Shown: piece after piece, positions 1-64,000 of the stretch | Numbering within the stretch: position 1 is the stretch's first letter | How the letters are laid out: each line of letters opens with the position of its first letter | Assembly: GCA_038870975.1 (NCBI GenBank) | Contig: JAVZJD010000002.1 | Span: 463,626 to 527,625, forward strand | DNA length: 64,000 nt | DNA from: Candidatus Bathyarchaeia archaeon | Lineage (GTDB): Archaea; Thermoproteota; CALKCG01; B24 | Reading direction: 5' to 3' | Notes under the pieces: generated by a model | Told to the model about the DNA's origin: nothing | Database searches by the model: none | What the model saw: only the letters and a program-made list of their open reading frames with translations | Translations under genes and position numbers: made by a program

Positions 1-420
1 TCATTTGACAAGGAAATATCTGATAGAATTGGGAAAATGATGTTTCTATTAAACGTTAGTCCTAAAGATACTTTGAGAGTTTTAGAGGACTATGGTAGTT
101 TGACAAGAGAACAACCTTTAATTTTAGGTATAGTTGATTATAAGGATTTCTTTAAACAAAATCAGGAATATGAGTCAGATGATGAAGAGATAGAACAATT
201 CTTTAATGAATATAGTTTTCCATTGACTATTATTGATGTGATAACGTTAATTAAAAATAATTGTCTTATTCTTAAACTTCATGACAGCAAATTATTCTGT
301 TTAAATTCTAAAAATGTTATAAGAAGATTTTCTGTTGGAGAATTAAGAGATGTGATAGCCTTTATCATACCCATGGAGTTCTATGATAATTCATACGGTT
401 TCATAGGTGCATTTTCATGA
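1..420 (+). CDS. 3' portion of an ORF cut by the window edge; unknown product, possibly a cas-operon protein
   Basis: Frame 1 is open from nt 1 to TGA at 418-420; ATGA start/stop overlap with the following HD-nuclease gene; no diagnostic motif seen. Confidence 0.3.
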   Translation, partial: SFDKEISDRIGKMMFLLNVSPKDTLRVLEDYGSLTREQPLILGIVDYKDFFKQNQEYESDDEEIEQFFNEYSFPLTIIDVITLIKNNCLILKLHDSKLFCLNSKNVIRRFSVGELRDVIAFIIPMEFYDNSYGFIGAFS

Positions 421-1133
421 AAATATATGCTTATAATGATGGAGATAGGGTTGAGACGTTAGAAAGACATATAACTGCTGGGTTACGGTATATGCAAGAA
501 ATATATTTGAAGAATATGTACCATAGACATATTTCCAAAAGGTTGAACGTAAGCGACGAAGATTCAATAAATTTATTAAAAGTTGCATACATGCTACATG
601 ACCTAGGTAAAGCATATGATCCATTTCAAACTAGAATAATAGAAGGGCATGGTGCTCCCGGGCATGAGGTTCTCTCATCATATGTAGCTGTAAAGCATTG
701 TAAAGTATTGGATGAAAATCTGACTCGCTCTGTTGCCTTATCCATACTTCTTCATCATCATGCAATGAGGACTCTAAGTGAAGCATTCATACAGTTCTGC
801 GAAGTAAAGCATTTTACGATTTCTATGGAAAAAGCGGAGTGGCTTAAGAGAAACGTATACGCTGATGTTTTAAATTTTCTACCTAATTCTTTAACATCGG
901 AACAGGTCGTGAATGTTCTTATGAGAGAATTGAATCGTCTTATTACGCCTAAATTATCAGAGGGGCTTGGGCAGATATATGCAACTGCATACCTTATACT
1001 ACACCCTTTAATGGTATGTGATAATCTCTCAGCATACACAGCGAAGTTTGGAGGGGATATTGTAAAAGTTGAAGACTTAGACCTCGGTAAGTTGAGGAAT
1101 TGGATCAGAGAGTTCTTATTAAGCGTTTTATAG
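417..1133 (+). CDS. cas3: HD-domain nuclease, Cas3 HD (Cas3'')-like
   Basis: 238 aa; LHDLGKAYDPFQ (HD-x-GK-x4-FQ signature of Cas3 HD), GHGAPGHE, LLHHHAM; immediately upstream of cas6. Confidence 0.6.
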   Translation: MKIYAYNDGDRVETLERHITAGLRYMQEIYLKNMYHRHISKRLNVSDEDSINLLKVAYMLHDLGKAYDPFQTRIIEGHGAPGHEVLSSYVAVKHCKVLDENLTRSVALSILLHHHAMRTLSEAFIQFCEVKHFTISMEKAEWLKRNVYADVLNFLPNSLTSEQVVNVLMRELNRLITPKLSEGLGQIYATAYLILHPLMVCDNLSAYTAKFGGDIVKVEDLDLGKLRNWIREFLLSVL

Positions 1134-1157
1134 TCTATATATTTGGTTGAATGCTTC

Positions 1158-2057
1158 ATGACTCAAATCGTAGTAAGGTTTTCTATAAATTTCACCTCAT
1201 TATCCAACATAATCATCCCTCCCTTCTCGTCTAAGGTTTCTAGAACTCTCTTCATAAGGATGTTCAATAGGGGTGTGGAAAAACCCGTGGAGTACTTTTC
1301 CAGTGAAAAGTTTGTCTTTAAGCCTTTGATTTTAACCCCGGTCTACTGGATGGATGGGAAGCGTTACCTGTTTAAAGTAGATGATTCTGAGGGTTTGTCT
1401 AAGCCTTTAATCCTCCGGGAGAATACTAAGTACTGCTTCTACGCCGTCTTGATCAGTAGAGGTGGCGGTGAATTGTCTTCGCTGATTCAAGACTTGGCTC
1501 CAAGCTTGAAGCTGGAGCTTTTCAACGGAGAGGTTCTAGTTGAGAATATAGGCGTAGAAGTCAAGTCTTTCGAGGGCTTCGGATTTAAAGACTCAGATGG
1601 ACTTATAAGAGTAGAGTTTAAAACGCCAGTCCTCATAAGCTTTCCAAAGTCATGGGTTAAACTCGAAAGGAAGACGCCTGCAAGGCATAGTCTATTCCCA
1701 ATACCGTCGTTTATGATACATGGTTTAGCTGAACACTGGAACAGCTACGCACCTGAGGAGTTGAAAATCCCAAACGTAGCTAAGCTGAGGATATACAGCA
1801 ACTACTCACTCGTTGAGCAAGACTACAGCGTTAAGCCTGTCACGGCGGTATACGATGAGAAGCGTAGACCTAGAGGATTCATAGGCTGGACCCTATACAA
1901 GCATAGGAGGCTGAATCGAAGCCTAGACGAAAGCCTACTAAAACTATTAGACTACGCAAACTACGTAGGCGTCGGAAGGTCTAGAAGCATAGGCTTCGGA
2001 GTCGTAGAAGTAAAACCATACAACTCGAAAACAAGCCAACCCGTAAAAAGACCGTGA
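1158..2057 (+). CDS. cas6: CRISPR RNA endoribonuclease Cas6
   Basis: C-terminal glycine-rich loop GVGRSRSIGFGVVEV and overall similarity to Pyrococcus-type Cas6; ORF track starts at TTG 1143, ATG at 1158 more likely. Confidence 0.75.
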   Translation: MTQIVVRFSINFTSLSNIIIPPFSSKVSRTLFIRMFNRGVEKPVEYFSSEKFVFKPLILTPVYWMDGKRYLFKVDDSEGLSKPLILRENTKYCFYAVLISRGGGELSSLIQDLAPSLKLELFNGEVLVENIGVEVKSFEGFGFKDSDGLIRVEFKTPVLISFPKSWVKLERKTPARHSLFPIPSFMIHGLAEHWNSYAPEELKIPNVAKLRIYSNYSLVEQDYSVKPVTAVYDEKRRPRGFIGWTLYKHRRLNRSLDESLLKLLDYANYVGVGRSRSIGFGVVEVKPYNSKTSQPVKRP

Positions 2058-2238
2058 AGAATTAAACATCCCAGAGTAAAACATCCCCCCTTTAAACACT
2101 CAAAGCCATACTACGTAAAATAGCTTAACCGTAAAACCCACGAAGAGAATAAAAACCCGATAAAAAGCAAAACAGACTGTAAGAAGAGTAGTGAATACCC
2201 AAAAACAACTAGATAGGAGGAGGGGTCTAAACATCCAT

Positions 2239-2276
2239 AAAAAACACCATAAAAAACATCCATAAAACACCATAAA
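2239..2276 (-). terminator. oligo-T tracts (T6, T6, T4, T4 on minus strand) downstream of the ARH gene
   Basis: A-runs on plus strand at 2239-2244, 2251-2256, 2263-2266, 2273-2276 inside degenerate ~12-bp A/C-rich tandem units; archaeal terminators are oligo-T on the coding strand. Confidence 0.35.
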
Positions 2277-2311
2277 ACCCCCTCTTAAACCACATCTTCA
2301 ACTACACCACC

Positions 2312-3682
2312 CTAGGTTTTCACAACCCTCCTAGCCAATTTAAACGTCCTCTCCGCCAGCTTTGAAACCCTACTATTATCGTACCCTACTACGTAGCTTT
2401 CCACAGTATCGTTTAAAGGCCTAACCCACTTCTCAGGCAAAGCCTCAGCACCTAGGATTACACCCAATATCGAGCCTACGGTTGCACCGTTGCAGTCCGT
2501 ATCCAACCCACCCATAACACTCAACGCTATACTCCTCCCATAGTCTCCACCACCATACAGTAAAGCCATTACAACTATAGCCGCATTGTTTATCGTATGT
2601 ACAGGATGGTAATGCCCATACTTCCCGTATATCCGGCTTAAAGTATCCCTCCAATCGCTAAATTCAACACTCCAATTGAGAACATCTCCAACGGCTTCAG
2701 CAAACCTAGAACGCCTAGGTATTACAGAAAGCCCAGCGTATACAACATCCCTAACGTCATCCGTCGTAAAAGCAGCACTCACCATAGCACTAACAAACAT
2801 CTCACCGTAAACACCGTTTTTAACATGCGAAAGACTAGCATCCCGATAGGCAAGCTCAGCCGCAAAACCAGGGTTTCCAGGAGCAACATAACCCCACATA
2901 TCAGCCCTAATCTGAGCACCTATCCACTCCCTATACGGATTCATATACGTAGCCGTCTCAGGAGGCGTTAAACCATTGACAAGATTCCTATACGCGGCAC
3001 GCTCAGCCGTGTAAACCTGCCAGTATGGGAGAAGCGTAAGCCAAGCTTCACCAACGTTCATAGTTGTAAACTCAAAACCGTAGCTCTCTAAAACGTGTAA
3101 ATTCAGAATAGTATAATCTATATCGTCATCTCTAGCCATACGGTTTATCTGCCCACGTAAAACGCCGACACCAGTCTTCTTAAACACAGCATCAATATGG
3201 GAAAGCCTATCCTTCAACCACCCAGGGGCATCACTAGGCACATCGTATATAGGTGGAAAGTAGTCGTCAAGAGGATAAGCATCAGCAGTACGAAGCCAAA
3301 CCTCAATCTGCTCACGGCTAAAGCCTTCAACAGGCTTACCCAGTAGACAGCCAGCACAACGTCCAAGCCAACCACCGTAAATCTTATCCAAAACCTCCCC
3401 ATCCGATAAAGACAATTCAACCCTCCCAGGCTCCCATGGACGTTCAGCGACAATACCATCAAAGTCCAAAGGCTCAACATAAGGAAAGTCAGACCTCAAA
3501 GGGCAAACCTCCAAACCCCTTAAAACCCGCTCCAAATCCGACGTAGAAGGCTCCTTAACCCTTGAAAGCCACTCTTCAACCTCCCTAGTATCATAACCCT
3601 CCTCCCTTCTCTGGACAACTTCATCCAACACAATACTCTTCAACTCTCTAATATGCAAATTAGACACCACAAGAATATTCAC
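2312..3682 (-). CDS. ADP-ribosylglycohydrolase family protein with ~100-aa N-terminal extension
   Basis: 456 aa; GGWLGRCAGCLLGKPVEG and GGLDTDCNGATVGSILG motifs typical of the ARH/DraG family. Confidence 0.7.
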   Translation of the reverse strand: MNILVVSNLHIRELKSIVLDEVVQRREEGYDTREVEEWLSRVKEPSTSDLERVLRGLEVCPLRSDFPYVEPLDFDGIVAERPWEPGRVELSLSDGEVLDKIYGGWLGRCAGCLLGKPVEGFSREQIEVWLRTADAYPLDDYFPPIYDVPSDAPGWLKDRLSHIDAVFKKTGVGVLRGQINRMARDDDIDYTILNLHVLESYGFEFTTMNVGEAWLTLLPYWQVYTAERAAYRNLVNGLTPPETATYMNPYREWIGAQIRADMWGYVAPGNPGFAAELAYRDASLSHVKNGVYGEMFVSAMVSAAFTTDDVRDVVYAGLSVIPRRSRFAEAVGDVLNWSVEFSDWRDTLSRIYGKYGHYHPVHTINNAAIVVMALLYGGGDYGRSIALSVMGGLDTDCNGATVGSILGVILGAEALPEKWVRPLNDTVESYVVGYDNSRVSKLAERTFKLARRVVKT

Positions 3683-3734
3683 AACCCTAATGAAAAACCT
3701 TCAGATAACAAAAATGGGAAAACGACTTTAAATG

Positions 3735-4031
3735 CTAGAGGAGACTCAACTTCCGCATATTCTCCATCAGCCTAGCGTCAGTTATACGGTAGTAAACCCA
3801 TTTACCGCTCTTCCTCTCCCTAATCAAACCAGCGTTTTTAAGTATCCCGAGGTGGTGGGATATAGTAGGCTGCGTTAAACCCAGAGCAGACATCAACTCG
3901 CATACGCACATTTCACCTCTAACATCTAGAAGCATTAAAATCTTCAGCCTAGTCTCATTGGCTAAAGCCTTGAAAAGCCTACTCTTCTCACCGATAAATC
4001 TATCATCTAGGCTTTGTTCAAACTGGTCCAA
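3735..4031 (-). CDS. ArsR/SmtB-family winged-helix transcriptional regulator
   Basis: 98 aa; HTH region ELMSALGLTQPTISHHLGILKNAGLI; 52 bp upstream of and co-oriented with the ARH gene. Confidence 0.7.
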   Translation of the reverse strand: MDQFEQSLDDRFIGEKSRLFKALANETRLKILMLLDVRGEMCVCELMSALGLTQPTISHHLGILKNAGLIRERKSGKWVYYRITDARLMENMRKLSLL

Positions 4032-4067
4032 CGGTCTACGCCTACTTCAATAGTGGAAAACTCGTTT

Positions 4068-4093
4068 ATATATTTATCATATATATTTATCAT
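4068..4093. promoter_or_regulatory. perfect tandem direct repeat ATATATTTATCAT x2 in a divergent intergenic region (candidate operator or TATA region)
   Basis: Copies at 4068-4080 and 4081-4093, followed by palindromic ATCGAT; lies between divergently transcribed arsR-like (start 4031) and mvhD-like (start 4149) genes. Confidence 0.4.
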
Positions 4094-4148
4094 ATCGATA
4101 AATTTAAATATTTCAATCTGAAACTAATGAGAAAAATGGTGTTAAACC

Positions 4149-4526
4149 ATGACTGGAAAGCCGCGGTTTATAATGTGCATATGCACTGGTGAATGCCCAG
4201 GTTTTGCTAAGCTCGACCTCTGGAAGCTGATAAACTTCATCCGAAACGAGCTCGACGTCGAATACGCCATAGTCCACCCGCAACTATGCGTTGACGACGG
4301 CGATAGATTCTGGAGAGACTACCTCCAGGAGGGTAGGAAAGACATCGTATATATAGTTGGTGGATGCGACCCTAGAATGCAGAGAAGGCTCTTCAGCGAA
4401 GCCTTTAAAACGAAAGGCCTAGACATAGAGAAACAGCTGGTCTCACTAGACTTAAGAAACATGGATACAGCTGAAGCCATGAAGAAAGTCGAAGAAACAG
4501 TCAACAAAATCCTTGGAAAACAGTAA
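4149..4526 (+). CDS. MvhD/FlpD-like iron-sulfur protein (hydrogenase/heterodisulfide-reductase-associated delta subunit family), putative
   Basis: 125 aa; Cys pattern CICTGEC ... VGGCDPRMQRR resembling the MvhD cluster-binding region; assignment by eye only. Confidence 0.4.
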   Translation: MTGKPRFIMCICTGECPGFAKLDLWKLINFIRNELDVEYAIVHPQLCVDDGDRFWRDYLQEGRKDIVYIVGGCDPRMQRRLFSEAFKTKGLDIEKQLVSLDLRNMDTAEAMKKVEETVNKILGKQ

Positions 4527-4563
4527 AACATCTTCCACAGAATAAAAACCAGTCTTCAAATTT

Positions 4564-4869
4564 TTGGAGCGTGAAAAAATGGTAGAAACCTACATGGGAA
4601 TCCCAAGAAGGGAAATTCCTTGGTTTCCAAGGATAGACTACAGTAAATGCACAGGATGCTTAACATGCGTTAAAATAGACCAAGCAGCGGGACACAACGT
4701 TTACGACGCCGAAGGAAACCCTCCACGGCCAATAGTTAAAAACCCCTATGAATGCGTCGTCGGATGTCAGACATGTGCGAAGATGTGTCCAAACAACGCC
4801 ATAACATTCCCATCGAAAGAGGAATTGAAAAACATCCTAAAAGAGCTGAGAACGAAATACTCAAAGTAG
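4564..4869 (+). CDS. 4Fe-4S ferredoxin-domain protein
   Basis: 101 aa; CTGCLTC and CVVGCQTCAKMCP cluster motifs; 37 bp downstream of the mvhD-like gene. Confidence 0.55.
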   Translation: MEREKMVETYMGIPRREIPWFPRIDYSKCTGCLTCVKIDQAAGHNVYDAEGNPPRPIVKNPYECVVGCQTCAKMCPNNAITFPSKEELKNILKELRTKYSK

Positions 4870-4940
4870 CATTCTAAGCTTCACCATATTTTATTCCTCC
4901 AATAAAAATATCAATGATAGAGAAGTTCGGAATAGACAGA

Positions 4941-5231
4941 TTAATCTCTCACCGGCGGAGGAATCGTGATTAAAGTCTGAGTTCTAAGAACACCCTTTAT
5001 ACTCTGAACCCTTTCAATTATAATCCCAAGGTCCTCCATCTTCTCAAACTCAACTTGAATGACATCATCAAACTGCCCAGTCACAGCATAAGCCTCTATA
5101 ACACCTTTAATCTTAAGCGCTTCTTCAGCAACCCTCCATATCATACGGGGCTCAGAATTCACAAGAATGTAAGCCTTCAAACACCCACCCCAAATATATA
5201 GCAACGTCAAACTATAAAAGATTAGCCTCAA
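4941..5231 (-). CDS. Lrp/AsnC-type ligand-binding (RAM) domain protein, stand-alone
   Basis: Core KAYILVN...GVIEAYAVTGQFDDVIQVEF...GVLRTQTLI matches the RAM-domain pattern; no N-terminal HTH; true start uncertain. Confidence 0.5.
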   Translation of the reverse strand: MRLIFYSLTLLYIWGGCLKAYILVNSEPRMIWRVAEEALKIKGVIEAYAVTGQFDDVIQVEFEKMEDLGIIIERVQSIKGVLRTQTLITIPPPVRD

Positions 5232-5498
5232 ACCTTCAATAAATCCTCAGGCGTTACCCTTTAAACCCAATCCACCGAGTCAAAGTGAACAACATAAGAT
5301 ACTATCGTCCTACTGGAAAGCTCTTTAAGAGCTTGAACCACAATCGCATCGTCGAAGTCTAAGCCGTAATCCCTCATAAATCAACTTTACGTTTTGAAAT
5401 TATCTTTAAATAACCTTCCTCTTTACGATGCATAGGTAAACGGTTACCGTAAGCCTTATAAACAACATAAGTGTAAATAGCGGAGAGGTGCCTACCTC

Positions 5499-7091
5499 AT
5501 GGACTCCAGATACTTAAACTCAAAACCCACCAATTGGACGTCTACAAGGGTTAAAGAGACAGCGGCGTCAAGCGGAATGTGTCCTATATGCATAGAAGAA
5601 TGCCCATTCATATGCGAAATAGCACTCTCTGCTTTCAGAGGTAGAGAAGCATTATATCCCGCACCTTTCCAATTCGGACGTAGTACGGCTGGAGCGGTTA
5701 AAGACTACGGTTTAGACTGGAGCCACTTCAACTTCCACTGTGAAGTTAGAGGTGTGAAAGGTATAGAGGCAGACCCAGATAAAGCACTATTCCCAAATGT
5801 AGACATTGAAACGAACATCGGAGGCATTAAACTTAGAATACCGATTATAAGCGGCGCTTTAGGCTCTACAGCCGTAGCCTCACGCTACTGGAGAAGCGTA
5901 GCAGTCGGATGTGCTCTAACTGGTACACTAATCACAGTCGGTGAAAACGTATGTGGCATGGATCCTGAAGCCGAAATATCACAAGGGAAACTTGTAGAAT
6001 CACCAGACTTAAGGTCTAGGGTTGAAGCCTACAGAGAATTCTGGGATGGAAAATACGGCGGAATAGCTGTTCAAACGAACGTAGAAGACCAAAGGCTTGG
6101 CGTAGATATCTACGCATTGACTAAACTCGAAGTAGATGTTATAGAGCGTAAGTGGGGTCAAGGCGCTAAAGCAATAGGCGGAGAAGTTAGAGTCTACGAC
6201 TTAGACAAAGCGATAATGCTCAAGAGGAGAGGATACTTAGTCATACCTGACCCTGAAGACCCAGAAGTTCAAGCGGCATTCAAAAGCAACTTTATAAAGA
6301 GTTTTGAAAGACACAGCCGCGTAGGAATTACATCTAAAGAAGAGTTTCTCGAAGATGTAGATAGGCTTAGAGAACAGGGTGCAAAACACATAAGCTTAAA
6401 AACAGGAGCCTACAGACCCTCCGCTACGGCTTACACGCTGAAGCTTGCATCTGAAGCAAAAATAGACTATATAACTTTCGACGGATGTGAAGGCGGAACT
6501 GGTATGAGCCCCGTTCCAATGATGGATGAAATGGGCGTCCCAACAGTATACTTGGAGGCGCAGGTCTTAAAGGCCTGTGAAATACTCAAGAAGAAAGGGA
6601 GGTATGTGCCAGACATAGTGATGGCTGGTGGATTCGTAAATGAAACCCAAGTTTTAAAATCCATAGCCTTAGGAAACTTTGGAGAAACTTCCTACGTCAA
6701 AGCCGTGGTTATCGGCAGAGCCATGCTGACGGCAGCTATGAAAGCTGAACATTTCGCCAGATTAGCCAAGGAGAAGAATCTACCAAGACAATTTACAACC
6801 ATATACGGTGAAGAACCTGAGAAATTCTACCCATTCCTTCCGGAGCTTAAAGAATCCCTCGGAAATAGAATAAGTCGAGTACCTTGGGGTGCACTAGGAG
6901 TATACGGATATATGGAGAGAATGCGAGTAGGACTCCAACAGCTTTTAGCTGGTATGCGTAAATTTAAATTAAGCCTAGTTTCAAGAGAAGACCTATTCGC
7001 TTTAACTGAAAGGGCGGCTAAAGCCACAGGCATACCATTAGCTGAAGAATCTGAATCCGGAGAAATGGAAGCCATACTTTTAGACGATTAA
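5499..7091 (+). CDS. FMN-binding glutamate-synthase-like (GltB domain 2 family) protein
   Basis: 530 aa; N-terminal Cys cluster CPICIEECPFIC followed by a barrel-like region with DGCEGGTGMSP; family assignment by eye. Confidence 0.5.
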   Translation: MDSRYLNSKPTNWTSTRVKETAASSGMCPICIEECPFICEIALSAFRGREALYPAPFQFGRSTAGAVKDYGLDWSHFNFHCEVRGVKGIEADPDKALFPNVDIETNIGGIKLRIPIISGALGSTAVASRYWRSVAVGCALTGTLITVGENVCGMDPEAEISQGKLVESPDLRSRVEAYREFWDGKYGGIAVQTNVEDQRLGVDIYALTKLEVDVIERKWGQGAKAIGGEVRVYDLDKAIMLKRRGYLVIPDPEDPEVQAAFKSNFIKSFERHSRVGITSKEEFLEDVDRLREQGAKHISLKTGAYRPSATAYTLKLASEAKIDYITFDGCEGGTGMSPVPMMDEMGVPTVYLEAQVLKACEILKKKGRYVPDIVMAGGFVNETQVLKSIALGNFGETSYVKAVVIGRAMLTAAMKAEHFARLAKEKNLPRQFTTIYGEEPEKFYPFLPELKESLGNRISRVPWGALGVYGYMERMRVGLQQLLAGMRKFKLSLVSREDLFALTERAAKATGIPLAEESESGEMEAILLDD

Positions 7092-7119
7092 ACAACACAT
7101 TTAAAAAGAAAAAGAGGAC

Positions 7120-7638
7120 CTACAACCCCAGCTTTTTCTTAGAACCATACTTTTCCCAGTGAACCTTCTCCTCTAAAGGTATTCTAGTCCTAGTAGGAGA
7201 CTCATCAGGATACCCCAATGATACAGTACACAGTACTCTCAAATCTTCAGGCACACCTAGAAGCTTTTTAATCGGCTCTTCAAACTCAGTATCTATAACA
7301 CCCATCCAACAAGTACCTAAACCCAGCGAATGAGCAGCCAACATTAGATTCTGCGTAGCCACAGCCGCATCGCCATGCCAATACCTAGACACGGGCTTAG
7401 CCAATACAACTATTACGACGGGGCTTTGAGCCATATGCCTCCCATACCTGTGGATTTCAGCCAACTTCTTCCTCACATCAGGGTCTTTCACCACTATGAA
7501 CTCCCAAGGCTGAGAATTCATAGCCGAGGGAGCCCATCTAGCGGCATCTAAACACTGGATCACCTTCTCATCTTCCACAGGTGTACTCTTGTAACGTCTT
7601 ATACTACGTCTGGTTTTAATAGCCTCCATTACATCCAT
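7120..7638 (-). CDS. nitroreductase-family protein
   Basis: 172 aa; IKTRRSIRRY and QPWEFIVVKD motifs typical of the NAD(P)H nitroreductase fold. Confidence 0.75.
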   Translation of the reverse strand: MDVMEAIKTRRSIRRYKSTPVEDEKVIQCLDAARWAPSAMNSQPWEFIVVKDPDVRKKLAEIHRYGRHMAQSPVVIVVLAKPVSRYWHGDAAVATQNLMLAAHSLGLGTCWMGVIDTEFEEPIKKLLGVPEDLRVLCTVSLGYPDESPTRTRIPLEEKVHWEKYGSKKKLGL

Positions 7639-7690
7639 ACATTAGACACCTCTAGATAATATGACGGCTTATGCTTAAAAATTTTAAACA

Positions 7691-8740
7691 TCATACGATG
7701 GGTTTAATGTAATCTCTACACTCGGCTTCGAAGCTCCCAATAACCAACCTATGATAAGCTTCACCACTCCTACGATCTATAACCATCTCAAGCTTACCAA
7801 GGGCCTCTACAGCATCTCCCACTTCAAAAATACCAGCGTAAAAACCCTCATAAGTCGTAAGCTCAACTAAATCTTCGACCTTAGGACCGCTTAGAAATTC
7901 AACATTCGACAGCTTGTAGACTGCAGGCATGAAGTAGGAGTCGCCAACGTCAACTACTGTAGCTTTAACCTTAACCAAATCACCAGTAGGCTTGTACGTG
8001 AAATCCCCATACTGCTCTGAAGAATCCTCCTCAATCTTTACGGGATGTACTGAGAACTCTGTACCTGCATAAATACCTCTACTCCACACCCTCCTGCATA
8101 TCTCCCAAGCATCCTTTAAACTCAACCCGTACTGTTTAGCTTTACTGAAAACCCACTTATCGAACTCCCCATTACTAAGCCATTGGACAACTCCGTTCTT
8201 CTTAAGTTCGATTAAAGTGCTTCTAATTTTAGAAGCACTTCCCCTACCGTAAACCGTTAAATCCACGTCTGAGAAAGAGGGGTTATGGATTTTGAGAAGT
8301 ATTGAACCAGTTACTCCAAAGTATTCAATAGGTATACCACTAGCTTCAGATAGTAGATCCACGAGTTCAACCGTCCTTCTCTCTAAAACGTCTAAATGTT
8401 CAATGGGTTCTCTGTAGAGTTCTCTCAACCGGAGCTCAGGCTTAAAATGCATTCTAATACTGTCAACGGGAACTGTTATCATCTCCAAGCTCATATGATC
8501 CAACCTACAGACGTAGCGTGGAAAACTGCCCTTCAGGAAGTTTAAAACCTCCTTCACGGACAAGGTTGTGTAAGACTTCAGTATTCGAGAGTATTTACGC
8601 TCCCTACCCCAAAGCCCGAAATCGCTGGGAACATATTTCAAGTAAGATATCACTCTATCCTTAGGGTGAACGTTTCCAATTACGCAGAAGAACATACCTT
8701 CATATGTTTCAAGGAAGTCTCTATCTCTAAACAGCCTCAT
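7691..8740 (-). CDS. uncharacterised nucleotidyltransferase-fold protein (Pol-beta superfamily motif), paralog 1
   Basis: 349 aa; GVTGSILLKIHNPSFSDVDLTVYG = hG[GS]-x11-DhDh NTase signature in the middle of the protein; clear paralogy with 8803-9834. Confidence 0.45.
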   Translation of the reverse strand: MRLFRDRDFLETYEGMFFCVIGNVHPKDRVISYLKYVPSDFGLWGRERKYSRILKSYTTLSVKEVLNFLKGSFPRYVCRLDHMSLEMITVPVDSIRMHFKPELRLRELYREPIEHLDVLERRTVELVDLLSEASGIPIEYFGVTGSILLKIHNPSFSDVDLTVYGRGSASKIRSTLIELKKNGVVQWLSNGEFDKWVFSKAKQYGLSLKDAWEICRRVWSRGIYAGTEFSVHPVKIEEDSSEQYGDFTYKPTGDLVKVKATVVDVGDSYFMPAVYKLSNVEFLSGPKVEDLVELTTYEGFYAGIFEVGDAVEALGKLEMVIDRRSGEAYHRLVIGSFEAECRDYIKPIV

Positions 8741-8802
8741 AACGTGGGATTTGATATCGGTAACTCTTTATATAAGCGTTACATTGGTTTAAGATTTAGA
8801 AT

Positions 8803-9834
8803 ATGAAGCTGAGAGAAGGAGACTTCCTTGAAACCTTGGAAGGCTTCATATTCGACGTTAAAGGCTTCTCCCACCCGCCGGACAGAATAATAGCCTATTT
8901 AAGATATGTTCCAGACGACTTTGGAAGTAGAGTTAGATTCGGAGTGAAATACCGTAAAATCTACAGACTTAAGGATAGAGAGGACTTTCTGAGGAAAAAT
9001 GCTCCAGTATACATATTTAGAAGCCCAGTCTTCAACATGGAGATGCAGGGAGTACCTTTAGAAAGAGTTAAACGCGTTTATAACCCCCAACTGAAGGTTA
9101 AACAGCTTATGGAGCTGGGCGTTAAAGACAATGTTGAAAGAGAAGCCTTAGAATTCGTAAAGCTTCTATCCGTTAAATCTGGAGTGCCCATAGAAAGCAT
9201 GGGGCTCTCCGGATCCATACTAGTCGATCTCCACAATGAAAAATCAGACATAGATTTAATAGTCTACGGAGAGGAAAACTCCCTAAAACTGTACAAAGCC
9301 ATCGGAGAGCTTATGAGCGAACACGATGAAGTTAAACCATACAACTTCGACGAGCTAGCTGAACTATACGAGTTTAGATCTCAAGATACGATTATACCGT
9401 TTAAAGCCTTCCTAAAAGCTGAAGGCGGTAAAAAGACACAGGGCAAGTTTATGGGTAGAAGCTTCTTCATAAGATTCCTACACGATTGGAGTGAAATCTC
9501 CGAGAAATACGGTGATAAAATCTACGAACCCATAGGATTCTGCACGATCAAAGCGGAAGTTTCAGACGATTCAGAGTCGATATTCACGCCATGTAGGTAC
9601 ATAGTTTCAAACGTTCAATTCCTATCCGGCGTAAGAATCAACCCAGCTCAAGTAAGAGAAGTCTACTCTTTCAGAGGCAGATTCTGCGAACAGGCGAAAA
9701 CAGGAGATACTATTAGAGCCTCAGGTAAACTTGAGAAGGTTACAGATTTAAACGGTGAATCCTGGTTTAGATTAGTAGTGGGGGGAGATAGAGGAGACTA
9801 CATAATTCCAGAGAACCTTCTAACAAATATCTAA
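8803..9834 (+). CDS. uncharacterised nucleotidyltransferase-fold protein (Pol-beta superfamily motif), paralog 2
   Basis: 343 aa; GLSGSILVDLHNEKSDIDLIVYG; N-terminal FLETxEG and C-terminal VSNVxFLSG blocks shared with 7691-8740. Confidence 0.45.
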   Translation: MKLREGDFLETLEGFIFDVKGFSHPPDRIIAYLRYVPDDFGSRVRFGVKYRKIYRLKDREDFLRKNAPVYIFRSPVFNMEMQGVPLERVKRVYNPQLKVKQLMELGVKDNVEREALEFVKLLSVKSGVPIESMGLSGSILVDLHNEKSDIDLIVYGEENSLKLYKAIGELMSEHDEVKPYNFDELAELYEFRSQDTIIPFKAFLKAEGGKKTQGKFMGRSFFIRFLHDWSEISEKYGDKIYEPIGFCTIKAEVSDDSESIFTPCRYIVSNVQFLSGVRINPAQVREVYSFRGRFCEQAKTGDTIRASGKLEKVTDLNGESWFRLVVGGDRGDYIIPENLLTNI

Positions 9835-9840
9835 GACTGT

Positions 9841-11400
9841 TTAAACACCTACTCGCCGAGCTTTCAAATAGTAGAGCTCTTCAAGCCTACCGACATCGCC
9901 CTTCATACAGAGTTCGATTGCCTCCGGTATGACGTCTAATAGGTCTGACGCAGTCATATGATACCCTATCTTCGAAGCAACTATATCACCAGCTAAACCG
10001 TTTATAAAAGCCGCAGCAGTAGCGGCTTTAAACGGCTCCACACCTTGACTTAGAAAAGTAGCAACTATACCCGTTAAAACGTCTCCAGTACCTCCTACGG
10101 TCATCCCAGGGTTCCCTGTGAAGTTCAACTTAACACGTGTACCGTCGCTTACGATATCTACCATACCTTTAAGCAGTATCGTTAAACCAATTCTAGCAGC
10201 GTTTTCCCTAACGTGAAGCTTCAGTTTTTCAAACTCCTTAGGAGGCTGACCGAATATTAAACTATACTCGCCTAAATGGGGAGTTAAAACCGTAGCATAA
10301 CCAGCCTTAAGCCTGTAAACGGCGTAAGCTTTCAAACCGTCGGCATCTATAACCGTTGGAATATTCTTAGACCAAGCGTAGTCAACTATGAGCTTAAATG
10401 CTTGAAAAGTCTCATCTCTCAAGCCTAAGCCAGGTCCAATAGCTAAACCTGTAGACTTATCGATTAAAGGCTTAAGCTTTTCAAAATGCTCAGGCTTTAA
10501 ATACTCCCCCTCAAGTTTAACCGTTATAAGGTTTGGTGAGAAGCCCGATATTGTATAGGCTGTTTTCTCAGGAGCCGCTATGAAAACCAAGTCTACTCCA
10601 GCTCTCAAAGCAGCCATAGCTGTTAAAGCAGGAGCACCAGTATACGTTTCACACCCACCTACGACCAGAAGTCTACCGAAGTCTCCCTTATGCGATTGAG
10701 GAGGCCTAGGCTTAACAGCTAGGAAAACGTCGCCCGGACCAGCATACATAGAAGCCTCAGGCGGAATACCTATATTTACGACCTTAAGCTCACCAACAAA
10801 ACCCGGGTTATTTAAAAGCCCCTTCTTAGGCTTATGGAAGGTCAAGGTTAAATCCGCTTTGACAGCTTCACCTAAAACCTCACCTGTATCTGCATCTAAG
10901 CCCGTTGGGATATCAACTGCTATTTTAAACCCTTTAGACTCATTGAACGTTCTAACAGCTTGTAGTATCGGCGGCTTGAGCACCCCTTTAACACCATAGC
11001 CTAAAATAGCGTCTATAAGCACGTCGGCATCCTCCGCCTTAAACATAGATGAGTCGTAGGCTTCGACAAACTCTACAGAATCCCTCATCCTAAGCAGAGC
11101 ATTCAAATTGACTTTAGACGATTCTCTAACGACATCTTTAACTCTACCAACTAGAACAACCTTTACTTTAAACCCGTGATATGCTAAGTGTCTAGCGGCT
11201 ACAAAACCATCACCACCATTACCACCAGTCCCAGCATACACAACCACCCTGCAATTCTCCACAGTAAACCTAGATGCTACTTCTCTCGCTACTGCCGCTC
11301 CAGCATTCTCCATAAGCTGAAGCTCGGAAACACCTAGATAAGCGGCGTTAAGCTCTTCAGCATACATTTCACCACTAGTTAAAACGTTCAAAAATATCAC
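9841..11400 (-). CDS. nnr: bifunctional NAD(P)H-hydrate repair enzyme Nnr (epimerase + ADP-dependent dehydratase)
   Basis: 519 aa; YjeF-N motif YAGTGGNGGDGFVAARHL and C-terminal carbohydrate-kinase-like domain (GNPGMTVGGTGDVLTG). Confidence 0.8.
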   Translation of the reverse strand: MIFLNVLTSGEMYAEELNAAYLGVSELQLMENAGAAVAREVASRFTVENCRVVVYAGTGGNGGDGFVAARHLAYHGFKVKVVLVGRVKDVVRESSKVNLNALLRMRDSVEFVEAYDSSMFKAEDADVLIDAILGYGVKGVLKPPILQAVRTFNESKGFKIAVDIPTGLDADTGEVLGEAVKADLTLTFHKPKKGLLNNPGFVGELKVVNIGIPPEASMYAGPGDVFLAVKPRPPQSHKGDFGRLLVVGGCETYTGAPALTAMAALRAGVDLVFIAAPEKTAYTISGFSPNLITVKLEGEYLKPEHFEKLKPLIDKSTGLAIGPGLGLRDETFQAFKLIVDYAWSKNIPTVIDADGLKAYAVYRLKAGYATVLTPHLGEYSLIFGQPPKEFEKLKLHVRENAARIGLTILLKGMVDIVSDGTRVKLNFTGNPGMTVGGTGDVLTGIVATFLSQGVEPFKAATAAAFINGLAGDIVASKIGYHMTASDLLDVIPEAIELCMKGDVGRLEELYYLKARRVGV

Positions 11401-11477
11401 ACCTATACCGAGTTTAAATACACGGTGCTTTTAAAGATTCATCGCTAGACTACAGCTTTTAAATATACGAACAAGGC

Positions 11478-11990
11478 TTGATACATTTGACCGATATGGT
11501 ACTTGCAGGCTTAATATCTGATACACATGACAATCTAACCGCTATAGATAAAGCCGTAGAACTATTCAACCGTAGAAGCGTTAAACTGGTTATCCACGCC
11601 GGAGATTGGTGTGCACCATTCGCAATGTTAAGGTTTAAAGAGCTTAAATGTAGCCTAGTAGGAGTCTACGGAAACGTCGATGGCGAACGTGAGAAGCTTA
11701 AAGAAAGAGCCGTAGAGCTTGGATTCAAATTGGATACGTTTGAAGAATTCAACCTAGATGGGTTAAACTGTGCAGTTCTACATGGCGTAGACGAACGTAT
11801 AGTTAAGGCTTTAGCTTTGAGCGGTCTCTACAGAGTTTTAGTCAGAGGACATACCCATAAAACCACGCTGGAGAGAATAGGAGAATGCATCGTTGTAAAC
11901 CCTGGTGAGGCATGTGGATATCTCACAGGAAGGAAAACAGCGGCTATTCTAGACTCTGAAACCTTGAATATAGAAATTGTCGATTTGTAG
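11478..11990 (+). CDS. metallophosphoesterase (YfcE/MJ0936-type phosphodiesterase)
   Basis: 170 aa; GLISDTHDN, VIHAGDW, GNVDGE, GHTH motifs of calcineurin-like phosphoesterases. Confidence 0.75.
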   Translation: MIHLTDMVLAGLISDTHDNLTAIDKAVELFNRRSVKLVIHAGDWCAPFAMLRFKELKCSLVGVYGNVDGEREKLKERAVELGFKLDTFEEFNLDGLNCAVLHGVDERIVKALALSGLYRVLVRGHTHKTTLERIGECIVVNPGEACGYLTGRKTAAILDSETLNIEIVDL

Positions 11991-12034
11991 GCTTAAAGCG
12001 CTATGAAAAACTTTATAATTTAAAGTCTTTCCTA

Positions 12035-13084
12035 ATGAAAGCTGGTGATACCTTGCCAGTACCTGTAGCGATAAACGGATTTGGGAGGATCGGTAGACTT
12101 CTGTTTAGAGCAGCTTTAGAGAGAGACATAGGTATAGACTTTGTAGCCGTAAACGACTTGACGGATGCAAAAACACTAGCACATCTACTCAAATACGACA
12201 GTACATTCGGCAAAGCCCCATTCGACGTTAAAGTTGAAGGAAATACCATAATCGCTAAAAACGTCAAAATAACCGTCTTATCCCAGCCAGACATAACTAA
12301 GCTTCCATGGAAAGACCTAGGGGTATACGCTGTAGTCGAATCGACTGGAAGATTTACGAGGAGGGATGACGCCGCAAAACACTTGGCAGCTGGAGCTAAG
12401 AAGGTTTTAGTATCTGCACCAATGAGACCAGCCGAATCGGCCGATATAACCGTCGTGATAGGTGTTAACGACCATCTGTATGACCATGAGAAGCACAACA
12501 TAATTTCTCTTGCATCTTGTACGACAAACGCGGTAGCTCCCTTGGCGAAAGTCTTAAACGAACAGTTCGGCATGGAGTGTGGTTTAATGAATACTGTACA
12601 CGCCGTTACAAACGACCAAAGACTACTAGATATGCAGCATACAGACCTTAGAAGAGCTAGGTCAGCTTCTTGGAACATAGTACCTACGACGACCGGAGCC
12701 GCTGAAGCGGCTACGCTGACCTTACCAGAGCTTAAGGGTAGAATGACTGGAATAGCTCTAAGAGTACCTGTGCCAACGGTTTCAATAATAGATTTAACGG
12801 CTATACTGAAGCGTGAAGTAACAGCTGCAGACGTAAATAAAGCGTTTAAAGAAGCCTCTGAAAAACCACCACTAAAAGGAATACTCGGCTACACTGATGA
12901 AGAACTTGTATCCACGGATTTCATCAAATGTCCATACTCTTCGGTCGTAGATGGACCTATGACCAAAGCCATAGGTAGACTCGTCAAGGTTCTATCGTGG
13001 TATGACAACGAGTGGGGCTACTCATGCCGTATGGCTGAAATGGTGAAGAGAATCTGCGATATCGCCGAACGTAAAGGCTATTAA
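12035..13084 (+). CDS. gap: glyceraldehyde-3-phosphate dehydrogenase, class I (bacterial/eukaryal type)
   Basis: 349 aa; INGFGRIGR NAD-binding motif and active-site ASCTTNAVAP. Confidence 0.85.
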   Translation: MKAGDTLPVPVAINGFGRIGRLLFRAALERDIGIDFVAVNDLTDAKTLAHLLKYDSTFGKAPFDVKVEGNTIIAKNVKITVLSQPDITKLPWKDLGVYAVVESTGRFTRRDDAAKHLAAGAKKVLVSAPMRPAESADITVVIGVNDHLYDHEKHNIISLASCTTNAVAPLAKVLNEQFGMECGLMNTVHAVTNDQRLLDMQHTDLRRARSASWNIVPTTTGAAEAATLTLPELKGRMTGIALRVPVPTVSIIDLTAILKREVTAADVNKAFKEASEKPPLKGILGYTDEELVSTDFIKCPYSSVVDGPMTKAIGRLVKVLSWYDNEWGYSCRMAEMVKRICDIAERKGY

Positions 13085-13099
13085 AAGGTGAGAAGCCTA

Positions 13100-14320
13100 A
13101 TGTTTGAATTTCCAACCCTCAGCGATTTTTATTTTTATGGAAAAACTGTGCTTGTCAGGCCGGACTTCAACGTACCTATAGATCCAAACTCTAAAAAAAT
13201 ACTTGACGATTCACGCATCAGAGACCATGTAGAGACTATTAGAGAACTATGTGTAAAAGGTGCCAGAGTAGTTATAATAGCGCATCAGGGAAGACCAGGC
13301 GACCCGGACTACTTAGAATCTTTAAAAGAACATGCCGAGGTTCTCAGTAGTATCCTAGATAGACCTGTGAAATATGTACACGACCTGTTTGGGGAGGAGG
13401 CAAAGAATGCTATACGAAGTCTTAAACCTGGAGAAGTTTTAATGCTTAAAAACGTAAGAAGCTTCCCTGAAGAGGCTAAAGATAAAACACCCGAGGAACA
13501 TTCAAAGTCTAAATTGGTTCAAGAGCTAGCACCGTTGATAGACGTGTTTGTTTTAGATGGTTTCTCTGTAGCGCATAGGGGGCATTGTTCAGTCGTAGGT
13601 TTTGCACCCGTTAAACCAGTTTGCGCAGGCAGGGTTATGGAGAGAGAGCTTAATGCACTCTCAAGGGTTTTTGAAAAACCCGAGAAACCGATGGTATGCA
13701 TACTAGGTGGAGCTAAAGCAGAGAAAACCGTAACGATAGTTGAGTACATGCTTAAAAACAACATAGCAGATTACGTCCTAACCGGAGGATTAGTAAGTCA
13801 ACTTTTCCTAACGGCTAAAGGCGTAAACCTCGGAGATGTAAACATCGAAGTCCTTAAACGTAAGAAGCTGTATGAACTCATACCTAAGGCAAGGGAACTG
13901 TTGGAAAAGTATGGAGGTAGGGTTAAACTTCCAGTAGACGTAGCTCTAGATGTAGATGGAAAGAGGGTTGAAATAGAAGTTTTTAAACTACCCTCTGAAA
14001 AACCTATATCGGATATAGGCGTTAAAACAACGGAGGAATACGGAAAACTCCTATCAAATGCCAACTCTATACTTGTAAGTGGACCATTAGGCGTTTACGA
14101 GAAGGAAGCATTCATAGAAGGAAGCAAGAGAGTTTTCGAAGCCGTCGCTTCAACTAGGGCTTATAAGGTTGCAGGTGGAGGAGATACCGCGGCTGTGCTA
14201 AGGAAGCTCAATCTATACGATAAGTTTGACTACGTAAGCTTAGCTGGCGGAGCATTCATAGAATACATAACCGGGGAGAAACTACCAGGTGTTGAAATAC
14301 TAAAACGTAGACAGGGTTGA
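13100..14320 (+). CDS. pgk: phosphoglycerate kinase
   Basis: N-terminal GKTVLVRPDFNVP; ORF track starts at GTG 13088, ATG 13100 preceded by AAGGTGAG is the likelier start. Confidence 0.85.
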   Translation: MFEFPTLSDFYFYGKTVLVRPDFNVPIDPNSKKILDDSRIRDHVETIRELCVKGARVVIIAHQGRPGDPDYLESLKEHAEVLSSILDRPVKYVHDLFGEEAKNAIRSLKPGEVLMLKNVRSFPEEAKDKTPEEHSKSKLVQELAPLIDVFVLDGFSVAHRGHCSVVGFAPVKPVCAGRVMERELNALSRVFEKPEKPMVCILGGAKAEKTVTIVEYMLKNNIADYVLTGGLVSQLFLTAKGVNLGDVNIEVLKRKKLYELIPKARELLEKYGGRVKLPVDVALDVDGKRVEIEVFKLPSEKPISDIGVKTTEEYGKLLSNANSILVSGPLGVYEKEAFIEGSKRVFEAVASTRAYKVAGGGDTAAVLRKLNLYDKFDYVSLAGGAFIEYITGEKLPGVEILKRRQG

Positions 14321-14373
14321 AAAGTTTTATATTTACGATTCACATCATCTATTTTTGACCTAGGAGGAAGGGA

Positions 14374-14682
14374 ATGCAGGAAATTTGTAAGGTGTGTGGT
14401 CTACCGAAGGACCTATGTGTCTGTGGAACTCTCAGCAAAGAGCAACAGAAGGTTCTAATAAAACTCGAAAAGCGCAGGTATGGAAAACTAACCACTGTAG
14501 TTGAAGGTATAAATGATAAAAACATAAACCTCAGGAGGATTGCTCAAGACCTTAAAACCATATGTGCATGCGGTGGAACAGCTAAAGAAAATAAGATAAT
14601 CCTCCAAGGAGACCATAGAGATAAAGTCAAAAACTACTTAACTAGAATGGGGTTCCCAGAATCAAACATAGAAGTCGAATAG
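14374..14682 (+). CDS. translation initiation factor SUI1 (aSUI1/eIF1 family)
   Basis: 102 aa; N-terminal Cys-rich segment then SUI1 core (KLTTVVEGI...IILQGDHRDKV). Confidence 0.75.
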   Translation: MQEICKVCGLPKDLCVCGTLSKEQQKVLIKLEKRRYGKLTTVVEGINDKNINLRRIAQDLKTICACGGTAKENKIILQGDHRDKVKNYLTRMGFPESNIEVE

Positions 14683-14692
14683 CAAAAGAAAA

Positions 14693-15664
14693 CTAAACAT
14701 TTAAAGCTAAAGCCCTCTTCAAACCATTATATCTATTGCGGATAGTAACCTCTGTAACGTTAGCTGCTTCAGCCACCTCCTTCTGAGTCTTCTTCTCCTT
14801 CTCCAAAGTACACGCCATATATAGAGCTGCAGCCGCTAAACCCATTGGGTCTTTACCTGAAGCTGCTTTCAACTCTTGAGCCTTCCTAAGAATATCTATG
14901 GCCAACTGTTGACACTTCTCACTTACATCTATCTTAGAGGCTATTTTTGACACGCATTTAATCGGGTCAGCTATAGGCATCACTATGTCAAGCTCTTTAA
15001 GCAGAAGCCTATAACATCGAGCTATGTCCTTCTTAGGAATTATACTGACTTCTGCGACCTCTTTAAGAGTCCTAGGCGTCTCCGTCTGCCGGCAAGCAGC
15101 ATACAATGCTGCAGCAGCTATAGCGGCTATACTCCTGCCTCGAACTAAACCTTTATCTAAAGCCTTCCTATAGATTAAGGCGGCCTTCTCTTTAACGAGT
15201 GGAGGGATGTGAAGTTTATCCGATAGTCTGTCGAGCTCAGCCATCGCTTGGCTAAGGTTACGTTCAATGGAGGAGTGAACTCTACTCCTTATCTGCCAAC
15301 GTCTAAGTCTAAGCATTCTAAGCCTCATATCCAGCGGCAGTTCATGTCCAAATGCATCTCTATTAATCCTAGTTATAACAGTAGATAGGCCCTTATCATG
15401 GACAGAGTAAGATATAGGTATACCTACTCTAGCTCTCTCCTCTCTCTCCTCTTGCGTAAAAGCCCTCCACTCTGGACCCTGATCCATAAGCTGACTGCTT
15501 ATCACAAGCCCACAAGCTCTACAGACTGTTTCACCCTTCTCATAGTCTATGACGACATCTGAACTCCCACATTCCGGGCAAACTTCAACTTTAGAAGACG
15601 ATTTTTTAGTCTTTTCACTAGATGAATCATCTAAGCTACTTCTTTTGATGTCGACAGCACTCAT
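14693..15664 (-). CDS. tfb: transcription initiation factor IIB (TFB)
   Basis: 323 aa; N-terminal zinc ribbon CPECGS...CRACG and two cyclin-like repeats. Confidence 0.9.
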   Translation of the reverse strand: MSAVDIKRSSLDDSSSEKTKKSSSKVEVCPECGSSDVVIDYEKGETVCRACGLVISSQLMDQGPEWRAFTQEEREERARVGIPISYSVHDKGLSTVITRINRDAFGHELPLDMRLRMLRLRRWQIRSRVHSSIERNLSQAMAELDRLSDKLHIPPLVKEKAALIYRKALDKGLVRGRSIAAIAAAALYAACRQTETPRTLKEVAEVSIIPKKDIARCYRLLLKELDIVMPIADPIKCVSKIASKIDVSEKCQQLAIDILRKAQELKAASGKDPMGLAAAALYMACTLEKEKKTQKEVAEAANVTEVTIRNRYNGLKRALALNV

Positions 15665-15844
15665 AGGACCTTCCTCATAGGGATGATAACTCCTCCAAGC
15701 CGTTTAACCTAGAAGGAGGAGCCACATTTCTCGCGTAGAAAAATTGATTTAAAAAAGTTATATATAAGCTTTATCATTTTGTGATGGTTTAAAATTAGAA
15801 AAACTTAAAACATAAGAAGCTACAAAAGTATAAAATGGAAGCAA

Positions 15845-15959
15845 GCGGGGGTTGCCGAGTCAGGACAAAGGCGCAGGACTTAAGATCTCAAAAGTAAAAG
15901 GGTCTAGATTGGAAATCCTGTGGCGTAGGCCTTCGTGGGTTCGAATCCCACCCCCCGCA
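15845..15959 (+). tRNA. tRNA-Leu (anticodon UAA) with ~30-nt intron in the anticodon loop
   Basis: Acceptor GCGGGGG/CCCCCGC plus discriminator A, T-arm GTGGGTTCGAATCCCAC, long variable arm, anticodon stem CAGGA/TCCTG separated by CTTAAG plus a ~30-nt insert. Confidence 0.7.
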
Positions 15960-16325
15960 CTAAAATTCAGTTACTAATTTTATTTTGCTCTTAAACTAGA
16001 AATCCTACCAGTTCAATTAGAGTAAATGCAACTTTGAAGTCGAATAGCATCGACTTCATAAATATGATCTATCCCTATTAGAGGTGAAGCTTTAGTACTT
16101 ATTGAAGTTAAAAAGAGAAGTTGCCTCAACGTTTTTAAACATACCAATCTTACAGTTTCACCTGCAAAGTCTTAAGAATCTATAAGGATTCCTATTAACT
16201 AGACATCTTCTCCACAAATTTCAAAATTACAAAAAATGTGTTGAATTTCTTAATTGGTATTTCAGCTAATATTTTACAACCTTTAACGCTTTAAGGTGGA
16301 TATCCACTCGTATCTCGTGCTAACC

Positions 16326-16748
16326 TTACATGGAAGTAATACCATGTTTGGCTCGTTCTATCATGATGCAAACGCCATATACTACGTCAATACCGTTCTC
16401 CTTGCAAAATTTGATGGCTTTTTCCGACTCCGAACCTGGTTGCATCCAAACTTTTGTGATTCCAAGTCTTTTGCAAGTTTCAACTATGTGCTCTGTCACT
16501 TTCGGAGGAACCACGACATCAACAACATCTGGTTTTACGGGCAAGCTTTCGAGGTCTGGATAACATTTATCACCTAGGATTTCCTGTGCATTTGGATTTA
16601 CCGCATAGACTTTGTATCCCGCATTTTTCAAGTCTTTATACACTTGGTAACCATATTTTTTGGGATCGCGACTTACACCAACAACGGCGAAGATATTTCT
16701 TTTGTCTAGAAAAGACCTTATTAATTCTTGTTCACTCACATCCCACAT
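16326..16748 (-). CDS. CoA-binding domain protein
   Basis: 140 aa; IFAVVGVSRDPKKYGYQVYKDL...VYAVNP pattern of YccU-like CoA-binding proteins. Confidence 0.7.
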   Translation of the reverse strand: MWDVSEQELIRSFLDKRNIFAVVGVSRDPKKYGYQVYKDLKNAGYKVYAVNPNAQEILGDKCYPDLESLPVKPDVVDVVVPPKVTEHIVETCKRLGITKVWMQPGSESEKAIKFCKENGIDVVYGVCIMIERAKHGITSM

Positions 16749-16855
16749 TTAAACTCTCACTCTCATTTAATTTTTACATACGAATTATTGATGCTCAGGA
16801 ATAATAAAACTGAAATACTGTTGAAGATTCTTAGAAAATATTGGGGAGAAAATTT

Positions 16856-19027
16856 ATGGAAAAATTAGAAGTTGAGAAAATTATTTCGCAAATGACTTTA
16901 GAGGAGAAGGCTAGGTCTGTTGTGGGTGTGGGATTACCCAGTTTATTCGGAAACCCACATTCACGGGTTCAGGGAGCCGCTGGTGAAACCCACCCAATAC
17001 CTAGGCTTGGAATTCCATCAGCCGTTTTATCGGATGGACCAGCTGGTCTTAGAATAAACCCTACGAGGGAGGGGGATGAGAAAACCTATCACGCTACGGC
17101 TTTTCCGATTGAAACCATGCTAGCTTCAACCTGGAATAGAGAGGTTTTAGAAGAGGTTGGAAGAGCTATTGGAGAAGAAGTTAGAGAGTATGGTGTAGAT
17201 ATCCTCCTCGCACCTGCTATGAATATCCACAGGAATCCACTCTGCGGTAGAAACTTTGAGTACTATTCAGAGGATCCTCTACTTACGGGTGAAATGGCGG
17301 CCTCCTTTGTAAGAGGTGTTCAATCCCAGGGGGTAGGCGCCTGTTTAAAGCACTTCGCCGCTAACAATCAAGAAACGAACCGTATGATAATCGACACTAT
17401 TGTTTCAGAGAGAGCTTTAAGAGAAATCTATCTTAAGGGTTTTGAAATAGCCGTTAAAAAGTCGAAGCCTTGGGCTATAATGAGTGCATATAATAGGCTA
17501 AATGGCAAATACTGCTCACAGAATCAATGGCTTTTAACAAAGGTTTTAAGAGAAGAATGGGGCTTCGAAGGATTCGTAATGACGGATTGGTATGCAGGTG
17601 ACGACCCGGTTGAGCAGATGAACGCTGGAAATGACCTCATAATGCCTGGTAAAGCCTATCAGATAAACCCGAAGAGGAAAGATGAAGTTGAAGAGATCGT
17701 AAATGCGGTTAAAGATGGGAGATTAAACGAAGAGGTATTAAATAGAAACGTTAAGAGTGTTCTGAGGGTTCTCTTAAACTCACCATCTTTTAAAGGGTAT
17801 GAATATACGAATAAACCAGACCTTGAAGGACATGCAAAGATCGCCTATAGAGCTGGTGTTGAGGGGGCGGTACTACTTAAAAATGATAATGCATTACCAA
17901 TTAGAGAAGGCGCTAGAATAGCCATATTCGGGGTTGGACAGATAGAGACAGTTAAGGGTGGAACAGGAAGCGGTGACACTCATCCAAGGTATGTCATATC
18001 CATACTTGAAGGCTTAAAGGAGAAGAATCTCAAAATCGATGAGGAATTGGCGAAAGTCTATGAAGACTATATTAGAGAAATGAGGGGGAAAGAAGAATAT
18101 AAGATTAGAAGAACGTTCTTTGGAACCCCCATAGTGCCTAAACTTCCAGAAGACTTCTTAAGCATAGAAAGCTTAGAAGAAGTTGCAAGTAGGAATGACG
18201 TGGGAGTAATTGTGATCAGTAGAATATCAGGTGAAGGCTACGATAGAAAACCTGACAAGGGAGACTTCTACCTTAGTGATGATGAATATAGACTAATAGA
18301 GAAGGTTTCTCAAGCATTCCGAGCAAGAGGTAAAAAAGTAATAGTTCTATTGAACATAGGTGGGCCAATAGAGGTTGTCAGTTGGAGAAGCCTAGTAGAT
18401 GGGATCCTAGTCGTATGGCAGGCTGGTCAGGAAGCTGGAAGAATAATAGCAGACCTACTTATTGGAAAGGTTAATCCCTCTGGGAAGCTTCCAACAACCT
18501 TCCCAAAAAACTACCTAGACATCCCATCGTGGAACTTCCCGGGAGAACCAAAGGACAACCCTCGTAAGGTTGTCTACGATGAAGGAATATACGTTGGCTA
18601 TAGATACTACGACACTTTCAACGTGGAGCCAGCTTATGAATTTGGCTTTGGACTTTCATATACGACATTTGACTATAGAGACCTTAAAATAATGAAGACG
18701 GAAAACTCTGTAAAAATCTCCTTTACGATTGTAAATAGCGGTAAATTCCCCGGGAAAGAAGTTGCACAAGTCTACGTAAGAGCACCTAAGGGAGCTATAG
18801 ATAAACCCCTCCAGGAGCTGAAGGGTTTCCATAAGACAAGACTTCTAAACCCAGGTGAGTCGGAAAACGTAGAGGTTGAAATTGATCTAAGAGAACTCTC
18901 AAGCTTTAACTGTGGAAGATGGCTATTGGAAAAAGGCGAATACGAAGTAAGAGCTGGAGCTTCCTCAAGAGACATCAGGTTGACTGGTATCTTCACTATA
19001 GATAAGGAGGAAAAATATTATCCGTAA
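16856..19027 (+). CDS. glycoside hydrolase family 3 beta-glucosidase
   Basis: GH3 domain motifs (KHFAANNQE, VMTDW, GEGYDR); GGGGAG precedes ATG 16856 (track start is TTG 16841). Confidence 0.85.
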   Translation: MEKLEVEKIISQMTLEEKARSVVGVGLPSLFGNPHSRVQGAAGETHPIPRLGIPSAVLSDGPAGLRINPTREGDEKTYHATAFPIETMLASTWNREVLEEVGRAIGEEVREYGVDILLAPAMNIHRNPLCGRNFEYYSEDPLLTGEMAASFVRGVQSQGVGACLKHFAANNQETNRMIIDTIVSERALREIYLKGFEIAVKKSKPWAIMSAYNRLNGKYCSQNQWLLTKVLREEWGFEGFVMTDWYAGDDPVEQMNAGNDLIMPGKAYQINPKRKDEVEEIVNAVKDGRLNEEVLNRNVKSVLRVLLNSPSFKGYEYTNKPDLEGHAKIAYRAGVEGAVLLKNDNALPIREGARIAIFGVGQIETVKGGTGSGDTHPRYVISILEGLKEKNLKIDEELAKVYEDYIREMRGKEEYKIRRTFFGTPIVPKLPEDFLSIESLEEVASRNDVGVIVISRISGEGYDRKPDKGDFYLSDDEYRLIEKVSQAFRARGKKVIVLLNIGGPIEVVSWRSLVDGILVVWQAGQEAGRIIADLLIGKVNPSGKLPTTFPKNYLDIPSWNFPGEPKDNPRKVVYDEGIYVGYRYYDTFNVEPAYEFGFGLSYTTFDYRDLKIMKTENSVKISFTIVNSGKFPGKEVAQVYVRAPKGAIDKPLQELKGFHKTRLLNPGESENVEVEIDLRELSSFNCGRWLLEKGEYEVRAGASSRDIRLTGIFTIDKEEKYYP

Positions 19028-19080
19028 AATCAAAATCTTCTATTTTTCCATCAATTGTTCTATTTTAACGTTAATCTAAA

Positions 19081-20952
19081 TCATTTTATTATACCAGTTT
19101 TCCTCAGTTTGACTTCAACGCTTTCTAATCCAAGTTTTCGCAGAGCCTCCGGTTTGGGAATGCCGTTTTCATCCCAACAAACTAGCCTATAATATTCTTG
19201 TCTATCCTTTTCAAACCTGTTTCTATCAACGGTTTTACCTTCGTAAGGACCCGAAGGTAGCGGTTCCCAGAATCTAGGTGGATTATCATCATCGACTTTT
19301 GGCTTCCAATAAATATCTGGTCCACCTAAGAGAAGCATAGCCCTCTGTATCTGCAGTATTCTAAGAGCCTTTTCCCCATACCATTCCTCCTTTGTAATGC
19401 TCCACCCCGTTACAGCCTTATGAAACCGTAATATTTCCACGTCCTCAATGCCGAACGTTGTAAAGATGCAACATATTGCAGAGTCAGATAATACTGCAGA
19501 GGCTTCTCCACTACCATATTCCTCAACGGAAGCTAGGGAGGTATGATCACCTGCTTGAACCGAGCAAGCATAGGATATGCTCTCTGCAAAGTCTCTACCA
19601 CTTCTGACACCATGTGCACCTATTGCTATACCTTTCTCATGGACAACGTACTGAAGCAGGTTTACACCTTTAATTTCACTAAGCTTCAAAGCGGCTCTGT
19701 ATACTCCCTCAGCTAAGGTATCACCTATTCCCTGTCTATATGCCACTTTTTCAGCTAAGGCGATAAAAGCATCGGTATTTCCCCATTTAAGTTCAAGCCC
19801 ATCCAACTCTTCTTCCGTTAATATCCCCCTCTGGTAAAGCTCCGCTGCAAATCCTAGAACCGCACCACCCTGTATTCCGCAGAGACCTAACTCGTTGTTA
19901 ATGTACGATATGTAGATGTTTTCCTCCGGTTTGAATATCCCCAGATTTGCGCCTAGATAAGCTTCAAATTCATAATCTGGATTATCACATACTGTTCCTT
20001 TAAACCTTCCAGCTCTAATCGTGGCGAGTTTTAAACATGAAACTGGACAGCCGAAGTCTCCCCAATACTTTTTAACCCAGTATTTATCGAATTCCTCTCC
20101 TTTGAAACTTTCCATGTTATGCCATTCTTCCTGCCAGTTTCTAATAGGTTCTGAACTGGTTTCAGCTCCAAAGTGGTATCCTCCTTTTCCCGTCCCCCAG
20201 CGTCTGAAATCTTCCATCTCAAAATTCCTTCTCGAGAACTCGTTAAACAGACGGAGCATTTCATCTCTATCATAAACTTCAGGTAATGGGCCAAACCCCT
20301 TTACCACTATTGCCTTTAAGTTTTTAGAACCCATCACTCCACCGTATCCACCATACCCAGCTCCATGTGCATATTTAGCCACTACGGCTGCAACCCTTGT
20401 TTTATTCTCACCTGCAGGTCCAATATATAGGATTGATGGGTCTTTTACTTCCCCATAATTCGACCTAAGCGTTTTAATTTCTTCAACCGATTTTTTAACT
20501 AGAAACTTTACGGTTTCCCTAGCTTTTCTACCCCATATAGGGGTAGCATCTTTAATATCGATTTGATTATCACATATGAAAATATAGCTTGGTCTTTCAG
20601 CTCTTCCAGTTATTATTAAACCATCATATCCAGCACACTTTAAATCCACACCGAACTCACCAGCAATGGTAGATCCTACCATTCCATTGCTTTGCGGAGA
20701 CTTCCCTGAAACGCAAACCTTTGTTCCAGGTATGAAGCCTGTCAATGGCCCTGTAAGCACCAGCAGGATATTTTCCTCCGCAAATGGATCGACAGATTCC
20801 CATTTTTCACCCAGCCTATCCCAAAGTATTTTTGCCGCTAGACCTCTCCCACCAATGTAATCACGTAAAACCTCATCTGGGAAACTGGTTTCTTTAATAT
20901 TTCCACTTGAGAGGTCTATCTCCAAAAATTTTCCAGCATATCCTCTTATCAA
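19081..20952 (-). CDS. aor: aldehyde:ferredoxin oxidoreductase family (tungsten/pterin-dependent)
   Basis: 623 aa; N-terminal AGKFLEIDLSSG...RDYIGGRGLAAKILWD typical of the AOR family. Confidence 0.85.
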   Translation of the reverse strand: MIRGYAGKFLEIDLSSGNIKETSFPDEVLRDYIGGRGLAAKILWDRLGEKWESVDPFAEENILLVLTGPLTGFIPGTKVCVSGKSPQSNGMVGSTIAGEFGVDLKCAGYDGLIITGRAERPSYIFICDNQIDIKDATPIWGRKARETVKFLVKKSVEEIKTLRSNYGEVKDPSILYIGPAGENKTRVAAVVAKYAHGAGYGGYGGVMGSKNLKAIVVKGFGPLPEVYDRDEMLRLFNEFSRRNFEMEDFRRWGTGKGGYHFGAETSSEPIRNWQEEWHNMESFKGEEFDKYWVKKYWGDFGCPVSCLKLATIRAGRFKGTVCDNPDYEFEAYLGANLGIFKPEENIYISYINNELGLCGIQGGAVLGFAAELYQRGILTEEELDGLELKWGNTDAFIALAEKVAYRQGIGDTLAEGVYRAALKLSEIKGVNLLQYVVHEKGIAIGAHGVRSGRDFAESISYACSVQAGDHTSLASVEEYGSGEASAVLSDSAICCIFTTFGIEDVEILRFHKAVTGWSITKEEWYGEKALRILQIQRAMLLLGGPDIYWKPKVDDDNPPRFWEPLPSGPYEGKTVDRNRFEKDRQEYYRLVCWDENGIPKPEALRKLGLESVEVKLRKTGIIK

Positions 20953-21494
20953 CCTAGAGCCTCCTTAGTTGTTTCCTCACCTAAAAGCTTCTTCGCTACT
21001 TCAATAGTCAATATTTGCGGAGAACACGCAAAACTTTTGTAGGAAACGTCTTCAGCTCTAGATACGATTTTTAACGCATTCCACTTACCTTCTTGACAAG
21101 CTTCAACGCATTTAGGATTTCCATCGCATAAATCGCATATGACAATGTGATTCTTCTCTGGATGCATATGTGGGACGCTCCCCGGACAGACGCTTATACA
21201 TAAACCACATGCAGAACACTTTGAGACATCAACGTTTACAGCTCCTGTTCTACTATTCACAGATAAAGCTTTAGATGGACAAGCACTAACGCATGGGTAG
21301 TCCTCACATTGAAAACAAAAATGCGGAATTTCAACACCTGGGATAAACATGAAAATCCTCACTCTTGAAGCTTCAGGCCAAATTCTCCCCTCATGATGCA
21401 ACGAACATACTATTTCACATCTTCTGCAACCACTACAATTCTCGTAACTCCGTTCAATCCAGATTTTTCCACCAGAATCCATTGACAACATCAC
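20949..21494 (-). CDS. polyferredoxin-like 4Fe-4S protein, co-transcribed with AOR
   Basis: 181 aa with several CxxCxxCxxxCP motifs; 4-nt overlap with the aor start. Confidence 0.7.
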   Translation of the reverse strand: MMLSMDSGGKIWIERSYENCSGCRRCEIVCSLHHEGRIWPEASRVRIFMFIPGVEIPHFCFQCEDYPCVSACPSKALSVNSRTGAVNVDVSKCSACGLCISVCPGSVPHMHPEKNHIVICDLCDGNPKCVEACQEGKWNALKIVSRAEDVSYKSFACSPQILTIEVAKKLLGEETTKEALG

Positions 21495-21565
21495 CTACAA
21501 TTTGACTTCAAACGCAGATAGCACTTCATTCAGAAAGCTTATATGCTTTAAACTCTTAAATCTAG

Positions 21566-22021
21566 TTGAGCCATCGCAAGTTTTTTAATTTAACGACTGC
21601 AGTAGTTTATACAGGTGATTATGTGCATAGTAAAGGTGATGAGAAGATAGAAAATAAGCGGAAGCATTTCCTATTTCCAGTATTCATGTTCATAGGTATG
21701 GGTGTAGGCTTCCTACTGATTGAAAGCATAGGCGGATTAGGATTCGTCTCAGCAATGTTTATCGGCATGGGCTTGGGTTTTCTTTTCGACAATCTTATAG
21801 TGATTGAAGAGAGGAAAATAAGCGTAGAAGTTCCTGTGAAGATAGGTGGCATAGCTACTTCTATAATAGGTGTCCTGTTCATAATCGGAGGAACTGTCGC
21901 TCTCATAGCACCCGAACTGCTTGAGAAACTTGCAACATACTTCATAGGATTAGGGTTCATAGTAGTTGGAATCTTCATACTAATCTATGGACTTGGTCTA
22001 GTTAAAAGCAAACCTAGCTAA
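21566..22021 (+). CDS. hypothetical membrane protein
   Basis: Glycine-rich hydrophobic segments (FIGMGVGFLLI, FIGMGLGFLF, IGLGFIVVGIFILIYGLGL); start codon uncertain. Confidence 0.35.
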   Translation: MSHRKFFNLTTAVVYTGDYVHSKGDEKIENKRKHFLFPVFMFIGMGVGFLLIESIGGLGFVSAMFIGMGLGFLFDNLIVIEERKISVEVPVKIGGIATSIIGVLFIIGGTVALIAPELLEKLATYFIGLGFIVVGIFILIYGLGLVKSKPS

Positions 22022-22495
22022 ACTATTAAAGCTACGATTAGTTAAGCTCTTTAATGGGATTTGGGTTCAAAGCGCTGATTCTAACATATAAATCATACGT
22101 AACCATTGTAACCCTTAATCCATTGTTTAATGGACCATTTAAGCTATTGGAGAAGCGCAGATAATTTAACTATTTTGAAGCTTTTTTGCTTATGGAGATT
22201 TCATAACCTATGCCTATTAGTTTAAGTGGAGCATTTACTGGAAGATTCCTAAATACCTAATTGCAGGTAAAAAGTAAGTTTGATCTAGTAGTAATTTCAA
22301 GGCTCAATCTTCCTCGAGAGGTCTTTCTCTAAATGTATAGAATTCCTCCAATGTTATTTCTATCGATGGAGACTCTTCTAAGACCCCCTCCAGACTTAGT
22401 ATCGGTTCAACCAGAAGCTTGCCATCCTCAATTCTATAGAAGAGCTCTGTCTACTATTTATATCTAGGTCGCAACTATTTTCATTCTGATGGTAG

Positions 22496-23620
22496 ATGAG
22501 CCATAGGGAGCGTTTCTTTAAAGCTTTAGAGTTAGAAGAGCCGGACTCAGTCCCTATAACTGATCTTGCTTTAGACCCCCCAATTGTAGACGCCGTTTTA
22601 AAACGTAAAATTTCCGGTACGGTTTTAACGATGGCTGGTGGAAGCGATAGCTGGGAGAATTCGCTAAACTATAGACTTGCACTTGTAGAAGCGTGTGAAA
22701 AACTAGATTTCGACGCTGTACCAGCTTTATCAGACTACTCTCTTACGACGAGAGATTACAGGCCTAAGTATTTGGACGGTAAGAAATACATTGACCACTG
22801 GGGTAGGATTATGCAGACGAGTATAGGGGCTAAAACAACGTATTTCATAGGAGGAGTCGTCAACACCCCCGAAGACTTGGAATTCTATGAACCCCCAGAC
22901 CCATTCCATCCCGATGTCGTTGAAATGGTTGATAGAATTATGAAGAGGGTTAAAAATAGGGACATAGCTGCAATAGCTCAATGCCACAGCGGATGGCATA
23001 TGGCTTTTCAAGTAAGAGGAGGAATAGATAAGATCTCGATCGACCTATACCGTAATCCTTACTTTGTGAGGAAGCTCATGGAAAAGATCGCAGGAGCCTG
23101 CCGTGGCTTCGCTAAATTGATGGCTGAGGCTGGAATAGATGCTCTTTTCGTAACAGACGACTATGCTGATAGTAGAGGTCCTCTAATAAATCCTAAATTG
23201 TTCAGAGAATATGAGCTACCCAATTTAAGAGAGGTTGTAAATATTGGGAAGCGTTATGGAATACCTGTGCTAAAGCACTCTGATGGGAACCTTTACCCGA
23301 TATTAGAAGATATCATCGATACAGGGATATGCGCTCTACATCCGATGGAGCCCGGCGTGATGGATTTGAAGTACATCAAGGAAAGATATGGCTCTAGAAT
23401 ATGTCTAATTGGAAACGTCGACTGTAAATACGTACTAACCTTTGGAAGTGAGGAAGACGTGAGAAGAGATGTTAGAAGGTGTATAGAGTCGGCGGCTCAA
23501 GGTGGAGGATTCATTCTAGCATCGAGCAATTCGCTACATGCCAATGTTAGAGTGGAAAACATCTACGTAATGATTGATGAAGCTAGAAGATATGGGAAAT
23601 ATCCTTTAAAATCAAAGTGA
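22496..23620 (+). CDS. uroporphyrinogen-decarboxylase (URO-D) family protein, MtaA/CmuA-like methyltransferase candidate
   Basis: 374 aa; N-terminal RERFFKALELEEPDSVPI and C-terminal ICLIGNVD...GGGFILASSNS pattern of the URO-D superfamily. Confidence 0.6.
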   Translation: MSHRERFFKALELEEPDSVPITDLALDPPIVDAVLKRKISGTVLTMAGGSDSWENSLNYRLALVEACEKLDFDAVPALSDYSLTTRDYRPKYLDGKKYIDHWGRIMQTSIGAKTTYFIGGVVNTPEDLEFYEPPDPFHPDVVEMVDRIMKRVKNRDIAAIAQCHSGWHMAFQVRGGIDKISIDLYRNPYFVRKLMEKIAGACRGFAKLMAEAGIDALFVTDDYADSRGPLINPKLFREYELPNLREVVNIGKRYGIPVLKHSDGNLYPILEDIIDTGICALHPMEPGVMDLKYIKERYGSRICLIGNVDCKYVLTFGSEEDVRRDVRRCIESAAQGGGFILASSNSLHANVRVENIYVMIDEARRYGKYPLKSK

Positions 23621-23684
23621 CTCCTTACACATCTTCTAGTTTGAAATGGAAAGCGATATTAAGATGAACTCGTAAAGTTCTAAA

Positions 23685-24164
23685 TTGGGCCAAATGGATT
23701 CACTACACTCTTATGTAATTTTTCTTCCAGCTGAAGAGAAAGATAGAATATTAAGCGCCATCTTCGGTTCAAAGGCTTCCCTCGATATTTTAAGATTCTC
23801 CCTTAAACATGGGATTTCGAATAAAATCTATCAGAAGGATCTTGTAAAGAGGCTTCAATATTCGAATAAAACGATTATTGAAAATTTAAAGGTTTTAACT
23901 AAGCTTGGAGTTTTAACAGAATCTATGGAGAAGAATGAGTCGGAAGGACGAACAGTATGGGTTAAAGTCTACAAACTATCGGATGTTGGGAAGTGGTTTG
24001 CACTCCTTCTGGCAGAGGAGGAGGATTTAACAGACTTGGAGAAGGCGGAAATACTTCAAAACATTTTTAGAAGCTACGTTAGATGGGTTAAAAGCCTTTC
24101 AGAGAAACTTCGAGTAAGTAAAGATGTGCTTAAACAGATTTTCAGCGAGGAAATGGAGGACTAG
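23685..24164 (+). CDS. predicted winged-helix DNA-binding protein
   Basis: 159 aa; helix-turn-helix-like segment YQKDLVKRLQYSNKTIIENLKVLTKLGVL; weak. Confidence 0.3.
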   Translation: MGQMDSLHSYVIFLPAEEKDRILSAIFGSKASLDILRFSLKHGISNKIYQKDLVKRLQYSNKTIIENLKVLTKLGVLTESMEKNESEGRTVWVKVYKLSDVGKWFALLLAEEEDLTDLEKAEILQNIFRSYVRWVKSLSEKLRVSKDVLKQIFSEEMED

Positions 24165-24207
24165 ATAAAGCTAACTATTCCTACGTTTAAACTTTTCAAC
24201 CCCTATC

Positions 24208-24615
24208 CTAGATGGCGAATGTAATGGTTTTTAACTGCTTTACCCCTTTTCTACCTGCAATTTCATCAATCAGCTTTTTAATACGTGAAGATTCACCTTT
24301 AACCGATATTATCAGCATACAGTTTCTCTCATCGACGTGGATATGTAAAGCCGATATTATAAGCTCCCTGTAGGAGTGTTGAATATCAGTCAAAGACTCC
24401 TCCAAAGCCCTAGTCTCATGATCGTAGAAGATATTCAAAGTTCCAAAGATGAGCTCGCCTTCCCTATGCTTCCAAGCGTGTTCATTCATAAACATACGCA
24501 TAGCCTCTTGAACCGCCCTAGACCTGTTGTAATTTAAATCTTTAATGAATCTATCAAAGGCGGTTAATAACTCACGTGAAACTGAGACACTGAATCTCAC
24601 AACACCTTCATTCAT
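24208..24615 (-). CDS. nikR: NikR-family nickel-responsive regulator (RHH + metal-binding domain)
   Basis: 135 aa; N-terminal ribbon-helix-helix VVRFSVSVSRELL...YNRSRAVQEAMR and C-terminal HIHVDERNCMLIISVKG (HxH-x5-C nickel-site pattern). Confidence 0.65.
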   Translation of the reverse strand: MNEGVVRFSVSVSRELLTAFDRFIKDLNYNRSRAVQEAMRMFMNEHAWKHREGELIFGTLNIFYDHETRALEESLTDIQHSYRELIISALHIHVDERNCMLIISVKGESSRIKKLIDEIAGRKGVKQLKTITFAI

Positions 24616-24755
24616 AAAGACTCCACATTAATGCTCAACGTTAATCCTCATAAAATTTATCACATGTCTTCTTCACCTAGAAGAACCCCAATGGAATAAC
24701 TTCACACTTCTCTGAGTATAGGTAGATACGAGACACTGCGAACTTCAACTTTTAT

Positions 24756-25181
24756 TTACATAGGAAAGAGTTTAGCTAAAGAGGACTCATTAGAATTAAA
24801 CCGCCAACCATTTAATTCTTCAAGAAGAGTTACTCTGGTTATATTTCCACAACTCCTTTTCATTTGACGGCCAGCTGTGACTAATTGCACGTTCAATTTC
24901 TTTGCGAGGTATACGTAAGTTGAATCGTACACAGTCAATTTTGCCGTAGCAACTATGCTTAAGATCTCAACTGAATCCTCCCATTCAATAGATTTAATAC
25001 TAAAGCCTATATATTTCAATGCTTCCAGCGCCTCCATACCATCGGAAAGCTTTAAAATACCTCTAGAAAACGCTCTCAGAATAACTTGTTCTTCCTAAGG
25101 GTCTCCTGGAATGATCCATTTAGCCACTACACTAGCATCTATAACTATTCTAAGCTTTTCTCTCTGTCCTCCCTTATCCAC
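24756..25181 (-). pseudogene. VapC-like PIN-domain gene interrupted by an in-frame TAG (25095-25097) and with Gly at the last catalytic Asp position
   Basis: Same frame reads ...KLRIVIDASVVAKWIIPGDP-TAG-EEQVILRAFSRG...MEALEAL...LTVYDSTYVYLAKKLNVQLVTAGRQ; only the post-TAG part appears in the ORF track. Confidence 0.5.
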
Positions 25182-25390
25182 TTTACAATCTCCTTCGTAG
25201 ATACTTCACCAGATCTCCTACGAATCTCATCCAATTTTTCAGCAACCTCCTTAGCAATCTCCTCTCTAATCTTCGCTTCAATGATCCGCCTAAGATATTC
25301 ACTCTAATTCACGTTAACTCTTTTTATTAATCTCCTTACCTCTTCAGGGACTTTGACAGATACATTAACAAGCCTACTCAAAAGGCTCAC
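25145..25390 (-). pseudogene. VapB-like antitoxin gene interrupted by an in-frame TAG (25304-25306)
   Basis: Frame reads (GTG)SLLSRLVNVSVKVPEEVRRLIKRVNVN-TAG-SEYLRRIIEAKIREEIAKEVAEKLDEIRRRSGEVSTKEIVKWIREDREKSLE; 3' end overlaps the vapC-like start. Confidence 0.4.
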
Positions 25391-25479
25391 CAAATGGTAA
25401 TCTCAATAGAGGTTACTATCTTAAAATTACTAAAGAGGGGGGAAAACGCAGAATTATATCAGTAGTTACAAATTTGACT

Positions 25480-26550
25480 TTAAAAAGCTTCCAGGCCAGA
25501 CCATGGAAATGGAATTGGAAAGACTTTCTTCAGTATCTTAGTCAGCTCTCCATTTTCAGGTATTTTAAGAGGTTCTTCAACAGAGCCGAAGACTAAGCGC
25601 ACTATCATTCTACTATCAAATTGAAAACGTTGACTTTGAAACTCTACCGTGAAAACGTTACTCTCCTGTCTGAAATTTAAAAGCTTCAGATTTCTAAATC
25701 CTAAATGTGCTTCAAAGTAAGGTTGCAGTCTCTCACAGAGCCTTTGAAAATCCACCATTTTAATCGTATGTCCAGGAAGGTCTTCAACCTCCGATTTAAG
25801 CCCCATCTTATCAAGCAGATATTTGAATTCTAAATCGAAGGGTGAAACCCATACTAGAAGCTTTTCAATCCCATATTTCTGGAAAATCCATGGTATTGCT
25901 TCAACTATAGCACTTCTAGACCCCGCGTATTCACATATAGCTACTGTTTTCCCTTTCGAATATTTTTGAGCAGACGGTTGAACAACTATATAGGCCAAAT
26001 TCTGAGATTTACAACGTAACATGTATGTGTTGGGTTTCACGTAGAACCAGCCTGGCCAAAGAGGCCACCAATGCCTCTTATCCATATCGTTTTCAAAGTG
26101 TTCAATTGTTCTAAAATATCGGACTGGCTCCATCTGGTAAATCTCAACCAAATCCGATAGGTCTCCATCACAATATTCTCTAGGCTCTACCATCCCTATC
26201 GGGAAATTTTCAACGTCCGCTTTAGATATTTTAAACAAGTAGTATGGTGCTGCGGCGACGCAGTTAAGCCGTCTGTAAAGTCCACGGTCTCCAGATACTA
26301 AGAGAATATCACCTCCATCTTCCCAAGTCAGTTTAATCGCAGATTCAAGAAGCCTAGTAGCATACCCCCTCCCCCTATATTCTTCCTTAGTCCACACACC
26401 TCCTATGCATCCAACTCTAAACTTGCAACCATAGACATATACGTCTCTCTTCCATAAGCCAACCCTAGAAACAGTTTGACCAGATTCTAAGTCTAAAGTA
26501 AGCCAAATGACCTCCCCATGTCTCCTAATTTTCTCCACGATATTTTCCAA
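25480..26550 (-). CDS. GNAT-family N-acetyltransferase (two-domain, Eis-like architecture)
   Basis: 356 aa; acetyl-CoA motif GVWTKEEYRGRGYATRLLESAI. Confidence 0.6.
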   Translation of the reverse strand: MENIVEKIRRHGEVIWLTLDLESGQTVSRVGLWKRDVYVYGCKFRVGCIGGVWTKEEYRGRGYATRLLESAIKLTWEDGGDILLVSGDRGLYRRLNCVAAAPYYLFKISKADVENFPIGMVEPREYCDGDLSDLVEIYQMEPVRYFRTIEHFENDMDKRHWWPLWPGWFYVKPNTYMLRCKSQNLAYIVVQPSAQKYSKGKTVAICEYAGSRSAIVEAIPWIFQKYGIEKLLVWVSPFDLEFKYLLDKMGLKSEVEDLPGHTIKMVDFQRLCERLQPYFEAHLGFRNLKLLNFRQESNVFTVEFQSQRFQFDSRMIVRLVFGSVEEPLKIPENGELTKILKKVFPIPFPWSGLEAF

Positions 26551-26710
26551 TATTTAAACCTCCAAGGAGATAACTACGTTGACCCTCTCAAAAATTTAAG
26601 TTTTCCCCGAAGGTTCAACGAGCTCCGACCGTTAGAAGCTTCTCATAGTAAAATCGATTTCCCATAAACTACCTAAAAGGTGAAGGTGATCAGTAATGGA
26701 GATATCTCCA

Positions 26711-27727
26711 TTAAACCATTATTGGATTCAACCAGGCTTTTCTGCCTTTTGAATCGGTTAACTCAACTCTGAAGTACTTCTTTAAACTGTATTTTTCAAG
26801 CTTTAAAGCGGTTAAACCGCCTTTAGTCTTCTCTAAGGCTAATTTAAAGTTGCCTACGTTTAAATACGCACTTTCAACACCGTTTTCAATGTTGAATTCG
26901 ACTTCGAAGCCTTCCATTGTTCTCTTACCCTCACTCGTGGAGAAAATCTTCCTGAAGTATTCATAAGTTTCTAGCGATATGGATAAGCCTACGCCGTTCT
27001 CAGAGACTACATCTATCCTATTTACGGGTGTGAACCTTGCTTCAATTACGCCAGGTTTGTAGGAGAACTCTTCAACTATAGGTCCCATTGAAGAGTAGAA
27101 TAACCCTCTCTCCAAACTGTGGAGTATACTCTCAGCAGAGGGGGAGTCGGTTTTAACGTGAATCCAACCACCGAGAGCATCTATGGGAGGTGTTAAATAC
27201 CGATGGGCATCATCAACGGCTAAACCGTATATAGGCTTACCAGTCACTAAGACGCCATCCCAATGAACCATTGAAAAACCCTTAGCGCATTCAACATCAC
27301 AGCCAGTATTATAGACTTCAATACCTAAGTAATTCTTCAGAGTTATTAGATCTTCCACTGTTAGGCTTGACCAGTAGGGGTGAGCTATGAAGGCTAAGCC
27401 GTCGCTTTCAAGCGTAAAATCCAGAAGCTCCCCTATAGAGTTTCTAAGCTTCTGAACATACTCTACGTCTTCAACGTTGAGAAGTACCACATGATAGTCG
27501 TAGTTTAAACGTGTACCTTTAACGCTCGTCTCAAAGCCAGGTATTGTCACAAGTTTATTCGTTGAAAACTTAGTCAACTTCTCATGGTCTGTTATAGATA
27601 GAAGACCATAGCCGTTTGCATAGTATAAATCCGCCACCTGCTCAGCCGTAAGCCTTCCATCAGAATTCGTTGAATGCGTATGCAAGTTACCTTTAACCCA
27701 CAATCCACTCCTGATGGAGAAGCCCAT
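26711..27727 (-). CDS. PHP-domain metal-dependent phosphoesterase-like protein
   Basis: 338 aa; N-terminal GNLHTHSTNSDG...ITDHE (PHP His/Asp motifs). Confidence 0.6.
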   Translation of the reverse strand: MGFSIRSGLWVKGNLHTHSTNSDGRLTAEQVADLYYANGYGLLSITDHEKLTKFSTNKLVTIPGFETSVKGTRLNYDYHVVLLNVEDVEYVQKLRNSIGELLDFTLESDGLAFIAHPYWSSLTVEDLITLKNYLGIEVYNTGCDVECAKGFSMVHWDGVLVTGKPIYGLAVDDAHRYLTPPIDALGGWIHVKTDSPSAESILHSLERGLFYSSMGPIVEEFSYKPGVIEARFTPVNRIDVVSENGVGLSISLETYEYFRKIFSTSEGKRTMEGFEVEFNIENGVESAYLNVGNFKLALEKTKGGLTALKLEKYSLKKYFRVELTDSKGRKAWLNPIMV

Positions 27728-27812
27728 GAGAACCTCTAACTACATTAGAAGGCGAATATTTAACGATATCTGTATTGAAGCTTTTGCAAAAACGGGGAAA
27801 AATGCAAAATGA

Positions 27813-29777
27813 CTAAAGGACCACTTTAAACTTTCGTCTAATAGTCTTTTCAAAACCATTCTTCACGATTTTAACAACTATTTCTCCATTGCGCGTAGGA
27901 TACGTATATGTTGAGAAATATCCGTCATGCACTTCAACGGGTTTACCGTTGACTTCAACGTAAGACCCGTTTTCACATACACCCTTAACTATCACCATGA
28001 TGGGGCCGCTTACGAGAGTCCTCCACTCAGGAGGCTCTGTTAAAACTAATGCTAGAGGTCTACTTTTAATTTCTACAATTTCATCAACTATTTGCCTTCT
28101 GACCTCCATTAGAGTATCAGGGTCTCTAACGTATCCAGTTATGCTTGGCACTGCTCTCATACATATTTCTAAAGCCCTCCTCTCAAAAGGCTCTTTTAGA
28201 GCTCTTTCCCCTAGTGTCTCCTTAACCTTTAAAATCTCCTCCTCTAGAAGCTTAAGATACTCATAGTCTTCAAGTCCATCCCTCATAGCTTCAAGTCTTA
28301 AACTAGAAAGAGGCCCATTTCTCCCAGGATAGGCTATGTGCGTATCCCCAGGTGGTAGATTTGGATTTAATTCGCCAAATGGATCTCTACCCCACCAGTT
28401 GAAACCCCAGTGCAAATACCCTTTAAGACCGTAGGCGTAATTCAGCCAGTGGAGTACCCTAGTTTTAAGTAGAGAAAAGTCGAGAAATCTATTTGGGTAT
28501 CTACCTGTAGGGTTGCAACAGGTGTAGAACCAGACTTCATATTCATCCATCGCTTTGATGTACTCATCCATCCAGTCGTTGAAGTGATGCAATGTTGGAA
28601 CCCAAACCTCTAGAGACCCGTTGAATCCCACGGTTTCAACGGCATCTATCCTCTTAATCCTGGGTGCATGTTTATGGATAAACTCAGAAGCCTTTATCCA
28701 GTTTTCAAGGCCATCTTCAGTAGGCTCATCGGCTATATGTATCATAGCCATGTCAAGCCAACCCTTCTCCTCTAAATGCCTCTCAAGAGCTGGAAGTAAC
28801 AACGGAAGGATCTTCTCCCCGCTCTCACGCTTTACAACGCCATTGGGATGGATTGTATCAAACTCTCTGAAGAGCAGTTCCTTTGCACCCCAAGTCTTAA
28901 AGTGGGCTACATGAGTTATTTCAATCCTATCCGTCTTATACTTAAGCAGAAGCTCAACATATCTATCGAAAATTGAGAAGTCGAACTTATAACTATCATT
29001 CTCCACGAGTATTTTAACCGTATCTATAGGTATCCAGAAGACGTTTTGTCTATGCTCAGCCATAAGTGCTATCCACTTCTCGAAAACACTCCAGAATCCC
29101 TCAGACCACAGTTCAACACCGTAAAATGACGCTATATTCTCTAGTGAAAACCAGTTTGTCACGTAGAGGCTTCTACGGTCTGGCAAAGTTATAGGGTAAA
29201 CGTGTAGAACAACTTCAAGAGAAGCCTCCCCTTCATCAGATGAAATCGTAATTCTACCTGTGTAATCTCCAGGCTCAACATCTCCAGGCACGTACACTAG
29301 AAAATAGCATGGCTGCGTTTCACCGCTTTTAACGTTTACAGTTTCTACGTCGAGTAATGGGTCTGGTGCGTAGAAGGGGGCTATCCTCTCAAGTTCTTCA
29401 GCTGGCGTATTGGGAGTATTCTTTGAAACAGAGATAGACCCTACAAAGTACAGTTGAATATTCTGCTTAGATAACCTGTAGCTTCCACAGGTTAAATCTG
29501 ACGCTTCAAGTCTAACATTGTGAACATCTCGATTTGCATAGATACCGAACATACATCCTTCGTATTCATTCCTAGCGCAACCAATCTCCATACGTTTACC
29601 CACAAACCATTCCTCAGGGACTGTATCCTTATATATCCTCTCGAGAGGCTTGGCAGACCAGACTGAGAAAGGCTTTTTCATAGATGTTTGAAGTTTAACT
29701 AGACCAACGTACCCAGCAATAGAGCCTATAATGACCACCAAGATTAAAATTAATGCATTCCTAGCTTTTAAAAACAT
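27813..29777 (-). CDS. membrane-anchored glycoside-hydrolase-like protein (DUF4091/GH123-like C-terminal region)
   Basis: 654 aa; N-terminal hydrophobic anchor LILILVVIIGSIAGYVGLV; Trp-rich C-terminal block LHWGFNWWGRDPFGE. Confidence 0.45.
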   Translation of the reverse strand: MFLKARNALILILVVIIGSIAGYVGLVKLQTSMKKPFSVWSAKPLERIYKDTVPEEWFVGKRMEIGCARNEYEGCMFGIYANRDVHNVRLEASDLTCGSYRLSKQNIQLYFVGSISVSKNTPNTPAEELERIAPFYAPDPLLDVETVNVKSGETQPCYFLVYVPGDVEPGDYTGRITISSDEGEASLEVVLHVYPITLPDRRSLYVTNWFSLENIASFYGVELWSEGFWSVFEKWIALMAEHRQNVFWIPIDTVKILVENDSYKFDFSIFDRYVELLLKYKTDRIEITHVAHFKTWGAKELLFREFDTIHPNGVVKRESGEKILPLLLPALERHLEEKGWLDMAMIHIADEPTEDGLENWIKASEFIHKHAPRIKRIDAVETVGFNGSLEVWVPTLHHFNDWMDEYIKAMDEYEVWFYTCCNPTGRYPNRFLDFSLLKTRVLHWLNYAYGLKGYLHWGFNWWGRDPFGELNPNLPPGDTHIAYPGRNGPLSSLRLEAMRDGLEDYEYLKLLEEEILKVKETLGERALKEPFERRALEICMRAVPSITGYVRDPDTLMEVRRQIVDEIVEIKSRPLALVLTEPPEWRTLVSGPIMVIVKGVCENGSYVEVNGKPVEVHDGYFSTYTYPTRNGEIVVKIVKNGFEKTIRRKFKVVL

Positions 29778-29815
29778 CCCTGTAAAGACTATTCGTTGAA
29801 GTCGGTTTTTAACGA

Positions 29816-30196
29816 TTACTGTTTCAAAGAAGACTGTTTTCGCGGCTTAACGTAGAGGATTAAAGATAGACAAACGACCATAATAGTGAACCATAAAGCT
29901 AAATCTAAGTAGAGAGCTGTAAGGTTGACTCTCCATACGTCGACTGGTCCGTGGATGGTATTTAGTACATGAGTCCCCCAAACTAGCGGATAGCCGTAGT
30001 CTATATGGACATAATCAGGCCAATTGTACTCAGCACTCGAAGTTAAGGCTGAAGTTACGAATATGCTCCATAAAATTGAAAATATTATTGCTAAAGTATT
30101 CCTTGACATATGCATAAACCAAGAGCGGGATAATATAAGGCTTATGACGAAAGTCATCTGTACACAACGATGAGCGGGTCTAAGATGTAGTAGCAA
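29816..30196 (-). CDS. hypothetical small membrane protein
   Basis: Hydrophobic segments; overlaps the upstream gene by 43 nt, so the start may be an internal Met. Confidence 0.3.
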   Translation of the reverse strand: MLLHLRPAHRCVQMTFVISLILSRSWFMHMSRNTLAIIFSILWSIFVTSALTSSAEYNWPDYVHIDYGYPLVWGTHVLNTIHGPVDVWRVNLTALYLDLALWFTIMVVCLSLILYVKPRKQSSLKQ

Positions 30197-31008
30197 GCCA
30201 TGAGCGAAAACACGTATATTACAGTGTACACTAGAATTCTCATCTTTCTATTTAAAGTTGTCTTTGAAAGCTTCAACTTCAAGCATGGTATTATAAATGG
30301 TACTCTACTCTTGTATTCTAAATATTCTCTGCCGAAAGTTTTTTCTAATTCGACTTCCTCATACTCAGCCAGAAGCAGGTACGAATAGCATAGTGTAAGC
30401 CACATGAAGTAATTTATGAGACGCCATCCTGAAACCGCAAAGCCAAGTGTCCATAGGAATATTCCCAAGTACTGCGGATGTCTTACAATGCCATATAGAC
30501 CTTTTGTCAGTAGCACTCCTTTTCTTCTAGTATGCGATAGTAACTGATATAGACTCAGACTGTAAATAAGCATGCCTATGGTGATAAATATATAGCCTAG
30601 CAACTCTACGGTTAAGCATATTTTTTCATCTTGAAGACGGATAATGCCGTTTATCGCCCTACTGACGAAGTCGAACTCCGTTAATATCAGCCAAGGAGTG
30701 TAGAAAACGCCTATAATCGAGAAGAATAGGATGAACATAGGCATTAAAGTGTTAAAGAGTACCGGAAGATAGAAGACCCATCCTATTAAAGTAACAGACT
30801 TTGAAACTTTAAACTCTAGGAAAAGTGTTAATAGTGCTGAAACAGTGGCTACAAGTCCCAGATACACTAAGAACCAAGCGTCTTCTCTGAAAAACACCAT
30901 GTATGTTTCTGACGGCGGTAGACTAAACCCGAATCTAGAAGTCCAAGTATACACCATAAAGGCTATCACGAAAAGTATGACTATTAACTCGTATCTTTTA
31001 GACGGCAA
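30154..31008 (-). CDS. membrane protein with C-terminal isoprenylcysteine carboxyl methyltransferase (ICMT)-like domain
   Basis: 284 aa, multi-pass; GLYGIVRHPQYLGIFLWTLG ... EYEEVELEKTFGREYLEYKSRVP. Confidence 0.6.
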   Translation of the reverse strand: MPSKRYELIVILFVIAFMVYTWTSRFGFSLPPSETYMVFFREDAWFLVYLGLVATVSALLTLFLEFKVSKSVTLIGWVFYLPVLFNTLMPMFILFFSIIGVFYTPWLILTEFDFVSRAINGIIRLQDEKICLTVELLGYIFITIGMLIYSLSLYQLLSHTRRKGVLLTKGLYGIVRHPQYLGIFLWTLGFAVSGWRLINYFMWLTLCYSYLLLAEYEEVELEKTFGREYLEYKSRVPFIIPCLKLKLSKTTLNRKMRILVYTVIYVFSLMACYYILDPLIVVYR

Positions 31009-31222
31009 TTACATCGGAGGAAGAAGAGCATGTAAAATATAAATACGTTTCTACCTTTTTTCATCCAACTCATTGTGAGAACCAAACGTCAATATATGAA
31101 TGATTAGGATTTAACTTTCAAAAACCTTCTATCCGTCAGAAGTCTGTTAAAAAAAGGAATGTTATAAATGGGGTTGAATTCAACGTTAAAACATCAATCG
31201 CTGACGATTATTTTCCATTGTT

Positions 31223-31852
31223 CTACTTATCACCTTTTGGCTTCAAATAGATCTTGCTACCTATGATAGAATTATTAGGTATTAGTACTCGTACACCATC
31301 AGCCTTTATAACGCTTGTAAACAATGTTGCAATATCATCAACAATACCATCTTCCCCAGCTAAGGTAACAGGATCACCGATTTTAAACGGTCTCGCTACC
31401 AATAGGAACAAACCCGCAATAGCTTGCCCCAACACCTGCTGGCATGCAAAACCTATAACCATACCTAGGAAACCTCCCAAAGCAACACCTGCAACACCTC
31501 CAGCTACACCGCCAGCTATAGCTGCGACAAGGGCGCCAATACCTATTATCCTAACAACGTTTCTAATCGCAGCAGCCGTAGCATGATCGTATTTTGCTTT
31601 CATAGACCAGTAGAAGAACATTGCCACACCGCTAACGATCAAGTATCCAAATGCTACGGCAAGCAATATTTGTACGTATGCGATATAATCTATGAGAGGA
31701 GGCAAAAGACTGGTGAAAATCCATTGAACAATTGCCGCAATAATGACATACAAAACTATGTAGAAGACTATTCTCACCATTGTAGCCGAAGTCTTCTTAG
31801 CGATTTCCTCTTTTCTTAATTCTTCTTGTTTCATTGATTGAACTATTGTCAT
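31223..31852 (-). CDS. small-conductance mechanosensitive channel (MscS) family protein
   Basis: 209 aa; TM helices then FKIGDPVTLAGEDGIVDDIATLFTSVIKADGVRVLIPNNSI beta-domain. Confidence 0.7.
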   Translation of the reverse strand: MTIVQSMKQEELRKEEIAKKTSATMVRIVFYIVLYVIIAAIVQWIFTSLLPPLIDYIAYVQILLAVAFGYLIVSGVAMFFYWSMKAKYDHATAAAIRNVVRIIGIGALVAAIAGGVAGGVAGVALGGFLGMVIGFACQQVLGQAIAGLFLLVARPFKIGDPVTLAGEDGIVDDIATLFTSVIKADGVRVLIPNNSIIGSKIYLKPKGDK

Positions 31853-31967
31853 ATTCTCACTGCTTTAATATTATTTCTACGATGAACTAAAAGTTTTTCT
31901 ATAAAACTAGTCCTCTTTTTCATTAATTTTGAAGTTAAAAACATTTTGATTTTCATTCTATATCAGA

Positions 31968-31977
31968 GATAAAATTT
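31968..31977 (+). promoter_or_regulatory. TATA-box-like element upstream of tRNA-Ala
   Basis: ATAAAATTTA about 30-39 bp upstream of the tRNA 5' end. Confidence 0.3.
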
Positions 31978-32006
31978 ATCAACCACTTCATTTGACTGAT
32001 TCATGT

Positions 32007-32081
32007 GGGCCGGTAGTTCAGCCTGGTATGAATACCTGGCTCGCACCCGGGTGGTCGCGGGTTCAAATCCCGCCCGGTCCA
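32007..32081 (+). tRNA. tRNA-Ala (anticodon CGC)
   Basis: Cloverleaf: acceptor GGGCCGG/CCGGTCC with G3:U70 Ala identity pair, anticodon loop CTCGCAC, T-arm GCGGGTTCAAATCCCGC, followed by T5. Confidence 0.85.
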
Positions 32082-32100
32082 CTTAATTTTTAAGCGGACC
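32076..32100. repeat. hairpin/inverted repeat overlapping the tRNA-Ala 3' end (GGTCCACTTAA-TTT-TTAAGCGGACC)
   Basis: Arms 32076-32086 and 32090-32100 are reverse complements (10/11). Confidence 0.6.
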
Positions 32101-32611
32101 CTTAAACAAAGGAATATCATTTATCCTTTAATTGATGAGCGTTGAGGGCCAAGTCCACTTATTTGCTTGAGGATGAGAGATGCCCAGTGCTAATTCGATA
32201 ATCTGGTGGCTAAGTCTTATTTGATGGCCACTGTTTCGCGAATTGAAAACAGCATGATGTGAGCTTACATTTAGAAATTTAAAGCGATTACAGAGATATT
32301 AAGAAACAGTAAATCACATTAAAAAAGGGATGATTGCTTTCCGTTATAAGTTAATGAGCCTTAAAGCCCATATCATGCTCATCGATCCAGAAATTGAAGA
32401 GTCGACTAGCCACTGGGTCATAGTATAGAATTACCCATCCAATACTGCGCATTGCTCACAACGTTACAAATTTCCGTATAGACTCTATCAGTACATTTCT
32501 CTACTTTCAGCAATGCTTTGAGTAGAACCTTCAAGTCGCTTGGATCTTTTGACAAGTAGTTACTTCAAAAGCGACGCCATCGTAAAGCTTTCTTAATTAT
32601 TTAATTGCATA

Positions 32612-32628
32612 CCGCCTGGTCCGCTTAA
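32612..32628. repeat. direct repeat of the tRNA-Ala 3' end (15/17 match to 32070-32086); arm 32618-32628 is a perfect inverted repeat of 32090-32100
   Basis: CCGCCTGGTCCGCTTAA versus CCGCCCGGTCCACTTAA. Confidence 0.6.
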
Positions 32629-32779
32629 GTTAAAAGTGGAGGATTTTAACTTCAATGTAAGGAGTAGAAAATAAAAATTTACATGGAAAATATTGGAGAA
32701 AATATTATAAAATTAGAATTTCAAAGTTTTTCTATTTTGAAACGACTTTCCCATTCGTGTTCTATATAAATATAATAGA

Positions 32780-33544
32780 ATGATTATAAGTACGATGGCA
32801 TACAAATCCGAGATATCAGTAATAGGGCAGATAGAGACCGGTATTGAAGGCTTAGACCTCCTCCTTAAAGGCGGATTCATAAAAGGGACTACAGCACTCC
32901 TCATAGGACCCGTGGGTACTTTAAAGCCACATATTGGTTTTCAATTTCTTCATACAGGGTTAAAATCCGGAGAAAGGTGCTTCTGTCTAAGTACTACTCA
33001 GGATCTAAAAATTAGAAGCATGCAGTTTAAGATAAACTACGGCTGGGATTTAGAAGGCTATGTGAAAAATGGGAAGCTGGACTTCCTGTACTTTTCGCCG
33101 ATTGCAGTTCAGAGTTCAACCTACAAGTTTGTAGTGAGCGAATCAGGCGGGAGTGATATAATCAGGGAGGTCCTCCATAGGATAACGGGAGACGTCACTA
33201 GAATATTGATTCACACTCTATCTCAACTGTTTAAAATAATAGGCGATGAAAAGTTAGTGCTAAGCCTAGTTTACAGGTTGAAAGAACTAGTTAGGAAGAA
33301 CAACGCAGTAGCAATTTTCACAATCGACAGTGGCATTCAAAACAGTAGTGTAGAAGAAGAAGTTAAGTCGATATGTGACTATGTTCTAGAAACTAGGGAA
33401 TATCAAAGTAGAGTAGAGATACGACTGTTAAAATCACTGACAAGACACGATTTAGAGTGGCGAAGAGTATACACCATGGAGGACGGAGTATACGTTCAGC
33501 AAAACTTGAAGACCCCAGTCCACTACATTAACAATTTAGACTGA
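32780..33544 (+). CDS. KaiC/RecA-superfamily ATPase-like protein with degenerate Walker A and B motifs
   Basis: 254 aa; GLDLLLKGGFIKGTTALLIGPVGTLKP (Walker A lacks canonical GK[ST]) and ILIHTLSQL at the Walker B position (no Asp/Glu). Confidence 0.5.
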   Translation: MIISTMAYKSEISVIGQIETGIEGLDLLLKGGFIKGTTALLIGPVGTLKPHIGFQFLHTGLKSGERCFCLSTTQDLKIRSMQFKINYGWDLEGYVKNGKLDFLYFSPIAVQSSTYKFVVSESGGSDIIREVLHRITGDVTRILIHTLSQLFKIIGDEKLVLSLVYRLKELVRKNNAVAIFTIDSGIQNSSVEEEVKSICDYVLETREYQSRVEIRLLKSLTRHDLEWRRVYTMEDGVYVQQNLKTPVHYINNLD

Positions 33545-33635
33545 TGTCTATCTCTATTTATTTTTGTCAAGGCTGAAAATGGCTGGATTAGACATGTTAA
33601 ACGATCTAACCTAATCGCTTTGCAAGGCAATTCTT

Positions 33636-33869
33636 TTATCCATTGTTTACAGCCAGCCATTGTATACGTGACCATTGTGAGAAGATATTTACTATAGTAC
33701 CAGCCCCTCGTAGAACATGCTTCCAAATTAAAACTGTAGGCAATTCAACGGGTTGTTCGTGGAGTTTAACTTTTCCAATTTCAAAAACACTATGTGCTTT
33801 TCCAAACTTAACAAGTAATTCCATAATCACCAAACTCTATTTAGGAAAATGCGAAAAACTTTTATCGGA
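33636..33869 (-). pseudogene. decayed duplicate of the promoter and first ~55 codons of the mtrH-like gene
   Basis: 33703-33869 aligns to 39324-39492 at about 80% identity; encodes ...FEIGKVKLHEQPVELPTVLI then frameshifts relative to MtrH. Confidence 0.55.
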
Positions 33870-34126
33870 AGATTTCCATTCCTCTTCATTTGAATTCTAG
33901 AAGACCACCTTGCTTCCTCCATCGGTATTAATACAGTCGAGTATAAGCTCTACAAAGCGTGCAATGCTTAGACTCCTGCTATCCGCCTCAGCCTTAAGCT
34001 TTTAAAATTTCACATTTTTCGATTTTCAACACGCTTTTTTTAAGCTTTTATCTTTTTCAGCTCCTTTACCGTTTGATTTATGCATTCTTCGAATCCCCTC
34101 CCAGCCAAGTGGAAGCCGCCTAAAAC

Positions 34127-34192
34127 CGCGTAAACTGCTTCTACGCGTGTAAGTTGCTACGCGTAAAGTATTGTGTTTACTACGCCACGTGG
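34127..34192. repeat. three degenerate tandem units with a CGCGT core
   Basis: CGCGTAAACTGCTTCTA / CGCGTGTAAGTTGCTA / CGCGTAAAGTATTGTGTTTACTA in otherwise AT-rich non-coding DNA. Confidence 0.4.
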
Positions 34193-34441
34193 ACTACTTC
34201 CTAACATTGAACAATATGCTGTGAGCCGCGCCTCTGTCAAAGACGCGAACAAGCATTGAGAAGCATGTTCAGCAATAGGGTAGTGGAAAGCCTTCTCTAC
34301 TCAATCTCTGAAGTCTTTAACCTTCTTACTTGAAGAAGTTGATAAGAGGTCTATGGAATTATCCATGAGACTGATTATCTCTACTCTTTCAGCCTCTCTA
34401 AGCTTTAAAAACTGATTATTTCCTTTCATAGAAGATATTCT

Positions 34442-35041
34442 TTACAGTGTTCCCCTATAATAGATTGTTGCTGGACAGCCGACGCACTTCCCGTCAACGT
34501 ATCTTGCACATGGCTTACAGTCGACCTTACACGGTGCGATACTCCCCCTTCTACTGGCGAGACATTCTCTCACCAGGAGGAATTGTGAAAAGTATATATT
34601 GCTCACTGGGTAAAATTCCGACCTTCTCACACCAGCACCACTTCTGATAGAGCATTTCTCAATAGAGATGCTTTCAAGAGTATTCTGATCCTCAGCGACA
34701 ACAATGGCTATCAAATTATATCCGCCTAAAGTCTTAAATATTTGGACAACTCTCGGACAATATCTAAATCTGTCGAGAAGATTTTGCATCGCCTCAGCAC
34801 TCTCCATCTCAAGTAGAACTATTGCTGTGAAAAGTCTGAAATAGAAGGGGTTTATTAGCGCCAATACTCTAATAGCATCTTGCTCAATAAGCTTCTGAAG
34901 CCTCTTCCTAACCCCCATACTAGTATATTCTGTGACCTCTGCAAGCTCTCCTAATGTTGCTCTCCCATTCAATTGAAGCTTTGAAATAATCTTCCTATCG
35001 ATATCATCCAAGGCTTCCACCTCAGTTTTATTTCTAAACAT
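34442..35041 (-). CDS. Lrp/AsnC-family transcriptional regulator with C-terminal Cys-cluster extension
   Basis: 199 aa; HTH IDRKIISKLQLNGRATLGELAEVTEYTSMGVRKRLQKL, RAM-like middle, C-terminal CKVDCKPCARYVDGKCVGCP. Confidence 0.6.
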   Translation of the reverse strand: MFRNKTEVEALDDIDRKIISKLQLNGRATLGELAEVTEYTSMGVRKRLQKLIEQDAIRVLALINPFYFRLFTAIVLLEMESAEAMQNLLDRFRYCPRVVQIFKTLGGYNLIAIVVAEDQNTLESISIEKCSIRSGAGVRRSEFYPVSNIYFSQFLLVRECLASRRGSIAPCKVDCKPCARYVDGKCVGCPATIYYRGTL

Positions 35042-35044
35042 AAA

Positions 35045-35056
35045 CTATTTAAATAG
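35045..35056. promoter_or_regulatory. perfect 12-bp palindrome CTATTTAAATAG in the divergent promoter between the Lrp-like regulator and the mrp-led operon
   Basis: Self-complementary; located in the 50-bp intergenic region 35042-35091. Confidence 0.4.
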
Positions 35057-35091
35057 CTTATATATTAAACTTTTCAACAGGCAGTTGTGAT

Positions 35092-35937
35092 ATGAACAAC
35101 GAAGTAGAGACAGCAGATAAAGAGAGGACACAGATTGAAGAGCAGGAGCAAATATTAAAGTTTAGAATGGGGAAGATAAAACATAAAATTGCCGTCATAA
35201 GCGGTAAGGGTGGTGTTGGTAAGAGCATGGTTACTGTAAACCTTGCAGTTGCATTTGCAATACGTGGACACATCGATAAAGTTGGAATTCTAGATGCTGA
35301 TATTCACGGTCCAAGCATACCGAAAATGCTGGGGTTAAGCGGTCAAAGACTTCAAGCCGGGCCACCAGGAGTTTTCCCAGCTACCAGCCCCCTGGGGATT
35401 AAGGTTGTTTCAATGGGTTTTCTCCTACCAGATGAAAATACTCCCATCATCTGGCGTGGGCCACTAAAGATGACGGCTATACGACAATTCCTATCAGATG
35501 TTGTTTGGGGTGAACTCGACTTACTGCTGATAGATTTACCACCTGGAACTGGCGATGAGTCTCTGAGCGTAGCACAACTACTGCCAGAGATGGATGGGGT
35601 TGTAATCGTCACAATTCCATCTGAGGTTTCTCAGATAGTTGTTAAAAAGGCAGTTAATTTCGCTAAAAAGCTTGGCCTGCCAGTTATAGGTGTAATTGAA
35701 AACATGAGCGGCTTTATATGTCCAAACTGCGGAGCGAAGATTGACATATTCCGGTCTGGCGGTGGAAAGAAAATAGCTGAGGAAATGGATGTGCCATTCC
35801 TTGGAAGCATACCGGTAGACCAAGAGATATGTGAATCCTCCGATAAAGGCATACCATTCATAGCTGAGCATAAGGATTCACCAGCATCAAAAGCCTTCAT
35901 GGAGATTGTCCAGAGAATCGAGCAAATACTAGAGTAG
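35092..35937 (+). CDS. Mrp/ApbC/NBP35-family iron-sulfur cluster carrier ATPase
   Basis: 281 aa; deviant Walker [15 protein letters not shown] and CPNCG cluster-ligand motif. Confidence 0.85.
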
Positions 35938-36060
35938 AGCGAGGTTTGCGAAATCCTAGGTGGAGGTGTAGTCTAAGATGGAGATGTTAGTTGAAAAATA
36001 TATGAAAATTGGAAACTTACGTGTAAAAATCAAGTTTATAGTTATAAGGGAGGTGTAAGA

Positions 36061-36435
36061 TTGGTGGAGAGAATAATCATACCTACTGAAGATGGAAGTG
36101 GGCTTAATGCCAGATTATCTGAACATTTCGGAAGAGCACCATACTTCATCGTAGTTGATCTAGATGAGGATAATAACATTTTGAACGTTCAAGCAGTGCT
36201 AAACACGGGTGAGCACTTCGGTGGAATAGGTCGACCAGCCGATAACATACTGCGGCTTAGACCTAACGCTGTAATCACCTATGGTATGGGTCCACGAGCA
36301 CTAAGTATATTCCAGAACGCTAGAGTTGCTGTGCTGAAGGCTAATGCGAATACTCTCAGGGATGTTATTGAAGCATATAAGCAGGGTGTTCTTAAGGAAC
36401 TCACGGAAGGCTGTCGCTACACCCGCCACAGATAA
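36061..36435 (+). CDS. NifX/NafY-like dinitrogenase FeMo-cofactor-binding-domain protein (Nitro_FeMo-Co family)
   Basis: 124 aa; HFGRAPYFIVVDL and ITYGMGPRA pattern. Confidence 0.7.
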   Translation: MVERIIIPTEDGSGLNARLSEHFGRAPYFIVVDLDEDNNILNVQAVLNTGEHFGGIGRPADNILRLRPNAVITYGMGPRALSIFQNARVAVLKANANTLRDVIEAYKQGVLKELTEGCRYTRHR

Positions 36436-36504
36436 ACAATTACAGGTTAACAGCGGTATAATGTAAACTCTTTAGTCAAGAAGAATGGACGTGAAGCCTC
36501 CTCT

Positions 36505-36798
36505 ATGATATCATTAATTGCTAGTGGTAAAGGCGGAACTGGGAAGACCTCACTCGTAGCTAACATAACCATTTCAGTAAGAGATGACATTCAGATACTG
36601 GATTGCGATGTCGAAGAGTCAAACATACATTTACTTCTACATCCTAAAATAGTCAGCGAGAAAACAGTTTACAATACAATCACCTTTGATCTAAATGTTA
36701 CTGAGGCGATAGTTAATGGAAAAACGATCATAGAATATTCTCCGGAAACTGATGCCTTAAAGGAAATAGAAAGAGTATGGGAAGGATTCTCAGCATAA
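36505..36798 (+). CDS. MinD/CooC-like P-loop ATPase reduced to a 97-aa stub
   Basis: ASGKGGTGKTS P-loop and DCDVEESN motif, but the central region present in full-length family members is missing. Confidence 0.5.
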   Translation: MISLIASGKGGTGKTSLVANITISVRDDIQILDCDVEESNIHLLLHPKIVSEKTVYNTITFDLNVTEAIVNGKTIIEYSPETDALKEIERVWEGFSA

Positions 36799-36840
36799 TT
36801 GGACTTCCTAGAAATAAAAGTTGCTGAGGGGAAACAGTAA

Positions 36841-37530
36841 ATGGTGTCACTAGTATTTGGTCCTGTCCCATCTAGACGTTTAGGGAGAAGTCTAGGGATA
36901 AATAACGTCCCATATAAGACGTGCACATACTCATGCGTCTACTGTCAACTGGGGAAGACAACAAACATGTTTGTTAAAAGACGATGCTTCTATAAACCAG
37001 AGGATATCTTAATAGCGGTTGAAAACAAAGTTAAGGAAATCCTTTCAAAGGGTGAGAGGATAGATTATTTAACTTTTGCCCCAGATGGCGAGCCAACTCT
37101 GGATATTAATATTGGAAGAGGAATATCGCTCGTAAAGCAGATAGACCTCCCAGTAGCAGTAATAACCAATGCTTCCCTACTCTGGAATCGTAGGGTGAGA
37201 GAGAGTCTGCTGGAAGCTGACTTTGTCTCATTAAAGGTTGATGCAGTCAGCCAAGACTTATGGCGGGTGTTGAATAGACCACATAAAAGCCTACAGTTGA
37301 ATGATGTTTTAGAAGGCGTAAGAAAGTTTACAGAAACATTTGAGGGGACAATCATAACCGAAACAATGCTTATCGACGGCATAAAATACGACGAGGAGTT
37401 TAAGCGAATAGCAGACTTTCTTGGAAAACTAGACAAATTAAATACTGCTTATATTGCAGTACCCACAAGACCACCTGCAGAAAAGTGGGTTAAGCCAGCT
37501 AGAAAAGAAGCCTTAAATGAGGCATTTTAA
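36841..37530 (+). CDS. radical SAM enzyme, small (229 aa), family unassigned
   Basis: CTYSCVYC (Cx3Cx2C) cluster motif; N-terminal GPVPSRRLGRSLGIN. Confidence 0.7.
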   Translation: MVSLVFGPVPSRRLGRSLGINNVPYKTCTYSCVYCQLGKTTNMFVKRRCFYKPEDILIAVENKVKEILSKGERIDYLTFAPDGEPTLDINIGRGISLVKQIDLPVAVITNASLLWNRRVRESLLEADFVSLKVDAVSQDLWRVLNRPHKSLQLNDVLEGVRKFTETFEGTIITETMLIDGIKYDEEFKRIADFLGKLDKLNTAYIAVPTRPPAEKWVKPARKEALNEAF

Positions 37531-37569
37531 GCCTTCTCCAAGATACTTGGAAGCTATAGGGTAAAATTC

Positions 37570-37788
37570 TTGGTAGAGTATGAAAAGAATGATTTCACTT
37601 TAACGGGAAAAATTGAAGATGACATACTCAGCATAGCTGCCGTACATCCAATACGTAAAGAAGTGATAGTAAGTCTTCTAAAAAGGGTTGGAGCAGACTG
37701 GCAAATCTTAGAAAAACTTCTTCAAGAAGGTAAACTGATAAAACTCAAATATGGTGGAAATGAATACTATAGGAGCAAACTTAGGTAA
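37570..37788 (+). CDS. hypothetical protein (72 aa), last gene of the cassette
   Basis: ORF only; no motif recognised. Confidence 0.25.
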   Translation: MVEYEKNDFTLTGKIEDDILSIAAVHPIRKEVIVSLLKRVGADWQILEKLLQEGKLIKLKYGGNEYYRSKLR

Positions 37789-37942
37789 GAAAACTTGAAA
37801 GACTTTACACTATATATCTGTTAATAGAGTAGAAGTGTCCACTCTTTTAATTTTCCTGTTTCTAATGTTGTTACACCGATAAGTACCTTATCTATGACGT
37901 CTGAGACAAGTACTGGCACTATTTCACTTCTCCCCTCCAGCT

Positions 37943-38171
37943 CTATTCATATTCTTGGTCTCTCAAGATTGATCTTCCAGCACCACTCTCCGCAATGGAT
38001 CTACTAGTCGCCTTAAGATCGAGAAACGTAGCTATCTTGCGTGGTATAATTGTAAGCGTAGCGCTAGTATCAACTAAGGCGTTAACCTCAACGAGTCTAA
38101 CGCAACTTTCATCAGCTATTTCAGCCGGGGCCCAACATGACCCAAAAATAATCCCTAAACTTAAACCTCAT
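37943..38171 (-). pseudogene. retropepsin-like aspartyl protease gene fragment, frameshifted
   Basis: Minus-strand frame encodes ...CVRLVEVNALVDTSATLTIIPRKIATFLDLK (DTG-like active-site block) without a start codon; an ATG at 38171 opens a 17-codon ORF in another frame. Confidence 0.35.
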
Positions 38172-38517
38172 GGTGTTTAAATTCTTCCTTAGGCAATTTT
38201 CAAGTTTCCAGGATTATTGTAAAGGTGTTCTCTGCTATTTTAGTCCCATTCCTCTTTGCCAATATAATGTATAAGGAATGTATATAGCTATGCTCCGTTT
38301 AGAGGATATTTTAAATGCTCAATCTATGGTTTCGCTGAACACTCTCATTTTCCTCCTTAACCCATTCTGGAACATTAACGCTCACCGCAGTCATTAACCA
38401 TCAACATGAGTTTCGATACAAATTCAATAAAACCCCTAGTGGTAAACCATCGTTTAAGACGCCTAAAAATATTGACTAGCTTCTCCCAGAAGCTAAGTAA
38501 AATTTCCCTATCCAAAT

Positions 38518-39435
38518 CTAAATCATCCTATACAACGGATGATTTTTAACTAGCGGCTTTATCCCTATGCTTCTTGCATGGTAAGCGACTATTGCATCGA
38601 TCATTGCACAGATGGGAAAGATATGCTTAGCTTTTGCAATAGAGCCGTAAATAATAAAGTTTGCTCCCATGGTTTGAGCGAGAGCTAAAGCCCCACCTCT
38701 ACACGCTATCTTCACGTTTTCTTCTAAACCTTTAGTTTTACTCCATTTCCCCACAGCGCCTATCGGCGCTGTTCCAGTCGGCATGCCAAATTCTTCCTTA
38801 GCTAGATAGATGCCTCGAGCCGCAAAGCCTATGCTTGGAACGTCTAAAACCAGCATGAAGATTAAGGGCTTCTCTATGCCAGCTTTTAAAGCTCTAGCAA
38901 CCAACCCCTCTTCTTCAGCAGATCCTTTAAGAATTTGGATCATACCAGCTGGATATGGATTTCTAGGATTAAAGGCCTGGATAATAGCGGCCTTTAGCTT
39001 TACCCCTCTAATGGCTTCGACCTCCTCTCTACTTAACGTATAGTTTATGGAGTTATAGACAGCTCTCTCCTGAAGCCCCACTTCTCTCACATAATTTGCC
39101 GCTCCAATTCTTATGGACGCGTTAGATCCATTTATTAGGAATGGGCTGTCAGTAACGTTTGATACGAATTCAATGTACTTTATGAGAGCTATAGAGTTTT
39201 CTCCAACCACGTCAAGCATACAAGGAACACCTGTTTTCTCAGACAGCTCTTCTTGAACAAGTATCAGTCTTTCAGCCTCTCTTCTATTGAAGAGCCCTGA
39301 AGACTTATCTTGAACTATCCTATGCCCCTCGTGGAATATACTTCCAATTAAAACTGTAGGCAATTCTCCAGGTTGCCCGCCGACTTTAACTTTTCCAATT
39401 TCAAAAATACTCTGCGTTTTTTCAAACTTAAACAA
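38518..39435 (-). CDS. mtrH: MtrH-family methyltransferase (tetrahydromethanopterin S-methyltransferase subunit H-like)
   Basis: 305 aa; N-terminus (TTG start) FKFEKTQSIFEIGKVKVGGQPGELPTVLIGSIF and overall colinearity with MtrH. Confidence 0.75.
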   Translation of the reverse strand: MFKFEKTQSIFEIGKVKVGGQPGELPTVLIGSIFHEGHRIVQDKSSGLFNRREAERLILVQEELSEKTGVPCMLDVVGENSIALIKYIEFVSNVTDSPFLINGSNASIRIGAANYVREVGLQERAVYNSINYTLSREEVEAIRGVKLKAAIIQAFNPRNPYPAGMIQILKGSAEEEGLVARALKAGIEKPLIFMLVLDVPSIGFAARGIYLAKEEFGMPTGTAPIGAVGKWSKTKGLEENVKIACRGGALALAQTMGANFIIYGSIAKAKHIFPICAMIDAIVAYHARSIGIKPLVKNHPLYRMI

Positions 39436-39513
39436 GCAATTCCACCATCAACTAGACTCTATTTAGGAGAGCTACTAAAAACTTTTATCGGAGGAGTATG
39501 AAGCTGATATCTA

Positions 39514-39999
39514 ATGAAGAAATTAAAGCATTCCTTTAAAGTCGGCATGAGTTTTGGTTTAACTTCAGGGATAATTACAACGCTCGGTTTAATAGTCGGC
39601 CTCCACTCTGGCACACATTCGAAGCTTGCAGTTATAGGAGGGATATTAACTATAGCAATAGCCGATGCGTTCTCCGACGCGCTTGGAATACACATGTCTG
39701 AAGAGTCAGAGGCGAGACACAGCTCGAAGGAAATTTGGGAGTCTACAGCTTCAACCTTCCTATTTAAATTCACATTTGCTTTAACATTTATAATTCCAGT
39801 AATAACACTTGATTTGACTACGGCTATAATTGCGAGTGTAATCTGGGGTATCATCCTCATTGGATTCTTCAGCTACATTATCGCTAGAGAACAAAAAGAG
39901 AATCCTTGGAACACTGTCATTGAACATTTGATCATAGTAGTTGTAGTCGTAATAATCGCACATTTAATAGGAGACTGCATCGCCTCCATATTCGGTTAA
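39514..39999 (+). CDS. VIT1/CCC1-family membrane transporter domain protein
   Basis: 161 aa; AIADAFSDALG motif and several hydrophobic helices. Confidence 0.65.
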   Translation: MKKLKHSFKVGMSFGLTSGIITTLGLIVGLHSGTHSKLAVIGGILTIAIADAFSDALGIHMSEESEARHSSKEIWESTASTFLFKFTFALTFIIPVITLDLTTAIIASVIWGIILIGFFSYIIAREQKENPWNTVIEHLIIVVVVVIIAHLIGDCIASIFG

Positions 40000-40019
40000 A
40001 AATCAAACGACTATTTCTC

Positions 40020-40379
40020 TTAGAAACCAGGGTCTCCTTCAACAACTTTAACGTTCACCTGCAAGGTATCCTCTGTTATAGTGTTCCCTCTAACCAGCTT
40101 TCTAACTCTAACCCCTTCCTTCCTTGGATTAAAGCCAGGACCCTCTGAGATTAAAATGTACTTTTTCACTCCTCCTCTAACATCAGGCCTCATGGGTATT
40201 CCATCTTTATCACTACCACCAGTTATGAGGAGTTTAACTTTACCTAAACCCATGACTGAACCGTCTATAACCTCACCTATTCTACGACCTAGAAGCGGAA
40301 CAGCCTGTACGCCTTCAACTTCAAAAGTTCTGGACTTACCTGTTTTAGGGTTGGCTACTACGAGTTTAAACTTAGCCAT
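40020..40379 (-). CDS. rps6e: 30S ribosomal protein S6e
   Basis: 119 aa; MAKFKLVVANPKTGKSRTFEVEG. Confidence 0.85.
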   Translation of the reverse strand: MAKFKLVVANPKTGKSRTFEVEGVQAVPLLGRRIGEVIDGSVMGLGKVKLLITGGSDKDGIPMRPDVRGGVKKYILISEGPGFNPRKEGVRVRKLVRGNTITEDTLQVNVKVVEGDPGF

Positions 40380-40465
40380 GGCGCTCCCCTTCTAATGATG
40401 TTTACGCTACTATAAAGGTTTCTCTTCCTAGGTCAAGAAAAGTGCCAGTTAAGCCTGCATGAAAT

Positions 40466-42259
40466 TTAGAAACCCCATAGAGCTTTCTTTCTCCTCTTTA
40501 CTTCCGCGAATTCCTCTAGAACAGCATGCTCTTCAGCGGATAGGATATCAGGATACGTCTGCTTGAACATCTTATAGTGCTGCTCAGGGACGTCTACGTA
40601 GAGAATATCACCCTCGTCGACATTCCTACCGATTATCGCATTATCTATAGATATTGCCACCTGCATGCCTCTAGTCGCCTCAGGAATAGTCTTACCCCTA
40701 TCTTGAACCTGAAGAATAGCTCCGACGCTTTCTCCATCATCTCTTATGAGCTCCTCCCTAGGTTTAACCCTTCCAGCCAGCACTTCTACACCGACTATGG
40801 CAGGCTTACTCCTCCTAAATACATAGCCTGGTAGTATTTTCAGCTTACCTGGAAAAATCAAAGTGCTAATTATCATCTTCGTCTTTTCCTCCTGTTTAAC
40901 CTTAAACCACGCAACATAATCTTCAACAACTCTGTATATTATATTACTTATGAAGACTGGAATCCCAGCCGATTCTTCCGTAGCCTCAGGTAGGATTTTA
41001 ACGTTAAATCCGAGGATTACACCATACTCCGGTTTTTCCCTAGCTGTAACCTTAGCTTCTGTGAAATCGCGCTTTGAAACATCACCTATATCAGCTAATC
41101 TAACCGGTATGCCCCTCTTGTTGAGCTCGGTTATCAACGCCTCAAGAGCACCCAACGTATCTGCTTTAACTACGACTCCAATTTTATCTGTTTTTATCCG
41201 AAGCCTACCAATTTCTTCAGACAGCTTTTTAACATATTCTTCAACCGAAGCACCCTCCGGAACAGCATAAAGCGGAGACCCTGGAATAGCATCTTCAAGG
41301 TTTGGAGCTGCTATCTTGACGCCGACTGCTGCTACAACTTTATCGACTTTCATAAAACCTCCTGTGGGAGCTCTAATCTCATCTAGAGGCTTGGGGAGGA
41401 GTAGCGACCTAACTTTAGTAACTATAGGCTTCTCTTTACCAGCTAAAACTATGATATCATCTACCTTTAGAATACCATCGTAGATTATTACGTTTACCGT
41501 CACCCCTAATCCGACTTCCTCTTTAACTTCCAGTACTGTTCCCCTAGCTGCTCCACTAGTAGTTTCAAGCCTCGCTTTAAGATACTGCTGAGTTAAACCT
41601 ATAAGGACTAGGAGAAGGTCCGGTATCCCCTCACCCGTTTTAGCACTCACTGGAACAAGGGCTACGGTCCTAGTGAAATCTTTAATCCGATCATATCTAT
41701 CTGCTTGGAAGCCCAATTTTGAAAGCTCTCCTATGATAAGATAGAGCCTGGCGTCTAGGTCTTTTCTAACGTAAGGGTCTTGAAGCCTAAAAGTCTCGTT
41801 GAACGGCTTGTCGTAGTTTGGCTTCCAACCAGGTATAAGGTCTATTTTATTAACGGCGACTAAGAACGGTACTTTCCTAGACCTTAAAAGCTCTATAGAT
41901 TCTATCGTCTGCTCCTCCACGCCTTTAATAACGTCTATCACTAAAATCGCTATATCTGCTACGGAGCCTCCACGCATCCTCAAATTCATAAATGCGCTGT
42001 GACCTGGGGTGTCTATTACTAAGAGGCCTGGAACTCTTATCTTCCACCCAGTTTTAGCAAGTAGAGATTCACAAGACTTTTCCAACGCATCCAGAGGGAA
42101 GAAACTTGCACCTATATGTTGAGTCATTTCCCCAGGCTCTTTTAAGGTGACAGCAGTCCCCCTAATCTTATCTAAAAGCGTAGTTTTTCCGTGGTCTACA
42201 TGTCCTAAGACAACAACTATGGGTTGTCTTATGGTTCTATCCTGCTTTTCAATATCCAT
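40466..42259 (-). CDS. infB: translation initiation factor aIF5B (IF-2 homolog)
   Basis: 597 aa; G-domain GHVDHGKTTLLD, DTPGH, NKID. Confidence 0.9.
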   Translation of the reverse strand: MDIEKQDRTIRQPIVVVLGHVDHGKTTLLDKIRGTAVTLKEPGEMTQHIGASFFPLDALEKSCESLLAKTGWKIRVPGLLVIDTPGHSAFMNLRMRGGSVADIAILVIDVIKGVEEQTIESIELLRSRKVPFLVAVNKIDLIPGWKPNYDKPFNETFRLQDPYVRKDLDARLYLIIGELSKLGFQADRYDRIKDFTRTVALVPVSAKTGEGIPDLLLVLIGLTQQYLKARLETTSGAARGTVLEVKEEVGLGVTVNVIIYDGILKVDDIIVLAGKEKPIVTKVRSLLLPKPLDEIRAPTGGFMKVDKVVAAVGVKIAAPNLEDAIPGSPLYAVPEGASVEEYVKKLSEEIGRLRIKTDKIGVVVKADTLGALEALITELNKRGIPVRLADIGDVSKRDFTEAKVTAREKPEYGVILGFNVKILPEATEESAGIPVFISNIIYRVVEDYVAWFKVKQEEKTKMIISTLIFPGKLKILPGYVFRRSKPAIVGVEVLAGRVKPREELIRDDGESVGAILQVQDRGKTIPEATRGMQVAISIDNAIIGRNVDEGDILYVDVPEQHYKMFKQTYPDILSAEEHAVLEEFAEVKRRKKALWGF

Positions 42260-42392
42260 ATTCCTTCACTACTATCTTTCAAACCACTTATAGAGTTTTC
42301 TTACCCCAAAGAGACCACTAGAAGGCAATCACTCTTCAGACAACCTTTTAAACGCCCACTACGAGTAATCTAGAAAGAGGATTGAAGAGACT

Positions 42393-44135
42393 ATGGAAGA
42401 GCCTATTAAGACACTCATATGGAAATATGCTTTACAGAACGCATACAGGTATGGAGGGAGGGCCCAGTCTAAAGCCGTTATAGGCAAAGTCTTAGCTGAA
42501 AAACCAGAGCTTAAAGCTCTGGCTAGAGAACTTACAAGCACTATCCAGCAGATCGTAGACGAAGTCAACCGCATGAGCTTAGAAGAACAAAGAAGAATTC
42601 TGGAAGAGAATTTTCCAGAATTATTGGCTGAAAGAGAAGTCGAGGCTACCGTAAAAACCCTACCGCCCCTCCCCAACGTAGATAAATATCCCATGGTTGT
42701 AACGAGGTATGCGCCAAATCCAGATTTCGTCCTACACTTCGGCCAGGCTAGGGCCATATACTTAAGCCACGACTATGCGAGAATCTACAAAGGAAAATTT
42801 ATACTTAGATTTGAAGATACAGACCCTAAGAATAAAAAGCCAGTTTTAGAGTATTACGATGCCATTAGAGAGGATATAAAATGGCTTGGATGTAAATGGG
42901 ATGAAGAATATATTCAAAGCCTACGCCTACCCATATACTACGAGTATGCTAGAAAACTCATAGAGGCCGAAGCTGCATACGTCTGCACGTGTAAACCAGA
43001 GGCTTTTAAAGAAATGGTTATAGTAGGCAAACCATGTCCATGCAGGGGATTGACCGTTGAAGAGAACCTTGAAAGATGGGATAAAATGCTAGGTGACTAC
43101 TATGGAGAGGGGGATGCGGTATTAAGGGTTAAAACAGACCTACAACATAAGAATGTTTCTGTAAGAGAATGGGTGGCGTTTAGAATAATAGACGCTTCTA
43201 AGAATCCACATCCAATAGTCGGGGATAAGTATAACCTCTGGCCAACTTATCACTTTGCAAACGGCTTAGACGACCATTTGATGGAGATTACACACATAAT
43301 TAGAGGAAAGGAATTCCTATCAACACTCGATAGACATTTATACCTATACAAGCACTTTGGATGGAAGTATCCAGAAGCCATACACTACGGTAGATGGCTT
43401 CTTCCAAAGGGAGGAGCTATGTCTAAGTCTAAAACCCTTAGAGCCATTAAAGCTGGCCTCTTTAAGGGGTTTGACGATCCTCGACTGCCCACTCTTGCAG
43501 CTCTACGCCGTAGAGGAATACAGCCTGAAGCCATCCACCAGATGATTTTAGAAGTTGGCGTTAAACAGTCTGAAGTATCTCTAAGCTGGGACAACCTCTA
43601 CGCCTACAATAAGCGGATTGTTGAGCCAAAGGCTAAGAGGCTGTTTTTCGTACATAACCCAGTTAGATTAAAAGTTTACGGATTAACGAGACAGTATGAG
43701 GCTAAGATACGGTTCCACCCATCTAAACCTGAAATGGGATTCCGTAGATTAAAAGTTGAAGTTAAGAACAACGGAGCAAGTTTATTCATATCTCCGGAGG
43801 ACGCAAAGCTCCTGAAGGATAGGGGGATGGTTAGACTCATGGAGCTTTTCAACGTTAAATTAGAAAAGTCTTCAGACAATATGCTAGAAGCCATTCTCCT
43901 GAGTGAAACCTATGAAGAAGCTAGGAGGTTAAACATACCGCTAATACATTGGCTTCCAGCAGATCAGTACATTAAAGCTAGAGTTGTAATGCCAGATGCG
44001 ACAGAACTGGAGGGGATTGTTGAAAACAACTGTTTAGCAGTTGAAGTCGGAGAAGTCGTGCAATTTGAAAGATTCGGATTCGTCAGATTAGACTCTAAAA
44101 ATGGAGAATGGGTCTTCTACTACACCCATAAGTGA
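42393..44135 (+). CDS. gltX: glutamyl-tRNA synthetase, archaeal type
   Basis: 580 aa; RYAPNPDFVLHFGQARA (HIGH-region variant), FEDTDP, MSKSK. Confidence 0.85.
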   Translation: MEEPIKTLIWKYALQNAYRYGGRAQSKAVIGKVLAEKPELKALARELTSTIQQIVDEVNRMSLEEQRRILEENFPELLAEREVEATVKTLPPLPNVDKYPMVVTRYAPNPDFVLHFGQARAIYLSHDYARIYKGKFILRFEDTDPKNKKPVLEYYDAIREDIKWLGCKWDEEYIQSLRLPIYYEYARKLIEAEAAYVCTCKPEAFKEMVIVGKPCPCRGLTVEENLERWDKMLGDYYGEGDAVLRVKTDLQHKNVSVREWVAFRIIDASKNPHPIVGDKYNLWPTYHFANGLDDHLMEITHIIRGKEFLSTLDRHLYLYKHFGWKYPEAIHYGRWLLPKGGAMSKSKTLRAIKAGLFKGFDDPRLPTLAALRRRGIQPEAIHQMILEVGVKQSEVSLSWDNLYAYNKRIVEPKAKRLFFVHNPVRLKVYGLTRQYEAKIRFHPSKPEMGFRRLKVEVKNNGASLFISPEDAKLLKDRGMVRLMELFNVKLEKSSDNMLEAILLSETYEEARRLNIPLIHWLPADQYIKARVVMPDATELEGIVENNCLAVEVGEVVQFERFGFVRLDSKNGEWVFYYTHK

Positions 44136-44216
44136 AAATTTTATTCATTATTGTACGTCAATTCCATCGGTGAGCATCTTAGAACCCTAAAGGGGAATGG
44201 ATGAATGCAATTTCTT

Positions 44217-45059
44217 CTACGCCTCTAGCTGTAGAAATGCTAAAAGCCCTAGAAGCATCCATATTACCACTATGTTTTTAACTTTTCTGGCTTTCTCCCT
44301 TGATGGATTTCTCAGAATGATTATGGAGGAGACCGCGAAGCCTACATCAGCTAATGCTACTGTAAACGAATATCCTAGAGGTGGATTACCAGTAAGAATA
44401 GGTATAGGTGTGATTAAAACAGCTAATAAGTATAAGCCTGTTGCTACATAGGAGGCTATTCTACTCCCATGCTTCACAGCTATCGTATTAATACCGTAAA
44501 TCCTATCCCCTTCTACGTCGACTATACCCTTCGTCACCTCTCTACCCGTATTTGATAGGAAGGCCGTTGAAGCCGCTAAAATATTCGATGTCTTCAATCT
44601 TCCCGTTAGAAGACCGCCGTATATGAAGGGGATTGCAACACATCCACTAACCATCATATTGCCTAAAAAACCCGTCTTTTTACCGTAGGATGTGTATATT
44701 ACTGATAAGAATATGGATAGCAAAGCCAATACGAGGCATTTGTTGGAAGTAAAAGCTGAAGCAGATAGACCTATAATTAATAGTAGAATTGCATATATTA
44801 ATGCTCGAGTGGGTCTTACAGCTCCACTCGGTATCGGCCTATTAGGCTCATTTATAGCATCTATATGACGGTCGAAGTAATCGTTTAAAGTCATTGAAGC
44901 ACCTGTTAGAGTAAAACCAGTTATAAAGCCGAGTACTGCACTTTGAACTACCCAAAGCTTAATATTTGACTCGGCCATGTAAAGACCGACTAAGACAGCA
45001 AAGCCCATCATAAACGAGTTTACAGGTCTAAGTAATCTAACGTACTGTTTAATGTGCAT
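44217..45059 (-). CDS. UbiA-family prenyltransferase (likely digeranylgeranylglyceryl phosphate synthase)
   Basis: 280 aa, polytopic; NDYFDRHIDAIN (NDxxDxxxD) motif. Confidence 0.7.
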   Translation of the reverse strand: MHIKQYVRLLRPVNSFMMGFAVLVGLYMAESNIKLWVVQSAVLGFITGFTLTGASMTLNDYFDRHIDAINEPNRPIPSGAVRPTRALIYAILLLIIGLSASAFTSNKCLVLALLSIFLSVIYTSYGKKTGFLGNMMVSGCVAIPFIYGGLLTGRLKTSNILAASTAFLSNTGREVTKGIVDVEGDRIYGINTIAVKHGSRIASYVATGLYLLAVLITPIPILTGNPPLGYSFTVALADVGFAVSSIIILRNPSREKARKVKNIVVIWMLLGLLAFLQLEA

Positions 45060-45118
45060 CAGAAGTTAAATTATACGACCATGTTTAAAGTGTTTTCGAT
45101 TCCGATACAACCTTAAGC

Positions 45119-45748
45119 CTATAAACCGCTTATACTAAAGTATATCCAAGATACGCCAAAAACTATTAGAATTATACTAAAAAGCAACAGTATGTAGCGG
45201 TAGACTTTAAGGCCAAGCACTTTCTTCCCGAACTTTGAAAGATGTGCTAACAATCCAAGCCATAGATAGTCCATCCAAACATGAGACACATACATTACGG
45301 TTAACCCCTGTACTAAACCTAGACTCATAGCCTCATATATGAGGACTGAACCGATACTAAACCACCAAAGGAGGAAGTACGGGTTTAAACCAGACAGCAT
45401 AACACCTGTTAGAATGGAGCCTCTTTCCAGGGAAACTTCGCTATTTGATGGAGACTGAGTTAATTTTAAACCTCCCTGAAGCTGAAGTACACCGAAAGCT
45501 ATTAAAGCTAAACCTCCCACTATCCCTAAAAACTGTTTTACCGTTTGACTGATTAAGCTTAGTAGGCCAAACCATATGAGTATGACCAGTGGGAGTTCTA
45601 CAATTGTATGCCCTAGTGCACAACCTAAACCAGCCTTAAGACCACCCTTACTACCACGGATGATCGTAGCTATTGTTAGAGGACCTGGACTTAATGCGCC
45701 CGAAGCTGTAATTATCGATACGTATATTATGAAGGAGAAAACATCCAA
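45119..45748 (-). CDS. LysE/RhtB-family amino-acid exporter
   Basis: 209 aa; GALSPGPLT motif and six hydrophobic segments. Confidence 0.7.
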   Translation of the reverse strand: MDVFSFIIYVSIITASGALSPGPLTIATIIRGSKGGLKAGLGCALGHTIVELPLVILIWFGLLSLISQTVKQFLGIVGGLALIAFGVLQLQGGLKLTQSPSNSEVSLERGSILTGVMLSGLNPYFLLWWFSIGSVLIYEAMSLGLVQGLTVMYVSHVWMDYLWLGLLAHLSKFGKKVLGLKVYRYILLLFSIILIVFGVSWIYFSISGL

Positions 45749-45752
45749 GCTT

Positions 45753-47267
45753 TTAACCTCTTGAACTCGCTGTACGCTTTCGAAGGAGAAGTTTATTTAT
45801 AGCATTAACCATAGCTTCTACACTAGCCATAACTATGTCTTCTCTAGTGGCTCTAGCAGATACGATGCTACCTTCATCATCTTCAACTTTAATAACAACT
45901 TCCGCCAAAGCATCTGAGCCGCCAGTTATAGCTTCAAGTCTATACTCTTTCAAATTGACTTTTACCACCGGGTTTAAAACTTCTTGAAGAGCTTTAATTG
46001 CAGCATCTACCGGGCCAACACCCGTTTTAGATGCTACGTAGACTTTACCATCTATAGAGACTTTAACAGAAGCCGTGGGAATCACCTTATTACCCGTCAT
46101 CACTGCCAATTCATCTAAGTTTAGAATTCTCTCTTCTCTAACCAATTCTCCGGCTACAACTCTAGCGATAGCCATTAAATCTTCCTCAGTAACTTGTTTA
46201 CCCTTGTCGCCTAGCTCTTTAACCCTAGCTAAGACTTCTTTAACTTGAGCCTCACTAAGTTCAAGACCCATTTGACTGAGTATAGCTTTTAAACCGTGAG
46301 TACCAGCATGCTTACCAGCTAGAATCCTCCTCTCACGCCCTACGAATTCTGGCGGTATAGGCTCATAAGTTAATGGCTGTTCTATAACACCGTGGGTATG
46401 TATACCAGATTCATGGGCGAAGGCATTCTCACCGACTACGGCCTTATTTGGTTGCACTAGAATACCTGTCAACCTAGAAACTAGTCTAGAAGTCTGATAT
46501 ATTAGACTAGGATTAACGTTTGTTTCAAAACCATATATCAATTTAAGTGCAACTACGACTTCTTCTAAAGCGGCATTGCCAGCCCTCTCACCTAAACCAT
46601 TAACCGTCACGTGGACTTGCTCAGCTCCAGCATCTAAAGCAGCTAAACTATTGGCAGTAGCCATTCCAAAGTCATCGTGGCAATGTACACTTAAAGGTCT
46701 ATAAACGACCTTCTTCAAATCACATATTAGGTCATACATACGTTTAGGTGTCATCACCCCCACAGTATCTGGAACGTTTATCCTATCAACACCAGCATCA
46801 CATAACGCTCTATAAAACTCCTTAAGAAATTCTACATCAGTTCTAGTGGCATCTTCAGCTGAGAATTCGACAGTTAAACCGTGAGCTTTAGCATAATCTA
46901 AAGCTTCTAAAGCCCTGTTTAAAACATCCTCCCTACTCATTTTAAGCTTATACTTTAAATGGATATCTGAAGTCGCTATAAAGAGATGTATACTGTTCAA
47001 ACCGCAATCTATCACAGCATCTATGTCGGATTTTAAAGCTCTAGACAAACCGCAAACTTCAACTCTTAAACCATCCTTGGCTATCAATTTAACAGCTTCA
47101 GCTTCGCCTTTAGATGTTATTGGAAAACCAGCCTCAATAACATCTACACCCAGTTTATCTAATTGACGGGCTATGGCGAGTTTATCCTCAGCCGTCAAAG
47201 CTACGCCAGGCGTCTGCTCGCCATCCCGTAGCGTAGTGTCGAATATCCTTACATACCGCGGGGGCAT
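45753..47267 (-). CDS. leuA: 2-isopropylmalate synthase / homocitrate synthase family
   Basis: 504 aa; IFDTTLRDGEQTPG; length consistent with a C-terminal regulatory domain. Confidence 0.8.
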   Translation of the reverse strand: MPPRYVRIFDTTLRDGEQTPGVALTAEDKLAIARQLDKLGVDVIEAGFPITSKGEAEAVKLIAKDGLRVEVCGLSRALKSDIDAVIDCGLNSIHLFIATSDIHLKYKLKMSREDVLNRALEALDYAKAHGLTVEFSAEDATRTDVEFLKEFYRALCDAGVDRINVPDTVGVMTPKRMYDLICDLKKVVYRPLSVHCHDDFGMATANSLAALDAGAEQVHVTVNGLGERAGNAALEEVVVALKLIYGFETNVNPSLIYQTSRLVSRLTGILVQPNKAVVGENAFAHESGIHTHGVIEQPLTYEPIPPEFVGRERRILAGKHAGTHGLKAILSQMGLELSEAQVKEVLARVKELGDKGKQVTEEDLMAIARVVAGELVREERILNLDELAVMTGNKVIPTASVKVSIDGKVYVASKTGVGPVDAAIKALQEVLNPVVKVNLKEYRLEAITGGSDALAEVVIKVEDDEGSIVSARATREDIVMASVEAMVNAINKLLLRKRTASSRG

Positions 47268-47300
47268 AATTGAATAAAATGATGCCTGATATTAAAAAGC

Positions 47301-48353
47301 TTACCCTCTTAAAGACCCGCCAGAAGCGACTACTCTAATTAAAGAAGCAACCTTTAAACCCATATCCTTAGTCGACAAAGAGCCACCTAGATCGGGAGTA
47401 ACGTATCCTCTCCTAAAAGCTTCTATGATGGATTTTTCTATGATTTTAGCTGCTTCCAAGCAGATTTCATCGTTATTTTTAAAACCCAACCATTCAAACA
47501 TCATCTTAGACGCCAATATGAGGCTAGTAGGGTTGGCTATATTTCGACCTGCAATATCCCATGCAGCTCCATGAACTGGTTCAAAGAGGCCATACTTATC
47601 CCCGATGTTGGCGGCAGGTGCCACACCTAATCCGCCTACAAGCTGAGCCGCTTCATCGCTTAATATATCCCCAAACATGTTTGTAGTGACGATCACATCA
47701 AAGTCTTCAGGCTTCTTTATTAGAAACATCGCTGCGGCATCGACATAGAGTTCTTCGTATGAAATACCGGGATAGTTTCTAGCGACTGCTCGACAAGTCT
47801 CTGCGAACAGACCACACGTAGCTTTTAAAACATTAGCCTTATGCACAGCCGTAACCTTACGTTTAACATTTCTTCTGACAGCTTCTTCAAATGCGTATTT
47901 AGCTATACGCTCAGACCCAGCTCTAGTTATCACTCGTAGGCTTACGGCCACATCGCCCAGCATATATTCAAAGCCTTTATAGAGACCCTCAGTATTCTCT
48001 CTAACTATTACAAAATCTATGTTAGGCTTTAAACACGGAACATTCGGATAGGATTTAAACGGTCTAACATTTGCATAGAGGTCTAGTAGCTGTCTAAGCT
48101 TCACTATGACCGCGGCTGCCGTTTCACCTACGGGACCCTTTAATGTGGCGTCAGACTTCGTAATCGATTTAACCGTTTCTTCAGGCAACGCAATACCATG
48201 CTTCTGTAAACACCCATCCCCAGCTTCAAGAAACCTATAGTTGACGTTTAGACCTAGAGTATTCTCAACAGCATTTAAAACCGTCATAGTGGCTTCAGTT
48301 AATTCTGGGCCTATACCGTCGCCGGGTATTAAGGCAATGTTGTAGGTTTTCAG
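47301..48353 (-). CDS. leuB: 3-isopropylmalate dehydrogenase family (start codon non-canonical or unresolved)
   Basis: Frame open upstream of the track ATG (48287) encodes KTYNIALIPGDGIGPELTEAT with no ATG/GTG/TTG; GGAGGAGG lies 5 nt upstream of CTG 48351-48353. Confidence 0.75.
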   Translation of the reverse strand: MKTYNIALIPGDGIGPELTEATMTVLNAVENTLGLNVNYRFLEAGDGCLQKHGIALPEETVKSITKSDATLKGPVGETAAAVIVKLRQLLDLYANVRPFKSYPNVPCLKPNIDFVIVRENTEGLYKGFEYMLGDVAVSLRVITRAGSERIAKYAFEEAVRRNVKRKVTAVHKANVLKATCGLFAETCRAVARNYPGISYEELYVDAAAMFLIKKPEDFDVIVTTNMFGDILSDEAAQLVGGLGVAPAANIGDKYGLFEPVHGAAWDIAGRNIANPTSLILASKMMFEWLGFKNNDEICLEAAKIIEKSIIEAFRRGYVTPDLGGSLSTKDMGLKVASLIRVVASGGSLRG

Positions 48354-48841
48354 GTTAACCTCCTCCGCAGATAAGCTACTAAACCACCATCCTTAAGTAT
48401 TTCCAGTATGAATTCTGGAAGAGCTTTAGTCCTATAGACTTCATTCTTAGACGTATTAATTATTACTCCCTCCGCCAAATTTACTGTAACTGAGTCGCCG
48501 TTATTCAGCCTCTCCGAAGCCTCTGGACATACAACTATAGGTAAACCGATGTTAATGGCGTTTCTGTAGAATATTCTGGCAAATGACTTTGCGATTATAC
48601 ATTTAACGCCAGCATGCTTTAAAGCAACCGGAGCCTCTTCTCTACTGGATCCGCATCCGAAGTTTTTACCAACTACTAGAATGCCAGTCTGCTTAATCTT
48701 ATTGGAGAACTCTGGGTCTATCCCTTCTAAAGCATGTCTTCCAAGTTCTTCATAGTCTGTTATACCAAGGTATTTACCTGGCACTATAACGTCTGTGTCT
48801 ATGTTGTCTCCATATTTTACAACTGAACCACTTACTATCAT
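48350..48841 (-). CDS. leuD: 3-isopropylmalate dehydratase small subunit
   Basis: 163 aa; DNIDTDVIVPGKYL, GKNFGCGSSREEAP. Confidence 0.8.
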   Translation of the reverse strand: MIVSGSVVKYGDNIDTDVIVPGKYLGITDYEELGRHALEGIDPEFSNKIKQTGILVVGKNFGCGSSREEAPVALKHAGVKCIIAKSFARIFYRNAINIGLPIVVCPEASERLNNGDSVTVNLAEGVIINTSKNEVYRTKALPEFILEILKDGGLVAYLRRRLT

Positions 48842-50115
48842 GCTACCACCTCCCTAGGATCTGTTATAACGCCTGTTAAAGCAGACGCCATAACTGTTGC
48901 CGGAGAAGCCAAGTAAACTCTAGCCTTAGGACTACCCATACGCCCGATGAAGTTTCTATTTATTGAAGCTATGCATACTTCACCTTCACTTATAACACCC
49001 ATATGCGCTCCTATGCAAGCACCACACGTTGGATTACAGACTAGAGCACCAGCTTGTAGAAATATATCGATTAAACCTTCTTTTAATGCATCTTGATACA
49101 CTTCTTGAGAAGCTGGAACGATTACTGCTCTAACGTCGGGTTTAACCTTCCTACCTTTAGCTATTCTAGCAGCTAGTCTTAAATCTTCAAGACGCCCATT
49201 AGTGCAAGAACCTATGTATGCTTGATCTATCTTAATACCTTCGGCTTCAGATACCGGCTTAACATTGTCTACGGAGTTTGGACATGCTACTTGAGGCTCC
49301 AACTTTGAAACGTCAAAAGTGTAAATTTCATCGAATGTAGCATTATGATCGCTACGAAAGCCCGGACTATATGGTATGTTTTTAGACTTGAAAAACTGCT
49401 CAGTAACGTGGTCTGGTTCAACTATTCCAGTTTTAGCACCCATTTCAACAGCCATATTGCACATAGTCATACGTCCACCTACACTCATATTCTCCACGGT
49501 AGACCCTTTGAAAATAACGGCCTTGTAGACGGCACCTGAAACACTTAAACATCCTATGACGTAAAGTATCACGTCTTTAGGGGTAACCATATCTCTCAAT
49601 TCACCGTCAATCTTCACACAGACTGTTTCTGGAACCCTGAGCCAAGTTTCACCAGTAGCTAGAACAGCTGCTACATCGGTGGCTCCCATACCTGTTGAAA
49701 AAGCCCCAACCGCACCATAAGTACACGTATGAGAGTCTGCACCTATTATGAGTTCACCTGGCTTAGCATGGCCCTTCTCGACCATAACTTGATGGCATAT
49801 CCCGCCTCTACCGATGTCGTAAAACCACTTAATCCTCTGCTCTTTAACGAATTCCCTAATGATCTTCTGGTTTAAAGCGGCTCTTTCAGTATTCGGAGGC
49901 ACTAAATGGTCGAATATTACAACCACTCTATCGGGATCCCAGACCTTGGAAACACCTATCTCTCTAAAGGCTTTAACGGTCAAAGGGCCAGTCAAATCAT
50001 GGAACATTACTCGGTCAACCTTAGCATTTACTATCTCACCAGGCTCTACTCTACTTTTACCTGAAACTCTACACAATATCTTCTCAACAATATTCATCGA
50101 GACCACTAATAACAC
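48838..50115 (-). CDS. leuC: 3-isopropylmalate dehydratase large subunit (aconitase family)
   Basis: 425 aa; aconitase-family Cys ligands (GSCTNGR, CNPTCGACIG); 4-nt overlap with leuD. Confidence 0.85.
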   Translation of the reverse strand: MLLVVSMNIVEKILCRVSGKSRVEPGEIVNAKVDRVMFHDLTGPLTVKAFREIGVSKVWDPDRVVVIFDHLVPPNTERAALNQKIIREFVKEQRIKWFYDIGRGGICHQVMVEKGHAKPGELIIGADSHTCTYGAVGAFSTGMGATDVAAVLATGETWLRVPETVCVKIDGELRDMVTPKDVILYVIGCLSVSGAVYKAVIFKGSTVENMSVGGRMTMCNMAVEMGAKTGIVEPDHVTEQFFKSKNIPYSPGFRSDHNATFDEIYTFDVSKLEPQVACPNSVDNVKPVSEAEGIKIDQAYIGSCTNGRLEDLRLAARIAKGRKVKPDVRAVIVPASQEVYQDALKEGLIDIFLQAGALVCNPTCGACIGAHMGVISEGEVCIASINRNFIGRMGSPKARVYLASPATVMASALTGVITDPREVVA

Positions 50116-50261
50116 TTATCTAGAGACTTAAGTGTTTGCCTTTTATTACTTTCGCTTCTCCAAACAGACTTCAATATATTTTCACTAAGCCTTATTTCAA
50201 GCACTTTCAATAGATTTCTATGGTCTTCTCCGCTAATGAAGAAGAAAAATGTGGGGGAAGT

Positions 50262-52313
50262 TTAGAACGGTATAAAGAACCTTACCGTTCCTATTAGGTA
50301 AGCTATTAAGTTTGCCAGTGCATATCCGGCTACTCCACCGCTTACAAATGGTATAGCATATTTTTCATATGCTTTGCTTCCACCCATTCTGAGAGTGAGC
50401 CATTTAGCTATCCAAGCAGCTAGGAAAGTGGTCCATTCCTTCATGTGGTTGGGGGCGATGCTTGTAGCTATTATGAAGCCTACTGGATGTATGGGCCACC
50501 ATAGGAATCTGGCTCTTAAGAGGAAAAGCACCATGGTTATTATAAAGCCTATGGCTCCAGCTGCTAATTGGAATCCGCTTGCAGGAGCACGATCATAGTC
50601 GCCGAAGTCGTTATCACACCAGTCTGTTACGGAGCATTCTCCCCATATCGGAACACGGCCAACGCCTAGAATATTGACTATCCAAACTCTTGTTACCATT
50701 GCAACGAATATGGATATTACGCTGACGATTGTAGTTAATATAAACACATCTTTAAGGTTGATTTTAGCTAAGCCTCCCATCTTAAGGTTTTGAATCGTAA
50801 GATAGGCTCCAGTCTGCAATCCCATGGTTACGTGGTTTACACCTGTGGCAAGGAATGTATGGGTCATAACCCAGTCTGTCGTATAGGTTTCAGGGCGATT
50901 CTGGAACCATATGATTCTTAGCGGCCAGCTAGGCCAGTAGCCCCTGTTATGAATGTATCCGCATCCGCTTAGTCCTAGGACATACGTTGCTGCAACCACG
51001 TTTATGAATGCTCCTATTATTAGGACTGATAGTGCTGTTCCTAAGCTTAAACCTGCCGAGAAGCAGAAAGCTAGAACTACTATGGCTGAGCCTACTATGA
51101 GTATATATACAGTTCTATAGTTGAATGGTTCTCCAGCCTCTTCAGGCGTTTTACCACGACCGCCGTGGACGGCGAGTCTTATTGTTTCAGCAAGGTAGCT
51201 TCTGGCGTGGAATATCATCATAACTGTTACAGCTGTTGTTCCACCTATCATGGTCATCCACATCCAGTAGTACGGTGGACCGTACAGAGGTGATATTTCG
51301 AAGCCACCCCATGCTCTAACTCTGCAGGCGCTACCCATATTAAATACACCTGTGTAGTAGCCCATAGTGTAGGCTACTTGAGCCAGTATCATTATGATTA
51401 TCTGGAAAACCCATACTGTGAAGAGAACTTCTAAGGGAGCAAGATAGTATATGAAGAACGGTAAAATGTTTTTAGAGTAGCCTGGAAACCATACTATAGC
51501 ACTTGCTATAGGATGATTTGGAAGTAGACATACACAGCCCTGTGGGCTAGTCTCTTCTACAGGCGTGCCTCTGAAGGCTAAGACGTCAGGCCACCAAGGA
51601 AACATATACGTCATCATAATTTGAAATTCGTAGACAAGCGCTATAATGAAGCCTGTAATAAATAGACTTCTAGTTCTTTCTAAGCTAGGCTCGCCAGAAG
51701 CTACATTTATAATCTCATGTGTTGCTATGACATATGGAAATGGAACCTTCTCTATGTCCAACCATCTACGTCTGAATAGAAGCATTACACTTGAGCCGAA
51801 AAGATAGAATACAATAAAGTACATAGACCAGAATACTATGCTTCCACTCCATGCGCTCCAATTCACAGTAGCACCACCGACGGTTATAAGTCTTACAACT
51901 TCAATGGGAGGCATCCACCACCAACTCTGAACTACAGGTAAAAACTCCGGCTGTGTCTGTAGTATAGTTCTACTAAAGCCAACAGGAAAAGATGCGAAAG
52001 TCTCATAATGCCCAATACCATACATACCGACTGCTGCACCTACGATGTACAATAAGACATACGATGAAGTCGATATCTTGAATTTTAGAAGTCTAAACGG
52101 ATACGCTAACAGTATTACTAAAAGACTCATTATTGGAATACCCATAGTCTTAGAAACGGTACCCCACGCATAACGACACATGAAAGCACCGCCCACTGAA
52201 CCATTTAAAGCGATCTCTACAGTACCTATGAAACTCAGTACTACGGATAGAATGGCCAAGGAAATTAGTAGAGGGGGTTTAATCTTAAACTCTTCAATAG
52301 ATTTTTCTGACAT
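50262..52313 (-). CDS. large polytopic membrane protein, function unknown
   Basis: 683 aa with more than 12 hydrophobic segments and Trp-rich loops; no catalytic motif recognised. Confidence 0.4.
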   Translation of the reverse strand: MSEKSIEEFKIKPPLLISLAILSVVLSFIGTVEIALNGSVGGAFMCRYAWGTVSKTMGIPIMSLLVILLAYPFRLLKFKISTSSYVLLYIVGAAVGMYGIGHYETFASFPVGFSRTILQTQPEFLPVVQSWWWMPPIEVVRLITVGGATVNWSAWSGSIVFWSMYFIVFYLFGSSVMLLFRRRWLDIEKVPFPYVIATHEIINVASGEPSLERTRSLFITGFIIALVYEFQIMMTYMFPWWPDVLAFRGTPVEETSPQGCVCLLPNHPIASAIVWFPGYSKNILPFFIYYLAPLEVLFTVWVFQIIIMILAQVAYTMGYYTGVFNMGSACRVRAWGGFEISPLYGPPYYWMWMTMIGGTTAVTVMMIFHARSYLAETIRLAVHGGRGKTPEEAGEPFNYRTVYILIVGSAIVVLAFCFSAGLSLGTALSVLIIGAFINVVAATYVLGLSGCGYIHNRGYWPSWPLRIIWFQNRPETYTTDWVMTHTFLATGVNHVTMGLQTGAYLTIQNLKMGGLAKINLKDVFILTTIVSVISIFVAMVTRVWIVNILGVGRVPIWGECSVTDWCDNDFGDYDRAPASGFQLAAGAIGFIITMVLFLLRARFLWWPIHPVGFIIATSIAPNHMKEWTTFLAAWIAKWLTLRMGGSKAYEKYAIPFVSGGVAGYALANLIAYLIGTVRFFIPF

Positions 52314-52801
52314 TATCTCCCATCGACTCTTTTATGTTAAAGGTGTATATAATACTTTGCAAGCTTCGCTGGCTTTCGATTTATTAATTTGCATCTTGCT
52401 AAGACATTTATGCTCCAAATGTAGAGTGGATAACAGTAGTGGTCTTGAAAAACGCTGATGAAGGGTAGAAGATATACCTAAACTTCTTGACATAAATGGT
52501 TTGAAGGAGGATGCCATTAAAAGCCTAGTTAAAGGCATTATCTACTGGATAGGTTCGACAAGAAAAACCACATAGACGCTAGGAAGAGATACAGGCAGTC
52601 TTAGAAGGAGGAGCATCGAATAGCCACGATCTATGCATCAAAATGGTTACTCTTTTTTGATGTGCTGGGAAGAGTGTGAGATAAGTCTTAGAACGTATTC
52701 ACCTCAACTGATATAGTTAACTTTGAGTTTTTGAACTCTAAATCCATCGCAGAGTAAATACATAGTAGTTCCATATGGCCAGCCGCTCTCTAAACTTTAG
52801 T

Positions 52802-54145
52802 TTAATTTCCGAATTCACGTAATATGTTAGCGGCGTATGCGACGCCTTTGACTAAATGGTCAATTGTATTAAACTCGTTAGGAGCATGGGCTTTAGAGAA
52901 AGGTGGAGCGCACCCAGTCCAAATAGAATTTAAATGTAGAAGTCTGGTAAAAACGTAATCTGGTCCTGAGCCAGCAGCACTTGGATATAATATTGGTCTA
53001 GCTTTGTACACTTCCTCAGCTGCATACGAGGAAGTTTTAACTATCCGTGCTGAAGGGGGTGTTTTAGACGGCAAGAGAGAACCTAATTTAACGATTTCCA
53101 CGTCTCTGTAGCCCTTAGAGTCTAAATGTCTTCTAAGAAGGGTTAAGAGTTTATCTGGATTTTGATTCATTACTAATCTGAAATCCAACTTTACAACGGC
53201 TTCGCATGGAAGGACGGTTTTAGGACCCTCTTCAATATAACCACACCTTAAACCAGCAATGTTAGCAGTGGGTTCACATATTAACTTTCTAAGCGCATCA
53301 ACTCCTTTAACCCCATCTAGGAATTCTTCAACCCCAAATTCTCTCATAATATCCTCATCTTCATGAGGGAGTTCCGAGATTAACCTAGCTTCTTCTGAAG
53401 TAATTGGTTGAATATCATCATACCAGCCTTTAATATTTATCCGTCCATCTGGAGACCTTATAGAGTTTAAAGCCCATACAAGCCTCCAAGCTGGATTAGC
53501 AATCAGCGGTGCATAAGAAGAGTGGGCATCTACCTTAGCAGTTTTACACCTCAGCTCGACATATAACATACCCTTAACTCCTAAGTAAATCGATGGTCTA
53601 TTCGAAGGATGGAGCCCACCATCCCAACATACAACGGCATCAGACTTAAGAAGGTCTTTATGGGTTTCTACGAAATCTGGAAGGTTTGGACTTCCAATCT
53701 CCTCTTCGCCTTCGAAGAGAAACTTGACGTTTACAGGCGTAGACTTTCCACTTTTGATATAATATTCAACTGCTTTAAGAAAAGCCATTATATTGCCCTT
53801 TGAATCTGAAGCCCCCCTCGCTATGATCTTACCGTCCACCACTTCCGCTTCAAAAGGCGGGTAGACCCATTCGCTTAGGGGGTCTGGAGGCTGAACATCG
53901 TAGTGGCTATAGATTAAAAGAGTCTTACTAGACTCTTGAGATTTAACTTCACCATAGACTACTGGATTACCCTTACTTTGAACAACATCAGCATACATGC
54001 CTAGATCTTCCATTAAATCTCTCAGAAGAAGAGCACATTCATTGATGCCTATGTTTTTCGCCGAAATACTTGGTTGTCTGAGGAGACACCGGTACTTATC
54101 TATAAGATCGTCAAGCGTAAGCTTCACATAACTTAATATATCCAT
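52802..54145 (-). CDS. M20-family metallopeptidase (ArgE/DapE/CPG2-like)
   Basis: 447 aa; YSHYDVQP, GASDSKG, FEGEEEIGS metal-site motifs. Confidence 0.7.
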   Translation of the reverse strand: MDILSYVKLTLDDLIDKYRCLLRQPSISAKNIGINECALLLRDLMEDLGMYADVVQSKGNPVVYGEVKSQESSKTLLIYSHYDVQPPDPLSEWVYPPFEAEVVDGKIIARGASDSKGNIMAFLKAVEYYIKSGKSTPVNVKFLFEGEEEIGSPNLPDFVETHKDLLKSDAVVCWDGGLHPSNRPSIYLGVKGMLYVELRCKTAKVDAHSSYAPLIANPAWRLVWALNSIRSPDGRINIKGWYDDIQPITSEEARLISELPHEDEDIMREFGVEEFLDGVKGVDALRKLICEPTANIAGLRCGYIEEGPKTVLPCEAVVKLDFRLVMNQNPDKLLTLLRRHLDSKGYRDVEIVKLGSLLPSKTPPSARIVKTSSYAAEEVYKARPILYPSAAGSGPDYVFTRLLHLNSIWTGCAPPFSKAHAPNEFNTIDHLVKGVAYAANILREFGN

Positions 54146-54217
54146 ACAGAAAGATAATTGGCTAGAAGAAGTAGATTAACGTTTAGATAACGCTCCCAAG
54201 ATGCAATGGAAGGAGTG

Positions 54218-55273
54218 TTATTCTTTCAGAGGAAGCTCCACAACGCTTCCAGTAGCAGAAGACCTATAGATCGCCCTTATGAGTTCTAGACTCCTACGCC
54301 CTTCATAACCGTCCACTCGAGGCTTTCTATCTTCTAAAATCGCATCGACGAAATCCTTTAAGAGACGTTTATGGTTTTCTATGGGAACTGCTTCAGGTCT
54401 CTCCCATGATTTAAGTCCCTCTATCCTTTTAACCGGAGGCTTTAAAGTTGGAATTTCCTCAGCAATCTTCATAAACTTGACTTCATCCCCTTCAACTATA
54501 ACTGTTCCCTTCAAACCATGAATCTCCAATCTCGTGGGTAGACCCGGGTACGTGGCGGTGCTAGCCTGTATGACTCCTAATGCACCGTTTCTGAATCTGA
54601 CTATGGCTGCCGCTAGGTCTTCAACCTCAATATTATGACCTACTGTAGCTACTTTAGCCCAGACAGACTCAGGTTCGCCCATAATCCATAGAAGTAAGTC
54701 TATCGTGTGAATTGCCTGGTTTATTAGAGCCCCACCTCCCTCCGTAGCTAGTCTACCCCTCCACGAGCTACTTGTATAGTATTCCTCGGTTCTGTACCAT
54801 TCAACTACGGCTTCACCCATTACCAGTCTTCCAAGAGCACCCTTATCTACAAGAGATTTCACAAAATTGAAGGAGTCGTCGAATCTAGATTGTAAGATTA
54901 CACCAAGCTTAACACCTCTAGTCTCAGCTCTCCTTATAAGCTCATCAGCTTCTGTTAGATTGATTGCCATAGGTTTATCCACGAGTACATTAATACCGTT
55001 CTCTATCGCCTCTAAAGCTACCTGAAAATGCACATAGTGAGGAGCTGAGACAGCTAATATGTCAGGCTTCTCTAAATTGAACATATCGTAGACGTTTGAA
55101 TATGCAACTTTAAACCCGTATTTTCTAGCAAATTCTTCAGTTTTAGCCTTATTTCTAGCTACAACACCGGTAAGTTCTAGAAGGCCTTCTTTGGCAAGCT
55201 TAGCTGCAGCTCCAGATATAAAGCTACTACCCACACCCGTACCTACAACGCCAAACTTTAAACGGGTTGACAC
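54218..55273 (-). CDS. Gfo/Idh/MocA-family NAD(P)-dependent oxidoreductase
   Basis: 351 aa; N-terminal Rossmann FGVVGTGVGSS and EKPMA motif. Confidence 0.75.
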   Translation of the reverse strand: MSTRLKFGVVGTGVGSSFISGAAAKLAKEGLLELTGVVARNKAKTEEFARKYGFKVAYSNVYDMFNLEKPDILAVSAPHYVHFQVALEAIENGINVLVDKPMAINLTEADELIRRAETRGVKLGVILQSRFDDSFNFVKSLVDKGALGRLVMGEAVVEWYRTEEYYTSSSWRGRLATEGGGALINQAIHTIDLLLWIMGEPESVWAKVATVGHNIEVEDLAAAIVRFRNGALGVIQASTATYPGLPTRLEIHGLKGTVIVEGDEVKFMKIAEEIPTLKPPVKRIEGLKSWERPEAVPIENHKRLLKDFVDAILEDRKPRVDGYEGRRSLELIRAIYRSSATGSVVELPLKE

Positions 55274-55427
55274 TTTAACACCGTCTAGAAATTTAGAATA
55301 TAAGTAGATGTAAACTTTTTCACCTCTTATCCATGCAAATAGCCTCAGCCCAATCGTAAAACACAGCTTAAAAACATTAGGTTGGTTAGTAATTCTTAAA
55401 AAGAAACCTTAGAGAAAATATTTAAAC

Positions 55428-56504
55428 GTGGTTATTTTGACACCCCGTGAGAGAATTATTGCTACTTTACAACATAGAGAGGATAGATTGGATAGAATAC
55501 CCATACACGATAGTCCGTGGGCTGCCACAGTCAATAGGTGGATAAGAGAAGGCTTACCTGACGGTCAATCTCCTGACGATTATTTCGGCTACGAGATTGC
55601 CCAGTTTAGCGCAGATACATCTCCTATGTTCCCCGTTGAAGTAATACATGAAGACGCGGAGTACATAATTGAGAGGACTTCATATGGAGGAATACGTAGA
55701 AACCATAAGGATTACTCTACAACTCCAGAGATAATAGATTGGCCATGTAAAACCAAAGAAGATTGGGAGAAGATTAAGGTTAGACTTCAGCCTAGTGAGA
55801 GGAGGGTTGATTGGGTCTCATCATTGAACGCATACCATAGGGAGAGGAGCCGTGGAAAGTTTATAATGTATGGTGCAGCCGTAGGCTACGATAAGATTCA
55901 AAACTATGTAAAGTCTACAGAGCTCCTTAAAGCCGTTATAAGAGACCCTGAATGGGTTAAAGACATGTACTGGACAGACGCTAAACTCGCCATGGATATG
56001 TGTGACATCATGATCAAAGGGGGTTTTAAATTCGACGGAGCATTCTTATACTGTGACTTAGGTTATAGAAAAGGGCTATTCTTCTCACCGAGACACTATG
56101 AGGAACAATTGCATCCAGTGTTCAAGGAATTGTGCAGGTTTTTCAAGTCTAGAGGAATGTACGTGTTTCTCCACTGTTGCGGCAATGTGAAAGACTTAAT
56201 ACCATACTTCATAGAGGAGGGGATAGACGTCCTACAGCCTCTAGAAGTTAAAGCAGGTATGGATCTCATAGAACTTAAGGAAAAATATGGAGATAAGATG
56301 ACTTTCATGGGCGGTATAGACGTTAGACTCATGGCTTTAGACGACCCTAAACCCATAGAGGAGGAGATTAAGAGGAAGATTACCTTTGCGAAGCAGGGTG
56401 GAGGTTACATATATCACTCAGACCACTCTATTCCAAAGAATGTAAGTTTTCAAAACTATAAACGCGTAATAGAACTCGTCCACAAATACGGTAGATACCG
56501 TTAG
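55428..56504 (+). CDS. uroporphyrinogen-decarboxylase (URO-D) family protein, MtaA-like methyltransferase candidate
   Basis: 358 aa; C-terminal FLHCCGNVKDL...MGGIDV...GGGYIYHSDHSIP pattern. Confidence 0.6.
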   Translation: MVILTPRERIIATLQHREDRLDRIPIHDSPWAATVNRWIREGLPDGQSPDDYFGYEIAQFSADTSPMFPVEVIHEDAEYIIERTSYGGIRRNHKDYSTTPEIIDWPCKTKEDWEKIKVRLQPSERRVDWVSSLNAYHRERSRGKFIMYGAAVGYDKIQNYVKSTELLKAVIRDPEWVKDMYWTDAKLAMDMCDIMIKGGFKFDGAFLYCDLGYRKGLFFSPRHYEEQLHPVFKELCRFFKSRGMYVFLHCCGNVKDLIPYFIEEGIDVLQPLEVKAGMDLIELKEKYGDKMTFMGGIDVRLMALDDPKPIEEEIKRKITFAKQGGGYIYHSDHSIPKNVSFQNYKRVIELVHKYGRYR

Positions 56505-56643
56505 AAACAATGCGAAGCCGTAGGAATTTCAAATAAACTGTCCGTTCGATTTTCGGCTTTAATACTATTCTAACGTAGCCTACTGTTAAAACTGAATTGG
56601 AGTGAAAGTTTAATTTTCAGATCTAGTAAAATTTAATCTACGT

Positions 56644-57321
56644 ATGATTCTGACGCGTAGGAAACTCGCATCTATGATAGACTATGCTCTAGTAAAACCC
56701 ACGCATAGTCTTACAGATATAGAGGAGGCGGCTAAAGTCGCAAAAGCGAACAGTATAGGTGTCCTCTGCGTCCTACCAGTTATGGTGGAACATGCAGTTA
56801 AACTACTTAAAGGATCCGAGACAAAGGTATGTTCAACCGTGGGTTTTCCATTTGGCTCATCAACCACTAAGTTGAAGGTTTTAGAGGCTGAAGAGGCCAT
56901 AAATGATGGAGCTTGTGAAATAGACATTGTTATGAATATCCCATTTTTCAAATCTAAGCTTTATGAGAAGGTTAAATCCGATATAGAAGCCGTGTTGAAA
57001 ATTTCAAAACCCAGAGGTGTAAAGGTCAAGGTGATAATTGAAACGGGATATCTAACAGCTGAAGAGATAGCATTAGCATGTAGGATGGTTGATGAGACAG
57101 GGGCTGACTACATTAAAACATGTACTGGCTTCGGTCCCCGTGGCACTACGATTGAGGATATTGAAATCATAAAGAGAAACGTTAAGATGGCTAAGATAAA
57201 AGCTGCTGGTGGAATTTCATCTTTTGAAAAAGCCCTTCAATTTATTAAAATGGGTGTTGAACGTATAGGTACATCCAACGCTTTGGAAATCTTGAAAGGT
57301 TGGAGCCCAGTGGAAATTTAA
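56644..57321 (+). CDS. deoC: deoxyribose-phosphate aldolase
   Basis: 225 aa; IDYALVKP, VCSTVGFPFG, Schiff-base Lys region IKTCTGFG. Confidence 0.7.
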   Translation: MILTRRKLASMIDYALVKPTHSLTDIEEAAKVAKANSIGVLCVLPVMVEHAVKLLKGSETKVCSTVGFPFGSSTTKLKVLEAEEAINDGACEIDIVMNIPFFKSKLYEKVKSDIEAVLKISKPRGVKVKVIIETGYLTAEEIALACRMVDETGADYIKTCTGFGPRGTTIEDIEIIKRNVKMAKIKAAGGISSFEKALQFIKMGVERIGTSNALEILKGWSPVEI

Positions 57322-57418
57322 TTTTAAAGTAAGAATAATTTGGCATTTTTATATGTACTTGATCGAGTTAAAAGAGAGCCTATAAGCTTTTATCTTGTAA
57401 AGAGTTTAACATGATCTA

Positions 57419-59314
57419 TTGAAACCCAAATTTGTTGTGGTAGATAGTTCCCAAAGTCCGTATTCATTACTTAGACCCATACCCATAGATTCCGTCAAAC
57501 TTAAGGATGGTTTCTGGGCTCCTAGAATAAAAACGCTCATAGAGGTGACGCTTCCGACACAATATGAAATGCTTGAGGAAACGGGGAGGATAGATAACTT
57601 CCGTAGAGCAACTAGGAAGATAAAAGCTGAGTTTAAAGGGTTATTCTTCAACGATTCAGACGTCTATAAGTGGATTGAAGCAACATCCTACGCTTTAGCT
57701 TACGATTATGACAGACGCTTAGAAAAAATTATGGATAATGTGATTGTCGATATAGCTGATGCCCAAGATGCGAATGGATACTTAAATACATATTTTACAT
57801 TTGAAAGAAAAGCTCAACGATGGACTAATCTACGTGATATGCATGAATTGTATTGCGCAGGTCATCTTATCCAAGCGGCCGTTGCTCATTATAGGGCAAC
57901 TGGCAAGAGGACGCTTTTAGATGTAAGTATTAAACTGGCAAATCACATACTCAGCATATTTGGATCAGGTAAAAGACAAGGAGTACCAGGACATCCTGAA
58001 GTTGAAATGGCACTTGTAGAACTTTATAGAACCACACGTATGAGCGACTTTCTAAGCTTAGCGAAGTTTTTCATAGATAACCGTGGTAGAGGTTTAATCG
58101 GTGGAAGCTCATATCACATAGATCACAAACCATTTAGAGAGTTAGACGAAATAGTTGGCCATGCTGTGAGAAGCGTCTACTTAAACTGTGGTGCTACAGA
58201 CGTCTACATGGAGACTGGAGATGAAAGCCTTCTAAAAGCCTTAGAGCGTTTATGGCAAAATATGGTTAATTGTAAAATGTATGTTACTGGAGGATTAGGC
58301 TCTAGGTATGAGGGTGAGGCTTTTGGAGAAAACTATGAACTACCGAATAGACGCGCTTACGCTGAAACATGTGCCGCCGTAGCGAATGTTATGTGGAATT
58401 GGCGTATGCTTTTAGCAACTGGTAAAGCAGAGTACGCTGATATTATAGAGCTGGCTCTATACAATGGAGCTCTTGCAGGAATTGGTTTAGACGGTGAGAC
58501 GTACTTCTACGTCAACCCACTGGCAGATAGAGGAGCCCATAGAAGAAGCAGATGGTTCGATTGCGCATGTTGTCCACCGAATATAGCGAGGCTTATAGCG
58601 TCTGTTTCAGGCTACTTTTACAGCACTTCACAAGATGGAATATGGATACATATTTATGCAACTAATGAGACGACCATAGAATTTAACGGTGGACTTGTTA
58701 AGTTAACCCAGAATACTGATTATCCTTGGGATGGTCACGTTGAAATAACCGTATACCCTGAAAAGCTGTCAGAGTTTTCAATATTCTTACGTATCCCAGG
58801 GTGGAGTTTACGGACGACTGTAGCCTTAAATGGTGAGCCCTTGGATTGCAATATAAAACCTCCGCAGTATTTAGAGGTTAAAAGAACCTGGGAGAAGGGA
58901 GATGTAATATCGATGGATTTGGATTTGCGAGTGAACGTCTTATTATCCCATCCGCACGTTCTGGAGAACTTTTGCAGAATTGCATTAAAACGGGGGCCTT
59001 TCGTCTACTGCGTAGAACAGGCGGATAACCCAGGTTTCGACATATGGAATTTAATAGTTTCTCTAAACCCATCGTTTAACATTATGCGAAGACCAGATTT
59101 ACTCGGCGGAATTCGTACAATCGAATGTGATGGTTTCGTTGTTAATAAAAATCCTAAGTCTCTCTACTCCAGTCTTGAAGAAACCACGATAGAGATTAAG
59201 CCAGTTAAATTTACAGCCATACCTTATTATGCCTGGGCTAATAGAGAACCGGGACCTATGGTCGTGTGGATTCCGATGTTTAACATGGATTTAATTAAGC
59301 GATATTCATCATAA
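57419..59314 (+). CDS. glycoside hydrolase family 127 (beta-L-arabinofuranosidase-like, DUF1680)
   Basis: 631 aa; CACCPPNIARL Cys-rich catalytic-site motif. Confidence 0.8.
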   Translation: MKPKFVVVDSSQSPYSLLRPIPIDSVKLKDGFWAPRIKTLIEVTLPTQYEMLEETGRIDNFRRATRKIKAEFKGLFFNDSDVYKWIEATSYALAYDYDRRLEKIMDNVIVDIADAQDANGYLNTYFTFERKAQRWTNLRDMHELYCAGHLIQAAVAHYRATGKRTLLDVSIKLANHILSIFGSGKRQGVPGHPEVEMALVELYRTTRMSDFLSLAKFFIDNRGRGLIGGSSYHIDHKPFRELDEIVGHAVRSVYLNCGATDVYMETGDESLLKALERLWQNMVNCKMYVTGGLGSRYEGEAFGENYELPNRRAYAETCAAVANVMWNWRMLLATGKAEYADIIELALYNGALAGIGLDGETYFYVNPLADRGAHRRSRWFDCACCPPNIARLIASVSGYFYSTSQDGIWIHIYATNETTIEFNGGLVKLTQNTDYPWDGHVEITVYPEKLSEFSIFLRIPGWSLRTTVALNGEPLDCNIKPPQYLEVKRTWEKGDVISMDLDLRVNVLLSHPHVLENFCRIALKRGPFVYCVEQADNPGFDIWNLIVSLNPSFNIMRRPDLLGGIRTIECDGFVVNKNPKSLYSSLEETTIEIKPVKFTAIPYYAWANREPGPMVVWIPMFNMDLIKRYSS

Positions 59315-59554
59315 CTAGCTGTAGTTTGACCTTCCGTGTATTCCAATTAAATTTTATATAAGCATTCATCATTGTCTTTTTGTTTCGGCTAGATTAACTT
59401 CTAAACTTTCTAAGGTCAAAGGACATCGTAGTGGTGCGTTGCGAAGGGTTTAAAGAACACGTAGGTAGAATTTTATTGGTTAGATTAAGCTCTCCCCGAA
59501 AAGCTAAGTGAAAAGGATATTAAAGAAGATAACATACCAGACGGGAAATGAAAA

Positions 59555-59911
59555 GTGAACTGTAGAGACAGATGGTGGTTTCGCCATAATCCGTACAAAC
59601 GGAAAGATGGTTTTAAGGTAATAGAGAAGAAGAAAAATCCTTCAAAACCAACTCAAGCTATAAATGCATATGCTAATTGTAAACAAGAAGTTAAAGACGC
59701 AGGCTACATCATAATATCCTGGTGGAATTATGAGTACCTGAATTATTGGTATGTAGGATCAACTCAGAGTAAAAAAGAGCCTAAAGAATGGGTTTACGAT
59801 CCTAGATTCCTTACGAATAGCTTAGACGAAATAACTCGAGCAGCACCACAATTGTATTTGCTCTTACCTTTTACGTCTACTAAATGTTTCATAATGAATT
59901 TACGCTTTTAA
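59555..59911 (+). CDS. hypothetical Trp/Tyr-rich protein, doubtful
   Basis: 118-aa ORF in a 670-bp intergenic region; no motif. Confidence 0.2.
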   Translation: MNCRDRWWFRHNPYKRKDGFKVIEKKKNPSKPTQAINAYANCKQEVKDAGYIIISWWNYEYLNYWYVGSTQSKKEPKEWVYDPRFLTNSLDEITRAAPQLYLLLPFTSTKCFIMNLRF

Positions 59912-59985
59912 GTAGAAGTTGGACTATGGATATAGGGGAGAGTAAACTCATAATAGATACTTTAGAGTTTATAGAAGACAGACTA

Positions 59986-61437
59986 TTATATTGGCTTTCT
60001 AATCTTCCATTTTGTCTCCCCAGAAACGTCCTCAAGTTCTACGCCTAGCTCTCTAAGTCTACTTCTTACCATATCCGATATATCATATCGTTTTTCTCTT
60101 CTAAAGATCTCTCGAACTTCTACTATGAGTTGAATAAGCTGATCGACGAGTCCTTTTGAAGGCAAAGGTTCATATACTTCGAGGATTCCGAAAACTTTTC
60201 TGACCATGTTTAGAAGCTCTAAGACTTGCTCTTTGACTTCTCTATTCAACTTAGAAGCTGTTCCTAATATGCTGTTGAAAGCTCTCATGTAGTTGAATAA
60301 AACCGCCAAAGCACCTGGGGTATCTAAGTCGTCATCCATACGCTCTTCAAAATCTATTCTAGCCTTTTTAGTAATATCAAGGATTTTCTTTTCATCTTCG
60401 CTTAGAGTAGATTCAACTTTTTCAATAGATTCAACTTTTTCAATAAAGTCTGAGAGACGGCGTAGGTTTTCTTCAGCCATTTTAATGGAGTTTTCATTGA
60501 AGTCAACATCGCTTCTATAGTGTGCCGATATGTAAAACATACGTAGGACATCTCTCCCCCACTTATCTAAAGCCTCGTTAAGTCTTATGATGTTGCCCTT
60601 GCTCTTACTCATCTTCTCTCCGTTTATCGTTAAAAGCCCACAGTGAACCCAGTACTTCACAAACGGCTTCTTACCAGTATATGCTTCGCTCTGAGCTAGA
60701 GAATTCTCATGGTGGGGGAAGATTAATTCTCTAGCACCACCATGGATATCTATCTGTTCTCCGAGGTACTTTATACTCATAACTGAACACTCTATGTGCC
60801 ATCCTGGGAAGCCATAGCCCCAAGGAGATCTCCACCTCAACGGATAATCTTCTGAAGCTGTCTTCCACAAAGCGAAGTCAGCGGGGTTACGCTTCCTTGG
60901 GTCTGGTTCAACTCTGTGCATTATAAGTTCCTCTCTCCGTACACCTGACAATTTACCGTAATCTTCAAACTTTGAGACGTCGAAGTAAACATCTCCATCT
61001 ACTACGTAACCGTAGCCCTTCTCTATTAGCCTCTCGATTACTTCAATCATTTCCATGATATGACCACTAGCCCTAGGTTGAATACTCGGCCGTTTATTTC
61101 CAAGTCTATCCATAGCCTCAAAGTACTCGAGTAGATATTTATCGGCTATCTCCATTGGATGGAGCTTTTCACGTTTCGCCCCTAGAATCATACGATCTTC
61201 TCCAACAGCCTCCAGAATATGCCCCACATCTGTGATGTTTCGGATGTATTTAACTCGGAACCCCTTATATTCAAGCCACCTGATAAGTATATCGTAGACG
61301 ACACTTGCCCTACCGTGTCCCAAGTGAGGACTGTCATAAACTGTTGGACCGCAGACGTAAATTTTAACGATACCTGGGTCTATGGTTTGAAAGACCTCTT
61401 TCCGCCTAGTCAGAGTATTGTAGATTCTTATCGGCAT
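59986..61437 (-). CDS. cysS: cysteinyl-tRNA synthetase
   Basis: 483 aa; CGPTVYDSPHLGHGR (HIGH) and KMSKSKGN. Confidence 0.9.
   Translation of the reverse strand: MPIRIYNTLTRRKEVFQTIDPGIVKIYVCGPTVYDSPHLGHGRASVVYDILIRWLEYKGFRVKYIRNITDVGHILEAVGEDRMILGAKREKLHPMEIADKYLLEYFEAMDRLGNKRPSIQPRASGHIMEMIEVIERLIEKGYGYVVDGDVYFDVSKFEDYGKLSGVRREELIMHRVEPDPRKRNPADFALWKTASEDYPLRWRSPWGYGFPGWHIECSVMSIKYLGEQIDIHGGARELIFPHHENSLAQSEAYTGKKPFVKYWVHCGLLTINGEKMSKSKGNIIRLNEALDKWGRDVLRMFYISAHYRSDVDFNENSIKMAEENLRRLSDFIEKVESIEKVESTLSEDEKKILDITKKARIDFEERMDDDLDTPGALAVLFNYMRAFNSILGTASKLNREVKEQVLELLNMVRKVFGILEVYEPLPSKGLVDQLIQLIVEVREIFRREKRYDISDMVRSRLRELGVELEDVSGETKWKIRKPI
60408..60443. repeat. perfect 18-bp tandem duplication inside cysS (in frame; IEKVES x2)
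   Basis: TAGATTCAACTTTTTCAA at 60408-60425 and again at 60426-60443. Confidence 0.8.
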
Positions 61438-61517
61438 GCTACATTAGCATAACAGTAGAGTTACTTAAATTATTTCTTCTAGGGAAAAGCTTTATATTGT
61501 AAGTCGATTTTAAAAGG

Positions 61518-61976
61518 TTGGAGGTAAAATTGAAGAGAAGAGCCCATGCACATGGTAAATCCCACTCAACTAGACCTATAGCGAAGAGACCACCACCTTG
61601 GTGTAATTATAAGCCTGAGGAAGTAGAGGCATTGGTTGTTAAACTTGGTAAAGACATGATACAACCGAGTATGATAGGAACCATATTGAGAGACCAATAT
61701 GGAATACCTCTTGTTAAACAAATAACAGGGAAAACAGTTATGGAAATACTTGAAGAGCATGGCTTAGCCCCCAACATCCCTGAAGATTTAACAAACCTCT
61801 TAAGAAAAGCAACCAGGTTGAGAAGACATTGTGAAAGCCATCGAAAAGATAAATCGAATAAAAGGGCTCTTCAAATAATAGAGGCGAAGATATATAGGCT
61901 CTCAAAATACTATAAATCTATTGGAAGACTGCCTCAGGACTGGACTTATAAGGCCGTTGTATTATCCGCGGAGTAG
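61518..61976 (+). CDS. rps15: 30S ribosomal protein S15 (uS15, S15P/S13e)
   Basis: 152 aa; basic N-terminus and conserved [14 protein letters not shown] block. Confidence 0.85.
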
Positions 61977-61987
61977 GCTTGAAAAAG

Positions 61988-62497
61988 CTAATGAGTTATT
62001 CCTACTCTAGTGTAGATTTCTCTTGGAGCCTTAACTTCGACAACCATATTCACTATATCGGCTCTATTTATAAGCTCGGGTGGACAGTACCTGCCAGTTA
62101 ATACAACGTCTGTTTCATCTGGAACCTCGTTTAAAAGCTCGAGAATACTCTTGGTATCTAAAAGTCCTATGAAGGCGGCAAGACAAATCTCATCTAAAAC
62201 TAGTAGATGGGGTTTACTCTTTAAGACCTCTCTAGCCTTCTCAAGACCTTTTCTCGCTAGGATTTTATCTTCTTCAGATGGGTTTCGTAAGTCCACCCAT
62301 TCTCTCCTTCCAAACTGGTATATTTCATAGTAGGGTTTAAGCAACTCCATAACCTTATATTCACCTATATCTTTACGACCCTTCATAAACTGAATTATCA
62401 CAGCTCTTAAGCCATGGCCTATGCATCTTAAAGCCAAGCCTAAAGCGTTAGTCGTCTTTCCAGCGCCAGTCCCATAGTAGAGGAAAATCTTACCCAT
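61988..62497 (-). CDS. cobA: ATP:cob(I)alamin (corrinoid) adenosyltransferase, CobA/CobO family
   Basis: 169 aa; P-loop YYGTGAGKTTNALG. Confidence 0.75.
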   Translation of the reverse strand: MGKIFLYYGTGAGKTTNALGLALRCIGHGLRAVIIQFMKGRKDIGEYKVMELLKPYYEIYQFGRREWVDLRNPSEEDKILARKGLEKAREVLKSKPHLLVLDEICLAAFIGLLDTKSILELLNEVPDETDVVLTGRYCPPELINRADIVNMVVEVKAPREIYTRVGITH

Positions 62498-62500
62498 AGA

Positions 62501-64000
62501 CTACTCTACCTCACAAACTGGACAACTACTGATGGGTTTAACTCCAACTTCTAAAACCTGTTCTTTTCTACTACCATATCTGTAGACTGTAATACCTTTA
62601 CATCCTAGTCTATGCGCCAATAAGAATGCCTTTTTAACAGCCTCAGGTGAAGCATCCTGTTTTAAATTTATGGTTTTTGAAACGGCATTATCTGTAAACT
62701 CTTGAAATGCCGCTTGAACTTTAACATGCCAATCTACGTCTACTTCCAATGCCGTTACAAAGACCTTCTTAATGTCCTCAGGAACCCCTTGAACGTTTGC
62801 AAGAGAGCCAGACTTAGATATTTCAGTTATCAATTCATCAGAATAAAGCCCCCTCTCTCTAAGAACTTCTTCAAGAATATGGTTTACTTCAAAAAGCTTC
62901 ACACTCCCAAGTACAGTCCTAGAATAGGCTAGGGCAAAGTTAGGTTCTATACCACTTGAAGTCCCTGCTATTAAACTTATGGTTCCCGTTGGAGCTATAG
63001 TTGTCGTAGCGGCGTTTCTAATGCCGTGGTTTTTAATCAAATCTCTAACCTCATCCCAGTTCAAATGGCGGTATTTCGCTTCCCCTCCAGCTTCAAACGG
63101 CATTATAGGGACTTCAGAATCGTAGATTGACCCTTTAAACGCAGGAAACGGCCCCCTACTTTCCGCAAGTTCTATTGAAGCAAGCTTACTATGGTAGTTT
63201 ATATACTCCATAATCCTCCTGGCGAGGACCACTGCTTCCTCAGAATCATACGGTATTCCAAGTCTGAAGAGCATATTAGCCCAACCCATGATTCCCAGCC
63301 CTATTTTACGAGTTCTAAGGGTTGCTTTCTCGATTTCATCTGTTGGAAAGTTATTCGCATCTATCACATTATCCAAGAAGTGAACAGCAACCTTAACTAC
63401 TTCTCTAAGCTTCTTCCAATCAACATCCCATCTACCGTTTTCATTCTTCACCATCAACTCCAGGTTGATAGATCCTAGATTGCATGATTCATATGGAAGT
63501 AAAGGCTGCTCACCGCATGGGTTTGTAGCTTCAATTGTCCCTAATTGCGGAGTTGGATTATGCTTATTGATCGTGTCTATGAATATTAACCCTGGATCCC
63601 CAGTCCTCCAGGCATTGTAAACTATTAAGTCAAACAGATATCTAGCGTTGACTTTCCGAACAGATTTACCAGTTCTTGGGTTTATAAGCTCAAAATCTTC
63701 ACCTTTTTCAACAGCCTCCATAAAATCATCTGTCACAGCAACAGAGATATTGAAGTTCCTCAAAATACCTTCTTCACTCTTTGCGTATATGAAATCAATT
63801 ATATCTGGATGGTCTATCCTCAAGATTCCCATATTGGCTCCCCGACGCTTTCCACCCTGCTTAATAACTTCAGTAGCCACATCGTAAATACGCATAAAGC
63901 TCACAGGACCCGATGCAATACCACTTGTAGATTTGACGACATCACCCTTAGGCCTAAGCTTTGAAAAGTTAAATCCTGTGCCTCCACCGCTCTTATGAAT
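62501..64000 (-). CDS. nrdJ: ribonucleotide reductase, probably class II (adenosylcobalamin-dependent), 5'-truncated by the window edge
   Basis: Frame stays open to nt 64000 (GGGTGFNFSKLRPKGD block upstream of the track Met); C-terminal Cys pair SCPVCEVE; adjacent to cobA; class call is tentative. Confidence 0.6.
   Translation of the reverse strand: MHKSGGGTGFNFSKLRPKGDVVKSTSGIASGPVSFMRIYDVATEVIKQGGKRRGANMGILRIDHPDIIDFIYAKSEEGILRNFNISVAVTDDFMEAVEKGEDFELINPRTGKSVRKVNARYLFDLIVYNAWRTGDPGLIFIDTINKHNPTPQLGTIEATNPCGEQPLLPYESCNLGSINLELMVKNENGRWDVDWKKLREVVKVAVHFLDNVIDANNFPTDEIEKATLRTRKIGLGIMGWANMLFRLGIPYDSEEAVVLARRIMEYINYHSKLASIELAESRGPFPAFKGSIYDSEVPIMPFEAGGEAKYRHLNWDEVRDLIKNHGIRNAATTTIAPTGTISLIAGTSSGIEPNFALAYSRTVLGSVKLFEVNHILEEVLRERGLYSDELITEISKSGSLANVQGVPEDIKKVFVTALEVDVDWHVKVQAAFQEFTDNAVSKTINLKQDASPEAVKKAFLLAHRLGCKGITVYRYGSRKEQVLEVGVKPISSCPVCEVE

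Follow-up and report, generated by a model that had tools for sequence, protein, structure and literature searches.

Introduction

The closest described systems to the gene family analysed here are CitX (EC 2.7.7.61) and MdcG (EC 2.7.7.66), phosphoribosyl-dephospho-CoA transferases that act as holo-ACP synthases after CitG and MdcB. In their reaction a hydroxyl group attacks the alpha-phosphate of a 5-triphosphoribosyl adduct and pyrophosphate is released, and the product is an alpha-ribosyl-5-phosphate phosphodiester, the same linkage type as in the tail of methanopterin. Both enzymes are of the NTase type and are encoded beside a CitG-family gene, and a passage of PMC5534430 that draws on Hoenke et al. 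2000 relates MdcG, the partner of the CitG-type MdcB, to an ancient class of nucleotidyltransferases. Two other groups are near in kind: the non-canonical poly(A)/poly(U) polymerases and terminal nucleotidyltransferases (GLD-2/TENT2, CutA, Cid1 and TUT4/7), and the minimal nucleotidyltransferases (MNTs; PF01909), which are single-domain proteins of ~100-150 aa paired with HEPN proteins. Finally, phosphodiesters are made in two steps by CofC/CofD in F420 biosynthesis and by pairs of a kinase and a nucleotidyltransferase such as AmgK/MurU; the NTases of these systems have a GlmU/MobA-like fold, and a phosphorylated small molecule is nucleotidylated and then moved to a hydroxyl.

Tetrahydromethanopterin is the C1 carrier in methanogenesis, anaerobic methane oxidation and the archaeal Wood-Ljungdahl pathway. 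In 2011 the late steps of methanopterin synthesis were still without genes, with an "estimated 7 unknown proteins" (PMC3087415), and as far as established ribitol ribosylation and hydroxyglutarate coupling have no assigned genes. CitG homologues (orf7) occur in the H4MPT islands of methylotrophs (PMC3615186; gene order in PMC11533326).

Results

The window, which is the whole stretch of 64 kb of DNA that was analysed, contains a divergent gene pair with the following layout:

7691..8740, minus strand: ORF A, 349 aa, subfamily-A member of a family with an N-domain, a Pol-beta NTase core and an OB fold
8803..9834, plus strand: ORF B, 343 aa, subfamily-B member of the same family
8741..8802: divergent intergenic spacer, 62 bp, defined from the sequence and its alignment with the related loci L001-L004
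8761..8779: invariant 19-nt core AACTCTTTATATAAGCGTT with a quasi-palindromic TATA box (8767-8775)

A and B align over their full length (BLASTP, 35% identity, 56% positives, E 4e-56), far beyond chance, and are thus the head-to-head pair of ~345-aa paralogues that the first-pass annotation had described. The conserved N-terminal block that it reported reads RDRDFLETYEG..F.V.G.VHP in A and REGDFLETLEG.IFDVKG.SHP in B, and the C-terminal block SNVxFLSG was found in both proteins. Its NTase signature, GxxGS-x11-D[IV]DL, fits A (GVTGS-x11-DVDL) but not B, where the spacer is x10 (GLSGS-x10-DIDL).

The 62-bp separation with a TATA element is also as annotated, with TTTATATAA at 8767-8775. The core AACTCTTTATATAAGCGTT is unchanged in all five genomes compared (the window and L001-L004), while the flanking letters vary, and the TATA box is centred 31 nt from the start codon (ATG) of A and 32 nt from that of B. 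Across the window the 8-mer TTTATATA shows no enrichment (5 found vs 6.9 expected), so the significance of the motif lies in its position and conservation only. Since an archaeal TATA box usually lies ~26 nt from the transcription start, we infer that AACTCTTTATATAAGCGTT is a shared archaeal promoter element, which would give near-leaderless transcripts in both directions.

The predicted structures of A and B are both confident (pLDDT 95) and contain three domains: a basic beta domain at the N-terminus, the Pol-beta-type NTase core, and an OB fold at the C-terminus. The alpha/beta core is present in both models, as the NTase fold proposed for the pair on first reading requires. The sole Pfam model matched is NTP_transf_2 (PF01909), and the match is weak (26 bits for B, 19.1 bits for A); together, the core fold and an above-threshold profile score place the proteins in the Pol-beta-like superfamily (NTP_transf_2 clan). 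The principal sites are:

8303..8317, minus strand: hG[GS] motif of A, G142-V-T-G-S146; G142, G145 and S146 are invariant in A orthologues
8261..8269, minus strand: metal-binding carboxylates of A, D158-V-D160, both invariant in A orthologues
8045..8047, minus strand: His232 of A, invariant, as are Ser230 and Pro233; aligned with Arg224 of B
7694..8011, minus strand: C-terminal OB fold of A, ~aa 244-349; acidic, pI 4.6, net charge -7
9202..9216, plus strand: hG[GS] motif of B, G134-L-S-G-S138; G137 and S138 are invariant in 30 B orthologues
9247..9255, plus strand: metal-binding carboxylates of B, D149-I-D151, both invariant and kept in all four subfamilies
9472..9474, plus strand: Arg224 of B, invariant, in the beta-strand of aa 219-226
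9508..9831, plus strand: C-terminal OB fold of B, ~aa 236-343, with the invariant loop S289-x-RGRFC295

A and B thus carry both the hG[GS] motif and the DxD carboxylate pair of Pol-beta enzymes, and these are conserved across the four old subfamilies of the family, A-D, all of which keep G-x-G-S...S-D-x-D-x-x-V-Y-G. The position of B Arg224 and A His232 is presumably the site of the third carboxylate of the active site, a placement made from alignment and secondary structure and not from coordinates. The residue aligned there is Arg in B, His in A, Glu in C, Asn in D and Glu in the actinomycete homologues.

Could A and B act on nucleic acid? An OB fold joined to a TENT-like core is also expected of a nucleic-acid enzyme, and this counts against the methanopterin role discussed below. 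Such an enzyme could be a terminal nucleotidyltransferase or serve RNA/tRNA repair or modification, with the OB fold gripping a single-stranded 3' end and the A and B subunits differing in specificity. We consider this unlikely. In A, C and D the OB domain is acidic (median pI 5.0-5.5), which is unusual among nucleic-acid-binding OB folds, and since OB folds of that kind dominate the PDB, matches to them are expected whatever the ligand. A and B share only 11-18% identity with GLD-2/TENT2, CutA, Cid1 and TUT4/7; by Pfam they have no PAP/TENT central or associated domain, an OB fold stands in place of the nucleotide-recognition lobe, and the residue aligned with the presumed third carboxylate is Arg in B and His in A. 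Their gene context is metabolic and not that of RNA: RNA-processing genes are not recurrently linked to the family, the sole cases being Nop5 and fibrillarin in the Hodarchaeota locus L090; it is CitG, an ECF S-component and C1-cofactor genes that recur beside it.

Pfam, NCBIfam and PADLOC scans of A and B returned no family-specific model beyond the weak NTP_transf_2 match, in agreement with the earlier remark that the pair could not be placed in a characterised family. Searches of PDB sequences, both single-sequence and profile, gave nothing relevant and no full-length match, and Foldseek against the PDB gave no match at E <= 1e-3 (best E 8.5e-3, TM ~0.15). A confident profile match to a family such as the CCA-adding enzymes, named at first reading as grounds for abandoning the assignment, was not found: CCA-adding enzymes, PAPs and TENTs gave no Pfam or NCBIfam match at E up to 1, and the C-terminal domain is an OB fold. 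Because TiaS likewise contains an OB fold, a TiaS-like enzyme was considered and rejected, with no TiaS, DUF1743 or tRNA_anti-codon Pfam match. Likewise, homology to CitX was rejected, the family profile giving an hhalign probability of 0.15% against E. coli CitX and no Pfam match to PF03802 or PF10620. Our literature search on archaeal NTases with OB folds, CitG with methanopterin, and DUF447 found no paper on the family.

The first-pass annotation further named a heteromeric nucleotidyl- or signal-generating enzyme as a possibility. Its NTase core stands, on motifs and fold, but a signalling or defence role is not supported. A heteromeric synthase of cyclic or linear oligonucleotides of the CD-NTase/cGAS type, or an NTase of a defence or toxin-antitoxin system, is very improbable. 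PADLOC gave nothing for A and, for B, weak matches of 35-40 residues covering the GS-DxD segment only. Effector, HEPN or sensor genes are not adjacent, no effector-like neighbours were seen in 80+ loci, and the C-terminal domain is an OB fold and not the helical lobe of CD-NTases. No phage homologues were found, and a phage or defence origin was rejected, as was a HEPN-MNT toxin-antitoxin pair. MNTs share the PF01909 match, but A and B are three-domain proteins of 343-349 aa with no HEPN neighbour, vertically conserved across archaeal phyla.

The family is small (~1,650 representatives among 1.8 billion) and, among the matches listed, ranges over TACK archaea, Asgard archaea and one actinomycete branch. 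Identity across phyla is 45-50% among these matches, a vertical, housekeeping-like conservation unlike that of patchy defence genes. A and B belong to an ancient family of uncharacterised ~345-aa enzymes with a structurally new three-domain NTase architecture and no solved relative.

Gene neighbourhoods were counted in 80 loci, most of them from Bathyarchaeia; shared descent rather than selection could therefore account for some of the synteny. A adjoins B in ~37 of the 80, in all three orientations, and C and D stand in tandem next to B in ~22. All four subfamilies occur together in L041, L063, L043 and L091, and L077 has four co-directional family genes. Because the genes of the four paralogous lines stay adjacent, the products of A and B probably cooperate, as subunits of a heteromer or as enzymes of successive steps.

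A CitG homologue (PF01874, E 2.7e-62) lies within two genes in 45 of the 80 loci, and in 25 loci it is directly upstream of B (median gap 9 bp). This homologue belongs to a subfamily of its own and scores far under the NCBIfam equivalog cut-offs for CitG/MdcB. Adjacency to CitG, as known for CitX and MdcG, is therefore found in the loci of relatives but not in the window. It raises the possibility of a protein-modifying transferase, which, as a functional counterpart of CitX and MdcG, would place a CitG-made phosphoribosyl prosthetic group, or AMP, on Ser, Thr or Tyr of a partner protein, possibly the paralogous neighbour. CitX and MdcG, both NTase-related, are the only characterised enzymes known to use what CitG and MdcB make, and paired paralogues could be enzyme and acceptor. 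However, no gene for a CitD/MdcC-like carrier, citrate lyase or malonate decarboxylase was seen at any locus, and all four paralogues retain the catalytic motifs, none of them looking like a mere acceptor; we regard protein modification as improbable.

The neighbours of relatives include MptG, MptE, MptD, DmrX, DUF447, Ftr, Mer, Mtd, Fwd and CODH/ACS. For example, L005-L007 contain MptG (TIGR00144, 143 bits, above cut-off), DUF1464, an MJ0208-type dihydromethanopterin reductase, MptE, DUF447, CitG, B, A. In L090, Ftr, Mtd and MptD (PF04038) are followed by B and A; L091 and L092 contain CitG, Ftr, Mpt_N and FwdDBA; and in the Methylarchaceae locus L088, B, A and FwdDBA are co-directional. Similarly, B adjoins RACo and CODH/ACS in L089, and in L087 (Ignisphaera) RimK/ATP-grasp ligases and A are followed, 5 bp downstream, by 4HFCP synthase.

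The other frequent neighbour is an ECF S-component-like membrane protein (PF12822/PF07155, E ~1e-6; TIGR04518 folT family, 2e-4), directly upstream of B in 33 loci (median gap 17 bp) from Bathyarchaeia, Baldrarchaeota, Hodarchaeota and Thermofilaceae. This position would also suit a small-molecule NTase outside methanopterin metabolism, one that activates or salvages an imported vitamin, possibly of the CoA or flavin type, or modifies a metabolite or antibiotic. Several contexts speak for it. L017, L065, L066 and L080 have a predicted pantoate-kinase-like GHMP kinase, a cytidylyltransferase-like (PPAT-like) protein and a second ECF-S beside the family gene; the known substrate of CitG is dephospho-CoA; and in Asgard archaea and Methanomethylicia genes for ADP-forming acyl-CoA synthetase-like or SucCD-like proteins adjoin the family. 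The actinomycete homologue is encoded after an APH-family kinase gene, a layout of small-molecule kinase then nucleotidyltransferase; in Streptomyces plasmid loci the APH and NT genes overlap and SAM methyltransferase genes follow, and the actinomycete locus L081 has resistance-type genes nearby (UvrA-like, MFS, pentapeptide repeat, MerR). Against this, the commonest and most varied links are to MptG, MptE, MptD, DmrX-type, Ftr, Mer and Mtd genes and not to CoA genes, and no acyl-carrier acceptor (CitD/MdcC) was seen in the loci. A substrate of this other kind thus seems doubtful to us.

In the window itself and in its closest relatives, L001-L004, no CitG, ECF-S, DUF447 or C1 gene lies within 64 kb, and the neighbours are a nitroreductase, Nnr, a GltB-like protein and GAPDH. 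No C or D paralogue is present in the 64-kb window. An apparent match to a paralogue or neighbour gene at 23.7 kb was rejected as an over-extended ORF overlapping a wHTH gene. In the window genome the A/B pair would have moved away from CitG, and its two genes would be co-expressed from the one central TATA box.

Discussion

What does the family do? From the conserved gene neighbourhoods we tentatively propose that its substrate is a small phosphorylated molecule on the route by which a methanopterin-type C1 carrier is made or salvaged, a role we hold to be quite possible though somewhat short of probable. The kinase-then-nucleotidyltransferase order of the actinomycete genes and the acidic OB domains of A, C and D also speak for it. 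In our best reading of the chemistry, by analogy with CitG and CitX/MdcG, a nucleotidyl or phosphoribosyl group would be transferred on the cofactor's ribosyl-phosphate tail. First, the CitG homologue would put a 5-triphospho-alpha-ribosyl unit onto the aminophenyl-ribitol intermediate. Second, with the family NTase as catalyst, a hydroxyl acceptor, for example (S)-2-hydroxyglutarate, would attack the alpha-phosphate and displace pyrophosphate, the reaction of CitX and MdcG. The product would be the ribose-5-phosphate phosphodiester at the end of the side chain of methanopterin. Compared with CitX and MdcG, the family proteins are ~2x longer and have the extra N-terminal and OB domains, and genes for ACP acceptors are absent.

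Several observations count against a methanopterin role. The window and L001-L004 lack the CitG, ECF-S, DUF447 and C1 genes within 64 kb; no sequence similarity to CitX was detected, nor a Pfam match to CitX or MdcG; and no family member from the classical euryarchaeal methanogens, which also make methanopterin, occurs among the matches listed. In addition, the ribosyl donor in cell extracts was reportedly PRPP, not ATP, in work by White in 1996.

It is doubtful, on present evidence, that the proposal extends to a stronger form, in which A and B, with C and D where these are present, would be the missing enzymes that finish the side chain of methanopterin-type C1 carriers in TACK and Asgard archaea, acting after the CitG homologue in two steps like those of CitG/CitX, as a hetro-oligomer with the third carboxylate replaced by Arg or His, and in which differences in the tail between lineages would be accounted for by the four paralogues. 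For the late steps of the pathway, the family nevertheless offers clonable candidates, along with the CitG homologue as a partner and CitG/CitX as a chemical precedent. Apart from any methanopterin role, it is an ancient four-paralogue set with divergent active-site residues, common to TACK archaea, Asgard archaea and one actinomycete branch.

In an alternative version of the mechanism, the NTase would first nucleotidylate the ribose 5-phosphate, and the partner paralogue would then carry out the transfer. The logic of CofC/CofD and AmgK/MurU may fit such a division of labour between two paralogues, as well as the APH-then-NT order of the actinomycetes; the likeness is one of analogy, the folds being different and not homologous. 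The residues at the third-carboxylate position (Arg in B, His in A, Glu in C, Asn in D) would mirror different sub-steps or acceptors. Seven residues beyond this position, the alignment has a conserved acid, E231 in B and D239 in A.

The divergent A/B pair

What do A and B do? The most useful new result of our analysis is that their family is consistently found beside a CitG homologue within methanopterin/C1 gene islands; from this follows a specific biochemical hypothesis that can be tested. The two genes lie head to head, exactly where the first-pass annotation had placed them, and the TATA-type element it described is borne out by the sequence of the 62-bp spacer:

7691-8740, minus strand: A, 349-aa open reading frame
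8761-8779, A/B spacer: invariant 19-nt core AACTCTTTATATAAGCGTT, from comparison of the window with four related genomes
8767-8775, A/B spacer: TATA element TTTATATAA, read from the sequence
8803-9834, plus strand: B, 343-aa open reading frame

Because BLASTP aligns A and B over their full length (35% identity, E 4e-56), they are real paralogues, as had been claimed. Both contain an N-terminal block (RDRDFLET/REGDFLET...HP), a nucleotidyltransferase (NTase) signature (A, GVTGS-x11-DVDL; B, GLSGS-x10-DIDL) and, close to the C-terminus, SNVxFLSG; of the motifs first described, all are present, but the x11 spacer holds for A and not for B. The window contains no further family copy.

The 19-nt core is unchanged in all five genomes with the divergent layout (the window and four relatives), and the flanking spacer positions vary. 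With 5 occurrences in the window against 6.9 expected, the TATA 8-mer is not enriched there. The core centre is midway between the genes, 31 nt from the A ATG and 32 nt from the B ATG. An archaeal TATA box sits at a usual spacing from the start site, and because the core position fits this spacing, we infer from the spacer sequence that one quasi-palindromic TATA box drives both A and B as near-leaderless transcripts. Positions 8761-8779 may provide bidirectional archaeal initiation from a single TBP site.

Fold and family

The generic NTP_transf_2 domain is the sole Pfam match (B, 26 bits, above the cut-off of 21; A, 19.1 bits, just under). The NCBIfam scan of A and B returned nothing relevant, PDB sequence searches, including a profile search, gave no match, and PADLOC gave no more than weak 35-40-residue matches, for B. 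The pair had at first gone unplaced by eye, and the databases agree. The NTase fold assignment was correct: AlphaFold models of A and B, made from alignments of 30 sequences, have very high confidence (pLDDT 94.8 and 94.9; pTM 0.89 and 0.91). They predict a beta-rich domain of ~95-100 residues at the N-terminus, an alpha/beta NTase core that retains the GS and DxD motifs, and a C-terminal beta-barrel (OB fold). The family is uncharacterised, and its architecture is new to the Pol-beta NTase superfamily.

A profile search of 1.84 billion proteins returned 1,649 cluster representatives at E ≤ 1e-3, 605 of them at E ≤ 1e-30; among the matches listed, nearly all family representatives are 330-360 aa long. 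In the best 150 of the 1,649, the sole clear departure from the ~345-aa architecture is P0308 (505 aa), which carries a ~167-residue N-terminal extension. A and B each have their own orthologues (42-50% identity) in Bathyarchaeia, Baldrarchaeota, Asgard archaea and other Thermoproteota (Thermofilaceae, Ignisphaera, Methanomethylicia, Culexarchaeia and Methylarchaceae).

Clustering of 160 full-length members from 80 species-level loci resolved four clean subfamilies, B (77 members), A (38), C (23) and D (22). Because G-x-G-S ... S-D-x-D-x-x-V-Y-G is conserved in all four, no subfamily looks like an obvious pseudo-enzyme. A systematic difference between them lies on the beta-strand after the helical insert (B residues 219-226): Glu in C and the bacterial homologues, invariant Arg224 in B, invariant Ser230/His232 in A and Asn in D. 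By its place in the alignment, the Arg224/His232/Glu/Asn position is where the third catalytic carboxylate would be expected.

Paralogues that stay together

An A-type gene adjoins a B-type gene in ~37 of the 80 loci. Only the close relatives of the window (L001-L004) have the two genes divergent; they are convergent in most Bathyarchaeia, and in Asgard archaea, Baldrarchaeota and some Bathyarchaeia they point the same way. The head-to-head layout is recent and lineage-specific. A tandem C and D pair stands beside B in ~22 loci, all four subfamilies occur together in four (L041, L043, L063, L091), and a Thermofilaceae locus (L077, 6007-10053) has four co-directional family genes that come after an ECF-S-like gene; a Mer-like gene is close by. 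That the genes have remained adjacent through repeated inversion in different phyla argues for joint action of their products. In one MAG (JZ-1_201912_bins_83; loci L035 and L075) there are two B-type genes, of which one is paired with A and the other immediately follows CitG; this suggests sub-functionalisation within subfamily B.

Gene neighborhoods

In the window, A and B neighbor genes for a nitroreductase, Nnr, a GltB-like protein, a YfcE-like phosphoesterase, GAPDH and PGK. No CitG, ECF-S or C1 gene occurs within 64 kb in the window or its nearest relatives, and any inference about function therefore comes entirely from orthologues in other loci. We clustered all open reading frames of the 80 loci and mapped gene order. 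A CitG homologue (PF01874, E 2.7e-62) is at most two genes away in 45 of 80 loci, and in 25 it is directly upstream of B and co-directional (median gap 9 bp). In 33 loci, from Bathyarchaeia, Baldrarchaeota, Hodarchaeota and Thermofilaceae, the gene immediately upstream of B encodes a multi-pass membrane protein (median gap 17 bp). This protein resembles ECF-transporter S components (PF12822/PF07155, ~1e-6; folate-family TIGR04518, 2e-4), with all matches under curated cut-offs save one to PF07155 (28.5 versus 26.7 bits).

Around these partners are genes for making and using methanopterin. For example, L005-L007 read MptG (TIGR00144, 143 bits, above cut-off), DUF1464, MJ0208-type dihydromethanopterin reductase (TIGR02700, 4.7e-60), MptE (PF01973), DUF447, CitG, B, A. 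In Baldrarchaeota, Mer is present and Ftr flanks the A/B pair, and in two Thermofilaceae loci a gene of the Mer cluster is close by. A Hodarchaeota contig (L090) has Ftr, Mtd, MptD (PF04038), PfkB and a 311-aa protein without Pfam match, then B and A. A 779-kb contig (L091) has MobB, CitG, a 263-aa protein without Pfam match, B, two reverse-strand genes (362 and 335 aa, one with a weak NTP_transf_2 match) that we take to be family members, and A, followed by a flavoprotein, Ftr, Mpt_N and FwdDBA. Likewise, A is beside Ftr, two Mpt_N genes and FwdDBA in L092, and in Methylarchaceae (L088) a 343-aa gene, probably B, and A precede co-directional FwdD, FwdB and FwdA. In Ignisphaera (L087), RimK/ATP-grasp ligases flank A and 4HFCP synthase is 5 bp downstream; on another contig (L089), B is beside RACo and CODH/ACS. 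Because most loci are from Bathyarchaeia, this synteny is partly inherited, a concern mitigated by the varied arrangements and the cases outside Bathyarchaeia.

In some Bathyarchaeia (L017, L065, L066, L080; e.g., L080, 7033-10399), B is beside genes for DUF763-like and cytidylyltransferase-like proteins, a GHMP kinase and a second ECF S-component. The cytidylyltransferase-like protein is possibly PPAT and the kinase pantoate kinase, and this CoA-biosynthesis flavor could bear on the CitG homologue's substrate.

Proposed function

CitG/MdcB attach the ribose 5-triphosphate of ATP to a hydroxyl in alpha linkage. With the NTase-related CitX/MdcG, a serine hydroxyl then attacks the alpha-phosphate, releasing PPi. 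The same motif closes the methanopterin side chain, in which (S)-2-hydroxyglutarate is esterified to ribitol-O-alpha-ribofuranose-5-phosphate. From this likeness, together with the Pol-beta core motifs, the four co-clustered paralogues and the operon-type linkage to the CitG homologue and ECF-S-like protein, we propose that the family might be the NTase partner of the archaeal CitG homologue. It would form, or prepare, the ribose-5-phosphate/(S)-2-hydroxyglutarate phosphodiester of the methanopterin tail. In the pairs A/B and C/D, the two proteins would be subunits or would act in consecutive steps, their altered active-site residues perhaps reflecting different half-reactions or acceptors. 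We consider a general link of the family to the cofactor an even bet; the specific CitG/CitX-like phosphodiester mechanism is rather unlikely. The family has no detectable sequence link to CitX. No euryarchaeal methanogen members were among the matches listed, although a universal methanopterin step would lead one to expect them.

CitG homologues (orf7) are established members of methylotroph H4MPT gene islands (PMC3615186), and the order Mch, glutamate ligase, triphosphoribosyl-dephospho-CoA synthase has been described (PMC11533326). PMC5534430 describes the roles of MdcB and MdcG and cites Hoenke et al. 2000. Late methanopterin steps were without assigned enzymes in 2011 (PMC3087415), and the literature searched contained no later assignment.

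The linkage to CitG and ECF-S is also compatible with a vitamin- or CoA-related small-molecule role, or with protein modification. A nucleic acid is a possible substrate, given the TENT-like core, OB fold and basic N-domains, but in A, C and D the OB domain is acidic (pI 4.6 for A of the window; medians 5.0-5.5) and the neighborhoods are without RNA-processing genes. Signalling or defence, including the signal-generating enzyme first suggested, has essentially no support from the short PADLOC matches, the gene order of the 80 loci or a tblastn search of phages, which found no homologues.

Actinomycete homologues and other observations

Full-length homologues occur on 22 Streptomyces plasmids (tblastn; 26-28% identity, 91-94% coverage, E down to 4e-24), and the protein search gave ~160 bacterial-branch clusters. 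The named ones are all from actinomycetes, including Streptosporangium, Streptomyces, Actinomadura, Kribbella and Nocardiopsis, and without exception their annotation is hypothetical or "nucleotidyltransferase domain-containing". The distribution probably reflects an old transfer between archaea and actinomycetes. In the actinomycete loci examined (Streptomyces plasmids L081, 8926-10023, and L082, 9001-10017; also L093 and L094), an APH-family kinase gene precedes the homologue. The Streptomyces loci encode a Zn-ribbon protein, the kinase and homologue in overlapping genes, then one or two SAM methyltransferases. A kinase followed by a nucleotidyltransferase is a usual activation route for a small hydroxylated molecule, and these genes are probably an uncharacterised small-molecule modification cassette. 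On one actinomycete contig, RibD-like deaminase and reductase genes are divergent.

The window matches hot-spring Bathyarchaeia MAGs, and contigs of GCA_038854475.1 and GCA_038884135.1 carry a 100% identical B protein with the same neighbors. On two contigs with the identical B protein (L084, 2332-3231; L086, 1-3255), the GltB-like gene is preceded, at a distance of a few kb, by Cas6, Cas3 and ADP-ribosylglycohydrolase genes; these parts lie upstream of where homology to the start of the window sets in, and a CRISPR-Cas locus is probably near the window's 5' end. Finally, 14 kb from the A/B pair, the window encodes a 159-aa winged-helix-like protein (23685-24164, plus strand), whose orthologues in other Bathyarchaeia directly adjoin the C/D pair, with MobB, Vps4/CdvC and CdvA-like cell-division genes coming next.

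Follow-up and report, generated by a model that had tools for sequence, protein, structure and literature searches.

Architecture and neighbourhood of the locus

The 64-kb stretch of bathyarchaeial DNA that was analysed here (hereafter the window) carries two overlapping genes on the minus strand, flanked by a gene for a GNAT acetyltransferase and by nikR, namely a pseudogene for a VapB antitoxin (25393..25145) and a pseudogene for the PIN-domain toxin VapC (25181..24756). The vapB frame starts at a TTG (25393) or a GTG (25390) and comprises 82 codons followed by its own TAG terminator at 25147-25145; it translates as MVSLLSRLVNVSVKVPEEVRRLIKRVNVN up to an internal stop, continues with SEYLRRIIEAKIREE and ends in EDREKSLE. 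The vapC frame starts with GTG, and its conceptual read-through product, which at 141 aa is shorter than the 155 aa of the intact orthologues, reads VDKGGQREKLRIVIDASVVAKWIIPGDP before the internal stop, resumes with EEQVILRAF, passes through QLVTAGRQ and ends in ELNGWRFNSNESSLAKLFPM. The upstream position of vapB, the common strand and the overlap of 37 nt constitute the architecture of a type II toxin-antitoxin (TA) operon, and the same overlapping arrangement is found in the intact copies of two related genomes (L002 and L003). The site itself is conserved: in every locus that was fetched (L001-L015) the gene order is GH123 - hypothetical - GNAT - vapB - vapC - nikR - HTH - UroD.

The initial annotation of this DNA had placed one in-frame TAG in each gene, at 25304-25306 in vapB and at 25095-25097 in the PIN gene, with coherent family-like sequence around both. 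The two codons are indeed found there on the minus strand, and the flanks of each are homologous to full-length VapB or VapC proteins of Bathyarchaeia; because this homology extends to both sides of each TAG, the two frames represent real genes and not chance ORFs.

The antitoxin gene

The TAG in vapB occupies codon 30 (25304..25306, minus strand) and aligns with a tryptophan, encoded by TGG, in the motif NVNWSEY. The mutation is private to the window lineage, in which we include the loci L014 and L015 that carry it as well. A protein search with the read-through frame recovered 111 proteins, which range from 45 to 111 aa with most at 76-82 aa and include one that is named 'VapB-type antitoxin'; Trp30 is at least 90% conserved in the 110 homologues used to assess it (72-111 aa, mostly 76-82 aa). 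The intact allele of a close relative (P0030) matches the NCBIfam model of the Sulfolobales-type antitoxin (NF050799, TA_anti_VapB_Sulfo) with an E-value of 3.8e-15 over model positions 2-69 of 69, at a score (56.2 bits) just under the equivalog cutoff of 60 bits, and a second homologue (P0120) reaches 59.2 bits. Pfam yields only sub-threshold matches for VapB, that is to RHH, CcdA and DUF6290. The uninterrupted ORF of some 76-82 codons of a VapB is lacking in the window, where the frame is cut by the TAG at codon 30.

Directly abutting the start of vapB lies an imperfect palindrome (25394..25419, minus strand), ATAGTAACCTC-TATT-GAGATTACCAT, which consists of an 11-nt inverted repeat around a 4-nt spacer. 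The repeat is perfect in the intact locus L002 (3967-3992: ATAGTAGTCTC tatt GAGACTACTAT), and in the window its arms still match at 9 of 11 positions, with one window-private substitution in the left arm (25413). An A/T-rich, TATA-like stretch (TTTTAAGATA) precedes the vapB start by about 25 nt. It is plausible that the palindrome marks the former operator/promoter region to which VapB would have bound.

The toxin gene

When the PIN frame was read through and used as a protein query, 28 proteins were recovered, mostly of 152-155 aa, and the matches that carry a name in their source are all labelled 'type II toxin-antitoxin system VapC family toxin' and come from Candidatus Bathyarchaeia. The intact orthologues P0001 and P0002 match the Pfam PIN domain (PF01850) with 44.2 and 43.5 bits over positions 1-116 of 120. 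The sequence of P0001 matches the PIN proteins PAE0151 and PAE2754, and its AlphaFold model (pLDDT 91.2) has a PIN fold that resembles PAE0151, PAE2754, VapC15 of M. tuberculosis, FitB and other VapC structures. Three of the acidic active-site residues of the orthologues (Asp15, Glu56 and Asp113) are invariant among 24 homologues and the fourth, Asp131, is at least 90% conserved.

The window copy carries four lesions: a nonsense codon, a large deletion, a frameshift near the 3' end and the substitution of an active-site residue. The first is the TAG at codon 29 (25095..25097, minus strand), which aligns with a tryptophan (TGG) in the motif PGEPWEE that is invariant in the 24 full-length homologues, and which is common to the whole clade of close relatives of the window. 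Alignment with intact orthologues reveals that directly after this TAG 27 codons are missing, by an in-frame deletion of 81 bp whose junction lies at 25084..25088 (minus strand). The DNA-level junction is clean and reads GAAGAACA|AGTTATT, its exact position being ambiguous by about 2 nt of microhomology; the residues that fall in the 27-residue alignment gap are AKLLRNMVVSGDVEAYVPTLLLYEVTS in P0001. Projected on the orthologue model, the deleted residues 33-59 comprise most of the helix 30-42, the entire beta-strand 45-50 and the start of the helix 52-66, and they include the catalytic Glu56. The third lesion, seen in the DNA alignment with L002-L006, is a 1-nt deletion (GGG to GG) at codon 125 (24807..24809, minus strand), by which the ancestral TAA is bypassed: where the intact proteins end in ELNGLSI, the window frame runs into a non-homologous tail of 16 codons with a new TAA stop (24756..24806, minus strand) and ends in ELNGWRFNSNESSLAKLFPM. 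The fourth lesion concerns codon 104 (24870..24872, minus strand), which is GGC (Gly) in place of GAC (Asp) and is private to the window lineage; the initial annotation had already noticed VTAG in place of VTAD, and the position is indeed that of the conserved fourth acidic residue.

The gene has thus lost two of the four acidic residues, Glu56 by deletion and the fourth Asp by substitution, and it lacks an uninterrupted ORF for a complete alpha/beta/alpha PIN fold (amber codon at position 29, loss of the strand 45-50 with parts of two helices, 3' frameshift). The read-through product scores 21.4 bits against PF01850, which is below the cutoff of 23.6 bits, and the match is confined to profile positions 64-116, in the C-terminal half of the product. 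The first description of the pair as free of frameshifts and, apart from the TAGs, intact does not hold for the PIN gene, which lacks 81 bp (27 codons, among them those of the catalytic Glu and of a core beta-strand) and whose C-terminus has been replaced through the loss of 1 nt at codon 125; the description underestimated the damage to the toxin gene.

Three states of the locus in related genomes

Intact copies are present in L002 (GCA_038851915.1) and L003 (ERZ6864471), with a vapB of 78-82 aa and a vapC of 155 aa. Both loci have TGG at the two sites that are TAG in the window, they have no deletion, they retain the Asp of the xTAD motif and they use the ancestral stop. The dN/dS between these two copies amounts to 0.08 for vapB and 0.18 for vapC, so that the working module is under purifying selection.

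The second state is that of the window clade, which comprises eight further assemblies from NCBI, JGI and Logan samples (L001 and L007-L013) that are at least 98.5% identical over a vapBC segment of 691 bp. All eight carry the vapC TAG together with the 81-bp deletion, and all seven that extend to the 3' end also have the 1-nt deletion. The remaining damage is more recent: vapB codon 30 is TGG in all eight, and vapC codon 104 is GAC (Asp) in each of the seven that cover it (L001, L007-L012; the sequence of L013 stops short of it). Private to the window are M23I and the loss of Trp30 to a stop in vapB, A77V and D104G in vapC, and one upstream base.

The third state was encountered in three Logan runs (L004-L006), where the codon-29 site of vapC is TGG, as it is in L002 and L003, and where a segment of 272 bp, with vapB and some 17 codons from the start of vapC, among them the codon for the first catalytic Asp, is inverted relative to the window, L002 and L003. 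Positions 4728-4999 of L004 correspond in opposite orientation to 25137-25409 of the window with 91.6% identity, and the inverted segment recurs at L005:682-953 and L006:246-517. On its left side the inversion breaks in the middle of the operator-like palindrome that precedes vapB, and the inverted vapB has moreover lost 1 nt, which shortens it to 68 aa. A programmed inversion switch was considered and dismissed: only short and imperfect inverted repeats flank the segment, vapB is also frameshifted and the orientation is the same in all three samples. We treat the inversion as a fixed rearrangement and not a switch.

The alignment with orthologues for which the initial annotation had called thus places Trp (TGG) at both TAG positions. 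The finding of unrelated lesions in orthologues, which it had named as an argument for random decay and against recoding, is likewise borne out, by the inversion and the vapB frameshift in L004-L006 next to the intact copies in L002 and L003.

A further observation concerns the neighbouring genes of L002 (GCA_038851915.1), where within positions 99-2620 the GH123 gene is split into ORFs of 205 and 252 aa and the gene for a hypothetical protein of 338 aa into ORFs of 205 and 130 aa; these would be either pseudogenes or assembly errors.

Recurrence of the lesions across assemblies

The source of the window is evidently a metagenome-assembled genome (MAG), in view of its 100% match to GCA_038884135.1, and the vapB TAG differs from the relatives by a single base, so that one might suspect base-call or consensus errors in genes that are in reality intact. 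Against this, the three lesions that the clade shares in vapC, namely the TAG, the deletion of 81 bp and the frameshift, are seen again in at least ten assemblies, which stem from different samples and from NCBI, JGI and Logan. The private allele, with the TAG in vapB and with Gly104, exists in identical form in two other assemblies (L014, L015): the NCBI MAG contig JAVZKS010000004.1 (GCA_038884135.1) and a Logan contig from SRR27170999 that was assembled independently both match the window at 100% over 4,282 bp, a stretch that contains the two TAGs. An exact 93-aa ORF with the private changes is found on six contigs. A sequencing or assembly artefact is, judged by this recurrence, unlikely, and indeed very much so.

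Substitution patterns

The window and L001 have 11 kb in common, at 99.4% identity, and all coding differences between them are transitions. For vapBC there are 8 nonsynonymous differences against 1 synonymous difference, at a density of 12-14 differences per kb, whereas the eight clearly real flanking genes show 10 against 22 and about 3.8 per kb (Fisher p = 0.005 for the nonsynonymous/synonymous contrast); intergenic DNA differs at about 10 positions per kb. Across the whole window clade vapBC has 9 nonsynonymous sites and 1 synonymous site, and the three variable sites in vapB are all nonsynonymous. On these counts the vapBC copy of the window clade seems now to evolve like non-coding DNA.

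The pattern bears on the possibility that selection still maintains a part of the locus, be it the residual ORF of 93 aa that represents the C-terminal half of the dead PIN gene (24756..25037, minus strand), the N-terminal VapB fragment of 29 aa or the orphan vapB of the relatives, with possible roles as an orphan antitoxin, an anti-addiction factor or a regulator. The 93-aa ORF is annotated by gene callers, and vapB has remained uninterrupted in all eight close relatives even though their toxin is dead. Yet nine of the ten vapBC substitutions in the clade are nonsynonymous and their density resembles that of intergenic DNA, the 93-aa ORF is devoid of two of the four acidic residues and of half of the fold, and the window lineage has tolerated a nonsense mutation in vapB. 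We consider a residual or new function improbable, to a high degree. The vapB of the relatives could have stayed intact after the death of the toxin either because too little time has passed or because some selection remains, and three variable sites are too few to choose between the two.

Another locally variable region between the window and L001 is found at 21566-22474; the average over the 11 kb is about 5.5 differences per kb. Within this region, an ORF of 151 aa (21566-22021) differs at 13 positions per kb (3 synonymous and 3 nonsynonymous differences), and there are 8 differences in the intergenic part (22024-22474); the ORF is overlapped by an antisense ORF (21619-21978) and may not be a real gene.

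TAG as a stop codon

Two in-frame TAGs with homologous sequence on each side raise the possibility of programmed recoding, in which the codons would be read as pyrrolysine (Pyl), as Trp by way of a suppressor tRNA, or by regulated readthrough, and both proteins would be made at full length. Some Bathyarchaeia carry PylSBCD, and Sifarchaeia that decode Pyl keep a high usage of UAG as a stop (PMC9723677); methyl-transfer and corrinoid genes are moreover present in the window (see below). The comparative data point in the other direction. A conserved in-frame TAG at the same site in orthologues is not observed, as the antitoxin site is TGG in the eight relatives that are at least 98.5% identical, in all intact orthologues and in every sequence examined apart from the window allele itself (with which L014 and L015 are identical). 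The vapC TAG never occurs without the 81-bp deletion and is accompanied by the frameshift as well, so that a readthrough product would still be dead, and the substitutions in vapBC are of a neutral-like kind. Furthermore, vapB uses TAG as its own terminator, and readthrough there would continue through three more TAGs.

The use of TAG elsewhere in the window is that of an ordinary stop. The 57 long non-overlapping ORFs end in TAG (19), TAA (26) or TGA (12), so that TAG terminates 33% of them, including SUI1, S15, TFB, the Mrp/ParA ATPase, UbiA, RNR, nikR and vapB. This agrees with the earlier statement that SUI1, S15 and RNR end in TAG, which was seen in all three. In SUI1, S15, TFB and ParA, whose domains extend to the end of the protein, only a few residues lie between the last matched position and the TAG, and there is no further gene here that would require a TAG within its frame. 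A sense reading of TAG throughout the window was also tried, by allowing only TAA and TGA as stops; this merges just two pairs, Cas3-HD with Cas6 and RNR with CobA, which according to Pfam are separate genes. ARAGORN and Rfam reveal no tRNA(CUA) in the 64-kb window, where the only tRNAs are tRNA-Ala(CGC) and an intron-containing tRNA-Leu(UAA), and pyl genes were not found in these 64 kb. Because Pyl machinery can coexist with a high usage of UAG as a stop, as in Sifarchaeia (PMC9723677), the figure of 33% was given less weight as an argument against Pyl. The site-specific comparative evidence is independent of the argument from stop usage.

Judged by the alignments, and by the yardstick of the initial annotation itself, recoding is rejected as an explanation that is exceedingly improbable. 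It is hardly more to be expected that an amber-suppressing system partly reads through the recent TAG in vapB, which might provide a trickle of orphan VapB that cross-neutralises a paralogous VapC or acts as a regulator.

Other features of the window

Several further features were noted in the course of the analysis. The tRNA-Leu(UAA) is a class II tRNA at 15845-15959 (plus strand) that was missed by ARAGORN and found with Rfam at 44.6 bits; its anticodon loop is CUUAAGA, and an intron of about 30 nt follows position 37. The methyl-transfer and corrinoid genes lie at 38518-39435 (minus), 22496-23620 (plus), 55428-56504 (plus) and 61988-62497 (minus), and encode an MtrH-family methyltransferase, two UroD/MtaA-like proteins and a corrinoid adenosyltransferase; none of them has an in-frame TAG. 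At 417-2057 (plus strand) a Cas3-HD-like gene (417-1133) and cas6 (1143-2057) are adjacent in the same frame, with a TAG and three codons between them, and Tandem Repeats Finder detected no CRISPR array in the window.

An apparent second pseudogene, the remnant of a retropepsin-like aspartyl protease (ALVDTSATLTIIP, with DTSA for DTGA), is situated at ~37830-38190 (minus strand). A change of frame is needed to translate it and stops lie inside it, and the repaired translation scores just below the cutoffs of PF13975 and PF13650 (E-value 1e-5). Two segments of 0.7-0.9 kb (32083-32780 and 33545-34441) contain no ORF of at least 90 aa, no Rfam family and no Pfam match in the frames tried; a remnant resembling a metallo-beta-lactamase that had been guessed in the second segment (33545-34441) was dropped for want of a Pfam match.

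Discussion

Taken together, we put the probability at roughly 95% that the locus represents what erosion has left of a chromosomal type II VapBC operon, in which both TAGs are plain nonsense mutations and TAG is read as a stop. This is the reading that the initial annotation had preferred, namely a decaying and inactivated TA module, and the additional lesions, the Trp codons at both sites and the independent decay in a related lineage lend it support.

Comparison of the lineages shows the order of events. The original module consisted of a ribbon-helix-helix-like VapB and a PIN-domain RNase VapC, encoded by overlapping genes in a bathyarchaeial host, and in the ancestor it was intact and subject to purifying selection, which is still the case in L002 and L003. 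The toxin gene was then destroyed in the stem of the window clade, when Trp29 became an amber codon, 81 bp were deleted and the loss of 1 nt shifted the frame near the 3' end. Without an active toxin the antitoxin would have become dispensable, and in the window lineage vapB then acquired the amber codon at Trp30 and M23I while the dead vapC acquired A77V and the change of Asp104 to Gly. Because eight relatives with a dead toxin keep TGG in vapB and seven keep Asp104, the toxin died first and the nonsense mutation in the antitoxin and D104G came later. This order is the one that is compatible with survival, because loss of the antitoxin in the presence of an active toxin would be harmful. Both TAGs derive from TGG by a single G to A transition. 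TGG is one of only two codons that one transition turns into TAG, and since it is among so few sources, the occurrence of two TAGs at Trp sites can be viewed as the outcome of mutation alone. A functional product of vapB or vapC would not be expected in the window, and the module should now be inert.

The resemblance to the VapBC systems of archaea, represented by PAE0151 (PDB 2FE1) and PAE2754 (PDB 1V8P) of Pyrobaculum aerophilum, extends to the gene order and overlap (37 nt in the window), to the palindrome upstream of vapB and, for the intact orthologues, to the predicted PIN fold with its four acidic residues; for the Sulfolobales-type VapB (NF050799) the full-length match of the relative's protein stays just under the cutoff (56.2 against 60 bits). 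The window copy differs from such systems in its two nonsense codons, the 81-bp deletion, the frameshift, the Asp to Gly change and the sub-cutoff Pfam score, and would not be a working member of the family. The decay of TA systems by nonsense mutations and deletions has been reviewed (PMC7167474), and a two-step course in which the toxin is lost first has been described as the norm, with 41 of 50 TA systems decayed in Photorhabdus (PMC13617665). The erosion of ccdO157 in E. coli (Mine et al. 2009, as cited in PMC7167474) and that of the Photorhabdus systems share with our case, as far as these accounts describe them, the decay by nonsense mutation, truncation and small deletion at a conserved chromosomal site, the loss of the toxin before the antitoxin and the independent lesions in related lineages. 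The present case differs from them in that the organism is an uncultured archaeon, the stages were reconstructed from metagenome assemblies only and one lineage decayed by way of a small inversion. The likeness to the recoding of UAG as pyrrolysine in Methanosarcinales, Methanomassiliicoccales and Sifarchaeia is superficial and limited to an in-frame TAG in a recognisable gene, whereas in the window the TAG sites are TGG in relatives, are not conserved and occur together with further inactivating lesions, and TAG often serves as a terminator.

The feature is real but ordinary, a textbook case of two-step toxin-antitoxin erosion, and its significance beyond annotation is slight. For annotation, the ORF fragments of both genes are to be labelled as vapB and vapC pseudogenes and not as hypothetical proteins or recoding candidates, and paired in-frame TAGs at Trp codons are to be seen as a product of G to A transitions and not as evidence of an altered genetic code. 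As regards the biology of these modules, the locus provides a natural series within one archaeal lineage, from an intact module via a dead toxin with an intact antitoxin to the loss of both, with an independent inversion besides. At this one syntenic site three independent outcomes are seen, and the toxin-first model of TA erosion is thereby carried over from bacteria to uncultured Bathyarchaeia.

Follow-up and report, generated by a model that had tools for sequence, protein, structure and literature searches.

A repeated tRNA-Ala tail beside a decayed superoxide dismutase locus in a Bathyarchaeia genome

The tRNA-Ala gene, its conserved neighbour and the DNA between them

The window, that is, the whole 64-kb stretch of DNA analysed here, contains an intact tRNA-Ala(CGC) gene at 32007-32081 on the plus strand (ARAGORN; Rfam RF00005, 58.6 bits). 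Its G3:U70 pair can be read from the sequence, and CCA is not encoded. The conserved right-hand neighbour, at 32795-33544 on the plus strand, encodes a KaiC/RAD55-like ATPase (Pfam PF06745, E = 1.4e-20). The exact 249-aa product is on record, and homologs are encoded in the relatives L064 (92% identity) and L065 (78%). The KaiC-like gene is preceded by a conserved block at 32644-32794 (plus strand), which is recognized by homology to L064 (91%) and L065 and includes a TATA-like promoter. The 16.7 kb around the locus match contig JAVZKS010000004.1 of GCA_038884135.1 exactly. The relatives of the window are Bathyarchaeia MAGs from hot springs.

The DNA that follows the tRNA gene has no intact ORF, as an earlier note made from the sequence had said; the longest ORF is 45 aa. 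The segment 32101-32365 is non-coding and about 72% identical to the L064 DNA between tRNA-Ala and the stop codon of a superoxide dismutase (SOD) gene. The blastn alignment pairs window positions 32055-32379 with L064 1-308, and about 300 nt are homologous from 32083. It is followed at 32366-32476, on the minus strand, by a fragment of a Fe/Mn superoxide dismutase gene comprising codons 110-146 of 203 (tblastn, blastn). The fragment is 68% identical to the L064 SOD over 37 aa (tblastn E = 3.5e-12 against the whole window), and its DNA is 85% identical to L064 508-602 and 88% identical to the MAG L066. It has an in-frame stop, and the C-terminal 57 codons and the entire N-terminal half are deleted. 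By these sequence features it is a Fe/Mn superoxide dismutase pseudogene.

The next segment, Y (32477-32608, 132 nt), has no homolog at the DNA or protein level in L064, L065, L066, the window, the other loci, phages or plasmids. Y and the adjacent copy of the tRNA tail described below form a 181-nt block (32463-32643) that replaces the N-terminal half of the SOD gene and the orf97 DNA of L064, and homolog searches with this block as a whole detected nothing.

The interval between the repeats had been thought to be a remnant or a small non-autonomous element. The latter suggestion fails. No further copy of the interior exists in the window or in 660 kb of related loci; it shares homology with the nearest relative's SOD locus, and 37 SOD codons survive in it. 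Judged by this homology, the interval represents a superoxide dismutase locus in decay and is neither a MITE nor any other small mobile element. Searches of the interval against phages and plasmids (blastn) gave nothing relevant, and those against the window and the loci gathered before L064 (blastn, tblastx) gave nothing. No RNA family was found in it by Rfam at a permissive threshold, and no terminator-like site.

The direct repeat and its palindromes

The 17-mer CCGCCCGGTCCACTTAA at the end of the tRNA gene (32070-32086) recurs, as had been noticed, with 2 mismatches as CCGCCTGGTCCGCTTAA at 32612-32628. Allowing up to 3 mismatches, the 64 kb contain no third match, and the expected number is 0.05. 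In a local alignment the direct repeat is 32 nt long and ungapped, with 25 of 32 positions identical. Copy 1, the candidate attL, is ATCCCGCCCGGTCCACTTAATTTTTAAGCGGA (32067-32098, plus strand), and copy 2, the candidate attR, is ATACCGCCTGGTCCGCTTAAGTTAAAAGTGGA (32609-32640, plus strand). The repeat begins with the final 2 nt of the T-loop and comprises the last 15 nt of tRNA-Ala and 17 nt of its trailer. Copy 2 lies downstream of the tRNA gene in the same orientation and matches 12 of the 15 positions of the tRNA 3' end and 13 of the 17 trailer positions, so that the divergence between the copies is 22%. The alignment score exceeds those of all 2955 random 160-nt windows and of 1000/1000 shuffles. 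With up to 3 mismatches, the tRNA 15-mer was found, in 664 kb comprising the window and related loci, only in true tRNA-Ala genes, in copy 2 and at one chance site. The trailer half of copy 2 is closer to the window's own derived trailer (13/17) than to the trailer of the L064/L002 type; when copy 2 is compared with the L064 and L065 trailers, the similarity ends at most 3 nt past the tRNA end.

Both copies are imperfect palindromes. In copy 1 the palindrome GGTCCACTTAA-TTT-TTAAGCGGACC (32076-32100) has 10 of 11 pairs and folds at -6.1 kcal/mol (z = -4.0). It is specific to the window, as the L064 trailer has no such fold (z = +0.3). The T5 run inside it (32087-32091) is presumably the terminator of the tRNA gene. 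In copy 2 the palindrome is TCCGCTT-AAGTTAA-AAGTGGA, with a weak hairpin TCCGCTT/AAGTGGA at -3.3 kcal/mol (z = -1.8).

The 11-mer TTAAGCGGACC (32090-32100) is indeed the exact reverse complement of 32618-32628. However, this inverted repeat is not independent evidence, because both copies are imperfect palindromes and the left arm of copy 2 therefore complements the right arm of copy 1 automatically. Its perfection hangs on a single pair of positions, which is A/C in copy 1 and G/T in copy 2, and we estimate the chance of this at about 0.1. As a general caution, a "perfect terminal inverted repeat" can arise as a by-product of a directly repeated palindromic site.

When the right halves of the two copies are swapped at the shared CTTAA, both products are perfect palindromes, one of the form 11+3+11 (-11.9 kcal/mol, z = -8.2) and one of the form 7+7+7 (-5.1 kcal/mol). 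Better palindromes after the swap would be expected if the present copies were attL and attR that had arisen as hybrids of an attP and an attB which were palindromic. There are 5 occurrences of the motif GTCCRCTTA in 64 kb, where 0.89 would be expected, and four of them are within these 550 bp. A third exact GTCCACTTA motif, at 32153-32161, lies outside both repeat copies.

The spacer and its surroundings in related genomes

The closest relative found is L064, a Logan contig that begins within tRNA-Ala's 3' end. The contig of the second relative, L065, likewise begins in the tRNA-Ala tail. Both were reached via homologs of the KaiC-like gene. Relatives of the P0012 lineage, anchored on the MscS gene that adjoins the tRNA gene, have no synteny here and give no information on the locus. 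In every relative with the MscS side visible, the tRNA-Ala adjoining that gene is present in a single copy.

Homology to L064 resumes at 32644, 3 nt past copy 2, with 91% identity through the KaiC-like gene, and the alignment of L065 to the window likewise starts at about 32644. Thus the tRNA end and copy 2 are the edges of a variable spacer. This spacer is filled differently in all three genomes with both flanks visible. In the window it takes up the 562 bp that separate tRNA-Ala from the block ahead of the KaiC-like gene. In L064 it is about 1.5 kb and contains the same trailer, an intact gene for a 203-aa Fe/Mn SOD and then a 97-aa ORF (orf97). In L065 it consists of unrelated DNA, about 1.2 kb long, in which there is a 149-aa ORF. 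The sequence changes directly downstream of tRNA-Ala in L002, L005, L006 and L052 too. The L064 fill matches two pieces that lie 7 kb apart in a chromosomal oxidative-stress cluster (rubrerythrin/SOD/ferritin) of the Bathyarchaeia MAG L066, and this match suggests a once larger insert trimmed by deletions.

The SOD of L064 (333-944; proteins P0131-P0136) shares 89-92% identity with SODs from other Bathyarchaeia and from a Nezhaarchaeales MAG. The SOD gene of L066 (8001-8612) is situated within a rubrerythrin/ferritin/flavodiiron cluster. These observations hint that this SOD has spread laterally between archaea of hot springs.

The tRNA-KaiC spacer of L065 contains four tandem units of about CCATACAAA (843-904). 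The same 62 nt, 80% identical, recur in another Bathyarchaeia lineage (L067 5818-5877 and sister loci), where they are located 130-190 nt downstream of the KaiC-like gene. In the outgroup lineage, with a KaiC-like protein 59% identical, a tRNA-Met(CAT) gene (L067 4799-4874) is located 126 nt upstream of the KaiC-like gene. A tRNA-Met gene beside the KaiC-like gene was likewise found in the sister loci L068, L073, L074 and L076, and contigs of this lineage break at that tRNA gene as well. The pairing of a tRNA gene with the KaiC-like gene may be old. A proposed similarity of the right flank of copy 2 to the outgroup tRNA-Met trailer (AGTGGARGATTTT..AACT) was rejected, as it does not rise above shuffles.

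In many independent assemblies contigs end at or inside this tRNA-Ala gene (L001, L003, L028, L051, L052, L053, L064 and L065). This fits strain-level heterogeneity downstream of the tRNA gene; alternatively, the tRNA sequence could simply be common to co-assembled species. In L004 1-520 (= L054; MAG QZM_A2_bin_24) other DNA stands in place of tRNA-Ala upstream of the MscS gene, and its translation resembles, by eye only, the N-terminus of TnpB of the IS200/IS605 type. Small ORFs on the opposite strand abut the tRNA-Ala 3' end in L005 (1111-1392, plus strand) and L006 (1-231), and the former runs antisense through the 3' half of the tRNA gene. They are possibly of the ribbon-helix-helix type and could be parts of integrated elements; the contigs are very short.

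The earlier note had extended its interpretation to the whole of 31.9-39.5 kb as an integration hotspot. Beyond the KaiC-like gene this is wrong, as the relatives differ there by deletions; Pfam searches of 31.9-39.5 kb yielded no mobile-element genes. Two direct copies of the MtrH 5' end with its promoter, 85% identical and 5.6 kb apart, are located at 33703-33895 and 39324-39495. L064 has a single copy (2590-2800), which is a clean hybrid, like copy 1 of this repeat on the left and like copy 2 on the right. It lacks the intervening 5.6 kb (Lrp/AsnC, Mrp/NBP35, FeMo-co-like, CooC fragment, radical SAM, orf72 and MtrH), and its KaiC-like gene is directly followed by VIT1. The hybrid copy therefore points to loss of 33873-39495 from L064 by homologous recombination between the repeats, which is the simplest account of these sequences; the alternative is a Campbell-type gain in the window. 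L065 keeps only the ParA/Mrp gene of the region beyond the KaiC-like gene, and L002 keeps fragments. On these comparisons the region 33.7-39.5 kb varies among relatives by deletion, not integration, and is better described as a variable, decaying region anchored at a tRNA than as an integration hotspot. The decay of the spacer was possibly begun by an old insertion at the tRNA gene.

The region also contains a 97-aa ORF (36505-36798, plus strand) that corresponds to no more than the N-terminal P-loop region of an ATPase of the CooC/MinD/ParA type and is probably a truncated pseudogene. Elsewhere in the window, a 115-nt Rfam tRNA match at 15845-15959 (plus strand, 44.6 bits), which ARAGORN does not call, is probably an intron-containing archaeal tRNA. 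The Cas3-HD-like and Cas6 genes at the start of the window (417-2057, plus strand) suggest the edge of a CRISPR-Cas locus; the GC content dips in 1-1000, to 0.33 in the first kb.

Possible origins of the repeat

The repeat of the tRNA end was originally interpreted as the footprint of an integrase. The geometry, the conservation boundary and the variable DNA downstream agree with this, whereas an integrase, further att-like copies and an empty site were not found. The footprint interpretation is plausible but unproven, and we infer integrase-mediated recombination, not another kind of duplication, as the origin of the repeat.

The steps would be as follows. DNA with its own copy of the tRNA tail would have recombined site-specifically into tRNA-Ala, at some position between T-loop and trailer. 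Copy 1 would then be the regenerated tRNA end (attL), and copy 2 (32609-32640) would be the original tRNA-Ala 3' end and trailer, displaced by the insertion. The junction of the attP circle would have been GGTCCGCTTAATTTTTAAGCGGACC. The insert would once have been far larger and would have carried oxidative-stress genes including the SOD. The integrase and almost all cargo would have been deleted later, with the SOD 3' flank, 37 codons, the 132-nt right end and attR left behind. That the repeat is the attL/attR scar of an old, nearly erased island, with copy 2 as the displaced tRNA 3' end, is our leading but tentative explanation, with somewhat less than an even chance of being correct.

Several observations speak for an old integration. 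Firstly, a 32-nt repeat of the tRNA tail, highly non-random, is found downstream in the same orientation, and 3 nt separate its end from the resumption of homology to L064 and L065 (32644). Secondly, the same flanks enclose three different fills, further relatives change directly past the tRNA gene, and the two distant L066 pieces in the L064 fill are what is expected of a larger, trimmed insert. Thirdly, the start of the repeat is near that of the T-loop class of tRNA att sites (PMC1762012), the half-swap at CTTAA improves both palindromes, and GTCCRCTTA is enriched around the locus, with one site outside the repeats. Finally, the tRNA-like end in copy 2 is 171 nt upstream of the KaiC-like gene, and the outgroup tRNA is 126 nt upstream of its own.

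On the other hand, no integrase or fragment of one was found in the interval or in the window ORFs that were screened with Pfam or read as translations. Six-frame pieces of the interval had no Pfam match; the sensitivity of this search is low, as the true 34-aa SOD piece also scored nothing. Apart from the two repeat copies, there are no att-like copies in the 64-kb window or in the 664 kb of window and related loci, and neither a free attP nor a second occupied copy came to light. The empty site, tRNA-Ala joined to CTTAAGTTAAAAGTGGAGGA and the KaiC block, was not found in the relatives, of which few are close and most have contigs that break at the tRNA gene. In IMG/VR there were 0 matches both to a degenerate attL/attR/attP/attB pattern and to the tRNA-Ala 3' 22-mer. 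A looser att pattern gave 20 matches in JGI metagenomes, all due to chance and lacking tRNA context. Integrase-like frames seen by eye in L065 (about 1000-1275, minus strand) were rejected, as they had no sequence match in Pfam, PHROGs or PDB.

Other features also fit an old integration poorly. L064 has the left part of the insert but neither copy 2 nor Y, which calls for an additional deletion with its endpoint exactly at the edge of the repeat. In its trailer half, copy 2 is like the window's derived trailer, and a duplication within the window's lineage fits this at least equally well. The cargo (SOD, ferritin-like flank) is of the chromosomal rather than the element type. There are just 5 identical bases (CTTAA) between mismatches at the proposed crossover, and the argument from the palindrome swap hangs on a single position pair.

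A regenerated tRNA gene at one end and a displaced 3' fragment at the other mark the ends of tRNA islands (the Islander principle; Hudson, Lau & Williams 2015, PMC4383910). As in the islands of tyrosine integrases identified in this way, the locus has an intact tRNA gene at one boundary, a displaced piece of that tRNA on the expected side and in the expected orientation, and content between them that varies among relatives, here with chromosomal-type cargo (SOD). It differs in that no integrase gene was found, so that it would fail the integrase filter of Islander, and in that only about 0.5 kb of pseudogene remnant is present, the fragment is 22% diverged and no empty site is known. The att site of Ms6 at tRNA-Ala exemplifies the T-loop class; its 26-bp core includes the whole 7-nt T-loop, and an exact match is obligatory (PMC1762012). 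In both cases an identity block runs from the T-loop to the tRNA 3' end, whereas here the identity starts at the last 2 bases of the loop and continues 17 nt past the tRNA, the host is archaeal and no recombinase was identified. Archaeal integration of the SSV type targets a tRNA gene, produces direct repeats and splits the integrase gene. The host domain, the tRNA target and the direct repeats agree with the present locus; in contrast, neither repeat copy borders on a coding fragment of Int(N) or Int(C).

Filler, or templated, DNA arises at deletion junctions, and genes decay by deletion. One possibility is that a single repair event in the window's lineage, with no integrase ever involved, deleted the 5' half of the SOD gene, orf97 and the next spacer and patched the junction with about 180 nt, the final 32 nt copied from the nearby tRNA end and trailer and Y from another template. 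Indeed, copy 2 and Y are missing from L064 and replace L064 603-1545 as a single block; the trailer half of copy 2 follows the window's own derived trailer at 13 of 17 positions; and no integrase is found in a region that is demonstrably decaying by deletions. Like filler DNA, copy 2 is a short duplicate of sequence from close by, and it marks a junction at which a relative is longer by about 940 bp; several other deletions are seen in the neighbourhood. However, the copy stands exactly at a boundary common to two relatives and has the geometry of a tRNA att site, so that the deletion would have to end, on its right side, just where the block conserved in both L064 and L065 begins. Moreover, the 22% divergence means that the event is old, the search for a source of Y was negative, and a copied piece starting at the T-loop edge and the extra GTCCACTTA motif are left unexplained. 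We regard such a repair as unlikely, but as the foremost competitor of the old integration.

Another possibility is that a second, tandem tRNA-Ala gene once stood upstream of the KaiC-like gene, its body was deleted, and copy 2 with the trailer is its last piece. The outgroup tRNA-Met, 126 nt upstream of its KaiC-like gene, is in line with this, as is a D-arm-like 14-mer in L064, TAGTTCAGCCTAGT (13/14), about 50 nt from the same junction. However, no tRNA-like signal extends beyond 15 nt in the window (Rfam in E-value mode) or exists in L064, the similarity of 13/17 in the trailer demands that the trailer was duplicated together with the gene, and the relatives with the MscS side visible all have the single tRNA-Ala there. 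This origin seems improbable. A candidate relic of a second tRNA gene in L064, combining the D-arm-like 14-mer with a promoter-like ATTTATCAGTC, was rejected, as it has no covariance-model support.

A MITE-like non-autonomous transposon bounded by the 11-bp terminal inverted repeats TTAAGCGGACC...GGTCCGCTTAA would account for perfect repeats 517 bp apart around DNA with no ORF, but it is contradicted by the single-copy interior collinear with the L064 SOD locus, by the left "terminus" conserved in L064, where the right one is absent, by the flanks AATTT and GTTAA, which form no target-site duplication, and by the direct repeat of a palindromic site, which accounts for the inverted repeat; we consider it highly improbable. 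The same low probability is assigned to an inverton, that is, an invertible DNA switch between the tRNA and KaiC-like genes. Bacterial invertons have about this size and short perfect inverted repeats, and the segment of about 517 bp resembles them, but there is no recombinase gene among the window ORFs examined, the promoter of the KaiC-like gene is outside the segment, to the right of 32644, the orientation is the same in two assemblies, and the interior is a pseudogene remnant. The probability left by these five accounts (old integration, repair with filler DNA, second tRNA gene, transposon and inverton) belongs to other readings.

Finally, the palindromic sites and GTCCACTTA might be live recognition sites of a recombinase encoded elsewhere that repeatedly swaps or deletes cassettes between the tRNA and KaiC-like genes of hot-spring Bathyarchaeia. 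We consider this rather far-fetched. If true, it would account for the three fills with the same boundaries and for the metagenome contigs that break at the tRNA gene.

The locus is an ordinary scar of genome decay and of little consequence except for annotation. It draws attention to a SOD pseudogene and to a variable site beside tRNA-Ala in an uncultured Bathyarchaeia lineage, and it illustrates that a repeat of a tRNA tail can outlast the deletion of nearly everything between the copies. Integrative elements of Bathyarchaeia are poorly known so far. If the repeat is indeed the scar of an old integration, the GGTCC(A/G)CTTAA palindromes would be the candidate attB/attP core and could be used to find such elements.

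Follow-up and report, generated by a model that had tools for sequence, protein, structure and literature searches.

A decayed partial copy of mtrH in Bathyarchaeia and its probable use in a recombination that deleted mtrH and the adjoining gene cluster

The Bathyarchaeia DNA analysed here, a stretch of 64,000 nucleotides that we refer to throughout as the window, carries an intact mtrH gene and a short, degenerate copy of its promoter and 5′ end. Judging from sequence comparisons, this stub is very probably a relic without function, left by an old partial mtrH duplication that was specific to the lineage and took place after the split from the sister species; it was later used in a recombination deleting mtrH together with its neighbouring cluster. 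As part of the same account, and held with the same confidence, the window represents the ancestral long allele, with both alleles preserved in public assemblies. We term the source copy R1 and the stub R2; the positions of these and the other features are collected in Table 1.

Table 1. Features of the mtrH locus (positions in the window)
Feature	Position	Strand	Remarks
tRNA-Ala(CGC)	32007..32082	+	anchors the strain- and species-variable region abutting the stub
Flank downstream of stub	33536..33702		entire flank identical in deletion-type genomes
R2, decayed stub of mtrH promoter and codons 1–37	33703..33872	-	frame broken by two 1-nt indels
21-nt core in R2, same as R1 core	33726..33746	-	longest identical run of the two copies
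Segment absent from deletion-type genomes, 5,620 bp	33747..39366		predicted junction in L038 and L037; gene order
Metallo-beta-lactamase (MBL)-fold pseudogene	34040..34436	-	internal deletion of ~450 nt; intact L007 orthologue matches Lactamase_B
AsnC/Lrp-type regulator, Cys-rich C-terminus	34442..35041	-	intact
Mrp/NBP35-type iron-sulfur cluster carrier ATPase	35092..35937	+	intact
NifX/NifB-type (Nitro_FeMo-Co) protein	36061..36435	+	intact
MinD/CbiA-type ATPase remnant, 97 aa	36505..36798	+	N-terminus of one gene joined to C-terminus of the next
Radical SAM gene	36841..37788	+	in-frame TAA (37528-37530) gives ORFs of 229 aa and 72 aa
Retropepsin-like aspartyl protease pseudogene	37824..38146	-	frameshifted; intact L007 orthologue matches Asp_protease_2
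VapB (RHH)/VapC (PIN) toxin-antitoxin remnants	38177..38400	-	pair intact in L033
mtrH, 305 aa, TTG start	38518..39435	-	intact ORF; Pfam MtrH 2e-83 over full length
R1, source copy	39324..39495	-	promoter region, 60 nt (39436-39495); mtrH codons 1–37 (39324-39435)
21-nt core in R1, GAATTGCCTACAGTTTTAATT	39346..39366	-	identical in both copies; recombination switch point inside

The mtrH promoter and 5′ end are directly repeated

When the window was compared with itself by blastn, R1 and R2 aligned in the same orientation with 82.7% identity over 173 columns (4 gap openings, E = 2.3e-40). This was the only strong non-trivial self-match in the 64 kb, the three others being weak (E ≥ 1.6e-4), and a repeat-finding run and MAFFT were consistent with the blastn alignment. 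The direct duplication proposed in a preliminary description of this DNA is therefore far above chance and well clear of background identity. Its extent had been given as the first ~55 codons and is corrected here to 37: the repeat consists of 60 nt of the 78-nt intergenic region between VIT and mtrH, followed by 112 nt of coding sequence. The repeat period is 5,620 bp. Both borders are sharp, the sequence beyond either end aligning locally no better than shuffled sequence.

An assembly artefact was considered as the source of the stub and rejected, as an NCBI MAG contig and a Logan assembly (L031 and L032) both carry the stub with 100% identity. The exact MtrH protein of the window is present in four NCBI MAG records.

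The interval between the copies is ancestral at the locus

The preliminary description had regarded the interval as a cassette that site-specific integration might have brought in. Comparison with syntenic loci, which had been suggested as a check, speaks against an insertion. In the sister species (L033/L034, MtrH 88% identical in amino acids), the order VIT–mtrH–VapBC–retropepsin–radical SAM–MinD fragment–NifX–Mrp–AsnC is found without the stub, and a further sister-species locus (L035) has the same interval gene order beside VIT–mtrH without a second copy. A more distant Bathyarchaeia genome (L007) shares the order, retains an intact MBL gene and likewise has no stub. In L023, the interval was lost by a separate, clean deletion of 6.5 kb. 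The proteins of the interval are 87.5–89.7% identical in amino acids to those of L033, a range similar to the 84–90% of the flanking genes against L023, and the G+C content of the interval is 0.409, compared with 0.396 and 0.420 in the flanks. By gene order and divergence, the interval is ancestral at this locus and not an insertion.

It is thus highly improbable that a 5.4-kb mobile cassette was inserted into the mtrH 5′ end, with the two copies as attL and attR. Direct repeats do bracket a unit that is variably present among conspecific genomes, and 1.6 kb away there is a tRNA-Ala gene with a degenerate copy of its 3′ end, so that this neighbourhood has probably hosted integrations. However, no integrase, transposase or other mobility gene is encoded in the interval, and att repeats should be identical or near-identical, whereas R1 and R2 are only 83% identical and gapped. 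Neither the composition nor the divergence of the interval has a foreign signature. The stub is also on the wrong side: it lies downstream of the intact gene, and an element integrating into the 5′ end would have placed it upstream.

Besides the decay of the stub, at least six other gene-inactivating lesions are present in the interval, and from these comparisons the locus is rich in independent deletions. The MBL-like and retropepsin-like fragments had been correctly named at the outset, as the Pfam matches of their intact L007 orthologues confirm (Table 1). In contrast, the ‘CGCGT repeat array’ reported alongside them is no array: Tandem Repeats Finder found none there, and the stretch is ordinary coding sequence of the MBL-fold pseudogene, aligning with the intact L007 gene. 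The two parts of the radical SAM gene form one continuous frame in L007. The 97-aa MinD/CbiA-type remnant reflects a deletion of ~1.5 kb; by their match pattern, two MinD/CbiA-type genes are separate in L017, L004, L013 and L019. A second NifX paralogue, found in relatives, is missing from the window.

The mtrH product is a stand-alone homologue of the H subunit of tetrahydromethanopterin S-methyltransferase, and its closest homologues in a protein database search were Bathyarchaeia proteins called MtrH by their sources. Stand-alone MtrH proteins of Bathyarchaeia and other non-methanogenic archaea have been proposed to transfer methyl groups between corrinoid proteins and H4MPT (PMC7886697), and a complicated history with frequent signals of horizontal gene transfer has been reported for them (PMC8407382). 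Like these homologues, the window gene product matches Pfam MtrH over its full length. Unlike them, it has no adjoining corrinoid-protein gene, the recurrent neighbour of mtrH here being instead the radical SAM/MinD/NifX/Mrp/AsnC cluster.

Most conspecific contigs carry a deletion that ends in a chimeric stub

As first described, the two copies delimit a unit that is present in some genomes and absent from others. Among 24 public contigs of the same species, which are non-independent samples with flanks ~99.3% identical, there were 18 of the deletion type, 5 of the window type and 1 that was truncated. The 18 deletion-type contigs lack exactly 5,620 bp, equal to the repeat period. The missing segment comprises the upstream part of R2, the MBL pseudogene, AsnC, Mrp, NifX, the MinD remnant, the radical SAM gene, the retropepsin and VapBC remnants, and mtrH from about codon 24 onwards. 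The short allele has the order GluRS–aIF5B–S6e–VIT–(single copy)–KaiC in L037, L038 and eight further loci, and its flanks are collinear with those of a window-type contig and 99.35% identical to them.

In all ten short-allele loci examined, the single copy is chimeric. Upstream of the 21-nt core it is identical to R1; downstream it is identical to R2, and here it carries the +T frameshift of R2 and runs into the flank of R2. Compared with R1, it matches throughout the 125 nt on the upstream side of the core but differs at four places within the 23 nt on the downstream side, the pattern a chimera should show. The junction predicted by joining the window up to 33746 to the sequence from 39367 onwards was found in L038 with no mismatches over 290 nt (−134 to +158 nt), and the exact junction-spanning 40-mer was also present in L037. 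We considered whether the short alleles might be empty sites and rejected this: the target is not intact in these genomes and a chimeric, truncated stub takes its place, so they are deletion products. This is a further point against integration, which would call for an uninterrupted target at the empty site.

The chimera together with the loss of 5,620 bp is the signature of homologous recombination between R1 and R2. This recombination, presumably of the RadA type, had its crossover within the 21-nt identical run and excised exactly 5,620 bp, so that a single chimeric stub remained; most of mtrH and the whole radical SAM/MinD/NifX/Mrp/AsnC cluster were lost in this step. All deletion-type contigs have one common junction, which fits a single event or recurrence at the same core alike. 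Beside the junction, a patch covering KaiC–MscS is ~8% diverged between the alleles, compared with 0.65% elsewhere. The chromosome on which the deletion allele arose was therefore not identical to the window, and some further recombination has to be invoked.

Formally, the same core could serve for insertion as well as for excision. The short allele is also the commoner one in public assemblies, and 100% identity on both sides of the junction marks a recent event in either direction. The short allele might therefore be the older one: a Campbell-type insertion of a 5,620-bp circle by homology, or replacement with the allele of a donor strain, would then have restored an intact mtrH and formed the long allele. 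We regard this as very unlikely. The circle would need the complementary chimera, with the upstream half of R2 and the downstream half of R1, and this can be derived only from an existing long allele; the upstream half of R2, 83% identical to R1, has no source in a short-allele genome. In addition, the outgroups L033/L034 and L007 have the long arrangement. Reversal leaves the origin of the structure unexplained and at most accounts for movement of the long allele between strains.

The stub derives from the mtrH of its own clade and has decayed

Across the mtrH genes compared, R2 is most similar to that of the window (84%), followed by L033 (83%) and L023 (82%), with all other mtrH loci at ≤77% over shorter spans. 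Four-taxon site patterns favoured the grouping of the stub and the window against L033 and L023, with 5 sites compared to 2 and 0 for the other arrangements, and an AAA lysine codon shared by the stub and the window is derived relative to the outgroups. By these measures R2 is a descendant of its own clade's mtrH. Dating of the duplication is based on about 14 informative sites. The stub branch, ~0.12–0.15 substitutions per site, is about half of what the synonymous divergence of neighbouring genes predicts for a duplication as old as the species split, which makes the timing no more than approximate.

As initially noted, this copy is frameshifted and lacks the remainder of the gene. Two indels break its frame, and 19 substitutions are private to it. 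The GG of the conserved GGQPGE motif has become HE, with the loss of invariant glycines. At codon positions 1, 2 and 3, R2 differs from the window mtrH in the ratio 5:4:7, an indication that it decayed neutrally.

There is little to suggest a function for the stub, whether as a second promoter, a decoy for regulator binding or a gene for a protein of 62–65 aa, and we think it most unlikely to have one. The two candidate promoter blocks, CCGATAAAAGTTTTT and CCTAAATAGAG, do not differ between R1 and R2, a 65-aa ORF is open, and the NCBI MAG annotation calls a 62-aa ORF. Against this, identity in the promoter part is ~80%, no higher than the ~85% of the coding part; substitutions are even over the codon positions; and the MtrH frame is broken by both indels. 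The stub gave no Rfam or Pfam match and no RNA structure signal (z = −0.17 and 0.03). The upstream half is dispensable, having been lost from 18 of the 24 conspecific contigs, and the sister species has no stub at all. The conservation beyond neutral, intact frame or stable structure that would mark a functional small gene or cis-regulatory RNA was thus not found.

Origin of the partial copy

Two origins for the copies had been put forward, site-specific integration and an aborted tandem duplication; the first falls away and the second is the best model. The partial copy has the same orientation as mtrH, begins at the upstream boundary of the unit and lies directly after the unit's end, giving mtrH–interval–stub along the direction of the gene. 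On this arrangement, the stub most likely represents the beginning of a second tandem copy that has otherwise been deleted. A unit of ~5.6 kb, from the mtrH promoter to just beyond the MBL gene, would have been duplicated in tandem, and the second copy then deleted save for its first 170 nt. Duplication and deletion could equally have occurred in the reverse order, between genome copies. The stub would then have decayed neutrally, alongside the other lesions of the interval. No genome with two full tandem copies or a longer second copy was found among genome contigs, a protein database, metagenome contigs or the 24 conspecific contigs; a short-lived intermediate would be expected to leave none.

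The footprint of duplication followed by deletion would be the same as that of copying just 170 nt in one step. A single patch from the mtrH 5′ end could have been pasted 5.6 kb away without tandem duplication, for instance as filler DNA, or through a template switch when the break that also destroyed the 3′ end of the MBL gene was repaired. We consider this possible but distinctly the less probable origin. It would take one event rather than two. Synteny with relatives is lost precisely at the stub, which has the MBL remnant on one side and the tRNA-proximal variable region on the other; within the flank, 33536-33624 is conserved beside tRNA-Ala in the sister species L033. The sharp borders, where homology ends and beyond which the tail of the unit is not repeated, would also suit a patch, as would the failure to find a two-copy intermediate. 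On the other side, the locus is demonstrably prone to frequent deletions, and orientation and a plausible unit boundary are as tandem duplication predicts, though compatible with a patch too. Tandem duplications and deletions are common, while to our knowledge there are few well-documented archaeal cases of templated patches this large. A patch origin of the stub would leave the later deletion by recombination unaffected.

Comparison with known rearrangements

Under the favoured origin, tandem duplication with loss of most of the second copy, the stub resembles the truncation remnants of the duplication-loss model in its orientation, its upstream boundary, its position after the end of the unit and its neutral decay. 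The side of the cassette on which mtrH lies varies across Bathyarchaeia, an outcome to be expected of repeated duplication and loss. Unlike in cases of that model, the duplication here is deduced from its remnant, without a two-full-copy intermediate.

Integrative elements with attL and attR, such as those of archaea and bacteria at tRNA genes or gene ends, share with this locus a direct repeat of a gene end bracketing a strain-variable segment of several genes. The present locus differs in having no integrase and diverged repeats, in a segment that the sister species carries as the ancestral state, in the position of the stub relative to the intact gene, and in a short allele that holds a truncated chimera where an intact target would be expected.

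A close parallel is the ‘pop-out’ deletion between direct repeats that is used in the pyrE/pyrF pop-in/pop-out genetics of Haloferax, Thermococcus and Sulfolobus, the bacterial counterpart being RecA-dependent repeat-mediated deletion. As in a pop-out, same-orientation repeats flank the segment, one hybrid repeat remains, exactly one repeat period is deleted and the switch occurs where the two repeats are perfectly identical. With collinear flanks and a long allele that is ancestral by outgroups, these are the features of a repeat-mediated deletion polymorphism. Unlike the genetic system, this is a natural event in an uncultured Bathyarchaeia population, and one of the repeats is a pseudogene stub of the very gene being destroyed. 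The repeats are also only 83% identical over 170 nt, with a perfect core of 21 nt, and the recombination was therefore homeologous. The mechanism itself is ordinary and known; at this locus it is cleanly documented, with both states preserved.

A direct repeat of the mtrH 5′ region

When the window was compared with itself by blastn, there was a single strong match, with 33703-33872 aligning to 39324-39495 in direct orientation over 173 columns (82.7% identity, E 2.3e-40). A direct duplication of the mtrH 5′ region had been proposed at these positions in a preliminary description, and the alignment bears this out, although the duplicated coding part is 37 codons (112 nt) rather than the ~55 estimated there. 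The three other self-matches were all weak (E ≥ 1.6e-4) and include a 52-nt inverted pair at 35989-36037 and 53720-53771 (81% identity, E 5e-4) and a 292-nt imperfect palindrome at 8628-8912 (65% identity, E 1.6e-4).

The right-hand copy (R1) is made up of the promoter region and 5′ end of the intact gene. The left-hand copy (R2, the stub) has the same orientation and, as had been described, is frameshifted (two indels) and lacks the rest of the gene. The two copies do bracket the interval; the period of the repeat is 5,620 bp. By local alignment, no homology above that of shuffled sequence extended past either border, and nothing scoring above shuffles was seen after the stub when a second repeat of the unit's tail was sought. 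The spacers 33873-34039 and 33625-33702 had no tblastx or blastn match in any fetched locus, and segment 33536-33624 is common to the window and L033, a sister-species contig. The window sequence, including the stub, is also present in an independent Logan assembly, and the exact MtrH protein occurs in four NCBI MAG records.

Features of the mtrH region of the window, listed from the VIT side
Feature	Position	Strand	Description
VIT-family gene	39514-39999	+	other side of the 78-nt intergenic region from mtrH
R1	39324-39495	−	60 nt of the 78-nt VIT-mtrH intergenic region and first 112 nt (37 codons) of mtrH
mtrH	38518-39435	−	intact, 305 aa; Pfam MtrH 2e-83, full length
VapB/VapC pair remnants	38400-38177		in mtrH direction
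Retropepsin-like gene	38146-37824		frameshifted
Radical SAM gene	36841-37530 and ORF 37570-37788		in-frame TAA at 37528-37530 sets the last 72 codons apart as an ORF of their own
MinD remnant	36505-36798		97 aa; N-terminus of one MinD/CbiA-type ATPase gene joined in frame to the C-terminus of the next
NifX-type gene			intact; beyond the MinD fusion in mtrH direction
Mrp/NBP35 gene			intact; between the NifX-type gene and the AsnC/Lrp-type regulator
AsnC/Lrp-type regulator			intact; between Mrp/NBP35 and the MBL pseudogene
Metallo-beta-lactamase-fold (MBL) pseudogene	34436-34040		internal deletion of ~450 nt
R2 (stub)	33703-33872	−	decayed copy of R1

Recombination between the two copies and the deletion allele

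A scan of metagenome contigs with a 23-mer common to both copies gave two JGI contigs, L037 and L038. An exact look-up of the S6e protein of the window then defined a conspecific set of 24 contigs. Eighteen have the order GluRS-aIF5B-S6e-VIT, one repeat copy and the KaiC-like gene, five have the window arrangement and one is cut short. The flank common to the short and long types is 99.35% identical.

The single copy of the short allele is the same as R1 from the VIT side up to ...CAACCTGGA, and from the extra T onward it is the same as R2, including the R2 frameshift and downstream flank. The switch point lies within GAATTGCCTACAGTTTTAATT, the longest stretch of identity between R1 and R2 (the 21-nt core, 39346-39366 and 33726-33746). 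Joining ..33746 to 39367.. in silico, with the loss of 5,620 bp, gives a sequence that matches L038 with 0 mismatches from −134 to +158 nt, and a 40-mer spanning the junction has an exact match in L037 too. The short allele bears the mark of homologous recombination between R1 and R2 in a chromosome like that of the window: a crossover in the core removed mtrH from about codon 24 on, and with it the whole cassette.

Insertion into a short allele, the reverse event, would require a circle with the complementary chimera, but such a circle could be obtained only from a long allele and, moreover, the outgroups carry the long arrangement. For both reasons the window has the ancestral allele, and most of the sequenced strains carry the deletion. 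The junction is identical in all short alleles, so that a single event is indistinguishable from recurrence at the core. What makes the repeat significant is its part in a strain-level deletion: it mediated the loss of 5.62 kb with mtrH and its neighbours.

'Pop-out' recombination is used in archaeal genetics and repeat-mediated deletion is known in bacteria; the deletion here is a natural counterpart, differing in that the repeats are diverged (83%) and that one repeat is itself a pseudogene stub of the lost gene. It is a clean example of a known process and reveals no new mechanism. A literature search on short-homology recombination in archaea gave nothing directly usable.

It is very improbable, in our estimate, that the locus works as a reversible module. 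Recombination at the core would then free a circle carrying the Fe-S/NifX-type cluster and an mtrH preceded by the decayed promoter half of R2, and the circle or a long allele would re-enter short-allele chromosomes via the core, either in a polyploid archaeon or by strain-to-strain transfer. Were this so, re-entry would restore an intact, correctly promoted mtrH, and the population would toggle a methyl-transfer function by homologous recombination alone, without a dedicated recombinase.

The interval is not an insertion

The closest different relatives are four Logan contigs from sister species (L033-L036), with MtrH 88% identical to that of the window at the amino acid level. They have the order S6e-VIT-mtrH-VapB-VapC-retropepsin-radical SAM-MinD fragment-NifX-Mrp-AsnC. 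The gene calls give full-length VapBC and retropepsin ORFs there, and a second mtrH 5′ end is absent. In L007, which is more distant, the gene order is the same and AsnC is followed by an intact MBL gene. In a third close relative, L023, the arrangement is L033-like minus a clean 6.5 kb, with one breakpoint at the end of VapC and the other midway through an ABC-2 permease gene; the site of this cassette deletion is L023 11637-11963, against L033 2000-8525. Amino acid identities are 87.5-89.7% for the interval genes against L033 and 84-90% for the flanking genes against L023. Because the relatives share the gene order and the divergence of the interval is like that of its flanks, the interval was inherited vertically at its position.

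The preliminary description had suggested site-specific integration and proposed syntenic loci as the check. This reading fails, as L033-L036 and L007 carry the interval and the syntenic relatives do so without a second mtrH 5′ end. Integration into the mtrH 5′ end also has the wrong geometry, because the displaced stub would be expected upstream of the reconstituted gene and is here downstream. No integrase or transposase was found in the interval, and its G+C content (0.409) matches that of the flanks (0.396 and 0.420). None of the four defining features of att-flanked integrative elements that were tested was found (0/4), and the locus is not a member of this class. The MBL-like and retropepsin-like fragments reported within the interval are real, whereas no 'CGCGT repeat array' was detected by Tandem Repeats Finder, the stretch in question being an MBL coding remnant that aligns with the intact gene of L007.

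Origin and age of the stub

The geometry, promoter-mtrH-interval followed by promoter-37 codons, fits a truncated second copy, and the 'aborted tandem duplication' suggested earlier is kept as the likely origin. A 5.6-kb unit would have been duplicated in tandem and the second copy then truncated; a deletion followed by unequal exchange between genome copies would give the same outcome. The truncating deletion is plausible, given that at least six further deletions or inactivating lesions, independent of it, are present in the interval. An intermediate with a longer second copy was found neither in genome contigs, the protein database and metagenome contigs nor among the 24 conspecific contigs, and templated copying of just 170 nt into a repair junction might have given the stub in one step.

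Including its promoter, the stub is 84, 83 and 82% identical to the mtrH of the window, L033 and L023 over 165 aligned sites. Other mtrH loci reach at most 77%, over shorter coding stretches only, with promoters that cannot be aligned. Descent from an ancient paralogue sited 'after the cassette' (as in L006, L013 and L009) was rejected, since stub and promoter match only the window/L033/L023 clade. S6e and VIT give the species tree (window, (L033/L035, L023)). By four-taxon site patterns, 5 sites join the stub to the gene of the window while 2 and 0 favour the alternatives, and one state common to these two is derived relative to the outgroups. The duplication would thus date to the window lineage, after its split from the L033/L023 lineage, but long ago.

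Since the common ancestor, the stub has acquired 19 private substitutions and 2 frameshifting indels, and the mtrH of the window 4 substitutions and 2 indels. The differences between them fall 5:4:7 at codon positions 1, 2 and 3, the conserved GG of the GGQPGE motif is replaced in the stub, and conservation is no higher in its promoter part than in its coding part. An RNA element in the duplicated region was rejected, with folding z-scores of −0.17 and 0.03 for the two copies. Rfam (E ≤ 1, 30000-41000) gave only the tRNA-Ala and a chance tRNA-like match, and the stub had no Rfam or Pfam family match. Together, these observations show that the stub is a neutrally decaying relic of a duplication. 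The 59-65-aa 'MtrH-like' ORFs annotated in these MAGs are relics, not genes.

mtrH and the neighbouring cluster in relatives

For the stand-alone MtrH homologues of Bathyarchaeia, a role in passing methyl groups between corrinoid proteins and H4MPT has been proposed (PMC7886697); the mtrH of the window has no adjacent corrinoid-protein gene. Frequent signals of horizontal transfer have been reported in the phylogeny of stand-alone MtrH (PMC8407382). Recent horizontal replacement of mtrH was considered in view of its dS against L023 (0.28-0.56, neighbours 0.7-1.5). It was ruled out because mtrH dS is proportionally low in all pairs of a three-way comparison, 2-3 times below S6e, VIT, aIF5B and GluRS in every species pair, including L035-L023. 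In the comparison of mtrH (38518-39435) with L023 and L035, the first 110 codons show the effect most strongly. Low dS reflects a slow synonymous rate, not transfer, and suggests either strong constraint on codons or nucleotides or a low mutation rate in this place. The gene itself is damaged in two relatives, whether by real decay or by errors of assembly. A frameshift in L023 (10001-10917) splits mtrH into ORFs of 115 and 190 aa, and in L007 (9788-10666) the beginning of a NifX-like gene stands in place of the first ~27 codons and the frame terminates early.

The two radical SAM parts form a single continuous frame in L007, where the first ~185 codons are deleted, and the L033 gene is broken elsewhere. 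Because the lesions differ, the gene was inactivated independently in the three lineages. Two full MinD-type genes are kept in four loci (L017, L004, L013 and L019); L033 lost a different part from the window, keeping NifX2 and lacking NifX and the MinD N-terminus. Across Bathyarchaeia (L001-L024), mtrH is almost always beside parts of the radical SAM/MinD/NifX/Mrp/AsnC cluster, with varying side and orientation, and in L017 and L024 it sits within it. MtrH may possibly be functionally linked to the cluster. Lineage-specific deletions are the rule across Bathyarchaeia.

The tRNA-Ala side

The MscS-tRNA-Ala-KaiC-like patch (31300-33600), next to the identical junction region, is ~8% diverged from the short-allele contigs L038 and L039, with several indels, some large. 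Around it the identity is 99.3-100%, with no difference in the 290 nt that span the deletion junction, which suggests that the patch is an imported or long-separated haplotype block. At 32366-32476 the window has a 37-residue remnant of an Fe/Mn superoxide dismutase (SOD) gene; short-allele strains (L039 12301-13331) have an intact 97-aa ORF and SOD between the KaiC-like gene and tRNA-Ala. The divergence and the remnant point to further recombination or decay near the tRNA. The 3′ end (32068-32086) of tRNA-Ala(CGC) (32007-32082) is repeated directly, 16/19, at 32610-32628, 542 nt downstream (chance expectation 0.01), which is consistent with a scar of old integration at the tRNA. Beside tRNA-Ala, L023 has inserted HEPN/nucleotidyltransferase, ACR3 and ArsR genes, then TnpB/IS fragments.

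Implications

A leftover gene stub can later act as a recombination substrate through which a single event erases a functional gene with at least five of its neighbours, and both alleles and the outgroups are available here to show such stub-mediated loss. The locus provides a natural case of 170-nt repeats, 83% identical, recombining by way of a perfect 21-nt core; the Bathyarchaeia species concerned is uncultured. Whether mtrH and the conserved radical SAM/MinD/NifX/Mrp/AsnC cluster are present or absent varies between strains of this species, and metabolic reconstructions from single MAGs may score them as present or absent.
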